64,000 nt of DNA from TPA_inf: Saccharomyces (lineage: Eukaryota): contig BK006942.2 in NCBI GenBank assembly GCA_000146045.2, forward strand, positions 1 to 64,000, in the 5' to 3' direction. Both the position numbers and the translations under genes were made by a program. Shown in pieces: positions 1 to 64,000 of the stretch. The notes beneath the pieces were generated by a model that saw nothing but the letters and a program-made list of their open reading frames with translations, was not told the origin of the DNA and ran no database searches. Within the stretch, counting starts at the first letter, position 1, and the number at the start of each line of letters is the position of its first letter.

Positions 1-75
1 CACACACACCACACCCACACCACACCACACCACACCCACACCCACACACACCACACCCACACACCACACCCACAC
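1..75. repeat. Terminal telomeric repeat tract, C1-3A on + strand (TG1-3 on the other)
   Basis: Sequence is irregular CACACACACCACACCCACAC... from base 1, the yeast telomerase-templated repeat; it ends near 75 where unique sequence begins. Confidence 0.9.
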
Positions 76-170
76 CAACTCTCTCTCATCTACCTTTACT
101 CGCGCTGTCACACCTTACCCGGCTTTCTGACCGAAATTAAAAAAAATGAAAATGAAATCCTGTTCTTTAG

Positions 171-217
171 CCCTACAACACTTTTACATAGCCCTAAATA
201 GCCCTAAATAGCCCTCA
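171..217. repeat. Short tandem 10-bp repeat containing CCCTAA (TTAGGG on the other strand), Tbf1-type motifs
   Basis: agccctaaat agccctaaat agccctcatt, about 2.5 tandem copies preceded by an isolated ccctac; TTAGGG is the established Tbf1 recognition motif found in subtelomeric STR repeats. Confidence 0.5.
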
Positions 218-482
218 TTTACGTCTCCTCCAAGCCCTATTGACTCTTACCCGGAGTTTCAGCTAAAAGCTATACTTACTACCTTTATTTTATGTTTACT
301 TTTTATAGACTGTCTTTTCATCCTACTCCTTCGCACTTGTCTCTCGCTACTGCCGTGCAACAAACACTAAATCAAAACAGTAAAATACTACATCAAAACG
401 CATATTCCCTAGAAAAAAATTTTCTTACAATATACTATACTACACAATACATAATCAGTGACTTTCGTAACAACAATTTCCT

Positions 483-3400
483 TCACTCTCCAACTTCTCT
501 GCTCGAATCCCTACATAATAATATATCAAATCTACCGTCTGGAACATCATCGCTATCCAGCTCTTTGTGAACCGCTACCATCAGCATGTACAGTGGTACC
601 CTCGTGTCATCTGCAGCGAGAACTTCAACGTTTGCCAAATCAAGCCAATGTGGTAACAACCACACCTCCGAAATCTGCTCCAAAAGATACTCCAGTTTCT
701 GCCGAAATGTTTTATTGTAGAACAGCCCTATCAGCATCGAGAGGAATGCCGTCCAATGCGGCACTTTAGATGGGGTAACTCCCAGCGCAATCTGATCTCG
801 CAAGTGCATTCCTAGACTTAATTCATATCTGCTCCTCAACTGTCGATGATGCCTGCTAAACTGCAGCTTGACGTACTGCGGACCCTGCAGTCCAGCGCTC
901 GTCATGGAACGCAAACGCTGAAAAACTCCACCTTTCTCGAGCGCTTCCACAACAACCGTATCGTCTTTTGCCTCCCATTCTTCCTGGCACTTTTTTTCGT
1001 CCCAGTTCAAAAAGTACTGCAGCACCTCTGTCTTCGATTCACGCAAGTTGCTCCATACTTTAAAATACAACTCTTTGATCTGCCTTCCAGACATGCGGAA
1101 AACTTGGCTCCCTTGCTTGCCTCTTGTCGAATCCAATACACTAATTGTTTCTCTTCTTCTAGTAATGGCCAGGTACCAAGCATAATTTCTCTGTATCTGA
1201 GAGTAGATCTCTCTCCTTTTTACGCTAAAATATTTCAAATATCCTACAGGGTCCCCATGATATGGCTCGATGTCTTCCAAGTATTCTTTGTATTCCTCGT
1301 CATTTCGCAGCATTCTCTCCACAGCTAGTGCTTCCCAAGCTATCCTCCGATACGATACTTTCTGGCCAGCCCAACAGACACAGAGCTCGAACATCTTTTG
1401 ACAGCCCTTGCATAATCCGTATTGTGTGAACACTCCCTCTGGGCAGAAGTATATGTCAATACCATAGAGGAAAAGATGTTTAATTTCGTCAGACCGAAAT
1501 CCAAGAAACTGTAAGACATTCATATTCTCGGAAGTATTGGGAAATTGTGCTTTCAGTTTCTTTCTCTCTAGCAAAACCATTTGACTCCCTTTCCGCTTAT
1601 ACGACTCTTTGTTAATGTCGGTGACTGGATGGAATCTATTATCCTCAGCATTGCCATCTTTATTGGCGTCCTCCTTGGCACTAGCGTTGGTACTTTCAGT
1701 GGTAGTAGCACTAGTGTTGGAGTTGGTACTTTCGGTGGTAGCAGCACTAGTGTTGGAGTTGGTACTTTCAGTGGTAGTAGCATTAGTGCTGGAGTTGGTA
1801 CTTTCAGTGGTAGTAGCATTAGTGCTGGAGTTGGTACTTTCAGTGGTAGTAGCATTAGTGTTGGAGTTGGTACTTTCAGTGGTAGTAGCATTAGTGCTAG
1901 AGTTGATACTTTTAGTGGTAGTAGCACTAGTCCTGACGTTGATGCTGGCAGTGGTAGTCGCACTAGTGCTGGAGTTGGTACTTTCAGTGGTAGTAGCACT
2001 AGTCCTGACGTTGATGCTGGCAGTGGTAGTAGCACTAGTGTTGGAGTTGGTACTTTCGGTGGTAGTAGCATTAGTGCTGGAGTTGGTACTTTCAGTGGTA
2101 GTCGCATTAGTGCTGGAGTTGGTACTTTCAGTGGTAGTAGCACTAGTCCTGACGTTGATGCTGGCAGTGGTAGTAGCACTAGTCCTGACGTTGGTGCTGG
2201 CAGTGGTAGTAGCATTAGTGCTGGAGTTGGTAGTCGCATTGGTACTGGCATTGGTGGTCGCATTAGTACTGGCATTGGTACTGGCATTGGTAGTCGCATT
2301 AGTACTAGCATTGGTAGTCGCATTAGTCCTGACGTTGGTACTAGCAGTGGTAATCGCATTAGTACTGGCGTTAGTACTGGCATTAGCACTACCATGAATG
2401 CACGTGTTGCTGTCCTCATCACTGCTGCAATACTTTCTGTACCTGTCACTGCTATTGCTCTCCTGGAAGCTAGACGGTAACGCAACGATCGACATGGAAG
2501 CTGTCGCCTGTTTTTCAGCCAATCTGTCCATTCTTTCTATCAGTTCCACTGTGTCAGCAGACAGGTCTGTCCTGGAGCCACAGCATCCAACATGCTGGCC
2601 CTTTTTTCCTTTCTTTGATTCAAGTCCATAGAACTCGCGTACCTGTTCGGTTATACAGCCTTCCTTAATCGGTGGTAATTCACCCTTACGATTCCTTGCC
2701 GCCCAACTGTTTTTTCTAGATAATAGATAACAGAGGCCCCCATCTCTTAGTCTCCCTACACCTTGAATGAGCTCAATAATATTAAGTCTATTATCAAGCA
2801 TGATCACCATCATCAATTGCTTAATGTCAATTCCTTCAGTCACTAATTTCGTTCCGATGAGAACTTGCATGCTACCGTCAGTGACAAACTCCTTTGTGCG
2901 AGACACCTTTTCTGCAGCACCCAGCTTCCCGTGTATCCATACCACCCTAAAATACTTTCTCCAAGAGCAGGCCAATTCTTCCACTTCGTTGGTTGTGCTT
3001 GCAACTACAATGGCCTTCGACTCTGGTTCACTTTCAAAGAGGGCTAAAAGAAGCTTCAGTGCTTCTTCGGGCTGTGATTCCACTTTCTTCCGAATTTTAT
3101 GAACATGCCCTAAAGGCACCTCGGATTTCTCCTTGATTAGATTAAACATCCGTGTTGGATAGCTGGATAGACCTCTGCTGAGATCTTCCGACCGTTTGAG
3201 CTCGTTGATGTCCATCGATTTCTTGGCCAGTCCCGTAAGCCCAATACGCTGCAACGCAGCATCAGCTACAGCCTCAGGGGCTGTGCCGCTCAAAAAGATT
3301 GCTTTCTCAAAAGCGTCAAAATCAAGGTTAGTTATGCCCCCAAATTGCGACTGCCGGTAGACCTCCGTTTCAAAGTTGTGAAACTCATCTACAATGAGGT

Positions 3401-6147
3401 AACCCAATTTTACGTTGTTGGTCCTAAAGGTGCACTCAACAATATTCTCCCACGCAGCTATCCTGTCTGTGAAATTAGTGCTAGCAAGATCATCGTAGAT
3501 CCCCACGTATAAATCAGTAACGCCATCGTAACCTTCTTCAATAAAGTTTCTTACAGGGGCCACATTCAAGCAACCGCATCGGCCCAACCTGATCATGCAA
3601 TTAGCAAGCAACACTGTGTACGGTACAAACAGAAACGACACATATTCCACGTCGCCCTTAGATGCCAGTGCTATCAAGGGGAGATGAAATAACTCCGTCT
3701 TACCATAGCCCGGTGGGGCCTGTACTGCCACAGAGGGTGTGTCTGCCATGTATATTTCATAACATAAGCGCAACTGATGCAAGTCCCTGAATTCAAAGGA
3801 GCTGCCAAAGAGTTTCTGGCCTGCGACGAGGATATCGTTTGTACTCTTGGGCTCTCGGGGCCTTTTTCGCGTTACTCTTGAAATTTTTTGATGATGATTT
3901 GAACTCGCCGCCTCACCTGCCACTACGTCTTCCGCATTCCGAGTACTGGAGAATGAACAATGGTAGTCGCTTTCAAGGCCTAACCACTGAATCCAGCGCT
4001 CGGAAGCTCGTTCCTGCAATAAAGTGGCGGTCGTCCCACTGACACTAGTTAACGAAAAGGAATCCACACCGTAAATATTTCGCCCTGTTTGAACGGAATG
4101 ATTGGCCATGAGTTCACTCGTCGCCGACTCGTACAAATCTGTTTCAAATCTGCTACCTACGCAGTGCCGTCCTAGGGCAATCAACCCCTGACGCATCTCC
4201 CGAAAATTCAGCTTCTGAGGTGCATTCTTCGGAAGTTCCCTCATGTACTGCCGAAAAGTTGCGTATTCAACCAGACAGCCCTTCGCGGTATTCAGAAACA
4301 TGTAGGAATACAAAACTATCCTCGAAATGTCTCGATTTGTTACTTGATTTGGATCCTCAAATCCCACCACATCCATCCAAGGATCATGATTAAAAGCGTC
4401 ATAACTGTTACCAAGCGCACATATTTGCATTTGCCTTAGCACAGTGACAAAATAAAACACGTAATCTGAGGTGAGTCCGTCAAGCGTCTTTAGTCGAGGC
4501 TCCGATGAACCGTTCTTGTTGTAATCAGTGTACAGTTGGATGCGTCTTGTTGTATCATCGACGTATACGTTGCGCTGAGGACCGGCAAAAGCGAGTAGCT
4601 GAAGCTCTGGATAACGGTAAGGGTATCCTACGGCAAAATGGATCATCCACATAAGTGGCACCGTAAGCTCGTCAATTGCAACAGCGACTTTATTTTTAAG
4701 AGCCGCGGTCATTTTGTTAGTATCTCTTCTCAACTTGGGCAGCACAATTTCACGATATTTAACAGGTATCATTTGAAGAAAAGAATCGTTTTCCAGATAC
4801 TCGTCAATTCCTCGCTTCGGTTCTCTGAACAAAACTTCTCGATTACGCAAAATGAGGTTGGCAATATCAACCACTGTAGGCATATAAAAGCAGTTGTTCA
4901 ACTCTCCCCAAAGGTTATCAAACTGAGCCTTGCATGCAAAGTAAAAGCCGCGGACATACTCGCGATTAAAAAAGTTTTCCACATACTGATATACCATCAG
5001 AAGAAGGTACCAAAGTTATTCTATAAGAGTCCTTCAGCGTGGTTTCCTGCGCTACTTCGTGGTACAGAATTTTGATCCATTTCCACATTGCAACGCCGTT
5101 GTTGTCATCAAATATATCTAAATCCCTTGCGGTACAAGCACAAGACGACACCAATAAAGCTTTCACGGCATCTAGTGTTTTTCTGAGTCTTCGTGGAGTG
5201 TTAGGACTGCGCAACTTACATACTTTCAGGCCATGCTCGTCCACAGAGGGAATAATGGGTTCTTCATTCGTAATAGATCGATCCTCTTCGTCACCAGCGC
5301 CACCACGGGGACCCGCCCCGAAATTGAGTGCACATGCTCGCAAGATAATATGCAAAATATCACCCAATCGGTCCTTTTTGTTCATCATATCGTTACATAT
5401 CTGTGAAAAGTACTTTATCTCAATGGGTTTACGTGGGCATAGATCACGCTTCAGCCGCTCTGTGTCGACTTTCTTTTCGCCAGGTAAACTTGCTTGGTAT
5501 GCAGAAAAAATCGATAGCTCATCTACGTGTAGTAACAAAAACATGTAGGGTGCCAAATTGTACCCATATTTCCTTATGGTGCTTTTCTGAAGACTCCTTA
5601 CAATAGGTGCGCCGGAAACAAAGTCAGTGAAAGTACGCATCGTAGAGCTGTCGTTCGGCCTAGCACTCGCTATTTCGTGACAACGTTCCAGGACACGGAA
5701 ACTCAACTCATTATAGTATCCTCTGTTGAGGTAAAAAAGAGAAAGGGTATCGTAATCCTTTCTATTGAATTTCAAAGTATGCACTTGAAACAACGTGTAG
5801 ACCATCAAGTTGATTTTCTTGGGAATAAGATACTTTGAAGGGATTGGTCCGCCCTGGAAATCTGGTTCGTCTTCAACAAACGTCAGGAACTTTTTTACAT
5901 TTTTCCCGACCATGACGGAAATGACAACTTTTTCAAAAGACCTTTTCCTATCCATTGCACCAGTTCTGAATTTTACCACTTTGATTAGGCCAGACTTTTC
6001 GTCTTCGTAGAATGACCGCACTTCCGTGGGGATCGATTCAAATAAAGTTATTGAGGGACAATGTACCAAGTCGTTTTTGTTATTTAGAGCCGACTCAAAC
6101 TCGTCAAAGTTTGCTTTTTCAAACTTACGCCTATCGGAAACTTTCAT
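483..6147 (-). CDS. YIL177C: Y' element ATP-dependent helicase, two exons: about 6147..4987 and about 4596..483, intron about 4986..4597
   Basis: Track ORFs 4966..6333(-) and 483..4997(-) overlap in different frames. The second (SFII helicase motifs GYGKT and DEFH, C-terminal Thr/Asn/Ser repeat) is the Y' helicase body. On the - strand GTATGT sits at 4986..4981 right where the first ORF ends, TACTAAC at 4722..4716, and an AG near 4597, giving a spliceable join. M at 6147 (MKVSDRRKF...) matches the usual Y' helicase N-terminus, so the 5' extension to 6333 is probably not used. Confidence 0.7.
1640..2400. repeat. 36-nt tandem repeat array (about 20 copies) inside the Y' helicase coding region
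   Basis: Unit ggtagtagcactagtgttggagttggtactttcagt repeats with point variants; on the - strand it encodes 12-aa [12 protein letters not shown]-type repeats in the helicase C-terminal part. All other frames of the array give artefactual repetitive ORFs. Confidence 0.85.
4597..4986 (-). other. Putative spliceosomal intron of the Y' helicase gene
   Basis: On - strand: 5' splice site GTATGT at 4986..4981, branchpoint TACTAAC at 4722..4716, candidate 3' AG at 4598..4597. Removing it fuses the two helicase ORFs in frame by my reading; the exact 3' site is uncertain by a few nt. Confidence 0.5.
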
Positions 6148-7514
6148 TTTATTTTTGTAAGTTTCGAAATTAACAATAGTATGTTGATTGTTATGCTTTT
6201 TGACAAGAAATCCATCAATATAAACAAAAGATTGTCCAGTTTCCGTCTTATCATCATCTAAGAATGTAATAATTAAGCTATTGAGAAGATGCAGAATCTG
6301 CGCTATGCAGGTGCAAATCTCTAGCAGCAGCAAAGAAAATTCAGTTAATAAGAAATCTCACTAAGATAAGCGACTGTCTGTCCCCTTCAAGCACAACATA
6401 GAAAACAGAAGGATGTCTCATTCATCGCTTGATTTCCGGCCTGCAAAAATAAAGTAGTCGGTACGTACGTTCGTTTTCAATTTCCATGGTGCACAGTATC
6501 TTAACTATCTGCTTAGTCGAGGAGAACCAGGATTCTGTTCGTTGCTCAGCCGCTTCGTGGATATTCTCTTGGATACTTTAAACATGGACCTACGCTTAGC
6601 CTGCGCTTAGCCTACAACTTCTTCCGCTATCGAAAAGACCAATATAATAAAAAGTTATAAATTACATTTCCTTATTAGGTATACGACCTCGCGCTTCGAA
6701 GTAAAGGAGCCCTTTTTGGCGTACCTACATATGGCGCGTCAGACAGACAACCTTCCCTCAAAATGTATTACCCCGCCGAATAAGAAAACAGACCCATTCA
6801 CCAACGACGTATCAAGTTACTTCCTTGATTTGCAATGTCCCACTATAAAAAAATTCCTTAACGCTAGATCTTTGGGCTAAAATCTGCGTCAAACAGGAAA
6901 TATTGCCTATTTTCGTACAAGGTTACTTCCTAGATGCTATATGTCCCTTTACATAATAAATTAAAAAATTTTTTTTATAAATTATAATAATTTCTTTTTA
7001 TTTCTAATAGTATCTTGGGATTAAATAAATCACTTACAATATTTATTTTATTATATTGCTTTGTTCAATTAAATTTTAATACGAAATTATTTAATTGTTT
7101 TGTATTTAAAATATTTTGAATAATAAAATAATATAGAGTTTTATTATAAATTTTTCATTGATATTTAATAAATAAAGATTTCCAGCATACAGCACATAAA
7201 ATATTAATTACATATGTAATTAATAATAAGGCCATATTTTGACCCTGCCATTACCCTACCATGCCCCATCTGTTACTCACTATACTGTTGTTCTACCCAA
7301 CATATTGAAATGTTAACAAATGATCGTAAATAATACACACATACTTACCCTACCACTCTAATCCCACCACCACATGCCACACTCACCCTCACTTGTATAC
7401 TGATATGCCATACGCACACGGATGCTACAGTATATACCATCTCAACTTACCCTACTCTCATATTCCACTCCACTCCACGGCCCATTCTCACTAAATCAGT
7501 ATAAATGCACTCAC

Positions 7515-7527
7515 ATCATTATGCACG
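7515..7527 (+). promoter_or_regulatory. Abf1 binding site in core X (ATCATTATGCACG, fits RTCRYNNNNNACG)
   Basis: Exact match to the Abf1 consensus RTCRYN5ACG within the conserved core-X block. Confidence 0.55.
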
Positions 7528-7745
7528 GCACTTGCCTCAGCGGTCTATACCCTGTGCCATTTACCCATAAAGCCCACGATTATCCACATTTTAATATCTA
7601 TATCTCATTCGGCGGCCCCAAATATTGTATAACTGCCCTTAATACATACGTTATACCACTTTTTCACCATATACTAACCACTTAATTTATATACACTTAT
7701 GCCAATATTACATAAAAATCACCACCAAAATCACCTAAACATAAA

Positions 7746-7756
7746 AATATTCTATT
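7746..7756 (-). promoter_or_regulatory. ARS consensus sequence (ACS) of the core-X replication origin
   Basis: Reverse complement of taaacataaaa is TTTTATGTTTA, an 11/11 match to WTTTAYRTTTW, in the position where core-X ARS elements lie. Confidence 0.55.
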
Positions 7757-8792
7757 CTTCAACAATAATACATAAACACATTGGCTTGAAGTATGAGCAC
7801 TATCATGGTATCACTAACTTAAAAGATCCTTAATATTGCAATTTGCTTGAACGGATGCCATTTCAGAATATTTCGTACTTACACACACCTGACATTACAA
7901 TAATATGCCACCTCACTGTCGTAACACTCTTTATTCACTGAGCTATAATACGGTAGTGGCTCGCACTCATGCGGGGGCTATGATACAATTGTATCCTATT
8001 TCCATTCCCATATGCTAACCGCAACATCCTAAAAGCATAACTGATGCATCTTTAATCTTGTATGTGACACTACTCATACGAAGAGACTATATCTGAACAA
8101 GACGATACTGTGATAGGTACGTTATTTAATAGGATCTATAACGAAATGTCAAATAATTTTACGGTAATATAACTTATCAGCGGCGTATACTTAAACGGAC
8201 GTTACGATATTGTCTCACTTCATCTTACCACCCTCTATCTTATTGTTGATAGAACACTAACCCCTCAGCTTTATTTCTAGTTACAGTTACACAAAAAACT
8301 GTGCCAACCCAAAAATTTTGATATTTTACGTGTCAAAAAATGAGGGTCTCTAAATGAGAGTCTGATACCATGACTTGTAGCTCGCACTGCCCTGATCTGC
8401 AATCATGTTCTTAGAAGTGACGCATATTCTATACGGCCCGACGCGACGCGCCAAAAAATGAAAAAAGAAGCAGCGACTCATTTTTATGGAAGGACAAAGT
8501 GCTGCGAAGTCATACGCTTCCAATTTCATTGTTGTTTATTGGACATACACTGTTAGCTTTATTACCGTCCACGCTTTTTCTACAATAATGTAAAAGTTTC
8601 TTTCTATGTTTATCATATTCATAAAATGCTTCACGAACACCGTCATTGATCAAATAGGTCTATAATATTAATATACATTTATATAATCTACGGTATTTAT
8701 ATCATCAAAAAAAAGTAGTTTTTTATTTATTTTATTTTGTTCGTTAATTTTCAATGTCTATGGAAGCCCGTTCGTAAAATTGGCGTTTGTCT

Positions 8793-9155
8793 CTAGTTTG
8801 CGATAGTGTAGATACCGTCCTTGGATAGAGCACTGGAGATGGCTGGCTTTAATCTGCTGGAGTACCATGGGACACCGGTGATCATTCTGGTCACTTGGTC
8901 TGGAGAAATACCAGTCAACATGGTGGTGAAGTCACCGTAGTTGAAAACGGCTTCAGCAACTTCGACTGGGTAGGTTTCAGTTGGGTGTGCGGCTTGGAAC
9001 ATGTAGTATTGGGCCAAGTGAGCTCTGATATCAGAGACGTAGACACCCAATTCAACCAAGTTGACTCTTTCGTCAGATTGAGCTAGAGTGGTGGTTGCGG
9101 AAGCAGTAGCAGCGATGGCAGCGACACCAGCAGCGATTGAAGTTAATTTGACCAT
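8793..9155 (-). CDS. PAU14: Seripauperin (PAU family cell-wall mannoprotein), 120 aa
   Basis: ORF 8793..9155(-) starts with ATG and encodes [53 protein letters not shown]..., a typical PAU protein with N-terminal signal peptide. The symbol is by position next to TEL09L, since PAU paralogs are near-identical. Confidence 0.8.
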
Positions 9156-11360
9156 TGTATTTGTTTTGTTTGTTAGTGCTGATATAAGCTTAACAGGAAA
9201 GAAAAGAATAAAGACATATTCTCAAAGGCATATAGTTGGAGCAGCTCTATTTATACCCGTTCCTCCATCTGTCATCATTACTTAAACGATTCGTTAACAG
9301 ATGCTCATTTAGTACCTCACATATTCTCCATATCTCATCTTTCACACAATCTCATTATCACTATGAAGATGTTCTTGTTTTTGAACGAATCATACATCTT
9401 TGATAGACTTCGTATGTGGAGTATTGTTTTATGGCACTCATGTGTATTCGTATGCGCAGAATGTGAGAATGCCAATTATAGGGGTGCCGAGGTGCCTTGA
9501 AAAACCCTTTTGCGCGCCTGCGAAGTTTCCATTTTCGGTCAAAAAGAATATCCGAATTTTAGATTTGGACCCTCGTACAGAAGCCTATTGTCTAAGCCTA
9601 AATTCAGTCTGCTCTAAACGGCTTCCATGCAAGAAATATTTCTATCTCTTGAATTCGTACAACATTAAACGTGTGTTGGGAGTCGTATACTGTTAGGGTC
9701 TGCAAATATGTAAACTCTCGGCGAATGCCTTGGTGCAATTACGTAATTGTAGCCGCTGAAGGCGGATGGTATTGAGAGAAGTTGATATTCAAAGAATCTT
9801 GTATGATAAAAATAAAATTGTAACCAGTTCGTAGTAGCAGTATTAAAACTTTGCACAGGGGGAAATATTTGATTCCGAGATGTATTCCCCCTTTTCTAGT
9901 CAGATATGAAGGAAAAAAGTGTAAGGGCAATAGATGGCGCTAATTTGTTCTATTCTATTCTAAAAACGTTTTCTAGGAAAAATATATTAATAGTTGATAC
10001 TCCTTGTAATTTCTAAGTCAAAAGAAATGTCTCTATCTTTATCGTAACGGCTCATCGTTAGAGCTCAATTGTGCCTCTTGGATGTATTTCCAAAGTTCCA
10101 CGTTTAATAACCCAGCCAACACAGATTCCTTTGAGAACAAATGGCTACCAAAGTTTCATTCAAATAAGCCTGACAATCAACCCCATCAAAGAGGAGCTCT
10201 TTGTTTTTCCAAACCCATGAGAAAAAAATACAGTTCCTTTTCCATACCAAAAAATGAAGAAGAAATCATGTGCTGAGAGTTGCCTGCAGTCGTAGAAGTT
10301 TACGATCCTAACCCATTATGTGATTCGTTGTGAGTCACCCTTCCATGATTATGTGTCCTTACTACCTACTATCCAATTACTACATATGTTTTGAACTCAT
10401 ATGTACCAAGCACCTAAAATTACGCACCCATTTCCATTGGCAAAGACTTGACGAAATTTAATACACTGCAATAATATCCAGCGATACTCTTCAAGAATTC
10501 CCGCCTATAATGGCGGCTCGCTGTCCGAAAGATTGCGCCGCACTTGACTGCTTCTTACACTCCTTTTTCCCAGGCGATAAACAGACTAAGCGGAAACTAC
10601 GATATAATGCAGTAGAGGTCCCCCAAGAGCTGGAAAGAAAATATTAGTTTGATAGCCAGCACTATTCCATCCAGTGGGTTCTTGTACCATTTTCTGTGGT
10701 ATGGCTTTGATTCAACTGCATACGTAGTTAACGCGATCAGCCGCACATGTCCATTATCATTTTCAGGGGTACTGGTAAACCCTATTGTTTAGAAAGAATA
10801 TCTGGTAAGCGGGTCTGTCGAGTCTTCACTTCCTTCATACACATTTTATTGAGTAAATTATACTTAGATCCGGAATCATAACGTTGGAAAAGGAGACAAG
10901 GTTGGATAAGTTATGTAGGCGTATTTCAATAAGACGTATATGATTTAGTCTAAGAAACCGACGTATCTAGCCAGCATTCGCACTATGACGACAGTTTAAC
11001 GTCGTATTGAGCAGCATCAACTGAATATAATGAAAAAAAAAAAATCATTCCTTGAAATTCGTTCTTCCGAAAACTGCTCAAGGTGATAGCACCTCAAGAA
11101 CAATTCTTCGTTTGAATTTATTATCAAATTCATCACCGTCAGAGTTATAAGTTGCACTGTATTCCTGGTGACCCTAGTAACCCAAAATACCATTTTCTGA
11201 TTTTGCAATCATATTTATTGGCTTTAGCGAACATATGATCACCATACTATCTTGATGGTTGACCAAGAAGCGAACATCTTCGAACCAAAGTCACCGAATC
11301 TCAAGGAATGCAAAATTCGTGGCTCAGTGCTCTCAAGACAATGTTGCAACCCTTTGCGTC

Positions 11361-11363
<3 letters not shown>

Positions 11364-11392
<29 letters not shown>
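11364..11392. repeat. (TA)n dinucleotide microsatellite, about 14 units
   Basis: tatatatatatatatatatatatatatat immediately upstream of VTH1. Confidence 0.9.
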
Positions 11393-11395
<3 letters not shown>

Positions 11396-11491
11396 GTCCG
11401 CTTTCTTTTTTTTGTCAGTTGGGTCGCAACGCAGGGTCTCGAGACCTGAAAAAAGCTTCATAGCGATATTAAAGGTAGAGGTACACCCATA

Positions 11492-14400
11492 ATGGCATTG
11501 TTTCGTGCCCTGTATATTATTTGGGTATTCCTACTCATTCCACTGTCCAATGCAGAAGAATTCACCCCCAAGGTTACCAGAACTTTGTCAAGATATGTAT
11601 TCGATATAGTAAACTTTGATGATTCAAACACTTTGATCAGAGCAGAAGAAGACTCTGTCGAGATAAGTTTTGATGCTGGAGAAAATTGGAAAACAATAGA
11701 TGAGATTGAAGAGCCTATCGAGTCATTTGTTGTTGATCCCTTCCGTGGGCATGATAGAGCTTTTGCTTTCGTGAAAACGGCACCAAAATTTTACGTCACG
11801 GATGATCAAGGTAAATCGTGGAGGCCTTTGACTATACCCATTTCTGAGAAAGCATCGAATTATTTTTGCGACGTAACTACTCACCCTATAAAAAAGAAGC
11901 ATCTTATTATTCGTTGTGATTTGTTGACAATAAAAAACTCAGGCTTAATGTATGTTGGAAGAGAGATTTACACAACTAATGATGGAGTATCCTTTTCCCA
12001 AGTTAAACCTTCTTTTGGAAAAATTGATGGTCATATTAGCACGGCACGCTGTGACTTTATTAAATCTAGTGAGGATTCTGATCTGGGCGGTAATGATGCT
12101 TCGATACTCTGTCTTTTCCGAAACACTGAGTACATTGAAAGTACAGGCTCAACTATTGACAAGTCTGAATTGATTTTAAGTGCCGATGGAGGTGAAACAT
12201 TCAAAGAATTAGTCCAGTTCAAAGATAAGGTTGTTAGTCGATACGAGATACTTAAGCATCATGTGATCGTTTTGACACAAGATGATATGTATAATGAAAT
12301 GTCATCAACAAACATTTGGATATCCAATGATGTATCCACTTTTCAAGTGGCTCGTACACCTACTAAGATACGGCACGTTAATATGGGACAAATTCATGAA
12401 GATTCCATCGGAAGAATCGTTTTACCTGTATCTAGAGAAAGAGATGATGAAGACAGCAACCAACCGGGAGCTGCTGAAGTGTTAATATCAGATTCTGAAG
12501 GACTAAAATTTTTGCCTATAAATTGGATACCAAACAATCAGTTTGGATATATCAATGTAGCTTATCCAGGTTTCTTAAAAGGAACATTTTTTGGTTCGTT
12601 TCATCCCTTCATTGAATATTCTGATAGAAAAAGGAAATACAGCCGACAGAAAGTAAGAGAGGAAACTAAAGTATCTGTTGATAACGGTCTCACATGGACA
12701 AACTTGAAAGTTGTTGACCGGGAAAATGTAGATTTATTTGGTTGTGATGTCACTAAACCCGAGAGATGTTCGCTTCAGACTCATTTCTATGATCTAAGAA
12801 ATTTAAATCCCTCTGCCGGAATCATGATGATATCGGGTATTGTTGGCGACGGCAGTGCATACAATTGGAAAGAAGAAAAAACTTTCATCTCCAGGGATAG
12901 TGGTTTAACATGGAGGTTAGTCCATAATTCCACTGGTTTATATACTACTGGTGATCTGGGAAATATTATCATGTATATTCCATATCGTTCGAATGAAAAT
13001 GGCGATGTGCCTTCTAAATTTTATTATTCCTTGGATCAAGGTAAGACATGGGGTGAATATGATCTAATCATGCCTATTTATCCATACAGATTAGTCAGCA
13101 CAATATCAGATGGATCTGGTTCAAAATTTATTCTAACAGGAACGTCCATTACAGAAGATCCAATATTCATTACATATTCAATTGATTTTTCAGCGGTATT
13201 TGATTATAAATCATGTGAAGAGGGTGATTTTGAAGATTGGAATCTAGCAGATGGAAAATGTGTTAATGGCGCCAAATACAAGTACAGAAGGAGGAAACAG
13301 GACGCCCAGTGTTTGGTAAAAAAAGCATTCAAAGATTTGAGTTTAGATGAAACGCCTTGTAACAGTTGTACTGGATCCGACTACGAATGTTCGTTTGAAT
13401 TCGTTAGAGATGCGAAGGGTGACTGTATACCAGATTATAATCTGATTGCCCTTTCCGATATATGTGACAAATCGAAGGGTAAATCTGTGTTAGTAAAGCC
13501 ACTACAATTAATCAAAGGTGATAAATGTAAAACACCTATGAAAATTGAATCCGTAGACATTCCGTGTGACGAAATTCCAAAGGAGGGTTCGAGTGACAAG
13601 GAAATAGTGACTACTGAAAACAAATTCGACTTTGAAATTAAATTTTACCAATACTTCGATACAGTTGCCGACGAATCTTTGGTCATGCTGAATTCGATAG
13701 GAGACGCCTATATATCCCACGATGGTGGACAAACGATAAAAAGGTTTGACACTGACGGCGAAAAAATTGTCGAAATCGTGTTTAACCCATACTTCAATTC
13801 TTCAGCATATTTGTTTGGCTCTAAAGGTAACATATTCTTAACACACGATAGAGGATACTCTTTCATGATAGCTAAATTACCTGAAGCCAGGCAATTAGGC
13901 ATGCCACTAGATTTTAGTGCTAAAGCACAGGATACTTTTATTTACTATGGTGGTAAGAATTGTGAATCAATTTTAAGTCCAGAATGTCATGCAGTGGCAT
14001 ACCTCACCAAAGATGGGGGTGAAACTTTTACAGAAATGCTTGATAATGCAATTCATTGTGAGTTTGCAGGAACACTATTCAAATATCCGTCAAATGACGA
14101 TATGGTTATGTGCCAAGTAAAGGAAAAGTTTTCGCAAACAAGAAGTTTAGTTTCTTCTACTGACTTTTTCCAAGATGATAGAAAAACTGTCTTTGAAAAC
14201 ATTATCGGCTACTTGTCTACTGGTGGCTATATCATTGTTGCCGTACCTCATGAAGACAATGAATTGAGGGCGTATGTAACTAATGATGGTGCTGAGTTTA
14301 CCGAGGCAAAATTCCCATATGATGAAGATATTGGTAAGCAAGACGCATTCACTATTTTAGGATCTGAGGAAGGATCAATATTTTTACATTTAGCAACAAA

Positions 14401-16141
14401 CTTGGAATCAGGACACGATTTCGGAAACCTTTTGAAATCCAACTCGAATGGTACTTCTTTTGTCACCTTAGAGCATGCCGTTAATAGAAACACATTCGGT
14501 TATGTGGACTTTGAAAAAGTTCAAGGTCTTGAAGGTATTATTATCACCAACATCGTTTCGAATAGCGAAAAGGTTGGCGAGAACAAGGAAGACGAACAAT
14601 TGAAGACGAAAATCACCTTCAATGACGGTTCAGATTGGAACTTTTTGAAGCCTCCAAAGAAGGATTCGGAAGGGAAAAAGTTTCCCTGTGATTCTGTGTC
14701 ATTAGATAAATGTTCTCTACATTTGCATGGTTACACTGAACGTAAGGATATCAGGGATACATATTCCTCTGGCTCCGCGTTAGGAATGATGTTTGGTGTC
14801 GGAAATGTTGGCGATAGGCTTCTACCATATGAGGAGTGTTCCACTTTTCTAACCACTGATGGAGGAGAGACGTGGACTGAGGTTAAAAAAGGCCCCCATC
14901 AATGGGAGTACGGTGATCATGGTGGAGTCTTGGTTTTGGTCCCCGAAAACGCAGAAACTGATTCTATTTCTTACTCCACCGATTTTGGTAAAACATGGAA
15001 AGATTATAAATTCTGTGGCGACAAAGTCCTCGTAAAGGATATAATCACCGTTCCCAGAGATTCTGCTTTGAGGTTTTTGCTATTTGGAGAAGCAAAAAAC
15101 ATGGGTAGTGGTTCATTCAGAACGTATACAATTGATTTTAGAAACATCTTCGAGAGGCAATGTGAGTTTGATATTACCGGTAGAAAAAGGGCAGATTTTA
15201 AGTACTCTCCTCTGGGTTCCAGAACTGGTTGTTTGTTTGGCCATAAAACAGAATTTTTACGTAAAACCGATGAAAAATGTTTTATTGGGAATATTCCACT
15301 TTCTGAATTTTCGAGGAACGTCAAAAACTGTCCATGTACAAGACAAGATTTCGAATGTGACTATAATTTTTATAAAGCCAGTGATGGTACTTGTAAATTA
15401 GTCAAAGGCTTAAGTTCGGCGAATGGTGCCGATATCTGCAAAAAGGAACCCGACTTAATTGAATACTATGATTCCTCCGGCTATCGGAAAATTCCCTTAT
15501 CAACCTGTAAAGGTGGGCTGAAATTGGATGCACATTTAGCACCACATCCTTGTCCGGGAAAAGAAAAGGCATTCAGGGAAAAATACTCTATAAACACCGG
15601 CGCTTATGCGCTGGTTTTTGTTACAATTCTTCTCGTTATTTTCTTTGTCGCATGGTTTGTATACGATAGAGGTATCAGGAGAAATGGGGGATTTTCAAGA
15701 TTTGAAGAAATCAGATTAGGAGACGATGGGCTGATAGAAAACAATAGGACCGATAGAGTTGTCAACATCATTGTAAGACTAGGATTATGCATTTCTTTAA
15801 TCACCAAGTCTGCGTTTCAACGCGCGAAGGCAGGTACAGCGCAACTTTCTTCAAAATTTAGGGCAAGGTTTGGCAACAAAAAAGGTGCCACTTACTCTTC
15901 GCTGCTTCATGATCAGCTTTCAGATGAACCAGATGGCTTCCATGAAGATTCCAACGATTTATCCAGTTTCAGAGGTCAAGGTAGTAATTCTGAAATTGAG
16001 CAAGAAGATGTTGACACATCTCAACAAGAGCATACGTTGCGGACAGACCTACTTGGTGCTAGCAATATTCCAGACGCTTTGCCAGCGCGTAGTGCTTCTC
16101 ACGAGTCCGATTTAGCAGCTGCACGCAGCGAAGACAAGTAG
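11492..16141 (+). CDS. VTH1: Vps10-family sorting receptor homolog (sortilin-like), 1549 aa, type I membrane protein
   Basis: Long ATG-initiated ORF with signal peptide [21 protein letters not shown], repeated BNR/Asp-box-like motifs (S-x-D-x-G-x-T-W/F), Cys-rich 10CC regions, and a C-terminal TM ([17 protein letters not shown]) plus cytosolic tail. Length matches VTH1. Confidence 0.85.
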
Positions 16142-16783
16142 GTAGGTCTTTTTAAACGAACGAAATTGTTCACGCATTGTATGTTGGGTTTCTTACATAT
16201 CAATCACTCAGAAGCCCATTTTCTACCTCCATCACCGTACTTATAGAATTATTTTTCTTTCTTGACACAATATACTGTGGCTAGTTTAACATTTCGTGCC
16301 CTTTAAATATTTTTCATGGTGTGGACAGAACAACGTCAATTGTAAGGAGCATGGAGGTCAAATAAACAATACCTCAAACTAAATAATGAAGACCCCAAGA
16401 AGCCTTGCAATCGGCAGTAATTATATTCATGGTACTAATTGTCACTATTCGTCTACACTCTAGTAAAAGTTCTTGATGCAAATTTTTTTATTTTTATGTA
16501 TGAGAACTGCCGAAAAAAAAGGTTTGGATATTAACTTTGTTAAATAAAATAATACAATCAATTCAAACTTTTTACTGTTTCTTTTTTCAGCTAACTATAT
16601 CATACTATTGTACACAATTATTAATTACCACTTACATTAACTGTTATTCGCTACGCTTTAGAATATCACATACCCAATATCGCATTACCACATGTATGTC
16701 GTTACTATTTAAAGTGCGGTATGTAACATAGATAAATATAAGTATATGTATATGTATAAAAATCTTGTCGTCACAATCATTAA

Positions 16784-18553
16784 TCATTCAGATATGTAAA
16801 TTCTGCCCTCCCATGGCTTCAATGTTCTGGAAGACGCATCAACTTCACTTCTTGGGTAGTTTCCGAATTCCAACTTAAACGATGAGCTATTGTTTGGAAT
16901 CGTGAAGTCGATCGAATCAGAGCTGAAGTTCAAAGCAGCAAACAATGTTTTGTTGTCGTATTTCTTTGTGAAGCTGAACAGTTTCTTATTGTCCAAATCA
17001 ATAAACTCAAAATCATATCCATACACAGTAATATCCTTGTGTGCCTTTCTAAATCTCAAGGCCTCCTTCCAGAAGTTCAAAACCGAGTTGGGGTCCTTGG
17101 ATTCGTCTTCAGCGTTAATTCCTTCCCTGAAAGACTCGTTCAAGTAAAACCATGGTTTAGCATTAGGACCAGAAAAACCAGCATTTGGCTCCTCACGAGA
17201 CCATTGCATAGGTGTTCTAGCATGGTCTCTGGAAATAAGGGCAATTGCTTCCAAAAACCTCTTCATCTCCTTCGAGTTTTCTCCATGCTCTTCCTTGATC
17301 GCATCATAGTTATTTCTAACTTCGACATCCTCGTATTTTTCGATAGGCCAGTTCTTGAAATTGATTTCACCCAGTTCCTGTCCTTGGTACACATATAGAG
17401 TACCGCTCAGTGACACCAACAACACAGACAACAACTTACCAGAAATAACACGGTTTTTGGGAGAATCGTCACCAAATCTGGTAATTGAACGAGGTTGGTC
17501 GTGATTTTCCAGATAAATTGTTGACCAACAATCAGTTCCGTTAACGTATCTGAAAAGTTCAGCAAGGGCAACCTTCCAATCCTTTAGTTCATATGGTATC
17601 AAATTTTGACGGAACTTGGGCGAAGTCCCGACATCAGTGTGGGAAAAGTTGAATAACTCACTAAGTTCGTGTCTTGACGCACTTGTATACAACCTCTTGG
17701 TCTCATCAGTAGCATGTCGCATTTCACCAACTGTCATAATTTCTCTGCCATCCTTCACTCTGTTTCTGATGAACTTGTTCATTTCTTGATGAAACTCATG
17801 GATACGTGGTCCGTTCATTGTGAAAGGATCACTGAGTTGCCACTTTGAGTTTTCGTCAATCACAGGAGCGTCTGGTAGACCAGCAACCTTGGAGTACAAG
17901 CTTCCCACATCAATTCTAAAGCCGTCTACACCATGGTCTAACCAGTATCCAACGGCACTTTCGTAGATTGCCTTTCTGCAGTCTTCGTTCTCCCAGTTTA
18001 GATCAGGTTGGGTGGAGCAAAACAAACGCAAGTAAAACTCTTGTGTCTTTTCATCGAACGTCCATGCAGAACCACCGAAGTAAGACCTCCAATTGTTTGG
18101 AGGAATTGGCTTGCCTTCGGCGTCATAACCCTTAGGAGGTCTCCAGAAGAACCAGTCACGTTTTGGATTGGTTTTTGAGGATCTGCTCTCTTTGAACCAT
18201 TCATGTTCGCTGGAGCAATGGTTGATGACTAAGTCGGTGATAAATTTCATACCAAGCTTATGTGTCTTTTCGATCAAGGCAAAGCAGTCCTCGTTCGTAC
18301 CGTAGGTTGGCCAGACCTTTTCGTAGTTGGCAATATCGTAACCCATATCATCTTGTGGCGAGTCGTAAAATGGCGAGATCCAAATGGCATCGGTACCAAG
18401 CTCTTTGATGTACTCCAACTTGGAGGCAATACCCTTCATATCACCCCAACCATCGTTGTTGGAGTCTTTGAAACTTGCGGGATAAATTTGATAAATTGTG
18501 GCCTCTTTCCACCACTTGGGTTCTGTTTCTGGATGTGCAGAAGAAATAGTCAT
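16784..18553 (-). CDS. IMA3: Isomaltase / oligo-1,6-glucosidase (GH13 alpha-glucosidase), 589 aa
   Basis: ORF starts ATG; [38 protein letters not shown]... with GH13 catalytic motifs (DLVINH, GFRIDV, EMRH, YLENHD). IMA3 and IMA4 are identical paralogs, so the symbol is by context. Confidence 0.85.
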
Positions 18554-18965
18554 TGTACGTTGCTTTCTTATCTCTATGAAAAAACTTTCACTTTTGTTTG
18601 TGTGTTTGGATTGGTGAATGGAACATATATTCTAGTACAGCTAATTCCTCGAGTGAAGAAGTCTTCCTTACTTATATATGTCTGTGGACGTCTTACGAAT
18701 GATCGAAAATAAGAAAAGAACAAAGTAAATTTAGGATCTGGAAGGAGTGCTGTATGTAAACGAAGCTTTCAGTTTTAGGTAATGTTTGCACAACCTACAT
18801 GATATAAGATGGTATGTTCTGCAACAGCGTGCCTGTCACTTGGCCCGTTATAGCAGATTATACCCATCTGCAAGCAGACCCCATTATTGCATTGCCTCCG
18901 CAGCCTTGCGTATACATAGCCCTAAGACAAAATACGGAGCGTAAACAACCCTCGATCCCCGCAAC

Positions 18966-19035
18966 AATTACATAACCATTTCTCCGCGGAATTACATAAT
19001 CATTTCTCCGGGAAAATTACATAATCATTTCTCCG
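18966..19035. promoter_or_regulatory. Triplicated 21-bp direct repeat AATTACATAA(C/T)CATTTCTCCG upstream of HXT12, each carrying a CGGAGAA (Rgt1-type CGGANNA) motif on the - strand
   Basis: Copies at 18966-18986, 18990-19010 and 19015-19035, about 480-550 bp upstream of the HXT12 ATG. Reverse complement of catttctccg is CGGAGAAATG, which fits the Rgt1 consensus CGGANNA. Confidence 0.4.
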
Positions 19036-19514
19036 TGCGAGTTATAAGTGCTTTTCTCGTGCATTTCCCTGACACTTCACAAAACCTTCTTTTTCTTTTT
19101 TCTTTATTTCAGGGGAAATCAGTGCAAAACTAAAAAGAAAGAAATTTTGTGAAATGTAAACTCCAGGTGTCAAAAAATAAATTATATCCGTGGAAAATCA
19201 GGCGTCGGAAATTGTAGATGAATCCGCCTCCTCCACAATAAAAATGCTGACCACACGAGCAATGCATACACTCGGACACCTTCGTTCAAAGTATCAGTAG
19301 CAGTTCGACACACCCTATACTACTTAGCTCTTAAGGTCTAGGCTCATCTTTCTCAGTTCCTCTTTTTCGCTAAATAAAGGTATATAATGTCACAGCTGTG
19401 TAACTAAAGAACACTGTTGTTCCTATCTTTTTCTTCTTCTTTTTTTGGTATGAGTTGGAAAAAATAATCATTGCACAATTGAGTACTAAAAGCTTTCGTA
19501 TCTTACCCAATATC

Positions 19515-21220
19515 ATGTCCGGTGTTAATAATACATCCGCAAATGATTTATCCACTACCGAGTCTAACTCTAACTCAGCAGTAGGCGCTCCTTCTGTTAA
19601 GACTGAGCACGGTGACTCCAAAGACTCCCTCAACCTTGATGCTACTGAAGCACCTATTGACTTACCTCAAAAACCCCTCTCTGCATATACCACCGTCGCA
19701 ATCCTATGTTTGATGATTGCATTTGGCGGTTTCATCTTTGGTTGGGATACCGGTACCATTTCTGGTTTTGTTAACCTTTCTGACTTTATCAGAAGGTTTG
19801 GTCAAAAAAAAACGACAAGGGGACTTACTACTTATCGAAAGTAAGAATGGGTTTGATTGTCTCAATATTCAACATTGGCTGCGCCATAGGCGGAATTGTC
19901 TTGTCAAAAGTCGGTGATATATATGGTCGTCGTATTGGATTGATTACAGTTACTGCCATTTACGTTGTAGGCATCCTAATCCAAATAACCTCCATAAACA
20001 AGTGGTACCAATACTTCATTGGAAGAATTATTTCTGGCATAGGAGTGGGAGGAATTGCTGTCCTTTCCCCAATGTTGATATCTGAAGTTGCTCCCAAACA
20101 TATCAGGGGAACCCTGGTCCAATTGTACCAGCTGATGGGTACGATGGGTATTTTTCTAGGTTACTGTACCAATTACGGTACCAAGAACTATCACAACGCC
20201 ACTCAATGGAGAGTCGGCCTTGGTCTTTGCTTTGCCTGGGCTACATTCATGGTTAGTGGGATGATGTTTGTACCAGAATCACCACGTTACCTGATCGAAG
20301 TTGGTAAAGATGAGGAAGCGAAACATTCACTATCGAAATCCAACAAAGTCTCAGTTGACGATCCAGCCTTGTTAGCAGAATATGACACTATAAAGGCGGG
20401 AATTGAAATTGAAAAGTTGGCAGGTAACGCATCATGGTCTGAACTACTCTCCACTAAAACAAAGGTCTTTCAGCGTGTTCTTATGGGAGTGATAATCCAA
20501 TCGCTGCAGCAATTAACCGGTGACAACTACTTCTTTTACTACGGTACCACCATCTTCAAATCTGTCGGTCTAAAGGACTCCTTTCAAACTTCGATCATCA
20601 TTGGTGTGGTCAATTTTTTCTCTTCATTCATAGCGGTATACACCATTGAGAGGTTTGGACGCCGTACGTGTCTATTGTGGGGTGCTGCTTCTATGCTGTG
20701 CTGCTTTGCTGTCTTTGCCTCCGTTGGTGTGACAAAGCTGTGGCCTCAAGGAAGCAGTCACCAAGACATTACTTCTCAGGGTGCCGGTAACTGTATGATT
20801 GTGTTTACTATGTTCTTCATCTTTTCGTTTGCCACCACCTGGGCGGGCGGCTGTTTCGTTATTGTGTCAGAGACGTTTCCTCTTAGAGCCAAATCAAGAG
20901 GAATGGCAATCGCAACAGCTGCAAACTGGATGTGGGGTTTCCTGATTAGTTTCTTTACCCCATTCATTACCGGGGCAATCAACTTTTACTACGGTTATGT
21001 ATTCTTAGGCTGTCTGGTTTTTGCATACTTTTATGTCTTTTTCTTTGTCCCAGAAACAAAAGGCTTGACGCTGGAAGAGGTAAATACTATGTGGCTGGAA
21101 GGTGTGCCAGCATGGAAATCGGCCTCATGGGTGCCACCGGAGAGAAGAACCGCAGATTACGATGCTGATGCAATAGATCATGACAATAGACCAATTTACA
21201 AGAGGTTCTTTTCCAGCTGA
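19515..21220 (+). pseudogene. HXT12: Hexose transporter family member disrupted by a frameshift in an A9 homopolymer (about 19804-19812)
   Basis: Track ORFs 19455..19844 and 19847..21220 are in different frames but together read as an HXT protein ([10 protein letters not shown]...FGQK | [16 protein letters not shown]...). The break lies in caaaaaaaaacgac, where HXT paralogs read [17 protein letters not shown]. The true start is the ATG at 19515; the track start at 19455 is a TTG. Confidence 0.8.
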
Positions 21221-23118
21221 TCTTCTAGTTTTCGGTAAATTGGTAAAAAAGCAAAAAAAAAAATTGACGAAACTAATTCTCTATTATACATAATGTTTTT
21301 ACTTTTGTACCCTTTAATTTCTAATGAATGTTTTATGGAAGCTTCAATAAATGCGTGACTGGCTATAGTTGTCGGATGGCAATCCATTATTATGTATACC
21401 GTATTATTAAGAGTGCAACTAGGCCCGACTATAAATCTAACACTCAGATCCTTGTACTGTAATGCATATTTATTTTTTCACAAGTTGCATGCTAATAATA
21501 CCATGATATTTTTTTTGAAGCCTTGAAAAATAGTTCAAGCAGCTACGATATCATGAATCAATATACTCATTGCAGCCTATGTAATATATATAGGTTCCGT
21601 GTTACCACTCGTTTCTGATATTTTCGATATGGCTACACTGGGTTTTTCATGATGGAAATGTGATACTACCAGTTCCAATATATTTATCTTCCTTATCTAT
21701 ATGACACGCTGTTATTTTAGTTCAAGTCAGTGTCCAATTGAAGTGAGTGTCACGTGCACAGCGACGGTAGTCGTTGGATGTGCTAAATGATGTTCTACTG
21801 CCAATGACTGCAAATACGTTCGAAGAGTATAAAATCGAAGGAAACGAATTAAGTTGCCAATCCTTACTGTAACTATAGCATGTTACATATATGTACCATA
21901 AGTATCACATTAAGGTTTCGCCATAGCCATGTGCCTATATTAAATAGAAATATCACATGGCGATCCACGGAATGTTTATAGATTTTCTTCTTTTGTCTAT
22001 GGCCCGGGCGAGACATTAATTTATCTTGCTGAAAAATTCGAAAGTTAAAACTCAATTATGCGTGGGATTTCTCAATTAGGTTACCAGAATTTCAATCTGC
22101 TGAAGAATTATGTCTTAAAAAAAAAAAGTCCCGCCTCAAAAAAGCCAAAAAGGGTGTGACTGTAGATTGTGGGTAACTTGCTGTCAAATGACATGAAAAT
22201 CTCTGCCTGCATGATCCCTGTCAAAATTCGAAAACACGCGGTCATAAAATTGTGCCTCAAAAAGATATCTTTTCTGCGGGTTCTCTTAGTAAATGAGGTT
22301 AGGTTGTTTCCTATTCTTACGAGATTTCCCTTGTTCTCGCCGCTCACATCATTGTCGGTAAGATCTTCCGTAGTGGCAGGTCAAGCAGTGAGGAAGAAAG
22401 ATCGGCAGTAAACTGATAAGAGCCAAACCGAAAAGTTTCTTATACGCAAAAACGCTTTGAAAATTCTCCAAGAATCCTATTTGAAACTCTTATTAATAAA
22501 TAAAGTATAAATATAATAAAGTTTATTGTGAGACATGTCGCGATAAGCACCCCTTGTCTTTCTTGGAAGGGAGAAATTTGTAATATAAAGCCAAGTGCTC
22601 AGAACTCGATTTTTTTCTGACCAAAGAGCGGAAGCTCCACTATAAAAGTTGGGAGGTACTTTTAGGTTCTCTTAAGTTCGCATTTAATTATGGCCTGAAC
22701 GATTTTACTGTGGACAATAAGTGAAATAAGTGTCCTTAAAATGTGTACGATGTGTACACATCAACCTACTCTCCCCTTCATTGGCAGAAGAGGGAACCAT
22801 TTCATCCAAAAAAAATAAAAAAATAAAAAAAATCCAAATATTAAGCTAAAAAAATACTTAACTGTTTACACAAAGCGTATATAAAATGCATATTAAGAAC
22901 CTATCTCGTTTCAGAGGAATAAACTTTTAATTCCTCAGTTAAAAAAATTAGTTAAAGAAAGCAAGAACGAAAATACCGACCAATGCATTCAAAGTATTGG
23001 CATTCAAACCTGCGGCAATACCCTCGGACTGGACAATGATACCAGTAGAGGTCTTTATTGGAGCTGCAGATTTGGAGTATGTGGGAAATTGCACTAGAAG
23101 CCTTGGAAATGGCAGTAG

Positions 23119-26106
23119 TCAATGAGGTTGCTTTAGAACCCTCAGAAGTGACAGTAGTGTATGACTTTGGAGAAGCACTAGTTGCGTGACGGTTGAAGTA
23201 GCTTCAGGTATTTTAGAGGTGATTATCTTGACGTTACAACCATTGTCATCACCATTGAGTAACCAGTGGCAGTAGTGTATGTCCTTAGGGGCAGCACTGG
23301 TTTCTGAAGTTTCTGAAGTTTCTTTAGGAGCTTCAGAAGTGACAGTCTTGGTGCTACATCCATTGTCATCGCACTGAGTAACAGTAGCGGTGGTGTATGT
23401 CTTTGGAGAAACAGTAGTGGTTGTGGCTTCAGGGGCCTCAGAGGTGACAGTCTTAGTGTTACAGCCGTTGTCGTCACAGTGAGTAACGGTAACAGTAGTG
23501 TATGATTTTGGAGAAGTAGTAGTTGCTGAAGTTTCTTCAGGACATTCAGAAGTGACAGTCTTGGTGCTACATCCATTGTCATCACACTGAGTAACAGTAG
23601 CGGTGGTGTATGTCTTTGGAGAAACAGTAGTGGTTGTGGCTTCAGGAGCTTCAGAAGTGACAGTCTTGGTCTTACATCCATTGTCATCACAGTGGGTGAC
23701 GGTGGCAGTGGTGTACGATTGAGAAGAAACAGTAGTTGTGGTGGTAGCTTCAGGAGCTTCAGAGGTGACAGTCTTGGTGTTACAGCCATTGTCGTCACAG
23801 TGGGTTACGGTGACAGTGGTGTATGATTTTGGAGAAGCAGTTGTTGCTGATGTTTCTTTGGAACATTCAGAAGTGACAGTCTTGGTGTTACAGCCATTAT
23901 CGTCACAGTGAGTTACAGTGGCAGTTGTGTATGATTTGGAAGAAACGGTTTCAGTTACAACAGCACCGGTTGATGTACTAACGTGACATCCAGTTTCATC
24001 ACAAGAAGTAATAGTGGCGGTAGTGGATGAGCATGGAACGGTTGTGGTAATGGTATAGACGTTACCATTGGAGTCAGTTGTCTCTGAACAAGAAACTACG
24101 ACTGTGCTTGTGGCATTTACATAGTCTAGTGTTGTAGTGTAAACAGATGTTGAACCGGTAACGGAAGCACCAAATGAAGTGGAAGCAGTTGAACCGGTAA
24201 CGGAAGCACCGAATGAAGTGGAAGCAGTTGAACCGGTAACGGAAGCACCGAATGAAGTAGAACCGGTAACGGAAGCGGAAGCACCAGATGCAGTGGATGA
24301 AGAAGCGGCACTAGTAGCGACAACACCATTGTAGTTTAGGTAGTAAGCGTAAGCACCTGCAAAGATTCCTTCAGAGACGCTGAAGTCAGAGCTGGAGAAT
24401 CCGGTACCAATAGCAAAAGAGAATTGTCTGTTACCTTGGGTTGCAGTTAGAACACCGGTAGTACCGTCATAAGAAAGAGCAGTGATGTCAGCGGTAATGG
24501 CAATTTGGTTCTTACCAGTGTAGCCAACAACAGGAATAGGAGTGGCATTGGTTTCGGTTGGGTCAACAGCAAGGACACCTTCACCCTTGAATACAACAGT
24601 TTGGCCAGTAAATGTGTCAGGGTAGTGTAAGTATAGGTTACCGGAAATGATGTTGACTGTACCTTTTCCAGAAACTGGTTCGACAATAACATAGGTACTT
24701 CCATTGTCTAGGTTAATTTCACCGTTGTTTACTGAACCTTCAGTGTCGTCTCTACGTTGTAGACCGGAAACAGAACCACCGTTGAGAATAGCGTTCGAGA
24801 AAGAGAAGGCACCAGAATTGGAGTATGGAGAGAAAGTGACTTCACCCTTCTTGGACTTTGATAGACTTAAGGAAATGTCACCACTGTTGTCAAAAGAACT
24901 TGGAGTGAAGGAGTAGATGGATGCAGAGGTGGCAGCGGATTCTTCAGCGTTGAAGTTACCGGTCACGTCAAAGTTTTCACCGGAGATGTCGAATTCGGTA
25001 CCTGGATAGGTTTCTTTGGACTTTTTCACAAGCAAGTCACCGTAGACTTTTAGGTCAGCTGAGAAAGAATATTTGTCACCGTCAAGTAGAGTCAATTTGG
25101 CACCAGCTGCGACCACAACACCTTCTGTTGCAATTACTTTACCAGTAAGAGTTAGATCACCACTGATTGTAGTAGTTGGTAGATAGATAGTACCATCGCT
25201 GGAAGAAAGGGAGTTGGAAGCAGTTGCGCTTGCACTAGATGCTGAAGAAGTAATGGAACTCAAGGAATTGGAAGTGGCAGAACCGGAGGCAGTAGAAGCG
25301 GATGAGGTTGATTGAGGGAATGAGCTTGAGCTACCAGAAGCGGATGAGACTGATTGGCTGCCAGAGCTTGAGACACCAGAAGTAGAGGAAGCTGATTGAC
25401 TGACAGAGCTTGAGACATCAGAAGTAGAGGAAGCTGATTGACTGACAGAGCTTGAGACATCAGAAGCTGAGGAAGAAGATTGACTGACAGAGCTTGATAC
25501 ATCAGAAGCTGAAGAAGAAGATTGACTGACAGAGCTTGAGACATCAGAAGTAGAGGAAGCTGATTGACTGACAGAGCTTGAGACATCAGAAGCTGAGGAA
25601 GCTGATTGACTGACAGAGCTTGAGACATCAGAAGCTGAGGAAGAAGATTGACTGACAGAGCTTGATACATCAGAAGCTGAAGAAGAAGATTGACTGACAG
25701 AGCTTGAGACATCAGAAGTAGAGGAAGCTGATTGACTGACAGAGCTTGAGACATCAGAAGCTGAAGAAGAAGATTGACTGACAGAGCTTGATACATCAGA
25801 AACGGATGAAGAGGATTGGCTGACAGAGCTTGAGACAACAGAGGAAGAGGATGGACCGACAGAGCTCGAGACACCAGAAGTGGATGAAGCTGATTGTGTG
25901 ATAGAACTTAAGATATCGGTAGCGGACGAGGATGTCTCAGCAATAGAACTACTGATCGAAACGGATCCAGAGGAACTTGATACCACAGAGGTGGATGAGC
26001 TGTTGCTTGAAATTGAGGTGCTATTGCTATAGTACTGACCCAATGCACTTTGAGAGTAAAGGGCCAAAGCTAAAGCAGCTTGGAATTTGTTTAAACGATT
26101 GAACAT
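23119..26106 (-). CDS. YIL169C: Ser/Thr-rich secreted/cell-wall glycoprotein of the HPF1 family, 995 aa, with two internal tandem-repeat families
   Basis: ATG at 26106..26104 gives [23 protein letters not shown]... (signal peptide); the track start at 26115 is a TTG. It has a Ser-rich N-terminal half with 14-aa repeats, a central region of about 300 aa, and a C-terminal half of about 39-aa Cys-containing repeats ([31 protein letters not shown]). Confidence 0.8.
23230..23960. repeat. Coding tandem repeats of about 117 nt (about 6 copies) encoding Cys-containing Thr-rich units in the YIL169C C-terminal half
   Basis: Recurring ...acagtcttggtgttacagccattgtcgtcacagtgagtaac... blocks; protein repeat xYTTxTVTxCDDNGCxTKTVTSExPExT. 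Confidence 0.75.
25330..25900. repeat. 42-nt coding tandem repeats (about 12 copies) encoding [14 protein letters not shown] units in YIL169C
   Basis: Unit gctgattgactgacagagcttgagacatcagaagtagaggaa repeats with variants. Confidence 0.8.
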
Positions 26107-29031
26107 CTCTTTCAATTAGGCGAGATCTTACCAAATTTGCAATGATGAGGCTTGCTGTTTCTAAATTTACTCGAAATAAAAACAACACATACTGTCCAAA
26201 ACCCCCCATAGCAATGAATCAAGACAAAGCCTTTTATATCATTGTAGGCGCTGTTGCAGTTATTTGTGGGCTTCCGATATGTAATTACTGAAAGGACTGT
26301 TGAGCTAGATCGATTTTTTGTACGGCAATTCCACAGGACTCTTCAAAGCCTGCGAGGTCTATGCGCGCGCGTTTGGTAAGTAGGAAATTGGGTAGTAATT
26401 TTATGCAAACGCAATGGTTGCCGTGAATAACAACACGATCCCTTTAATATTATACGAAAACGTGCAGAACGGCACAAACCAATAGGCTATGACCAAAATG
26501 GTTCATGAGAAAGAACCAGGAGTATTATGAGTAGTAACCCAATTTTTTTTTGAGACTTACGCTACTTTCGCTCAATCCAACACGAGCAATTACAGTAATC
26601 CGTACTCAAAATGAGCCGTTTGGACTCACTACAGGATCATATACGATTAAAAGATAGAAATAGGCATCTCCCGCCTTTGGAGCAAAAAAAAATGGTGGTT
26701 GCTCTTGGTCGCGAAGTGAATCTTCAACATTGCTGAGGGGACGGCTGCCTGACTTCACTGTGACGCGAACGCGATAATTTTTGCGTTAGCGAGTGGCTAG
26801 TAAGTCCCTTCAAAAGCCACTCCCTGTAAAATACCGCACCTTCCGGGTTGCTTTCATAATCAAACAAAGTTTAGGACTCCTCCCAAGACTCGTCCCTTGG
26901 CAAAAAAAATTAAGCACCTAACTAAAGAAACTTTTGCCATTTTTTTCCTAAAATAATTTGAAATGCCACCCAATTTGCAAACATGATTCATGGATCTTGG
27001 AATTATCATATTATTTAACGTTATTTGCACCTATCCACGAGAGAAAGCAAGGAACATAATTCCGTGCGCCGATATTCCAAATCTTTCCGAAAAAAATTCT
27101 CTAGCGGATTCATATAACCCGCTAGATAAGCCATATATTACTAATTGCCTTTCGTGTCTATTTGCCTGAGGATTTTAGACTACAGGGGTTATTTTCTTTT
27201 TTTTTGAGGATGATGAGGATGATGATAATAATCAGTGTCCGAGTTACACTCAATGAAAAACTTTTGGTGCAATTACGGGAGTAAAGAGTTTTCTTGACTT
27301 TTTGTCATGAATTTTTAGTGGCTTGTTTACAAGTTCAAAAGCAGGCATTCGCTTCGAAAGGACTGAACCTTGGTCTTCTGCGACAGCAATTTCTTTTCGT
27401 AATACCTTATATCATGTCCTGTCTTGAATTGTAGTTTTAAGGCGGGCATTATTTTGCTGAAATGGAATTTTGATAGCGGTAGTTCGATCATATGGCAATG
27501 CAGTACGATTTGTATATCGAGGCATATGCGTGTTGTTTCTACACACATCTAAAATATGTTTAGCTACTCCGTCGATAGAGTTGCGTATCATAAGTTATTT
27601 TGACAGCATCTCATTGTAATTTTACGTTACACCTTCTCTCTGGATGTAGTTCCAGGAGCTTGAGGCGACCTCATCAACTAAAGAAGTTGGTCAGAAGAAG
27701 GATAATGCACCATCAAGTATTTGCTATAGTCCGGTATGTCATCAAATGTCGAATGTTCCCCGTCAGGGTATTTTCTTCTAGAGAATACTTTTCTTTGGTG
27801 TCTCTGTAGCTTTCGGTTGGGTAAAAGGGTATTACTTCTTACTTCCACTGAAGGCTAGAATAACACGCAGGACTGAAAGGTGAAATGGCCTGTCTTGTGC
27901 TCTCTTCATTTTATTTTTTATTAGCAGAACATCCTGCTGTGATGAAATTTTATGGTCAACTTCTTTTACGATGACACCCTTTCTTGCACTTCCTTTAGGA
28001 CACTGAATTGGGATGCCACACGTACAAATTTGTCTTCTATGTGCGGAAATTAGAAACCATCCATTTACTTAATGTAATATTTCATTGTCTGCAAAAATTT
28101 GTTTGTGGTGTTATCTTAACAACTTAAAAAATTCTTCCTTATGCAGTGGAAACTTTTAATGACATGTGGTACACTTTTTAAAGGTTTACATGAAGTTTAC
28201 CATGCCTCTTCTTTTTTTTTATGTCTTGCTTGTAACGCAGTTGTAATTACTTGCTGTTATATCTCGAGCTTCCACCTATATTGCTTTCAACACAAAGAAC
28301 CTTTTGACGGTCTTGGGCTAGCTCCTATTTTTGGACCCTTGCCCATCACAGAACTATGAGAAAAGCAGTACGTCTTGACTTTAGTGCATGCTGTACATCC
28401 TAGACTGTAACTGATTCTTCACAGACCTTGCCACATAAAACTACAGATATCCCCGTTTTCTTGGTTTACGGTTGGCATACCTTCAAAATATTAACAGTCA
28501 ACTATTAAACGAATGATGCCCTACCTTATTTACATTCTTTATATATATATATATATAGCATTAGTTTACAAATACCGTACATGCCATTCACCTTGACACA
28601 CCCATAACGGTAATTCAAATCAAATCGTCATCGTTTGGGCGGAATCATATCCTCAAATTCTTGACATTGCATAGCGTAGTATATATGGTATTAAGAAAGC
28701 TCGTACAGCATAAGATATCAGGTTCTTTCTTTGAACATTATCGAACGCTGTTAGCCTCTTGTAGTATTTCCCCATTGGGCTAAACGGCAATGTCCTTATC
28801 GTAGTTAGAATATGGAAAAATTACATAATTTCGAAACTGGAAATGATGCTAGATAAAAGTGGAAGATTACTAAGCGTAGTATATTAGCCGGAAAGAATTC
28901 ATATATAGTCATGAAGACATTTTGAAAAAATTACATTTATAGAAGTTTATTATAACGTAACAGTTAACAACAAAGGCTCATAGTCCGAGATCAATATAAT
29001 AAATTATTCAAGGTTTAAGGAAGAAGTTACC

Positions 29032-30048
29032 ATGGAAATGACTTACTATGAAAAGACACCTTTGATTCGTCAATTTTTGAACAATGGTAAGACAAATTCG
29101 TGGTTTTACGTTAAGCATGAGATGTTACAACCAGGTGGAAGTTTCAAATCGAGAGGAATCGGGCATTTGATAAGGAAGAGTAATGAAGAAGCGCTAAGCG
29201 AGGGTTCTGGGAAGCTTGCTGTATTTTCTAGCTCTGGGGGAAATGCTGGTTTAGCAGCAGCAACTGCCTGCAGATCGATGGCACTTAATTGCAGTGTAGT
29301 GGTTCCTAAAACTACAAAACCTAGAATGGTAAAGAAAATTCAAAGTGCAGGAGCCAAAGTCATTATCCATGGTGATCATTGGGGGGAAGCAGATGAATAC
29401 TTGAGGCACGAATGAATGGCGCAAGAAAGCCAACATGGTTCGAAGACACTATATGTGCACCCGTTTGATAACGAGACAATTTGGGAAGGTCATTCTACGA
29501 TTGTGGATGAAATCATAGAACAATTGAAGGAAAATGATATATCCTTACCTAGGGTGAAAGCTTTGGTTTGTAGTGTTGGTGGTGGTGGGCTATTTAGTGG
29601 CATAATTAAAGGCCTAGATAGGAATCAGCTTGCTGAAAAAATTCCGGTCGTTGCTGTAGAAACTGCCGGTTGTGACGTATTGAATAAGTCTCTCAAAAAA
29701 GGTAGTCCAGTTACTCTTGAAAAATTGACAAGTGTTGCAACTTCTTTGGCCTCCCCATACATAGCATCATTCGCGTTTGAGAGTTTTAACAAGTATGGAT
29801 GTAAGTCTGTAGTTTTATCAGATCAAGACGTTCTGGCAACATGCTTGAGATATGCCGATGACTACAATTTTATAGTGGAACCAGCCTGTGGAGCATCCTT
29901 ACATTTATGTTATCATCCAGAGATTCTTGAAGACATTCTGGAACAAAAAATATATGAGGATGATATCGTTATTATAATCGCATGCGGTGGATCATGTATG
30001 ACGTATGAAGACTTGGTGAAAGCGTCGAGCACATTAAACGTATCATAA
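29032..30048 (+). pseudogene. SDL1: L-serine/threonine dehydratase (PLP-dependent) interrupted by an in-frame TGA at 29413-29415
   Basis: Track ORFs 29032..29415 and 29416..30048 are in the same frame (CAC GAA TGA ATG GCG) and together form one PLP-dependent serine dehydratase (FKSRGIGH lysine motif, GGGG loop). Confidence 0.8.
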
Positions 30049-30937
30049 TTTTCAAATACACACGCGATCTTAGAGCAATAGAAATGGATCGCGATCTATC
30101 TATGTACGTTCGGACTTATTAAGATGTGTTTCATTTTTTTTCGTTCTAGTCTTTTTATTGGATGGTGGTCTGGAAATTCAATCTACTGATACTACAGTAT
30201 TAAAGCAATTAAGCACCTAGGATGAAGCTCCTGCAAGTAGCTTGGTAGATGAGAAATGTTAAGCGGATAGTAACGCTGAAGCTATGCTATGCCATAATAA
30301 TTTATAAAAAAATCAATAAAAAAGAGTGTATATTGATATTACTAATATGTAGAAGAAAGAATTAACTAGTATAATTCGGAGAGTAGTAAAGAAAATTTTA
30401 TTTACATATGAATGTAGAAATTAATTCTACGATTCACGCGGAATATTGTGAAATCTTGAGATAAGAAAGTTGCAAGAGATCACAAATGAAGGTTATCTGC
30501 AAACAGCATAAACAGATGACACCTTATGAATGTAAGGTAACATCGGTAGCTTAGCGCGTTGACCTGTGAGCTCCTACATAGAATATTTGTGTGCTTGGGG
30601 ATTATTTGAGAAGCATTAGGCTGGTTCAGAGGAATATTTACAATTGGTCATTGTATTTTGATATCAATTACCGAAGATTTTGGTGTTATTATGTTCAAAA
30701 ACTTTTTTTTGTTTCCGTGAACACACAATTGCTGTCACCTGCTTTTGTGGTATAGCAGTGCAAAACTACTAAAAAGCAATAACATCCCATGACCTTTACC
30801 TTAAAAACTCGAAAAAAAAAAGTTTTTGCATTAACCTTTTGTTGCTCTGGTGTAATAATTTTTTTTGATGTATGACTTCTCGCTTTTGCGTGTAGCATTA
30901 CTCTAACAGCAAAAATTTTAATACACGAAAACTTAAT

Positions 30938-32566
30938 CTAGTGAATAAACCTATAATCAAGACGCTTCATTCCCTTATCTTTAGTTGTGTCCAAGTAATT
31001 GATCTGCTCTTCTTTTGTCATAGAGTTCCATTTGCGGTCCTTGTATTTATTCCTACTAATATAGTAAAACTTAGTAGCAACAGCCATACAAATGTTGAAG
31101 CAAGTGAATCCTAGAAGTATTTTGTTACCTCTAGTATAGTAAGGTTTATCATCATTTCTATACATGTTAGAAGCAATGATTGCTCCAACTTGGGCACTCA
31201 TATTGTATAACGCTGTGCCCACTGTACGCGATCTTACCGAATTTGAAATCTCGGAGACCCAACCAGCAAGAATGGAATGTGTATAGGGAAGACCAAGTAT
31301 ACCGGTTAGTAATATATACTTGATCCAGGGGTTTGTGTCAGTCGGTAAAGCGACCAGAGAAACTATGAAAGGGAGCACCCAAACGTTGGCAATTCCCACA
31401 CAAAGTGATTTTTCTTTCAATTTACGCGATAATAGTGCCGCTAATGGTAAATTTATTAGCAGCAGGGCTTGGCCTGGAATTGCTAAAATGTTCGAAAGAA
31501 ATGTAGAGTAATTTAAACTCTTTAATATCAAAGATAAATAGGAACCAACTGTTTGAAGAGATATGAATGCTGTAATACCTTGGATAAACAATGGCCATAG
31601 ATCAAATTCTGTTAGAGTGTACAAAATCTCCTTGAAGGTAACTGGTTGTCGGTTACTCATGTCACCCTTTGATGGGTCATCCCTTAAAATTCTGTTAACC
31701 ATAATTTTCTCCTCATACTCAGTGAATAACGATTTTCCTTTGTGAAATGCAGACTCACCAGTTTGCGTAGGTCCTCTACGCATTAAATAAAAGGATGCCA
31801 CGCCAACAGAAAGGGACAGAAACCCTTCAATTATAAATAGGTACTGCCAGCCAGCTAAGTTATGAATACCCCTCATCTCTATGATTCCGGAAGCTAAAAG
31901 AGAGCCTAAAATTTGGAAAAGAGGTATAGCACACCAAAAGAAACTTAGGCGGAATGTGAGCTCAGCTCCAGTATAATAATATGACAAGTATAGAATATTG
32001 TCCGGGATGAACCCGCCCTGTACCATTCCTAATAAGCATCTAGTAGCAATAAATTGACCTCGATTTTTCAGACCAGCTTGAGTAATACAAATTACACTCC
32101 ACAACACAATTTGAACCGGAATGACCCTTTCTGGACCAAATCTTTTGGACAGCAGATTGCCGGGTAGTTCACTTGCTAGAAATATAACTAGATAAACAGT
32201 TTGGCCAAGGTTGTAGTCGTTCGTGTTCATTTTCAAGTCAACAATGAAGTTGTCTGAAACTGCCCTTGCAATATTTTTCCTTATTAAATCCAAAAAGGCA
32301 AACATAATAAAAACCCACAAAAAAATCTTCAAGTCCATTTTTCTTACCAATTTCTTTTCCTCATCCTTTGTCCATGTAAACTCAGGATCGAATTTAGACA
32401 AGCCTTCATAACCACTGGATTCATAGACTTTTCTCCAACGCTCTGCTTTATGAAAATCGTCAAATGGGTTATGTGAAATACTCTCCGAATCTGATGTTAA
32501 GCTTTCTGCGGACACAGATAATTGGGCCTTTTCTACAATATCGTATTCTTCTTTTTGTACGGACAT
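30938..32566 (-). CDS. SOA1: MFS transporter of the Dal5/allantoate permease family (sulfonate/sulfite transporter), 542 aa
   Basis: ATG-initiated 542-aa ORF with about 12 predicted TM helices and Dal5-family similarity. Confidence 0.75.
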   Translation of the reverse strand: MSVQKEEYDIVEKAQLSVSAESLTSDSESISHNPFDDFHKAERWRKVYESSGYEGLSKFDPEFTWTKDEEKKLVRKMDLKIFLWVFIMFAFLDLIRKNIARAVSDNFIVDLKMNTNDYNLGQTVYLVIFLASELPGNLLSKRFGPERVIPVQIVLWSVICITQAGLKNRGQFIATRCLLGMVQGGFIPDNILYLSYYYTGAELTFRLSFFWCAIPLFQILGSLLASGIIEMRGIHNLAGWQYLFIIEGFLSLSVGVASFYLMRRGPTQTGESAFHKGKSLFTEYEEKIMVNRILRDDPSKGDMSNRQPVTFKEILYTLTEFDLWPLFIQGITAFISLQTVGSYLSLILKSLNYSTFLSNILAIPGQALLLINLPLAALLSRKLKEKSLCVGIANVWVLPFIVSLVALPTDTNPWIKYILLTGILGLPYTHSILAGWVSEISNSVRSRTVGTALYNMSAQVGAIIASNMYRNDDKPYYTRGNKILLGFTCFNICMAVATKFYYISRNKYKDRKWNSMTKEEQINYLDTTKDKGMKRLDYRFIH

Positions 32567-33717
32567 AGATGAAACTTTGTTTGTTGATTGAATTTTTTAT
32601 TAATTGTTTGTACAATAAATAATTTCAATAATCAACAATTGAACGCTGCCTTTTTATACTAAATGATTCAGTAGAAGACGAACCTAGCGCAGGGAATACG
32701 TCATGTATTTGATAGTAAGCGCCAAACCTATTAGGCAATAAAGTGTGACAAATTGGTAGCATTGATAGTTATTCCCAATTGACCCATAGGCTGTTGAAAT
32801 GAAACCATCAGTATATGTTGAAACCTCAAGTGAGGCGTCAACCTCTAAGTGAGGCTTCAAGCTTCGCCAACTATTATATATGCCACATGACTGCAGGGTC
32901 CTTATTTTAAGGAGCTAGCTGCAACGACTTTGTGCTGTAAAGGGGTGCAGCAGCAAATGTAGCCTATTTGCTCGAGGTTTTTCTTTCTTACGAGAATGCT
33001 AGCAATTCAAGATAGTACGTTGTAATATGATGCATTTCGGCACAATTATCCGAGAAACGGACTATTTCGGGATTATATCGATCCGAAATTCTCTGCGTCG
33101 AGCCGAATGCCAAGGAAAAAAGTTCAGAGAATGACTACAAACAGCCTTGGCGACGGCAAAAGTAAGCTTGGTAAGAATGGCTTGATCCACACGGTGATTC
33201 TTGTATCGGGTCAATGCATAATTTTGATTGTGAAAGGCGCAATTATTAAGGCTGCATTCTTTAGCTTGTCTTGACTCCTACCCGTCATCGTACAATCTCC
33301 ACATTAAAAAATATCACGACATTTATAAATCTTCTTCACACCGGATTAAACAAAAAAACTGTGTTAATCGGATCCGGGAGAAAATGCTAATATCTCCTTC
33401 TTGTTTGTGAAATGATGATAACTGGGCTGTTGAACGAAAATGAAACTTCTCAAATACACCTATTTATTAATAAATGTTAATTTATATTTTAAAAAAAGGT
33501 AAAAATTAAATGATCAGGTTTGCGATCCTGATTTCAAAATCATGGCTTGGATTATATCTTAGAGACGTATGGATTTCAAACAAATGCCTATTTGATTGAA
33601 TATTACAGATCTACATTATCTCTTGTACATAAAACATTATATAACAGACATATTGATATTAACGAATATTTTCGAGCCACCATTCATGAAAGCCTAGTTA
33701 ATGGATTTATGCGGTAT

Positions 33718-34686
33718 TCATTTCGTAAACTTGACATCGTGTGACCTTTCATTGACAGTCAACTGGAAGACATCTCCCCTAGCATAATGTCCGACAGGGT
33801 CAAGATCAAAGCGAGCTTCAGCAATCAAGTCAGTGTTAATTTCGGCGGTTAAAAGGCCCTCCTGCCCTAGCAATGGCCCTGCAATAATCTCTCCATAAGG
33901 ATCAATAATAACACTACCTCCATTAATACAGTTGTCGTCAGCAGATGGCCATCCAGGTAATTTTCTCTTACCTGTAGCTTGGTCAATAATCTCCCCAAAG
34001 CCCATTGCTGTCGCATCTGGCATGAACTGCACTGCACTAATCAAGAATAGACGACCTTCGTATGCAATATTTTTCATCACAGTCCTCTAAATAGGCCTAG
34101 CATCCACCGTTGGGGCACACCAGATCTCAACCCCTTTTTTATACATGGCGTATCTCAGTAGAGGCATCATGTTCTCCCAGCAGATAGCACCGCCAATCTT
34201 CCCAGCAGCGGTATCCACGACAGGCAGAGTCGAACCATCGCCTTGACCCCATATCAGTCTTTCGCCAGCTGTCGGCATCAGTTTTCGATGCTTCCCAACG
34301 TAGCCATCTTTAGGATCTATATAAACCATGGTACAATATAATGTCGTCCCATCGCGCTCTATACACCCCACACATAAGGATGCGTCGGTGGCCTTCGATA
34401 GTGCGCACAACTGACTAATTTCTGGATATTTCTCTCCGTTTCCGATCTCAATTGCTTCGGCAAGATACTTAGCATACTCCTCCCTTCCTTCTTGAAGACG
34501 GTAGCCTAGATAAACCCCAAAGTTCGATCCCTTTGGATAACCACCAAGAGTGGCTTCTGGGATAACGACCAACTTGGCACCAGATTCCTTGATCTCCTTC
34601 TCATATGACAAAATTTTTTTCAAGGTATCCTTAGTAGAGCCCGGACAAGAGCCGATTTGAAGGGCAGCAACAATGTGTTTCGCCAT
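33718..34686 (-). pseudogene. NIT1: Nitrilase-superfamily gene interrupted by an in-frame TAG (34089..34087)
   Basis: ORFs 34087..34686(-) ([22 protein letters not shown]...[10 protein letters not shown]...[13 protein letters not shown], the catalytic Cys region) and 33718..34080(-) are in the same frame, separated by TAG plus two codons; the downstream ORF's first M is really GTG. Together they make a full-length nitrilase. Confidence 0.8.
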
Positions 34687-36880
34687 TGTGGTTAACTAGA
34701 GGTAGCCTCGAAAAGTGATTGGCTAACCCTAAGTCATAATATCACCCTTTCTTATTGAAGAGCTTTTATTATTTATATACACTGCCCTTTATGAGTCACG
34801 GAGGCCTGGGCTCCATTTTTTTTACGAAGCAAAAAAGATAGCTCATATTTCGTAAGCATTAGGCCAACTTTACTGATAACCGTTTTCAAATCGCGGTGGG
34901 ATTAATATAATGTGGCGTTCATAGTGAAATGTGGCTCCAAAGTATAAGCGTAAATGCGTTTGCTTATCGAACCGCAAGTAACTTGTAATTTCACCTCTAT
35001 AATTTCGAGCGGTTTTTAAGATACACCATGTTTCAAGTAACCACCTTTCGCCTTTTTCCTCTGTTATCGAACTTCCATCTGTAAAAAGTTCGCTTGCAGA
35101 AGAAAAAAGGCACTACACGGAAGAGGACTGATAATTAATGAAAATCAAGCTATGATCAAACAACTACTGGCTCTAATATATGGTTTCGGCTACATAATCT
35201 AATTGTCATATCTGTTATCTCGACACTCGTCTCTCGATAAACGAGTTCTTCACTGTTGCTAGGTGCAGTGGTCGGCCATAGTTATCCATACAAAATTCCA
35301 ATTTCTTACGCGCATAGCAGTCGATACATGCAAACATCTCGACTATTCTGGCGATAGCAGTACCAACAATCACCAGCACAAATTTTGTCACCTGTGCTTT
35401 GCTAGAGTTACTTCAGTACTAATTAGATTATAATATTTTGCAGCATTTATTGGTATAGAAAGAAAAGCTCGAGCACTACCAACTTTTATCTGATATACCG
35501 AAAAATGCATAAATATCTTCTCTAGTTTGTGCGTTTTCTTGTCGCCCTACCTCACAAAAGAGAAGTACTGATGGCTAATAATTGTTGGATCGATTCATTG
35601 TATCTCTTAAATGTCAACAGAGCATAAGTCAGACTCTTTGCCATTTTTAAAAAGCTGCGAAGGCGAACGTGACTACGGGGTGCGGGTTTTTGTATTGCTA
35701 ATGTAGCATGACAGCTTATCCAATGTTTTGTTGTGTTCATTCAAACTATTTTGAGCCTCACTTCAATTTTGTTTGACTACTAACATGGCAGCATGCGTCG
35801 TTTCTAGGTGCTAGCCAGGCTGTGAGAACGTAAAATTAGCCTATGTTCAACATTCTCTGCTTTTCAATGTCACTGTTCATTTTGTTACTATGAAAGTAGT
35901 TCGTCGCAATTTGTACTTTTCTTCGAAAGTCTTCTTTTGCAGTAGATGAAGTGTGTTCTGAGAAATTGATGCTTTCAAATGGCCTTAAAAAATTTTTGTA
36001 TCATAGCTAACAACATACTGTTGCGCCAGGGGAAGTGAAATCATGGTTGTATATTACAATAGCATTATGTGCATTTACCAAGTATGGAAAAGCGGAAAGT
36101 GTGAAAGAAGTTTATGAAAAAAGCGGAAAATAAAAAAAAAAAGTTTATTTTCCTGTGACTTCTGGGAAGCAGTTAGACCTCCTTCGCTGTATTCTTAGGT
36201 GCTATACCTCATTTCCACGATGGTAATAGACGATCAGTCTATTAATGCGCTAAAGAACGTAGAAAAGTTATTAACTGAAGAAGCTTTGCTAATGCCGTCG
36301 CACATTAAACGGCTAGACATTGCCTTGAATAGGAAGCCGAATAATCTACGAAATATCATGGAGCTTCAGGGCCTTGCATATACTATAGTAAAAAAAAAAC
36401 TAAGTTTTCCCCTGTAGTAAACAGGGAGATACCGTACGGAGGTCTGAATTCCCTACAGAAGTAGCTGTAAAAATTCAGAATTCGCAACAACCTATAATTG
36501 AGTTAAGTGCCTTTCCAAGCTAAAAAGTTTGAGGTTATAGGGGCTTAGCATCCACACGTCACAATCTCGGGTATCGAGTATAGTATGTAGAATTACGGCA
36601 GGAGGTTTCCCAATGAACAAAGGACAGGGGCACGGTGAGCTGTCGAAGGTATCCATTTTATCATGTTTCGTTTGTACAAGCACGACATACTAAGACATTT
36701 ACCGTATGGGAGTTGTTGTCCTAGCGTAGTTCTCGCTCCCCCAGCAAAGCTCAAAAAAGTACGTCATTTAGAATAGTTTGTGAGCAAATTACCAGTCGGT
36801 ATGCTACGTTAGAAAGGCCCACAGTATTCTTCTACCAAAGGCGTGCCTTTGTTGAACTCGATCCATTATGAGGGCTTCCA

Positions 36881-36954
36881 TTATTCCCCGCATTTTTATT
36901 ACTCTGAACAGGAATAAAAAGAAAAAACCCAGTTTAGGAAATTATCCGGGGGCG
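36881..36954. promoter_or_regulatory. Two Mig1 glucose-repression sites (AT-rich + GC box) in the SUC2 upstream region
   Basis: ttattCCCCGCatttttatt (36881-36898, GCGGGG on the - strand) and aaattatCCGGGGGcg (36939-36954), about 497 and 436 bp upstream of the SUC2 ATG; consistent with the two established SUC2 Mig1 sites. Confidence 0.65.
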
Positions 36955-37251
36955 AAGAAATACGCGTAGCGTTAATCGACCCCACGTCCAGGGTTTTTCC
37001 ATGGAGGTTTCTGGAAAAACTGACGAGGAATGTGATTATAAATCCCTTTATGTGATGTCTAAGACTTTTAAGGTACGCCCGATGTTTGCCTATTACCATC
37101 ATAGAGACGTTTCTTTTCGAGGAATGCTTAAACGACTTTGTTTGACAAAAATGTTGCCTAAGGGCTCTATAGTAAACCATTTGGAAGAAAGATTTGACGA
37201 CTTTTTTTTTTTGGATTTCGATCCTATAATCCTTCCTCCTGAAAAGAAACA

Positions 37252-37259
37252 TATAAATA
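37252..37259 (+). promoter_or_regulatory. SUC2 TATA box (TATAAATA)
   Basis: TATAAATA about 126 bp upstream of the SUC2 ATG at 37385. Confidence 0.5.
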
Positions 37260-37384
37260 GATATGTATTATTCTTCAAAACATTCTCTTGTTCTTGTGCT
37301 TTTTTTTTACCATATATCTTACTTTTTTTTTTCTCTCAGAGAAACAAGCAAAACAAAAAGCTTTTCTTTTCACTAACGTATATG

Positions 37385-38983
37385 ATGCTTTTGCAAGCTT
37401 TCCTTTTCCTTTTGGCTGGTTTTGCAGCCAAAATATCTGCATCAATGACAAACGAAACTAGCGATAGACCTTTGGTCCACTTCACACCCAACAAGGGCTG
37501 GATGAATGACCCAAATGGGTTGTGGTACGATGAAAAAGATGCCAAATGGCATCTGTACTTTCAATACAACCCAAATGACACCGTATGGGGTACGCCATTG
37601 TTTTGGGGCCATGCTACTTCCGATGATTTGACTAATTGGGAAGATCAACCCATTGCTATCGCTCCCAAGCGTAACGATTCAGGTGCTTTCTCTGGCTCCA
37701 TGGTGGTTGATTACAACAACACGAGTGGGTTTTTCAATGATACTATTGATCCAAGACAAAGATGCGTTGCGATTTGGACTTATAACACTCCTGAAAGTGA
37801 AGAGCAATACATTAGCTATTCTCTTGATGGTGGTTACACTTTTACTGAATACCAAAAGAACCCTGTTTTAGCTGCCAACTCCACTCAATTCAGAGATCCA
37901 AAGGTGTTCTGGTATGAACCTTCTCAAAAATGGATTATGACGGCTGCCAAATCACAAGACTACAAAATTGAAATTTACTCCTCTGATGACTTGAAGTCCT
38001 GGAAGCTAGAATCTGCATTTGCCAATGAAGGTTTCTTAGGCTACCAATACGAATGTCCAGGTTTGATTGAAGTCCCAACTGAGCAAGATCCTTCCAAATC
38101 TTATTGGGTCATGTTTATTTCTATCAACCCAGGTGCACCTGCTGGCGGTTCCTTCAACCAATATTTTGTTGGATCCTTCAATGGTACTCATTTTGAAGCG
38201 TTTGACAATCAATCTAGAGTGGTAGATTTTGGTAAGGACTACTATGCCTTGCAAACTTTCTTCAACACTGACCCAACCTACGGTTCAGCATTAGGTATTG
38301 CCTGGGCTTCAAACTGGGAGTACAGTGCCTTTGTCCCAACTAACCCATGGAGATCATCCATGTCTTTGGTCCGCAAGTTTTCTTTGAACACTGAATATCA
38401 AGCTAATCCAGAGACTGAATTGATCAATTTGAAAGCCGAACCAATATTGAACATTAGTAATGCTGGTCCCTGGTCTCGTTTTGCTACTAACACAACTCTA
38501 ACTAAGGCCAATTCTTACAATGTCGATTTGAGCAACTCGACTGGTACCCTAGAGTTTGAGTTGGTTTACGCTGTTAACACCACACAAACCATATCCAAAT
38601 CCGTCTTTGCCGACTTATCACTTTGGTTCAAGGGTTTAGAAGATCCTGAAGAATATTTGAGAATGGGTTTTGAAGTCAGTGCTTCTTCCTTCTTTTTGGA
38701 CCGTGGTAACTCTAAGGTCAAGTTTGTCAAGGAGAACCCATATTTCACAAACAGAATGTCTGTCAACAACCAACCATTCAAGTCTGAGAACGACCTAAGT
38801 TACTATAAAGTGTACGGCCTACTGGATCAAAACATCTTGGAATTGTACTTCAACGATGGAGATGTGGTTTCTACAAATACCTACTTCATGACCACCGGTA
38901 ACGCTCTAGGATCTGTGAACATGACCACTGGTGTCGATAATTTGTTCTACATTGACAAGTTCCAAGTAAGGGAAGTAAAATAG
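37385..38983 (+). CDS. SUC2: Invertase (beta-fructofuranosidase, GH32), 532 aa; secreted form from the ATG at 37385, intracellular form from the internal ATG at 37445
   Basis: [20 protein letters not shown]|[32 protein letters not shown]... with GH32 motifs (NDPNG, RDP, EC). The track ORF begins at 37001 but the first 128 codons are a non-coding in-frame extension through the promoter (the TATA lies inside it). Confidence 0.92.
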
Positions 38984-39432
38984 AGGTTATAAAACTTATT
39001 GTCTTTTTTATTTTTTTCAAAAGCCATTCTAAAGGGCTTTAGCTAACGAGTGACGAATGTAAAACTTTATGATTTCAAAGAATACCTCCAAACCATTGAA
39101 AATGTATTTTTATTTTTATTTTCTCCCGACCCCAGTTACCTGGAATTTGTTCTTTATGTACTTTATATAAGTATAATTCTCTTAAAAATTTTTACTACTT
39201 TGCAATAGACATCATTTTTTCACGTAATAAACCCACAATCGTAATGTAGTTGCCTTACACTACTAGGATGGACCTTTTTGCCTTTATCTGTTTTGTTACT
39301 GACACAATGAAACCGGGTAAAGTATTAGTTATGTGAAAATTTAAAAGCATTAAGTAGAAGTATACCATATTGTAAAAAAAAAAAGCGTTGTCTTCTACGT
39401 AAAAGTGTTCTCAAAAAGAAGTAGTGAGGGAA

Positions 39433-40140
39433 ATGGATACCAAGCTATCTGTAACAGGAGCTAAAAAATCTCAGGGAAAAGCTTCTGGTTTGGGAAACGA
39501 AGGAACTCCAATCGGGAATGAGGAGAGCACAAATAAAGCTAAAAATGGAAATAAAAAGCGGAATAAAAATCGAAACAGAAATAAGAAGACAGAGACAAAG
39601 GAACAAAATGAACCTAAACCTGTGACTGGAGGGGAAGAAGTGAGAGTCGAGAAATCTCAAGCGAAAAACAGAAGGCGGAAAAACAATAATGGAGCTAATA
39701 AAAAGAATACCCTACACTACTCAAAGGAAATTAATGTAGAAGAGCGAAAACAAATCGCAAAAAGGCAAGAAGAAATCGAACAATGCATTCACACCTTATC
39801 CGATTTTAAACTGTTTAAAAAGGGTAAGCACGTTACCTCATATGGCTATCGAATCTCCCCCATGACAGACTCCGGTAAGATTTCTTTGAAAATTTTATTC
39901 AACATACCTTTGGATTATCCAAAGGCCCCAATAAAACTAACGATGAAAAGTAATGAAGAAGTTTCCTCTTACATGGACACCGTGATAGCGAATTTCAACT
40001 GGAAAGCCCGTCAATTGGTTAAGGAGGACTGGAGGATATTATCTCAAATAAACTATTTGGTTAGTGAGTTAGAAATATTGAAAATGGAAAATTATAAACA
40101 AATTGATAAACTACGTAATAGCTTTTACAAAACCATATAA
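39433..40140 (+). CDS. YIL161W: Uncharacterised protein, 235 aa, Lys/Asn/Arg-rich N-terminal half
   Basis: ORF 39424..40140; the track start is GTG and the first ATG is at 39433 (MDTKLSVTGAKKSQGK...). Basic low-complexity N-terminal half, likely nuclear or nucleolar. Confidence 0.65.
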   Translation: MDTKLSVTGAKKSQGKASGLGNEGTPIGNEESTNKAKNGNKKRNKNRNRNKKTETKEQNEPKPVTGGEEVRVEKSQAKNRRRKNNNGANKKNTLHYSKEINVEERKQIAKRQEEIEQCIHTLSDFKLFKKGKHVTSYGYRISPMTDSGKISLKILFNIPLDYPKAPIKLTMKSNEEVSSYMDTVIANFNWKARQLVKEDWRILSQINYLVSELEILKMENYKQIDKLRNSFYKTI

Positions 40141-40190
40141 ATATGAGCATAATAAAAAGGGAGAATATTAACTATTATCAAGTATTAAAA

Positions 40191-41444
40191 CTATTCTTTA
40201 ATAAAGATGGCGGCGGCACCCATACCAGTACCGATACACATACTAACAACCCCGATTTGATCCTTTTTCAGTTCTCTTAGTATGGTAGCTACTTGCCTTG
40301 CGCCAGTACAACCCAAGGGATGGCCTAACGCGATTGCACCACCTCTTGGATTTACTTTATTCAAATCGATGCCCAGTTTATGGATGCAGTATAATGCTTG
40401 GGCCGCGAATGCTTCATTTATTTCAAAAATATCGATATCTTGGACTTGCAAGCCAGTAGCTTCCAGGACTTTTGGTATGGCGTATGCAGGGCCCACACCC
40501 ATGATTTCAGGGGGAACCCCCACTGTTTGAAAATCGATGTAGCGACCTAGCACAGGCAGATTTAACTGGTTGGCTACGGACCTGCGGGCTAACAAGACAC
40601 CTGCCACACCATCGGAGACCTGGGATGCATTGCCCGCAGTTGTGGTTCCTCTGTCTTTGATAAAGGCAGGCCTGATGCTTGAAAGCGACTCCGCAGTGAC
40701 GTTAGGGCGTGGCCCTTCGTCCGACTGGCAAATTGAGCCATCTGGTAATTTTATAGGTAAAATTTCATCTTCGAAAAGCCCCTCATTTTTCGCCTTGTAA
40801 GCTTTTTGATATGAATTCGCAGCGAACTCGTCTTGATCCTTTCTACTGATCTTGAAATTAGCGGCAACATTCTCATTAGTAATGCCCATTGGTATTAGAC
40901 ATTTCTTCGCTTCTCGGTTTTTTTGCAGCTCTTCAGAGGAGATCATGCCCAAGGGATTGACGTTTTTGTAGTTATTGGTCATTGATTCCACTCCCAGCGC
41001 CAAACCAATATCAATTTGCCCAACCTTAATCTTGTTGGCAATATCGTTCACCGCCGTTAAACCTGAAGAACATTGTCTGTTTAAAGCGACAAATGGCGTC
41101 GAGTAGGGAATCCCACTTGCCAAGCATGCAGCCCTGTGTTCTGTAGCACCGGCTCCAACATTGAGAACATTTCCACAGGCAACTTCTTCGATTAAGTTCA
41201 AATCAGCCCTCAAAGGTTCCGGAAACCTCCCGATGAACTCATTGAGAAAGTTGTATAATAAGTAGTCTGTGTTTACATCTTTGAAGGCACCTTTAAAACC
41301 TTTACCGATGGCAGACCTGTTAGCAGCCACAATAACTACATCTTCGGGTCTTTTCTCCAGCAACGAGTTCTTCCTCTTCGATTCACCCTTACCCATGGCG
41401 CTCTCCACCAAATGATCCTTGATACTTTGTAGTCTTTGAGACAT
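40191..41444 (-). CDS. POT1: Peroxisomal 3-ketoacyl-CoA thiolase, 417 aa, with N-terminal PTS2
   Basis: MSQRLQSIKDHLVES... (PTS2 nonapeptide RLQSIKDHL), thiolase active-site regions (NRQCSSGL, GHPLGCTG). Confidence 0.9.
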   Translation of the reverse strand: MSQRLQSIKDHLVESAMGKGESKRKNSLLEKRPEDVVIVAANRSAIGKGFKGAFKDVNTDYLLYNFLNEFIGRFPEPLRADLNLIEEVACGNVLNVGAGATEHRAACLASGIPYSTPFVALNRQCSSGLTAVNDIANKIKVGQIDIGLALGVESMTNNYKNVNPLGMISSEELQKNREAKKCLIPMGITNENVAANFKISRKDQDEFAANSYQKAYKAKNEGLFEDEILPIKLPDGSICQSDEGPRPNVTAESLSSIRPAFIKDRGTTTAGNASQVSDGVAGVLLARRSVANQLNLPVLGRYIDFQTVGVPPEIMGVGPAYAIPKVLEATGLQVQDIDIFEINEAFAAQALYCIHKLGIDLNKVNPRGGAIALGHPLGCTGARQVATILRELKKDQIGVVSMCIGTGMGAAAIFIKE

Positions 41445-41609
41445 TGCTTTTATGTAGTGTTATATTCACTCTGTACTCAGAGCCACAAGAAATAACCATT
41501 CGATTTCAATAGAACTGAGATGCAAAAGTATACCCTATTTATATCTCTTCTTTCTAGTAAAACTCCAATAAATTTGAAACCAATAGAGGGAGAAAGGAAA
41601 AAAAAGCTG

Positions 41610-41632
41610 CGGTGTTAATACTATTATCCCCG
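41610..41632. promoter_or_regulatory. Oleate response element (Oaf1/Pip2 site) in the POT1-BNR1 divergent promoter
   Basis: CGGtgtTaA-tactattatcc-CCG fits CGGN3TNAN9-12CCG; about 170-190 bp upstream of the POT1 ATG. Confidence 0.55.
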
Positions 41633-41824
41633 TTTCCCTTTGATAGCGCCTTACACGGCGCTACCACATCATTACCCTCCTCATGTTGACGCGTCAAGTT
41701 TTTTTTCTTTTTTCGCTATTTGTGGCATAGGTTCAAAACTAGCAAATTCTTGATCTTTTGAAGATTACATAGTGATGATGATCGTGACACAAAAGCAGAT
41801 AAAAAAATAGCACAATCATCAGCG

Positions 41825-44800
41825 ATGGACTCTTCCCCGAACAAGAAGACGTACCGCTACCCTCGCAGATCGCTGTCACTTCACGCGCGTGATAGGGTCA
41901 GCGAAGCCCGTAAATTGGAAGAATTGAATTTGAACGATGGGCTGGTTGCCGCTGGCTTGCAGTTGGTCGGTGTAGCGTTAGAGAAACAAGGTACAGGATC
42001 ACATATATACATGAAACAGAAGAATTTCTCAGCTAATGACGTTTCTTCGTCACCAATGGTTTCCGAAGAAGTGAACGGATCGGAAATGGATTTTAATCCG
42101 AAGTGCATGCCTCAGGACGCATCACTCGTCGAAAGAATGTTTGATGAGCTTTTAAAAGATGGAACTTTTTTTTGGGGGGCTGCTTATAAGAATTTACAAA
42201 ACATCTCTCTACGAAGGAAATGGTTATTGATATGTAAAATCCGTAGTTCCAATCATTGGGGGAAAAAGAAAGTGACTTCGAGCACGACATACTCTACACA
42301 TTTGGCCACTAATGAACTAGCTGAAAACGCACACTTTTTGGATGGCCTAGTTAGAAACCTTTCAACAGGTGGCATGAAGTTATCGAAGGCTCTATATAAA
42401 CTAGAAAAATTCCTGCGAAAGCAAAGCTTTTTGCAACTTTTTCTCAAGGATGAAATTTACTTGACGACATTGATCGAAAAGACTTTGCCACTCATATCCA
42501 AGGAATTACAATTTGTTTATCTTCGGTGCTTTAAAATACTGATGAACAACCCACTGGCGAGAATAAGAGCACTACATTCTGAGCCTTTAATTCGCTGGTT
42601 CACCGAGCTTCTGACGGATCAAAATTCTAATTTGAAATGTCAGTTACTTTCTATGGAGTTACTTTTATTATTAACGTATGTTGAGGGTTCCACGGGTTGT
42701 GAGTTGATATGGGACCAGCTTTCCATATTATTCACCGATTGGCTAGAATGGTTTGACAAAATCCTTGCGGATGATATTGCAATTCATTCATCCCTTTATT
42801 TGAACTGGAACCAATTAAAAATAGACTATTCGACAACTTTCCTACTGCTAATAAACTCCATACTGCAAGGTTTCAACAACAAGACTGCACTAGAAATTTT
42901 GAATTTTTTGAAAAAGAATAATATACATAACACTATCACATTTTTAGAACTGGCCTATAAAGATGATCCTAATAGTGTCGTGATCATGGAACAAATAAAA
43001 CAATTCAAATCCAAAGAATCTGCGATATTTGACTCGATGATAAAAACTACCAACGATACGAATTCGCTTCACCCAACAAAAGATATCGCAAGAATAGAAA
43101 GCGAGCCTCTATGTCTTGAAAATTGCCTGTTATTGAAGGCAAAAGATAGTCCCGTAGAGGCACCAATAAACGAGATTATTCAATCGCTGTGGAAAATCTT
43201 AGACTCTCAAAAACCATACTCAGAATCTATTAAACTATTAAAATTGATAAATTCTTTGCTGTTTTATCTCATAGATTCCTTTCAAGTGTCAACGAATCCT
43301 TCTTTTGATGAAACCTTGGAGTCCGCAGAAAATGTGGATTATGTTTTTCAAGATTCTGTTAATAAATTGTTGGATTCTCTACAATCTGATGAAATTGCTA
43401 GAAGAGCGGTCACAGAAATTGATGATCTTAATGCTAAGATTTCTCATTTGAATGAAAAATTAAATTTAGTAGAAAATCATGATAAAGATCATTTAATAGC
43501 AAAACTAGATGAAAGTGAATCTTTGATATCTCTGAAAACCAAGGAAATTGAAAATCTGAAACTGCAGTTGAAGGCAACCAAGAAAAGACTAGACCAAATT
43601 ACCACGCATCAAAGGTTATATGACCAGCCACCTTCATTGGCAAGTAGCAACTTGAGTATTGCCGGCTCGATAATAAAAAATAATAGTCATGGAAATATCA
43701 TTTTCCAAAATTTAGCAAAAAAGCAACAGCAGCAGCAAAAAATTTCTCTGCCCAAGCGTTCAACTAGTCTACTAAAAAGTAAAAGAGTTACGTCCCTTTC
43801 ATCATATTTAACTGATGCAAATAACGAAAATGAGTCCCAAAATGAATCCGAAGATAAATCAAAAGACTCATTATTTCAAAGATCTACGTCAACCATTAAT
43901 TTTAATATCCCTTCTATGAAAAATATTACTAATATGCAAAATGTCTCTCTAAATTCGATACTTTCAGAGTTGGAATTTTCAAATAGCCTAGGAACACAAC
44001 CTAATTACCAATCGTCTCCCGTGTTGTCTTCGGTTTCTTCTTCACCAAAACTTTTCCCTCGACTTTCCTCAGATAGTCTTGATAATGGAATCCAACTAGT
44101 ACCTGAAGTTGTTAAACTACCTCAACTTCCACCGCCCCCTCCTCCACCTCCCCCTCCTCCACTTCCACAGTCTCTTTTGACTGAAGCAGAAGCTAAACCG
44201 GATGGTGTTTCCTGTATTGCAGCACCTGCACCGCCACCCCTTCCAGATCTATTTAAAACTAAAACTTGTGGCGCCGTTCCACCACCACCACCGCCACCGC
44301 CTTTACCCGAGTCCTTGTCGATGAACAAAGGCCCCTCCAATCACGATTTAGTTACTCCTCCAGCTCCACCTTTACCAAATGGTCTTCTTTCTTCCTCCTC
44401 AGTGTCTATCAATCCAACGACAACCGATTTAAAACCACCTCCAACTGAAAAGCGATTGAAGCAAATCCACTGGGATAAGGTGGAGGATATCAAAGACACA
44501 CTTTGGGAAGACACGTTTCAACGCCAAGAAACAATCAAAGAATTACAAACTGATGGTATATTCTCTCAGATTGAAGATATTTTTAAGATGAAAAGTCCGA
44601 CTAAGATTGCAAATAAAAGGAACGCAGAATCCTCAATTGCCTTGTCTTCAAACAATGGCAAGTCTTCCAATGAGCTGAAGAAAATTTCATTCTTATCAAG
44701 AGATTTGGCTCAGCAATTTGGTATTAATTTACACATGTTTTCCCAATTATCTGATATGGAATTTGTTATGAAAGTATTGAACTGTGATAACGACATTGTC

Positions 44801-45952
44801 CAAAATGTTAACATACTGAAATTTTTTTGTAAAGAAGAGTTAGTAAATATACCAAAAAGTATGCTTAATAAGTACGAGCCATATTCACAGGGTAAGGATG
44901 GTAAAGCAGTAAGTGACTTACAAAGAGCTGACAGAATATTTTTGGAGTTGTGTATCAATTTAAGATTTTATTGGAATGCAAGATCAAAGAGTCTGCTGAC
45001 ATTGTCAACATACGAGAGAGATTATTACGATTTGATTTTCAAGTTACAAAAAATTGATGATGCAATTTCACACTTAAATCGTTCACCTAAATTTAAAAGT
45101 TTGATGTTTATTATCACGGAAATAGGCAATCATATGAATAAAAGAATTGTTAAGGGTATCAAATTGAAGTCATTGACTAAACTTGCCTTTGTCAGATCCA
45201 GTATTGATCAAAATGTATCATTTTTGCATTTTATTGAAAAAGTCATAAGAATAAAATATCCTGATATATACGGTTTTGTGGATGATTTGAAGAACATTGA
45301 AGATTTAGGTAAAATCTCACTAGAACACGTTGAATCAGAGTGTCATGAATTTCATAAAAAAATTGAGGATTTAGTTACTCAGTTTCAAGTAGGAAAGCTA
45401 TCCAAAGAGGAGAACTTAGACCCCAGAGATCAAATTATTAAAAAGGTCAAGTTTAAGATTAATCGGGCCAAAACAAAAAGTGAATTATTGATTGGTCAAT
45501 GTAAATTAACTTTAATAGATTTGAATAAACTGATGAAATATTACGGTGAAGATCCCAAAGATAAAGAGAGTAAAAACGAATTTTTCCAACCCTTTATTGA
45601 ATTTTTAGCCATGTTTAAGAAATGTGCCAAGGAAAACATTGAAAAGGAGGAAATGGAAAGAGTGTACGAACAAAGGAAGAGCTTGTTAGATATGAGGACA
45701 AGCAGTAATAAGAAAAGCAATGGAAGTGATGAAAACGATGGTGAAAAAGTAAACAGGGATGCTGTTGATCTACTCATATCTAAATTACGCGAAGTAAAGA
45801 AGGATCCAGAACCTCTAAGAAGAAGAAAGAGTACAAAACTCAATGAAATAGCCATTAACGTACATGAAGGAGATGTAAAAACGAGAAAGGATGAAGATCA
45901 CGTTTTACTAGAGAGAACGCATGCTATGCTGAACGATATTCAAAATATATAG
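41825..45952 (+). CDS. BNR1: Formin (GBD/FH3, polyproline FH1, FH2), 1375 aa
   Basis: Long ORF with a proline-rich FH1 (PQLPPPPPPPPPPPLP...VPPPPPPPPLP, nt about 44120-44370) followed by an FH2 domain. Confidence 0.9.
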   Translation: MDSSPNKKTYRYPRRSLSLHARDRVSEARKLEELNLNDGLVAAGLQLVGVALEKQGTGSHIYMKQKNFSANDVSSSPMVSEEVNGSEMDFNPKCMPQDASLVERMFDELLKDGTFFWGAAYKNLQNISLRRKWLLICKIRSSNHWGKKKVTSSTTYSTHLATNELAENAHFLDGLVRNLSTGGMKLSKALYKLEKFLRKQSFLQLFLKDEIYLTTLIEKTLPLISKELQFVYLRCFKILMNNPLARIRALHSEPLIRWFTELLTDQNSNLKCQLLSMELLLLLTYVEGSTGCELIWDQLSILFTDWLEWFDKILADDIAIHSSLYLNWNQLKIDYSTTFLLLINSILQGFNNKTALEILNFLKKNNIHNTITFLELAYKDDPNSVVIMEQIKQFKSKESAIFDSMIKTTNDTNSLHPTKDIARIESEPLCLENCLLLKAKDSPVEAPINEIIQSLWKILDSQKPYSESIKLLKLINSLLFYLIDSFQVSTNPSFDETLESAENVDYVFQDSVNKLLDSLQSDEIARRAVTEIDDLNAKISHLNEKLNLVENHDKDHLIAKLDESESLISLKTKEIENLKLQLKATKKRLDQITTHQRLYDQPPSLASSNLSIAGSIIKNNSHGNIIFQNLAKKQQQQQKISLPKRSTSLLKSKRVTSLSSYLTDANNENESQNESEDKSKDSLFQRSTSTINFNIPSMKNITNMQNVSLNSILSELEFSNSLGTQPNYQSSPVLSSVSSSPKLFPRLSSDSLDNGIQLVPEVVKLPQLPPPPPPPPPPPLPQSLLTEAEAKPDGVSCIAAPAPPPLPDLFKTKTCGAVPPPPPPPPLPESLSMNKGPSNHDLVTPPAPPLPNGLLSSSSVSINPTTTDLKPPPTEKRLKQIHWDKVEDIKDTLWEDTFQRQETIKELQTDGIFSQIEDIFKMKSPTKIANKRNAESSIALSSNNGKSSNELKKISFLSRDLAQQFGINLHMFSQLSDMEFVMKVLNCDNDIVQNVNILKFFCKEELVNIPKSMLNKYEPYSQGKDGKAVSDLQRADRIFLELCINLRFYWNARSKSLLTLSTYERDYYDLIFKLQKIDDAISHLNRSPKFKSLMFIITEIGNHMNKRIVKGIKLKSLTKLAFVRSSIDQNVSFLHFIEKVIRIKYPDIYGFVDDLKNIEDLGKISLEHVESECHEFHKKIEDLVTQFQVGKLSKEENLDPRDQIIKKVKFKINRAKTKSELLIGQCKLTLIDLNKLMKYYGEDPKDKESKNEFFQPFIEFLAMFKKCAKENIEKEEMERVYEQRKSLLDMRTSSNKKSNGSDENDGEKVNRDAVDLLISKLREVKKDPEPLRRRKSTKLNEIAINVHEGDVKTRKDEDHVLLERTHAMLNDIQNI

Positions 45953-46200
45953 TGAAGACTTAGTATTTTATGTAGTTGTGGAGCTTATATAAAGAAATGG
46001 ACAATATTCGCAATCGCTTCTCAAAAGGGAAATATTTTCCCTTTTCGGGCGGTGGTCGTGTTGACAAATTTCCTAGTTAAGAACTAAGATTTGGAGATGG
46101 ACAGATTCATTAATAAATTTCAAAATAAGCACAGAAAGCATCGAATTTTTAGCTCAAAACAATCTACTTTTCAATCATCAAAACAGACTATTGAATAAAG

Positions 46201-46815
46201 ATGGGCAATGTGTCTGTGGCAGTGGGAACGGCAGTTGGGATTCCAATTGCTGTGGGCGTAATAATAGCCCTGATATTTTGGTGTAAATTACAACGACGTT
46301 ACAAAAAAGAAGAGATTAGAGATGCTGATTTGGAGAAGATGGTAATGGAAGAAGTGGCAGTGTCGGTATATGATGGTTTTAAAGCCGAAATTAACAGCTC
46401 AAGTGAAGCTTCCACGATAAACGAAAAGGAAGCAAACCAGGATCTTAAACCCTGCCAAGAAAAAACCGCCAAGGCAGGGTACACACCAGCATACAGAAGG
46501 CAATTGAACGCTAGTATGGGGACTTTGCGTCCAAAAAAGCAGAGCACTGCATATACCAATGTCCCCGTCATTTTCAGCGGCGAAAAGGTGAATTATGGGA
46601 TGGTCAGAGATCCTTCCTATAGTTTTATGTATCCACTGACGCTATCGCGCAAAGAAACGAGTAGTTTGAGATCAGCTTCTACGTCAAACTTGTCATCGAG
46701 CACAGAAAATACTGCGTTACACGAAGAAATAAAACTGGATGACCCATATGAAAACGATTTTACGAATTATACTGTCAACAAGAGAGAATTTATTGACAGC
46801 TTACGGCCACACTAA
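46201..46815 (+). CDS. AIM20: Small single-pass membrane protein, 204 aa
   Basis: ATG ORF with N-terminal TM ([23 protein letters not shown]), position between BNR1 and COA1. Confidence 0.7.
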
Positions 46816-46948
46816 TATATATGCATATAGATATATAAACGTACCTACATAGTTTTGCATTTGTATAGATACCCAGACCACTTGTAATAACGATAAAAAT
46901 AAAATAATAATAAAGGATATTTACAGACAAATAGCACCATACTTGCTA

Positions 46949-47542
46949 TTAAATTGGTGTCTTGGTATTTTCAGCTAGCAAATCGATCTTTTGGCCAGCG
47001 GCAGTGACGCTCCATTCATGAATCAAAAACTCTTCGTCGTGAGTGTTCCTATCGGCAACCAGTCTAACGGTTCCAGTAACGTTTTTGTCCCCCTTGATAT
47101 AAAACGTAATGTTAATCCTACCCTTCACAGAGTTCAGTTCACCGTAGACCCAAGGGATGATACCATCAAATTCTATGCTCTCACCCAGTATGTTTTTAGT
47201 TGCTGGAGACCGTCTTATATAATACAGCGTGTTGGAGATAATGGGGGACTCCGTCTTTTCATAGTTGAAGATCAAAGATAGTGCGGACCCAATGGCCACA
47301 GAAAACAACAAAAATCCAGCTATTCGCTTTCTCCTCTCCGTGGTTGGGTCAGGCAATTCTCTGTCAATTCTCAATGGCCTGTTCTTGTCTTTCAAAACGA
47401 TCTTGGCCTCATCTTCAGCGACACTATTATTGAATCTAGCGCTGGTAGAGAATGAGTGCAGCAAGGAACCACGCACTAGCACAGCCTTAGCTGCAGAAGG
47501 TGTCACTTTCGGCAACCCTTTAGTTACTAGTCTTAACATCAT
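46949..47542 (-). CDS. COA1: Mitochondrial inner-membrane cytochrome oxidase assembly factor, 197 aa
   Basis: ATG ORF with N-terminal presequence-like region and a single TM (IAGFLLFSVAIGSALSLIF). Confidence 0.7.
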   Translation of the reverse strand: MMLRLVTKGLPKVTPSAAKAVLVRGSLLHSFSTSARFNNSVAEDEAKIVLKDKNRPLRIDRELPDPTTERRKRIAGFLLFSVAIGSALSLIFNYEKTESPIISNTLYYIRRSPATKNILGESIEFDGIIPWVYGELNSVKGRINITFYIKGDKNVTGTVRLVADRNTHDEEFLIHEWSVTAAGQKIDLLAENTKTPI

Positions 47543-47689
47543 GTATAGTCTGTTTTATCTTTTACTTTTATGTCGTGGACTGGTACGGAGAGAAAGATCG
47601 AACTGTTTTAAAACTGGGATTAAAATGACAAGAAGGCGCTTTCTTTCTCTCCACAATGATCAAAACAAGAACAAGCAAAACGCAAAGAG

Positions 47690-47973
47690 ATGACATTAGT
47701 AAGTACCCAAATGAGCTACTAACAACGCATCCGGTAATACTAACAAGAGAAATTGGTTAGGTAGGGAAACTAGTACACATATCCATAGATTTGGTCTTGG
47801 TATCAACGTGCCTCGCGGGGATTAAACGCAATACAGGTTTGACGCCTAAACTGGAGACTCTGGACAATCAGACTATGAGAAACTACATGAAGCGGTACTT
47901 GAACTTGGGAGAGTCTGTATACGACTATTCTGTTGCCACTTGTGGCTCCTCGACGTATTTCGCTAGGAAATAG
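47690..47973 (+). CDS. YIL156W-B: Small spliced gene: exon 1 47690..47698 (MTL), intron 47699..47760, exon 2 47761..47973; 73-aa product
   Basis: ATG ACA TTA then GTAAGT (47699-47704); two TACTAAC boxes (47717-47723 and 47738-47744); TAG 3' splice site at 47758-47760; exon 2 is in frame with track ORF 47791..47973 (whose M is a TTG). Confidence 0.55.
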
Positions 47974-48090
47974 GTACGTTTATATTCTATATATGTTGAT
48001 AATATTTTGTATAACGGCACCCAGCCGGGGGCCAAAATTAATAACCGCAACTTAAAGAGCTATCGCTATCGATTACGCATAGAACTTTAA

Positions 48091-51000
48091 ATGCTAGACG
48101 ATGATAAGGGCACGGCCATGCATCCACATATAACGCCGTTCACGCCTGAGTACTCAAATGAATTACTGCGAAGGGTCCAGGACCTGTACCACGAAGATAT
48201 CAAGCACTACTATCCGCAGCTAAAACTGGAGAAGCTGCTGGACCTTCTGGAGCATACAGAGTACCTATTCGAGTTATATCTAGATTCAATCCATCACGAT
48301 AGGCCCAACGATGCACTGACAGCGTTTATCATTGGATGCTACTACGTGTTCTTAATTATTCCACAATCTTTGCAGTTCCAAACACGAAACAAGTCCTACA
48401 GCATCTATACAGATCTAAAAAAGATGTATGAGAATGAAATGAACATGACCAATGTTGTGCTTATGGTGAAGAAAGAAATCGGTGTGGTCCTAGATGAATC
48501 GGTTAAACACGGGGCCGGTATTGAGCACAGAATCACCAAGAAGAGGGCATTTTCAGTTCCAGCTGACGATCTTTCAGGTCAGGTAGCTTCACTATCACTT
48601 GACACCGCGGCACCGCAAGATCATGGCCTCAAAGGCACGTTTACTGAAGACGACGCAGAACAATCTTCACCTGTTTGGACAGCACCAAACTTAGAGCCCA
48701 ACGACCAATTGAAACTGGCTTTATTGCCCGAAGTGATACCAACGCCAGCTTTTCGTGAGCCTGAAAGAAAGACAAGTGTTCCAGTGAGACCATCTGTTTT
48801 ATTGGAAGATGTACCCTCCATATACCACGAGGATGACACTAGTTTCGCATCTTTGAACCCACCATTTCGAGAAATAACCGCAGATAGATCAGTAACTCAT
48901 CGAAAGGATTCTTACCATTCTGTTTATATGGTGGATAGCGGCAACCTCAAGGAAGACAATGATGATCTGTTCAACGTTGAGAATGATGGCTTCATCCAGA
49001 GTTTGGATATTTTACAAAAGCAGAGTATAATCACAGCACCAGAATTGTTTAGTATTTTATCGAATCGCGTTGAACGTGAAAAGGTTTTACTCATCGACTT
49101 GAGAATACCACAAAGATCTGCAATAAATCACATTGTGGCTCCGAACTTAGTGAATGTGGATCCAAACTTGTTGTGGGACAAGCAGACGAACACACCTATC
49201 TACAAGGATGACATATTGGAACATTTACTGAAGGAGAATGAGAATTTTATAAACCGTAATAAATTTGATTACATTGTTTACTATACTGATGTGAAGACCT
49301 TCATGACTATAAATTTTGATTATGCATTTATTTTTTTTTATTTGATGCTGACTTCTCAGAAGACTCCTTTAACAACTGTACCTACTACCCTCTTAGGTGG
49401 GTACGAAAAATGGAAGAAAACTCTGCATTCGTATGCCCAGGAGTATCATATCTCTATTGAAGATTACTTGTACAGACCTTACTCACAGAAGGCGCGCTTA
49501 CAACAGGAGCAGCAGCAGCAGCAGCAGCAGCCGGATTCTCAGGACTCTTTTTCCGCTAAGGAATCATCTACAAAAGTTCCTGAGCCTCCCTCCTGGAAGC
49601 CCCCTGACCTGCCTATAAGGTTAAGGAAACGTCCTCCACCTCCACCGCCTGTATCAATGCCCACAACCCCAGAAATTCCACCTCCTCTGCCCCCTAAGAT
49701 AATGGTTCATTCACAAGTCAGTTCTATCTCTCGAAAGCCGCCAATACCAGCAAAGCAGCATGTCAAAAAGGAACAACTTAACTCCAATGAAATTATTCAA
49801 AGAAAAAGACAGCACCAGCATCAGCATTACGACCAACAAATATTACAACCGCAAAGGGCGTACAATATTCCAACTATTGAACGCAGTCCAAACGTATACG
49901 TTTCGTTGTCCATCACGGGACTAAGAAATTTGGGCAATACATGTTACATTAATAGTATGATACAATGTCTATTCGCTGCGAAAACATTCCGGACACTCTT
50001 CATTTCATCCAAATATAAGAGCTATCTGCAACCAATAAGGAGCAACGGATCTCATTATTCTCCTAAACTTTCGAATTCACTAAGTATGCTCTTCAACAAG
50101 ATGTATCTAAATGGTGGTTGCTCAGTTGTCCCAACAGGATTTCTCAAAGTTATCAATCAATTGCGTCCCGATTTGAAAATTCCTGATGACCAACAGGATA
50201 CCCAAGAGTTCCTAATGATACTTTTAGACAGGTTACACGATGAACTTTCCGACCAACAGCATGTAGCGAACGATTATCCGAATTTATTATTGTATAATGC
50301 AGATGCCCTAAAGGTTTCAAACAACGAATATAAGCACTGGTTTGACAAAAATGTCATTGGTAATGGTATATCTCCTATTGATGACATTTTTCAAGGGCAA
50401 ATGGAGAACAGCTTACAATGTAAAAGGTGCGGTTACACTACTTTCAACTATAGCACATTTTATGTTTTATCACTGGCTATACCAAGACGTTCCATGAAGT
50501 TGAGTAAACTTGGTAGGTCTACTGAGAAAAGAGTTAAGTTAGAGGATTGTATTAATATGTTTACAAGCGATGAGGTACTCTCTGGTGAAAATGCATGGGA
50601 TTGCCCACGCTGTGGCCCCACGGCGTCTGTGTCTACATCTGTGTCTGCATTAGAGAATGAGCCATCCATTGTTAAGAGTAAAAAGAAAAAAAGTCGGTTT
50701 TTTACATTACATACAGGAACCAAGCGTCGTCATCTCGACTTTTTTGGAGACGGTATTACTGAGGGCCATAATAGCAATAATAATAATACGACAATCTTTG
50801 AACGAGAAAGGTCCAGATCACCCTTCAGGATGTTGGGTGGTAGTGGGAAGAGGTCCAGTTCCAGTACACCGTTCAGTACTGGTGGTAATGATAGTAACAA
50901 CTCGAGTGATTACAAGAACAAAAAATTGACAACAGTGAAAACGATAAATTTTGTAACTTTACCAAAAATCTTAGTCATCCATTTATCGAGATTTTATTAC

Positions 51001-51306
51001 GATTTGACCAAGAAAAATAACACCGTCGTAACATATCCATTGATACTAAACATTATATTGAAAAACAATGACACTATGAAATATAAGCTATTTGGAGTGG
51101 TTAACCATACAGGCACATTAATCAGTGGCCATTACACGTCACTGGTGAATAAAGACCTTGAACACAATGTGAATATTGGGCGTTCTAAATGGTACTATTT
51201 CGACGATGAGGTTGTCAAGGCAGATAGGAAACATGGATCTGATAAAAACTTGAAAATTTCAAGTAGCGATGTCTACGTATTGTTTTATGAAAGGGTTTAT
51301 GACTAG
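48091..51306 (+). CDS. UBP7: Ubiquitin-specific protease (USP/UBP, C19), 1071 aa
   Basis: Cys box GLRNLGNTCYINSMIQCLF and His box near the C-terminus (GHYTS...WYYFDD); internal polyQ (CAG)n and proline-rich stretch. Confidence 0.9.
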   Translation: MLDDDKGTAMHPHITPFTPEYSNELLRRVQDLYHEDIKHYYPQLKLEKLLDLLEHTEYLFELYLDSIHHDRPNDALTAFIIGCYYVFLIIPQSLQFQTRNKSYSIYTDLKKMYENEMNMTNVVLMVKKEIGVVLDESVKHGAGIEHRITKKRAFSVPADDLSGQVASLSLDTAAPQDHGLKGTFTEDDAEQSSPVWTAPNLEPNDQLKLALLPEVIPTPAFREPERKTSVPVRPSVLLEDVPSIYHEDDTSFASLNPPFREITADRSVTHRKDSYHSVYMVDSGNLKEDNDDLFNVENDGFIQSLDILQKQSIITAPELFSILSNRVEREKVLLIDLRIPQRSAINHIVAPNLVNVDPNLLWDKQTNTPIYKDDILEHLLKENENFINRNKFDYIVYYTDVKTFMTINFDYAFIFFYLMLTSQKTPLTTVPTTLLGGYEKWKKTLHSYAQEYHISIEDYLYRPYSQKARLQQEQQQQQQQPDSQDSFSAKESSTKVPEPPSWKPPDLPIRLRKRPPPPPPVSMPTTPEIPPPLPPKIMVHSQVSSISRKPPIPAKQHVKKEQLNSNEIIQRKRQHQHQHYDQQILQPQRAYNIPTIERSPNVYVSLSITGLRNLGNTCYINSMIQCLFAAKTFRTLFISSKYKSYLQPIRSNGSHYSPKLSNSLSMLFNKMYLNGGCSVVPTGFLKVINQLRPDLKIPDDQQDTQEFLMILLDRLHDELSDQQHVANDYPNLLLYNADALKVSNNEYKHWFDKNVIGNGISPIDDIFQGQMENSLQCKRCGYTTFNYSTFYVLSLAIPRRSMKLSKLGRSTEKRVKLEDCINMFTSDEVLSGENAWDCPRCGPTASVSTSVSALENEPSIVKSKKKKSRFFTLHTGTKRRHLDFFGDGITEGHNSNNNNTTIFERERSRSPFRMLGGSGKRSSSSTPFSTGGNDSNNSSDYKNKKLTTVKTINFVTLPKILVIHLSRFYYDLTKKNNTVVTYPLILNIILKNNDTMKYKLFGVVNHTGTLISGHYTSLVNKDLEHNVNIGRSKWYYFDDEVVKADRKHGSDKNLKISSSDVYVLFYERVYD

Positions 51307-51758
51307 CAAAATTTTGCATTTTTTTTTTTGCACCATAAATATGTATTGCGTATGCACCAGGACGTTGAAGAATATTATTTAGTGTTTCTATATTTTATGA
51401 TAAAACTAGAGATAAAGGGGATAATTAAAACGATATTAAAACGGAAGTCTACACAATGATTATATAGATTATATTATGTATTGGAAATAGAATATAAACA
51501 CTAGGAAGGTCATAATTTGAAGATCAATTGTAGTAGTAGAGTCTATTACCTCTTTTTTTTTTTTTCTTCATATATTTTTGTAGTTTTTTTAGTTTACTTT
51601 AACTCTTCCATTAAGGAAAATAGGTAATAATAGCGATTTCATTGCCATTACCACCATTATTATTATTGTTATTACTATCATTATTATTATTATCATCATT
51701 ACCATTATTATTACTCTTGTGAATGTTATCTTTGTCACCCTTAACTATCATGATCGAT

Positions 51759-53708
51759 TTAGACACCAAACGTCTTGATGAAGTTCACAGTTTTTTCAAG
51801 TTCCCACTGCCTCTTTTTCTCCGACCAATTGAACTCATCACCCATAACTTTGACGGTGGCATGCACGGCATTCAAAGCTTCCTTGGCGTCCAAGAAGGCG
51901 AATCTTGTTCTTCTTAAAAGGAAGTCCAAGGGAGTTCTACAATATTCGTACTGCATGGAATACTTTAACTCACCGATTGTGAATGGATATCTGAAAGTAT
52001 CAAAATTGACCAAGTTGTTCTCCTCGCTAGAGTAGATTACGTTATTTTCCTTGTCGGCTAAGGACAAAGGCAGTTTATTTTCCATGGATTCTTTGAAAAA
52101 TTCGCAAATGATAGAGGAACGGGTTCCGTAGTTTTGAACCAAGTAGTTGGACATTTTTGATGATAAATGGTAGTTTTGAGCCAATAAAGCCACATAGTTT
52201 TGCGTCCATTCTTCTGCACCAGCAAGCTTAATATCTCTTGTGTGACAAGGTTTCAGGTTGTGGAATCCGCCAACTTCGACAACTTTGTCGACTGTTTCCT
52301 CAGCCATTTGTCTGTAAGTAGTCCATTTACCACCTGCAATAGTAATTAGGCCATTATCCGAAGTGAACAAGAAGTGGGATCTTACCACGCCCTGAGTGGC
52401 AGAGCCCTTCTTCCCGTCTGCGGGGATTGTACGTGGATCTCTGACCAAAGGTCTGACACCAGCCCATGCACTTAGCACGTCTTCTCTTTTCACGGGGAAT
52501 TCGATATAGTGCTGTAGTTCTTTCAAGATATCTTGAATATCAGCCTCTGTAGGCATAGGGTTTTCTGGGACTTGCTTTAGTGGGATGTCTGTGGTGCCGG
52601 CAAGGACTTTGCCCTGCCAAGGTAAAAAGAACATCACTCTGCCATCAGAGGTTCTGACGTCCAACAAACCCATATCCTTCGGGCAGTAAAAAGAGGGCAA
52701 TACGATGTGAACGCCAATAGATGGGATGACCATTTTCGGGTCCATGACGGCGATTTGATTGAAAGTCGACTTGATCTTGGAGTTGTCGTTTAGCGGGGAG
52801 TCCGGCAGACCGGATGGGTTGCGGTCCATTTGCAAAATGGCGTCACTGTATGGGCCCGTGGCATTGACCACACATTTAGCGTTGATTCTGACAAGCTCAT
52901 TAGTCTCAACGTCCCGGGCCTCGGCACCGATAACCTTACCAGAAGTTGGGTCTTTGATCAATTTTTGTACCTCGACATAGTTCAAGACGGTAGCGCCGTT
53001 CTCCACAGCCGTGATGGCTAAAGTGGCGTTCAAACGCGAGTCGTTAAAGGACCCATCATGGTACACAAGCGAGGCCTTTAAATTGTCTGTGGTAAGCATG
53101 GGAGCCTTCTCCACGGTGGCGGATTTGGACAGTAGGTATGATTTTTTCAAGTTTTGGGAACCGGCAAAGAAATCGTAGAATTTACAGCCCATATAGATGT
53201 ACGGGACCTGCCAGGTGCTGTAGATGGGGATCAGAATTGGTAGCACCGTGCACAGGTGAGGGGCAGTGTTGATAAGATGTTTACGCTCGTTGAGTGCCTC
53301 GATGACCAGATCCAGTTGTGCCTTGGAGAACTCCCAGAAGGCCTTCTCTAAGTACCGCACCCCACCGTGAATCATCTTGGTAGATTTGGACGACGTTCCC
53401 GAGGCAAAATCCCCCTTTTCAACAAGGGCCACATTGAGTCCCCTGGTCGCAGCATCTAGGGCACATCCTGTCCCCGTGGCCCCGCCACCGATGATCAACA
53501 CGTCGAATTGATGCGTCTTGGCCAGACGGTCCAGCAGGTCTCGTCTAGAGACCTGCGGTGGAGCGGCGGTGGGGAATTGCACCATGTAGCTCGGGTCATT
53601 GTGCACTAACGGCCTATCACCTTGGCTAGTCATCCAGTACAGCGTCCCCGTGGCTGTGGCCATGGCAGCAGCTGCACCGGCAGCTCTTCTTCTCGTTACC
53701 GAAAACAT
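51759..53708 (-). CDS. GUT2: Mitochondrial FAD-dependent glycerol-3-phosphate dehydrogenase, 649 aa
   Basis: FAD-binding fold DVLIIGGGATGTGCALD near the N-terminus after a presequence; full-length GPD2-family ORF. Confidence 0.9.
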   Translation of the reverse strand: MFSVTRRRAAGAAAAMATATGTLYWMTSQGDRPLVHNDPSYMVQFPTAAPPQVSRRDLLDRLAKTHQFDVLIIGGGATGTGCALDAATRGLNVALVEKGDFASGTSSKSTKMIHGGVRYLEKAFWEFSKAQLDLVIEALNERKHLINTAPHLCTVLPILIPIYSTWQVPYIYMGCKFYDFFAGSQNLKKSYLLSKSATVEKAPMLTTDNLKASLVYHDGSFNDSRLNATLAITAVENGATVLNYVEVQKLIKDPTSGKVIGAEARDVETNELVRINAKCVVNATGPYSDAILQMDRNPSGLPDSPLNDNSKIKSTFNQIAVMDPKMVIPSIGVHIVLPSFYCPKDMGLLDVRTSDGRVMFFLPWQGKVLAGTTDIPLKQVPENPMPTEADIQDILKELQHYIEFPVKREDVLSAWAGVRPLVRDPRTIPADGKKGSATQGVVRSHFLFTSDNGLITIAGGKWTTYRQMAEETVDKVVEVGGFHNLKPCHTRDIKLAGAEEWTQNYVALLAQNYHLSSKMSNYLVQNYGTRSSIICEFFKESMENKLPLSLADKENNVIYSSEENNLVNFDTFRYPFTIGELKYSMQYEYCRTPLDFLLRRTRFAFLDAKEALNAVHATVKVMGDEFNWSEKKRQWELEKTVNFIKTFGV

Positions 53709-53980
53709 ATATTAGTACGTATTTAGTCTTGTAGCAGTGATGGCAATAGCACGGTCAAGATAAGGGAGGGAGAGTCCTTGCTTTAGACCAAAGTTCCCTA
53801 TTTGTGGCTGTTCTCTTTTAAGTTTAAATACGATTTTTAGCGTGCGGGGTTGTGAAATTTCCCCTGCCAAAACTGAAATAAAGTTGGGTGGATAACGTAT
53901 CGGAGCAGAGAAAAGACATAAGGTCTGTTGCTGTATATAAGTATGTGTTGCTAAAAAGGAATTAGTGCAGTGATTATTGG

Positions 53981-55021
53981 TCACTCGCTGATGCCCTTGC
54001 GCTTGGCACGTTTCAGCTTCTTTCTAACCGCGAGGATGGGCACAGAGCAGACGAAGTTCTGCAGAGTGGACAGGATGACCGAGAGGGAGCAGCACAGGGC
54101 GACTGGCTTGAGGCCGTGGATCATCTCGTTGAGGAGGTGTTTTGGGTACGGATGGGTCAAGGAGAGGACGACGACGTCGAGGTCGTCGAGCACGCCCGCG
54201 ACGCAGTCAAACAGGTGCATGACGTGCTTTCTGATTCTGGCAACGTTGGCGAACATCTGGGAGTCGTCCGTGGGCTTCGAGGGCTCCCAGTGGACAATGT
54301 AGACGGTGTCTCCCTGGTTGACAGCTGCGCCCATGAGATAGGTCAGGGCGTAGGTGGACTCGCTGCTCAGGTCCGTGTAGAGGATGAAGGACCTTTGGTT
54401 CCCGGCCTCTGCGCCGGCACCCTTGGTGAGTAGTTGCATGGCTCTGACGTAGCCTCCGTCGAGTTGCTCCAGAGACACGTCTTCGTTTTCGTGGCCACGG
54501 ATGCTGATCTCGTACTTGGCTATCCAGGGCTTGCTGGAGTCTAGCACTTCGTTTATGCTGGTACAAAAGTTGGGTAACACTTTCATGCCCAGATCGTAGT
54601 GGAACTCCTCGTCAATCTCTAAATCGTTCTCTATATCGCTCACTTGCTCTTCATCGGACTCTTCCTCGTCCATATCGTCGCCGTCGCCGTCGTCGTCATC
54701 TTCGTCGTTGCCCTCACCTTCCTCTTCAGAATCCACATCCACGACCCTCAACCGCATCGAGGGGTCCTGCCTCAACACGGTCCACTTGAGGAACTCTTCC
54801 TCCCTTACTCTGCTGCGGCTACTGGCCCTGCTTCTCGACCGCGACAGACTGCTCACGTTTGAGTCTCGTTCGCCTCTTTTCTTCTTGCTACGACCTCTTT
54901 CCCTGTGGCCCCTTTCCATCTGCTCCGAGTCGAACTCCACCGTGGTGGGCGTTTCCGTTTTGATGCTGTGTAGATTCGATTGTGTTCCGTCAGGTTTAGT
55001 CAGCAATATGCTCTTCTGCAT
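53981..55021 (-). CDS. IMP2': Transcriptional co-activator, 346 aa, acidic Asp/Glu-rich with an Arg/Ser-rich N-terminal region
   Basis: ATG ORF; acidic run DSEEEGEGNDEDDDDGDGDDMDEEESDEE; position between GUT2 and RRD1. Confidence 0.75.
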   Translation of the reverse strand: MQKSILLTKPDGTQSNLHSIKTETPTTVEFDSEQMERGHRERGRSKKKRGERDSNVSSLSRSRSRASSRSRVREEEFLKWTVLRQDPSMRLRVVDVDSEEEGEGNDEDDDDGDGDDMDEEESDEEQVSDIENDLEIDEEFHYDLGMKVLPNFCTSINEVLDSSKPWIAKYEISIRGHENEDVSLEQLDGGYVRAMQLLTKGAGAEAGNQRSFILYTDLSSESTYALTYLMGAAVNQGDTVYIVHWEPSKPTDDSQMFANVARIRKHVMHLFDCVAGVLDDLDVVVLSLTHPYPKHLLNEMIHGLKPVALCCSLSVILSTLQNFVCSVPILAVRKKLKRAKRKGISE

Positions 55022-55197
55022 TGCGTACTTGGTTGTTTCTCTTGTTGGTTCTTTTGGTACTCACCCTTTCCATAGTCTCTTGTGTTTGATCAAGCCTTTT
55101 TTCCGGACCTTTAAAGCTTTCTTAAAAAGATAAAATAGGAAGAAAGTGCAAAGTGCAAAAGAACGCACATATGAACAAGCATTAAACGAGCAAAGAA

Positions 55198-56379
55198 ATG
55201 TCTCTGGATCGTGTAGATTGGCCGCACGCCACCTTCTCTACGCCGGTGAAGCGTATCTTCGATACGCAGACAACGCTGGACTTCCAATCGTCACTAGCCA
55301 TTCACAGAATCAAGTATCATCTTCACAAGTACACTACGTTGATATCGCACTGTTCTGACCCCGACCCGCACGCTACTGCGTCGTCGATCGCCATGGTTAA
55401 CGGGCTGATGGGAGTGTTGGACAAGCTGGCACACCTGATCGACGAGACACCGCCTCTTCCAGGTCCTAGAAGGTATGGTAACCTAGCATGCCGCGAGTGG
55501 CATCACAAGCTGGATGAACGTTTGCCTCAGTGGCTGCAGGAAATGCTTCCCTCGGAATACCATGAGGTGGTGCCTGAATTGCAGTATTACCTGGGCAACA
55601 GCTTTGGTTCGTCGACAAGATTGGACTACGGCACGGGCCACGAACTTTCGTTCATGGCCACGGTCGCAGCACTGGACATGCTGGGGATGTTTCCGCACAT
55701 GAGGGGGGCAGACGTTTTTCTGCTGTTCAACAAGTACTACACGATCATGAGGAGGCTGATCCTGACGTATACGCTGGAGCCCGCTGGGTCACATGGCGTG
55801 TGGGGGCTTGATGACCATTTCCACTTGGTGTACATCTTGGGCTCGTCTCAATGGCAGCTGCTTGATGCGCAAGCACCCTTGCAACCAAGAGAAATACTGG
55901 ATAAGTCTCTGGTGCGCGAGTATAAGGACACCAACTTCTACTGCCAAGGCATAAACTTTATTAATGAGGTGAAAATGGGGCCCTTTGAAGAGCATTCCCC
56001 CATCCTATACGATATTGCCGTCACCGTTCCACGCTGGTCCAAAGTGTGTAAGGGGCTTCTAAAAATGTATTCTGTAGAGGTTCTGAAGAAGTTCCCCGTG
56101 GTGCAACATTTCTGGTTCGGCACAGGCTTCTTTCCCTGGGTCAACATTCAAAACGGCACTGATCTTCCAGTCTTTGAAGAAAAGGAGGAAGAGAGTATAG
56201 AACAGGCTAACGCAGGATCGCCCGGTCGAGAACAGACTTCAACACGATTCCCAACGTCCACGTCAATGCCTCCCCCAGGCGTTCCGCCGTCAGGTAACAA
56301 TATCAACTATTTACTAAGCCATCAAAACCAGTCGCACCGGAACCAGACTTCTTTTTCAAGAGATAGACTACGTAGATAA
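55198..56379 (+). CDS. RRD1: PP2A phosphatase activator / peptidyl-prolyl isomerase (PTPA family), 393 aa
   Basis: Conserved PTPA core (RLDYGTGHELSFMA...GVWGLDDHFHL...). Confidence 0.85.
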   Translation: MSLDRVDWPHATFSTPVKRIFDTQTTLDFQSSLAIHRIKYHLHKYTTLISHCSDPDPHATASSIAMVNGLMGVLDKLAHLIDETPPLPGPRRYGNLACREWHHKLDERLPQWLQEMLPSEYHEVVPELQYYLGNSFGSSTRLDYGTGHELSFMATVAALDMLGMFPHMRGADVFLLFNKYYTIMRRLILTYTLEPAGSHGVWGLDDHFHLVYILGSSQWQLLDAQAPLQPREILDKSLVREYKDTNFYCQGINFINEVKMGPFEEHSPILYDIAVTVPRWSKVCKGLLKMYSVEVLKKFPVVQHFWFGTGFFPWVNIQNGTDLPVFEEKEEESIEQANAGSPGREQTSTRFPTSTSMPPPGVPPSGNNINYLLSHQNQSHRNQTSFSRDRLRR

Positions 56380-56544
56380 TATTAATTAAACATATAAATG
56401 TGTATGACAAGCATTATGACTTCTATTTTCGTTCTTTTTTACTTGCGTCTACAATATATAAGCATATAATCAGATGAAAAAAGGAAAAGGAAGCGGTAAT
56501 ACAAATAAACAAAGAAGTGGAAAAAGTCGCCACAGTGTAAGCAA

Positions 56545-57252
56545 ATGAGTCACAAGAGAAGGGGCCTGGTAATATATCAGGATCAGAAGCAGCAACAACA
56601 ACACCCCCCGGGGCAGTCCCTAAGCTCTATATCCTGGTCTCCAACCAGGCGACCTCATCACCCTTTAAAACAACAAAGCACCAACAGTTTCTCAGAAATA
56701 CTATCGAAATCAAGTGTGCAACCGAACGTGCAACATGACGGTAATCATATGCCCATTTCATTGCTAGTTCTGAAACAAGAACATCATAAGCAGCAGCAGC
56801 AGCAGCAGCAGCGCCAGAATATCCGATCACAAAACTCTACGCCTCCCCTGCGACAGTTGGTTCAGGAGTCGCAGTGGACGAGCTCCGCAAGTAATAGTTC
56901 TCTAAAGAAACAGGAAAAGCAGCCGCAAACATTCTACAACACTGACTCTAAACTTGTTTCTCAACTGCATAGCTCCGTGAAGGACCTGGATGCCATAATC
57001 CAGACGCATAAACCAAAGTTTGACACAATTATTCGCGATTTCTCTCAAGCAACCATACTGTCCTCAAACGAGTTACTCATCAAACTTCCGAAGGACCAAA
57101 CAATAATATTGCATAGCAGAGCGCCAAAAATTAACGCAGAATGGCTACAGAACAAGGTTAATGACCCTAGTGCCTCGTTAGTGATCGATTCAAGATCTTT
57201 TCTAACCTTGTGTAACAATATAAAATGGTACCTGCATTGGAAATTTATATGA
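56545..57252 (+). CDS. VPR1: Uncharacterised 235-aa protein with Gln-rich tracts
   Basis: ATG ORF; polyQ encoded by (CAG)n near 56781-56812. Confidence 0.65.
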   Translation: MSHKRRGLVIYQDQKQQQQHPPGQSLSSISWSPTRRPHHPLKQQSTNSFSEILSKSSVQPNVQHDGNHMPISLLVLKQEHHKQQQQQQQRQNIRSQNSTPPLRQLVQESQWTSSASNSSLKKQEKQPQTFYNTDSKLVSQLHSSVKDLDAIIQTHKPKFDTIIRDFSQATILSSNELLIKLPKDQTIILHSRAPKINAEWLQNKVNDPSASLVIDSRSFLTLCNNIKWYLHWKFI

Positions 57253-57337
57253 AAAGTAATTGTAGAATGGAGTGTTCAAAAAAAAAAAAAAAATGCACAG
57301 AAATATATATGTGATCATATATATGTATATATACATA

Positions 57338-60300
57338 TTAGTTGGTACATAATCCACTATTAATACCAAGCTTGCTACCTAACGAAAATAAATACTTTGT
57401 ATTGCACGTTTTTATCATTCTGTCCTTCGCTTTTTGGTTCATATTATCATCATCCGTTACCAGCACTGCAAACTCCTTGCCTTTGTTCTTGTTTTCATCA
57501 GTCAATCTTTCAGCTTGAAACCTTTGGTTCAGTTTGGCGATAGCATCAATAACAAATTCATCGACGTGCGTCTTCCAAGTAATTTGCTCTTCGAACTCCA
57601 GATTTTCTTCAACATGTGTTGCAATATTCCCCGTGAATCTCATAGGAATAATTTTCTTTTCATCGTACAACTGGCGAATAGTAATTACCGACCTTGTTGC
57701 TGCTTCGACGACAGTATCGTCTTTCGATCCTCTTAGATAACGTAGTTCTTGAAATGTGGTCAGACAAATCGCAAATTTAAGAGTATTGTTTTTGGCTAGT
57801 TTGAAAATATGTGCAAAGTGTCTTAACCATGAGGTAGCATCGATGACAAAATAAAGCGTACAATTGTAGTTTTCGTCACTGCCTTTAGATGCGGCGGCAA
57901 TTTTATCGAAGAATATTTTCTCCCAATGCAGGCTCAAGTTGTTGTTGGCAACATCGTATATAGATTCGCCGCTTACATCCAGTGTTACACCATTACCAAC
58001 ATTGGACCATTGGCTGTAGATAAATGCACTGTTGAACCCGCCGTTTTTATCAAAACAATGATAATCTGGTGCCAATCTCGTATAACCAGTATATTCGAAA
58101 ATACTTTCACCAGAAACGACGCTCAAATTCGGTGTGGCTTGTGGGTCCATGTTAACAGCCTCGATTTCTTCATTTATTTCAATTGTGTCATATAGATCAT
58201 CTAATTCGTTGTTGTCGTTATAATTATCTTCGTCATATGCATCTAGCTTAAAGGTCAAATTCTTTAGGAAATAATCTGGAGGTATGTCATTTCGACGACA
58301 AAACACAGAAGCTTGAAAGCTTACTTTCAACCCCAAATCGGGAAATTTCTTGGCAATACCTTTCAAAAGTAAAACTGCTCTCACACTGCGCATCCAGAAT
58401 TTTTCACCAACTTCATCTTTTTCATCAAAGACTATACCATCAAGGGGAGAATCGAAAAAAAGATGGTCTTGAACGCCAGGAATTTCCATTACATCGCACT
58501 TCTTGATAGCGTCAAACCACAATGTTCCCCAACATTTCCAAATCTCCGGAAGATTTTCATTTTCGTTATAATATTCGATCAAATCATCCAGTTCCAATGA
58601 ATAAAACTTTTCCAATTCTTTTTTCAAAAAAGGGTGTAAATTATCCAGCATGTAACAAACTAATACATTACCTAAGGTCACTATTGAATTCCAAGGCATT
58701 GTCCTTCTTAAAAAATGTATCCAGAATGCTACTACTTGCTTTGAATTTACCATTTCTAATTTTTTCAAAATAGCAACTATAAAATGTAACCACGTCAAAA
58801 AGTGCGGTAAGGCAACCACTAATGGTGCATGAAGAAATTTTGTTAATACATGTATACTGCATTGTATTGACGTCATGTTGATATGATTCAAAGAATCCAG
58901 CCAAATATTGAGATTGGTTGGGATATCATTGAAACTTGAATTTAAAGCATCGATATTCTGGAAGTAGCTTTCTGAACTTATTTGAACATCGAATGGATCT
59001 GTATAGGAAGATGTTTCTGTTGCTTCGGATCTCTTTTTTTCTCTTTTATCCTTCTTTAATTTCAAATACTTAGGCAACTGAAACAATAATGCAAATGGGT
59101 TTTTAGGATTGCCAAATCCGATTAGCTGTAAAAGCTGAGATTCAGCAAATGCAGGGGCATGCCTAAAATAATAACGCAATGATTCTGGATTTTGGCAAAA
59201 CATGTCTTTTGTATCGAAAACGTCATTTCCGTTAAAATCTTTACCAAACTTGTCTTTGAAGTACATAAGCACAACATGCTGTAAATCCATATTCTCCAGG
59301 AAACTAGGTAATAGCATTACTTCAGTATGCTTTAAATAATCAATTAATTGAGAATTTCTATGGGCAATTTCATTATTGTTCGCACTACCAGAACTTCTAT
59401 CTATGAATGCAGATTGATAGATATTTTCAATCAATAACTGTAACGTTTGCTGAGACGGAGTGAAGGGATCCTGACAAAAAACACTTTTTCCCAAGTTTAC
59501 GAACGCTTCTAAACTGTTCTGTTGAACTGTGGCAATATGATAATATAGTTTTCCGCACCCATATATGTATTTCATTGATTCGGTATACCAATATTCGGCG
59601 CTTAGCCTCCAATCTATGAATCCTGATGGGTACAGCGATATTGCCATTCTAGACAAATCACCCAATCTTTGTCTCCACAAAATAGAATATTTCAACGGTA
59701 TATCCTCAAGCATATTTGAGACAGAGATGAAAGCGTATATAATAAACTGACAACATACCTCTGGGTCCATAAAGTTCGAAAAGTTCTTTAGTACATCCAA
59801 GAAGGTTATTATACCATAAACCCACAATCTTTTTTCTATTCTGTAAATATCCAAAATTTCTTGGCCCATAATCAAGTCGTTTATAGGTTGTGTAGTTAAT
59901 AATGCAGTGATGATGAAATTGATGTAATTTTTGATCAGTTCTGTGTTCAGTCTGTATATTGCCCACAAACTTTTTAGTTCTGTGGTTTGAGAGGTGGTTA
60001 AATAAAGGCATCTTTGTTGTAACTCGGTTTCCTGCACCACTATGATTTTATAAATTTCCTGCAGTTTTTTAATAAACGTCTGATTTGGCTGCGCCGAAGG
60101 AAGTTGCCTTATCATCGGCGGGGGTGAAGCAGCAACTACAGGAGCTCTTCTAATATCGGATAAAGTTACTTGGCTTTGGGGTTGCGAATTGCTATAAATA
60201 CCATTTGAAGCGACTAATGGCTCGTCAGCTCTCATTTGTGGATTTGCGTTATCTTCATAAGTGTCTCTAGAAACAACCTTCATATTTCGAGCAAGCATAG

Positions 60301-60694
60301 TTCTATTCACATAATATGGAGATTTAGGAACATCCATTGTTGGAATAGAACTGGTCTTAACTTGTGGTGTCGATTCCATAACTTTGCGAGAGATGCTCGG
60401 TCTTCTAGATGCATCATCAGTTTTGGAGGGTGTGTTTTGTGCAGAGATCTGGCTATTAGTTATTCCATCTATAAATCCTTTCCCTACGGGATCTACAATT
60501 CCAGGCACCCTTCTTTTAGCGAACGACGACTCTGGTGTATCATTGTGCGACGAAGAACTATGTCGCTTTTGATGAAGAAATGCGGCGGAGGTCGGGCGCA
60601 TATCGCTCACAATATGAGTGTGGTTGTTGTTGGATCTAGAATAATCAGTTTCATTACTAGGGTCATCATTCGCCGGCACCATTAGGTCAACCAT
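57338..60694 (-). CDS. ESL1: Est1/SMG5/6-like protein with C-terminal PIN-like region, 1118 aa
   Basis: Long ATG ORF; central Est1/14-3-3-like DNA/RNA-binding region. The symbol is from position and length. Confidence 0.7.
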
Positions 60695-61012
60695 ATTATG
60701 CGATATCCGTGGTCTTGTTGTTATGTATTGAACCTAAAAATAACGTTAGATGCTGCCAAAGATCGGCCAAAAACGACTGTAAAGTGAAGTAAAGAGTACA
60801 GAATGAAGGATGCGCCCAAGAGGGAGATGTTTTCGGAGCGTTTTGTGTCTCACAAGATGTTCTCTTCTGTTCTTTCTCACTTTAAGGATTGATTCCCTAT
60901 ATTGCAACCAAAATCACTCAATTTTTCATCATAATTTTTCAATCATTACCCGCGCCATTGTCCATCAAAAGTAATACCATTTTGGGGCCCTGAAAAGCAC
61001 ACCAATACTTAT

Positions 61013-62728
61013 TTATATTATCTCAAGATCGCTGGCACTACCGTCAGAAGTTTCTTTAGTTTCCTTGGATCCGAAATGTTTTTGCCAAACTTCTTCGCGA
61101 TGGCTTCTTTTCTTGAACCATTCGTTCTTTGAAGGTGCGAGAATGACTTTTTCCTTCTTGTAATGCAAGAGATCGTTTATAACAGTTTTTTTTTTACCGA
61201 GTAAGTTGTTCTTAGGTTCGCTCCCTGATACAGAAGACTTGAGTACTTGGGAAATTTTTCCATGAGTGGGATCGAATCCTAGGCGTTGGATAAGCCCTGT
61301 CTGGAGGGCACTTTCTGTGGTTCGTTTCATTTTCTGTCGCTCTCCGACGCTCTTATCTTCTAATCCGCTGGATTCCCTCCTTCTCATAATTTTGCCTAGT
61401 TCGCGGCTCAGTGCTGTCGATTTCTTAGTTTCTATTATTTTCCTTCTTTTATTGTCTAAGTTTGCCAGCATATCTGGATTCTGAAATTTCTCGTCGAAAA
61501 ATGCTTTGGCAGAATTACTATTCGTAAAATTGTGAGAGCTCTTTTTAAGTCTTTCCTCCTCTTCTGACAGGCGCTTACGAGTACCTTTGATTATATTAAA
61601 CCCGTTTTCCCCTTTGGCCTTATATAGGCTTGGTTGAGAGTCCACTTTCGTAGGCGCGCCCAAGGCGTACCCACCATTTAATTCAATTCTTTTAGCACTT
61701 GTTCCACGAAATTGCACTTCTCTATGGTAATCGCAACACTTATGAAGAGATATGTTAATGGGAGAGCCACATTTTTTGTGAGTCTTTTTATTCACTATGG
61801 GACACCAACCTAAATCTCTACTTGAACCTATCTCCAGGATACATTTGAAGTCATGACTAATTCGAAGGTTGAAGGATTTGATAAAATTTCCTCGCCCTGA
61901 GGGTCTCCATGGTAGTACTTCTGGGTTTAATATTGCTATCACATCACCCAGGCGAAGATTATAATATCTTTCTACACCCTTTTTCCCGAAGATATAAACA
62001 TCTAGTGTATGCTGAAAGTCCGTTATGGTGAACATGAAGAATTTGACTGGCTTTTCAGATGATGTAAATTTGATGTCCGATTTGTGGCTAATGAGGCCTA
62101 CGGTGGCCCAGTTGGCGTATTCAGGCTCTTGAAATTTAGGTGGGCGAATTTTAGCAAAAAGTTTGCCCAACCGAAGGATTTTGATCTCATGCAAAGCCCG
62201 TTTTAAGTCATCTTCAGGTATGTACCTCTTTTTAACCCAAAGATTTGAAAAGCTTTCTAATTCGTTTGTGATTATCGGCACATATTTCTTCTCATCGGTA
62301 CTGAACGTATGTACTCTTGCATTCATCATGCTTTCAAACTTGGCAATTTGTTTATCTTCGTTCTTCTTTGCGTTTTGAAATTTCTCCATAAAGTATGTGG
62401 TTGTACTAGCTGGTGGTTTTGGTTGCTGCTGTAATTGAGATAACCTTACTTCATTAATATTCGAACCTTCGAATTTTGTGCCTTGTTGTGTAGCATTATG
62501 AGACCCCACTTTCACACGGTTTTTGGTAGGAGATTGAGGTACCTCGATGGCTTCAAAATTAGGATCCTGGGGTTTCTTAAATTCTTGCTTTCTTTTTAAT
62601 CGTTCCACTAAGGCCTGCCTCTTTCGTTCCATAAATTCAAGTTCTCTCGCGATGGCTTGCTCATCCTCTTCATCAGAAGTAATATTATTGTACGGATCAA
62701 CCGCTAAAATTTCACGAGGATCATTCAT
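61013..62728 (-). CDS. MCM10: DNA replication initiation factor Mcm10, 571 aa
   Basis: The track ORF (576 aa) starts at a TTG. The first ATG at 62728 gives MNDPREILAVDPYNNITSDEEDEQAIARELEFMERKRQAL..., with the Mcm10 OB-fold/zinc-finger region (CPIVNKKTHKKCGSPINISLHKCCDYH). Confidence 0.85.
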   Translation of the reverse strand: MNDPREILAVDPYNNITSDEEDEQAIARELEFMERKRQALVERLKRKQEFKKPQDPNFEAIEVPQSPTKNRVKVGSHNATQQGTKFEGSNINEVRLSQLQQQPKPPASTTTYFMEKFQNAKKNEDKQIAKFESMMNARVHTFSTDEKKYVPIITNELESFSNLWVKKRYIPEDDLKRALHEIKILRLGKLFAKIRPPKFQEPEYANWATVGLISHKSDIKFTSSEKPVKFFMFTITDFQHTLDVYIFGKKGVERYYNLRLGDVIAILNPEVLPWRPSGRGNFIKSFNLRISHDFKCILEIGSSRDLGWCPIVNKKTHKKCGSPINISLHKCCDYHREVQFRGTSAKRIELNGGYALGAPTKVDSQPSLYKAKGENGFNIIKGTRKRLSEEEERLKKSSHNFTNSNSAKAFFDEKFQNPDMLANLDNKRRKIIETKKSTALSRELGKIMRRRESSGLEDKSVGERQKMKRTTESALQTGLIQRLGFDPTHGKISQVLKSSVSGSEPKNNLLGKKKTVINDLLHYKKEKVILAPSKNEWFKKRSHREEVWQKHFGSKETKETSDGSASDLEII

Positions 62729-63027
62729 TTCTCCACGAACCAAGTGCTTAATGTGCGTTGAAAATGTGAGGTTGAATTGACAAACTTACGTTCCTTTATC
62801 TTCGATGGCCTATAAAGTTGATATTTCTTAGTGGTGTTAGAAAAGGTGGGTTTGCGCATCCAAGAAACCCGCGTGAAAAAAAATGGCAAATAAACCCAAA
62901 ATTTGTTCATACTTAACTACTAGTACGGATGTGTCATAAATCACTTTATGTCCTCTGTAATGACATTAGTGACATTTAAAATATGTAGATGTTTCATATT
63001 TATATAATTACATTGTTTAATATTACA

Positions 63028-64000
63028 TCACTCGTTGGAAGCTTGATCATTTGCTGGACTCTCTTTAACCTTTTTGGTGTCTGGATCAGAAGATGTACCG
63101 CTCTCAATTGGCCGTTTAGATGTACTTCCAATTTCTGTTATTTTTGCTCCATCGGTGCTATTGTTAGTTAGATCGGTTACGTTGGAAAAGTTAATCGCCG
63201 CTTTGACTGCAACTTCAGGTTGAATATTGAGTGTACGTAGGGGGGCATTCGTATTGATATTAGATTGGGATGCTGTGAATGGGTTCTGAAAACTTTGAAG
63301 AGATGATGTATTAGAGGAGAAGAATGGCTTACCAAAACTAAAGGTTGGAATGGCCTTGTTACCAGCAGCGCTACTATCCACGATATTATTTTCTTTATTT
63401 GTAACCATTGACTGGCTGTCATTGAAGGAAACGTCATTCTTCACATTCTTCAATTGTTCTTGAGGTTTAAGGTTTTTTTGATTTATAAAGCCAGCGACAG
63501 CCGACGGCCTCTCAGAATTCCCCTTCGATGGACTGTTCCATAATTCTTCTTCGGCATCTTCCCCGCTACCTTTGTTATCAAGAAACGTTAAGCTTCCCGC
63601 GTTTTCTTTCAATTTCTTTCGAAATTCTTCTTCTAATTCTTCTTTACGCTTACTAATGATCTTTTGTATCCTTTCCTCGCTTGGTAACCTTATTCTTTTC
63701 TTTAAATTCTCTTCTGCTTCCTTAATTCTCCTTAACGTTTCATCTTCATATTCCTTTAGCCATTCCTTTTTCAATGTTTCGATATCTTTACTGTATTCTG
63801 CTTCTGAGCTTGTACTCTTATTTAAGGTCTCTTGTAATTTTTTTTCAAATTCCTTCGTTCTTTCGTCAATAATTCTGTCCTTTTCTTTCTCCATGTTAAC
63901 TTTCAATTTCTCAAATGCATCAGATGAGCTATTCGCAGTTTTGAAAATTTGTAACTCCTTTTTGAGTGATTCAATTTCCTCCATTAATGTCCGATAAGTG
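63028..64000 (-). CDS. MLP2: C-terminal part of a myosin-like nuclear-pore-associated coiled-coil protein; gene continues beyond the window
   Basis: Coiled-coil K/E-rich sequence followed by a disordered C-terminus; the reading frame stays open upstream past base 64000. Confidence 0.65.
   Translation of the reverse strand, partial: TYRTLMEEIESLKKELQIFKTANSSSDAFEKLKVNMEKEKDRIIDERTKEFEKKLQETLNKSTSSEAEYSKDIETLKKEWLKEYEDETLRRIKEAEENLKKRIRLPSEERIQKIISKRKEELEEEFRKKLKENAGSLTFLDNKGSGEDAEEELWNSPSKGNSERPSAVAGFINQKNLKPQEQLKNVKNDVSFNDSQSMVTNKENNIVDSSAAGNKAIPTFSFGKPFFSSNTSSLQSFQNPFTASQSNINTNAPLRTLNIQPEVAVKAAINFSNVTDLTNNSTDGAKITEIGSTSKRPIESGTSSDPDTKKVKESPANDQASNE

Follow-up and report, generated by a model that had tools for sequence, protein, structure and literature searches.

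Disabled HXT12, SDL1 and NIT1 genes near the left end of Saccharomyces cerevisiae S288C chromosome IX as probable ordinary null alleles segregating in the species

Introduction

The closest described systems are the disabled open reading frames (dORFs), or "blocked reading frames," of S288C (Harrison et al. 2002, J Mol Biol 316:409, as related in PMC1657058) and the pseudogenes found near yeast chromosome ends. An excess of the latter has already been published: the terminal 30 kb of the chromosome arms contain 71% of the S. cerevisiae pseudogenes, versus 5.4% of the active genes, and most subtelomeric pseudogenes stem from species-specific duplicates (Lafontaine and Dujon 2010, PMC2876123). 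Both nonsense mutations discussed below, together with their effect on mRNA decay, are also in the literature (Guan et al. 2006, PMC1657058; Holt et al. 2017, PMC5303821), the second of these studies having described the SDL1 and NIT1 mutations in S288C and both genes as intact in EC1118.

The DNA that we analyzed, a window of 64,000 nucleotides, is the left end of S288C chromosome IX, in which HXT12, SDL1 and NIT1, coding respectively for a sugar transporter, a serine dehydratase and a nitrilase, are each disabled by one small mutation. These are the very same loci as those among the S288C dORFs, namely, the pairs YIL168W/YIL167W, YIL164C/YIL165C and YIL171W/YIL170W; nothing here differs in kind, and both nonsense pairs have been studied by name (PMC1657058, PMC5303821). 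The locus also resembles the pseudogenes surveyed by Lafontaine and Dujon (PMC2876123) in its position at a chromosome end, in the hits to a transporter and two metabolic enzymes, in the presence of pseudogenes common to some strains and in the repeated disabling of the same gene. An origin from species-specific duplicates fits HXT12, a member of the HXT9/11/12 group, whereas SDL1 and NIT1 differ in being single copy at the locus and inside the core gene order. What we add are the ancestral codons and run length, the +2 direction of the HXT12 slip and a list of further null alleles in public assemblies.

Organization of the locus

The six ORF fragments are exact matches to the S288C entries YIL171W/YIL170W, YIL168W/YIL167W and YIL164C/YIL165C, so that the gene identities proposed in an earlier note, made from the sequence alone, were correct. 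UniProt tags all four HXT12 and SDL1 fragments "putative pseudogene." Three of the five consecutive genes in the run HXT12, CSS1, SDL1, SOA1, NIT1 are disabled, a proportion far above any genome-wide rate yet typical of the chromosome-end compartment, and the three lesions lie 20 to 34 kb from the left telomere. Between SDL1 and NIT1 stands SOA1 (YIL166C; 30938..32566, minus strand), a sulfonate/sulfur transporter gene (identified in Holt et al. 2017, PMC5303821) that is intact here as an ORF of 542 aa. The core genes of IX-L end with CSS1, and HXT12 was found in only 56 of 93 strains (PMC12157680); of the three broken genes, only HXT12 is outside the core gene set of the species. No tRNA genes were found within the window.

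In each of the three genes, adjacent ORFs cover consecutive, nonoverlapping parts of one protein family, a single Pfam domain runs across the break, the joined protein aligns end to end with intact homologues and close relatives have an uninterrupted orthologue at the corresponding site on the chromosome. Each frame is otherwise open, as the earlier note had observed of the flanking reading frames, and we therefore assign one disabling lesion to each gene.

The HXT12 frameshift

The 5' fragment, YIL171W (19515..19844, plus strand), runs from the ATG at 19515 to the TAA at 19842-19844, with 109 codons and a stop in the shifted frame. It covers Sugar_tr profile positions 1 to 39 and is an exact match to the UniProt entry [quoted passage not shown] The 3' fragment, YIL170W (19847..21220, plus strand; 457 aa), matches exactly "Putative hexose transporter 12, PUTATIVE PSEUDOGENE" and covers profile positions 48 to 452 of 452. 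It lies in the -1/+2 frame relative to the upstream ORF, and this frame is open back to 19811, where its translation carries the transporter on unbroken. The full Sugar_tr profile is thus spread over two fragments, placing the gene with the sugar porters (PF00083) of the HXT9/11/12 group, and the protein, once repaired, shares 97% identity with a cluster holding proteins named Hxt11p. The frameshift site is an A9 homopolymer (19804..19812, plus strand), where the earlier note had put it, and the stop comes 10 codons past the slip, ahead of most of the 12-helix transporter domain.

Among twelve other alleles, the run is A7 in eight, six of which are fully intact syntenic copies, A8 in three and A9 in L020; A9 is also carried by L004 and L048-L055. 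From this comparison of alleles, the lesion can be regarded as settled, a +2 insertion into an ancestral A7 run, which decides what the earlier note had left as +2/-1. A -1 deletion from an ancestral A10 was rejected, as no A10 allele was seen and the intact alleles are all A7. The S288C-type allele further has four missense changes of its own and zero synonymous ones (4N:0S versus 7N:46S; one-sided Fisher test, P = 8e-4), a pattern that we read as drift after inactivation, such as a dead gene would undergo.

The A7, A8 and A9 alleles are spread over HXT haplotypes up to 57 substitutions apart, and A9 itself occurs on haplotypes 8 to 57 substitutions apart and on other chromosome-sized contigs. 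In other strains, an A9 copy lies within a VTH-IMA-HXT block, 98.5 to 99.4% identical to the window, on contigs of 1.05 to 1.08 Mb and 0.75 Mb that are probably other chromosomes. This distribution is consistent with either recurrent slippage or a single origin followed by gene conversion. By analogy with a bacterial contingency locus, it could be conceived, though we consider it quite improbable, that the HXT9/11/12 A run acts as a recurrent, possibly reversible on/off site and that recombination may carry its off state from one chromosome end to another; among the alleles compared, we saw no reversion.

The SDL1 and NIT1 nonsense mutations

YIL168W (29032..29415, plus strand), the N-terminal part of SDL1, has 127 aa followed by a TGA and contains the PLP-lysine motif SFKSRG. 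It exactly matches UniProt P0CF21, labeled "PUTATIVE PSEUDOGENE," and aligns to rat L-serine dehydratase (1pwe). The C-terminal fragment, YIL167W (29416..30048, plus strand; 210 aa), contains the glycine-rich loop SVGGGGL and is an exact match to [quoted passage not shown] Around the premature TGA (29413..29415, plus strand), which derives from TTA (Leu128), the codons are cac gaa TGA atg gcg, and the two halves share one frame, in line with the single in-frame stop reported in the earlier note. The codon is TTA in L001-3 and L012-17, and leucine stands at this position in intact S. cerevisiae alleles, in an S. paradoxus-like allele and in S. kudriavzevii. The PALP domain (PF00291) spans residues 6 to 319 of the joined protein, in which SFKSRG (residues 37 to 42) and SVGGGGL (residues 181 to 187) align to rat SDH (1pwe). 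A fold-type II PLP enzyme of the L-serine/threonine dehydratase kind bears both motifs on one polypeptide, as the intact allele does and the S288C allele does not. Because the TGA separates the PLP lysine in the N-terminal half from the glycine-rich cofactor loop in the C-terminal half, neither half is predicted to be an enzyme. The UGA of YIL168W triggers NMD (half-life, 1.1 versus 5.2 min), and a sense codon in its place stabilizes the mRNA (Guan et al. 2006, PMC1657058); it thus behaves like the other NMD-triggering nonsense alleles, acting as a classical premature stop.

NIT1 lies on the minus strand. Its N-terminal fragment, YIL164C (34087..34686), has 199 aa followed by a TAG and is an exact match to NIT1_YEAST/NP_012102.1. 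The premature TAG (34087..34089, minus strand), placed at 34089-34087 by the earlier note too, derives from TGG (Trp200) and interrupts a single reading frame, in the context cct att TAG agg act gtg atg. The in-frame continuation (33718..34086, minus strand) is annotated as YIL165C, with 119 aa starting from the ATG at 34077, and exactly matches "Putative nitrilase-like protein YIL165C." The codon is TGG in L001-3 and L012-16, and the tryptophan is invariant in an alignment reaching to Pseudomonas. The CN_hydrolase domain (PF00795) occupies residues 6 to 292 of the joined protein, in which the nitrilase triad of Glu44, Lys135 and Cys169 is likewise invariant in the alignment, with Cys169 aligning to residue 197 of Arabidopsis thaliana NIT4 (6i00). 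The S288C product, ending at residue 199, retains the triad but lacks the C-terminal 123 residues of the single CN-hydrolase fold, so that only the intact allele has the triad within a complete domain, as expected of the nitrilase branch; the S288C protein is likely to be inactive. Here the parallel with NMD-triggering nonsense alleles breaks down, in that the NIT1 mRNA is still NMD sensitive once the UAG is made a sense codon (PMC1657058). The consequences for the transcript are therefore not fully explained by the stop, and another feature, possibly an upstream ORF, contributes.

Alleles in other strains

We read the ancestral states from syntenic intact alleles in the gene order IMA-HXT-CSS1-SDL1-SOA1-NIT1-SUC2. 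Intact syntenic copies of all three genes are present in L001-3, L012 and L013, with an HXT of 567 aa, an SDL1 of 336 to 338 aa and a NIT1 of 322 aa. The public assemblies sampled are a nonrandom sample of the population in which lab strains are overrepresented, and counts drawn from them are not allele frequencies. The exact truncated proteins are recorded on 134 to 286 contigs, but we did not use these per-protein counts as frequencies because they are inflated by repeated sequencing of lab strains.

Comparison of the three sites across isolates, as the earlier note had suggested, recovered both the lesions and the intact states in differing combinations. Every combination of intact and broken genes occurs except W200* with an intact SDL1. 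L018 has an intact HXT12 with SDL1 R81* and NIT1 W200*; L015 has an A8 HXT12 with SDL1 and NIT1 both intact; and L043 has SDL1 R81* with an intact NIT1. These differing combinations, along with the three different kinds of mutation, bear out the proposed independence of the lesions, and the intact SDL1 and NIT1 alleles that the note had ascribed to other strains were found there, as is also stated in PMC5303821.

Further null alleles were identified in each gene. Those of HXT12 are A8, A8 plus G5 and an in-frame 141-bp deletion; those of SDL1 are R81* (AGA>TGA), a +T frameshift at nucleotide 919 and a deletion of the 5' half; and those of NIT1 are +1 slips in A runs (A7>A8 and A6>A7). Even SOA1 has null alleles, a stop at codon 299 and a frameshift, in L023 and L037. 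All 10 of the W200* haplotypes sampled have a broken SDL1 too, by three different lesions. A functional coupling, with the loss of NIT1 followed by repeated decay of SDL1, was nevertheless rejected, as SDL1 nulls (R81*, the +T frameshift and the 5' deletion) also accompany an intact NIT1 (L043, L038, L045, L039).

The earlier note had called all three lesions recent-looking. This description holds best for NIT1, the closest intact allele of which differs at 2 nucleotides. W200* itself occurs on six slightly different haplotypes. The description is weaker for HXT12, because A9 is found on several haplotypes and chromosome ends and was followed by the four missense changes, and for SDL1, because L128* is found on three haplotypes and the S288C gene differs from the intact allele compared (L001-L003) by six further missense changes.

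Origin of the lesions and alternative explanations

On the basis of these observations, it is highly likely that all three lesions are ordinary loss-of-function alleles segregating within the species, in dispensable, condition-specific genes, and are together fixed in the S288C lineage. HXT12 gained two extra A's in its A7 run, as replication slippage in a homopolymer would give, a T-to-G transversion turned TTA (Leu128) of SDL1 into TGA and a G-to-A transition turned TGG (Trp200) of NIT1 into TAG. The diversity of alleles suggests that selection on these genes is weak. HXT12 has near-identical paralogues, SDL1 has the paralogue CHA1 and NIT1 has no known required substrate. Under such weak selection, null alleles would appear again and again and be left to drift, as genes near yeast chromosome ends usually do. 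The relaxed selection and turnover that the earlier note saw in the pattern are thus supported by the several independent nulls per gene, with SOA1 behaving likewise. Given the truncation of single-domain folds, and for SDL1 also the published NMD, S288C is not expected to make a functional Hxt12, Sdl1 or Nit1 protein.

The loss of one or more of these genes could instead have been favored, for instance, during growth in rich media in the laboratory or in fermentation. Recurrent nulls, of which we count at least three independent ones each for HXT12, SDL1 and NIT1 and some for SOA1, are also expected if loss is favored, and the spread of W200* and L128* over multiple haplotypes and the wide recording of the truncated proteins point the same way. 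However, the neutral expectation near chromosome ends already includes recurrent nulls (PMC2876123), the contig counts are swollen by lab-strain resequencing, and all three genes are often intact within the same collections and, with the sole exception noted above, occur in every combination of intact and broken. We consider adaptive loss unlikely and retain ordinary segregating nulls as the explanation.

It appears less probable still that these are "pseudo-pseudogenes," usefully expressed through a -1 frameshift or transcriptional slippage on A9 in HXT12 and through readthrough (e.g., in [PSI+]) in SDL1 and NIT1 or reinitiation in SDL1. The upstream frame of HXT12, CAA AAA AAA ACG, does present an A_AAA_AAA slippery heptamer in register, and a -1 shift leads exactly into the frame of the downstream HXT12 ORF, features shared with programmed -1 ribosomal frameshift sites. 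It differs from them in having no downstream structure beyond chance, the 100 nucleotides 3' of the run folding no better than shuffles (z = -0.87; 41 of 200 shuffles as good), and in not being conserved: with A7 in the intact alleles and A8 elsewhere, the site is a polymorphic lesion rather than a conserved signal, and a programmed frameshift there was rejected. The buildup of missense changes in the S288C gene is likewise that of a dead gene. For the nonsense mutations, Namy et al. (2001) are reported to have found that a stop-CAR-NBA context favors readthrough in yeast. The 3' contexts TGA-ATG-GCG and TAG-AGG-ACT have an A after both stops, and neither is stop-CAR-NBA; moreover, the stops are absent from most other strains, which have TTA and TGG there, so that these sites show neither the conserved stop nor the favorable context of programmed readthrough. 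An ATG directly after the SDL1 TGA would permit reinitiation, but the resulting C-terminal half would be without the PLP lysine, and the UGA is read as premature, setting off NMD (PMC1657058).

Errors in the reference sequence have a negligible probability: homopolymer runs are error prone in some sequencing technologies, but the lesions are not absent from independent assemblies, as the earlier note had required of such errors, being carried by those from NCBI (L004/L053, L036, L049, L054, L055; L004 is identical to the window in all three genes, and L036 is GCA_000269885.1) and Logan assemblies of separate read sets (L005-L011), eight Logan or NCBI contigs having them besides L004 and L036, and Guan et al. 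mutated the TAG and the TGA in their own clones of the two disabled ORF pairs (PMC1657058).

Implications

The three breaks are real, and the finding is an ordinary one because they have already been annotated and published. Past confirmation it has little significance, as the breaks belong to the standard reference annotation and two of the three have been studied experimentally. In practice, strains derived from S288C would be without Hxt12, Sdl1 and Nit1, and alleles from other strains, such as those used by Holt et al. (2017, PMC5303821), are therefore needed to study serine catabolism, nitrile metabolism or the SDL1-SOA1-NIT1 neighborhood. More broadly, the locus is a compact example of repeated, independent gene decay near yeast chromosome ends.

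Layout of the chromosome end

The window opens with C1-3A telomere repeats. Its ORFs then encode, in order, a Y' helicase, a sortilin-like protein of 1549 aa, an alpha-glucosidase of 589 aa, a hexose transporter, a Ser/Thr-rich repeat protein, a serine dehydratase, an MFS transporter of 542 aa, a nitrilase, and an invertase; the hexose transporter, serine dehydratase, and nitrilase genes are split. The Y'-element helicase gene adjoining the telomere comprises two long minus-strand ORFs that overlap in different frames (483-4997 and 4966-6333), a split across 483-6333 that would fit the annotated intron of YIL177C. The Ser/Thr-rich gene CSS1 (YIL169C; 23119-26115, minus strand) contains two large arrays of tandem repeats, one with periods of 42/84/126 bp and the other of 108/213/321 bp; its product ranges from ~660 to 1107 aa among strains, with a single gene call of 1680 aa, indicating repeat-number variation. 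All six fragments of the split genes, namely, YIL171W and YIL170W (HXT12), YIL168W and YIL167W (SDL1), and YIL164C and YIL165C (NIT1), exactly match S288C reference proteins, which places the window at the left end of chromosome IX in that reference strain, and UniProt labels all four SDL1 and HXT12 fragments "PUTATIVE PSEUDOGENE."

A single lesion in each gene

Reading of the whole frames revealed no additional stop or frameshift in HXT12, SDL1, or NIT1 of the window; each has a single disabling lesion flanked by intact reading frames, as the earlier note had claimed. Full-length versions were retrieved by protein searches from other Saccharomyces cerevisiae strains and sister species, and the surrounding DNA was then compared. 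Five loci from other public assemblies (L001-L003, L012, and L013) have the window's gene order and intact HXT12, SDL1, and NIT1 of 567, 336 to 338, and 322 aa, respectively; together with EC1118 (PMC5303821), they bear out the earlier note's statement that intact SDL1 and NIT1 alleles exist in other strains.

The HXT12 frame from the ATG at 19515 passes through an A9 run (19804-19812) and stops at 19842-19844, after ~109 residues, while the transporter resumes in the -1/+2 frame, open from 19811, and the Sugar_tr domain (Pfam) spans the break (profile positions 1 to 39 plus 48 to 452). Since the run is A7 in the five intact syntenic loci, the window carries a +2 insertion; the slip proposed at this site is real, but of its "+2/-1" description only the +2 holds, and there was no -1 deletion.

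In SDL1, the TGA (gaa TGA atg, 29413-29415) does split one serine dehydratase in frame, with a PALP domain (Pfam, residues 6 to 319) spanning the break. Codon 128 is TTA in the syntenic intact loci versus TGA in the window, a T-to-G transversion of a Leu codon, and Leu is common to the intact S. cerevisiae alleles, an S. paradoxus-like allele, and S. kudriavzevii at this position. The protein aligns with rat L-serine dehydratase 1pwe (E = 2e-50). Its PLP-lysine motif SFKSRG lies upstream of the stop and its glycine-rich loop downstream, so neither fragment has the full active site. The UGA triggers nonsense-mediated decay (NMD), the half-life being 1.1 min, compared with 5.2 min when NMD is absent, and replacing it with a sense codon abolishes the effect (PMC1657058). 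Separately, a 211-aa Logan-derived protein (P0014, starting MNGARKQHGSK; window region 29412-29470) begins at the ATG overlapping this TGA and is back in the SDL1 frame six codons on, which implies that its read set either lost another 1 bp near 29430 or was misassembled.

The in-frame TAG of NIT1 (att TAG agg, 34089-34087, minus strand) likewise interrupts one CN_hydrolase domain (Pfam, residues 6 to 292). Here, a G-to-A transition converted Trp200, TGG in the syntenic intact loci and invariant in an alignment extending to Pseudomonas nitrilases, to TAG. NIT1 aligns with Arabidopsis thaliana NIT4 (6i00; E = 7e-80). Glu44, Lys135, and Cys169 all fall in the first fragment, but the single-domain fold lacks its final 123 residues. 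The NIT1 mRNA is still NMD sensitive after replacement of the UAG (PMC1657058). The joined NIT1 (33718-34686) shows 57 to 60% full-length identity to nitrilases of Pseudomonas, Dickeya, and other proteobacteria, as high as to many non-Saccharomyces yeast matches; a transfer from proteobacteria was proposed by Holt et al. 2017 (PMC5303821).

Sequencing error, the explanation that the earlier note named as its refutation, was looked for across independent assemblies and is ruled out. The loci of GCA_030292175.1 (L004/L053) are identical to the window across the three genes, and the same lesions recur in GCA_000269885.1 (L036), in L049, L054, and L055, and in several Logan assemblies of separate read sets; further, Guan et al. 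2006 (PMC1657058) worked from clones of both nonsense pairs, in which they altered the TAG and the TGA.

Independent and recurrent inactivation among strains

The lesions occur in differing combinations, upholding the claim of independent inactivation. Locus L018 combines intact HXT12 with SDL1 R81* and NIT1 W200*, L020 has A9 with the same two stops, L015 has an A8 HXT12 with intact SDL1 and NIT1, and L043 has SDL1 R81* with intact NIT1. A coupling of NIT1 and SDL1 losses, hinted at by our first sample, is ruled out by such SDL1 nulls alongside intact NIT1. Other null alleles include, for HXT12, A8 (L015, L019, and L021, with an added G4-to-G5 slip in L019), an in-frame 141-bp deletion (L016), and an insertion (L022); for SDL1, an AGA-to-TGA change in codon 81, a frameshift from an extra T at nt 919, and a 5'-half deletion (L039); and for NIT1, runs of A7 (L023-L027) and A6 (L016) that each slipped by +1. 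The neighboring gene SOA1 (30938-32566), intact in the window, is broken by a premature stop (codon 299) in L023 and by a frameshift in L037. Most frameshifts fall within homopolymers, where replication slippage would be expected to produce them.

Other structural differences were also observed. L028, L038, and L045 have an altered or shortened SOA1 3' end. Distal to SDL1/SOA1, some strains (L014, 1-3200; L039, 15000-20600; L052, 15596-16330) have PhyH-family, class III aminotransferase, and histidine phosphatase genes absent from the window, and L014 lacks HXT12 and CSS1 at that position. In L033 (GCA_947370585.1, 5790-6818), an aminoglycoside phosphotransferase gene occupies the position that SUC2 has in the other strains, apparently a drug marker introduced by strain engineering.

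That inactivation was itself favored by selection is unlikely, and nothing in these data requires it. Recoding, by -1 frameshifting at the HXT12 run and readthrough in SDL1 and NIT1, is highly improbable: an A_AAA_AAA heptamer does lie in register at the run, and the -1 frame is the correct downstream frame, but the 100 nt downstream folds no better than shuffles (z = -0.87), the run length differs from strain to strain, and the two stops, missing from most alleles, have 3' contexts that are not of the readthrough type.

Unequal ages of the lesions

The description of all three lesions as recent looking fits NIT1, whose nearest intact allele is 2 nt from the window, one being the stop. It is too strong for SDL1: L128* is present on three haplotypes, and the window allele shows six missense and six synonymous codon differences from intact L001-L003 in addition to the stop, including G240A, where all aligned full-length homologues have Gly. 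It is also too strong for HXT12, where A9 occurs on haplotypes 8 to 57 substitutions apart. Some of these A9-frameshifted copies are found within an ~12-kb VTH-IMA-HXT block, 98.5 to 99.4% identical to 11.5 to 23.7 kb of the window, on contigs as long as other chromosomes, of 1.05 to 1.08 Mb (L048, L050, and L051) and 749 kb (L052), and so probably at other chromosome ends; beyond the block, similarity drops to ~80% in the neighboring CSS1/HPF1-like gene. Whole blocks near the ends, pseudogene included, seem to have been transferred from one chromosome end to another. Further, the S288C-type HXT12 has four missense changes (L175I, R270H, M326I, and V458A) absent from other alleles, except for I175 in L048, and no synonymous change of its own, versus 7:46 among the remaining differences (one-sided Fisher P = 8e-4). 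The excess has the look of a gene drifting after inactivation, and together with the spread of A9 over haplotypes it is evidence that the HXT12 lesion is older than its appearance suggests.

Relation to published knowledge

Both nonsense pairs were treated as disabled ORFs by Guan et al. 2006, after Harrison et al. 2002 (PMC1657058), and SDL1 and NIT1 were reported as nonsense inactivated in S288C and intact in EC1118 by Holt et al. 2017 (PMC5303821). Of the S. cerevisiae pseudogenes, 71% are located no more than 30 kb from a chromosome end, and repeated disabling of one and the same gene is common (Lafontaine and Dujon 2010, PMC2876123). In the SGD core-genome study, the core of IX-L ends at CSS1, and HXT12 is present in 56/93 strains (PMC12157680). 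The observation is confirmed, and its interpretation as relaxed selection and rapid gene turnover in subtelomeres is supported, all of this being already known; our small additions are the ancestral codons, the direction in which the HXT12 run slipped, the list of other null alleles, and evidence for a greater age of the HXT12 lesion than its appearance suggests.
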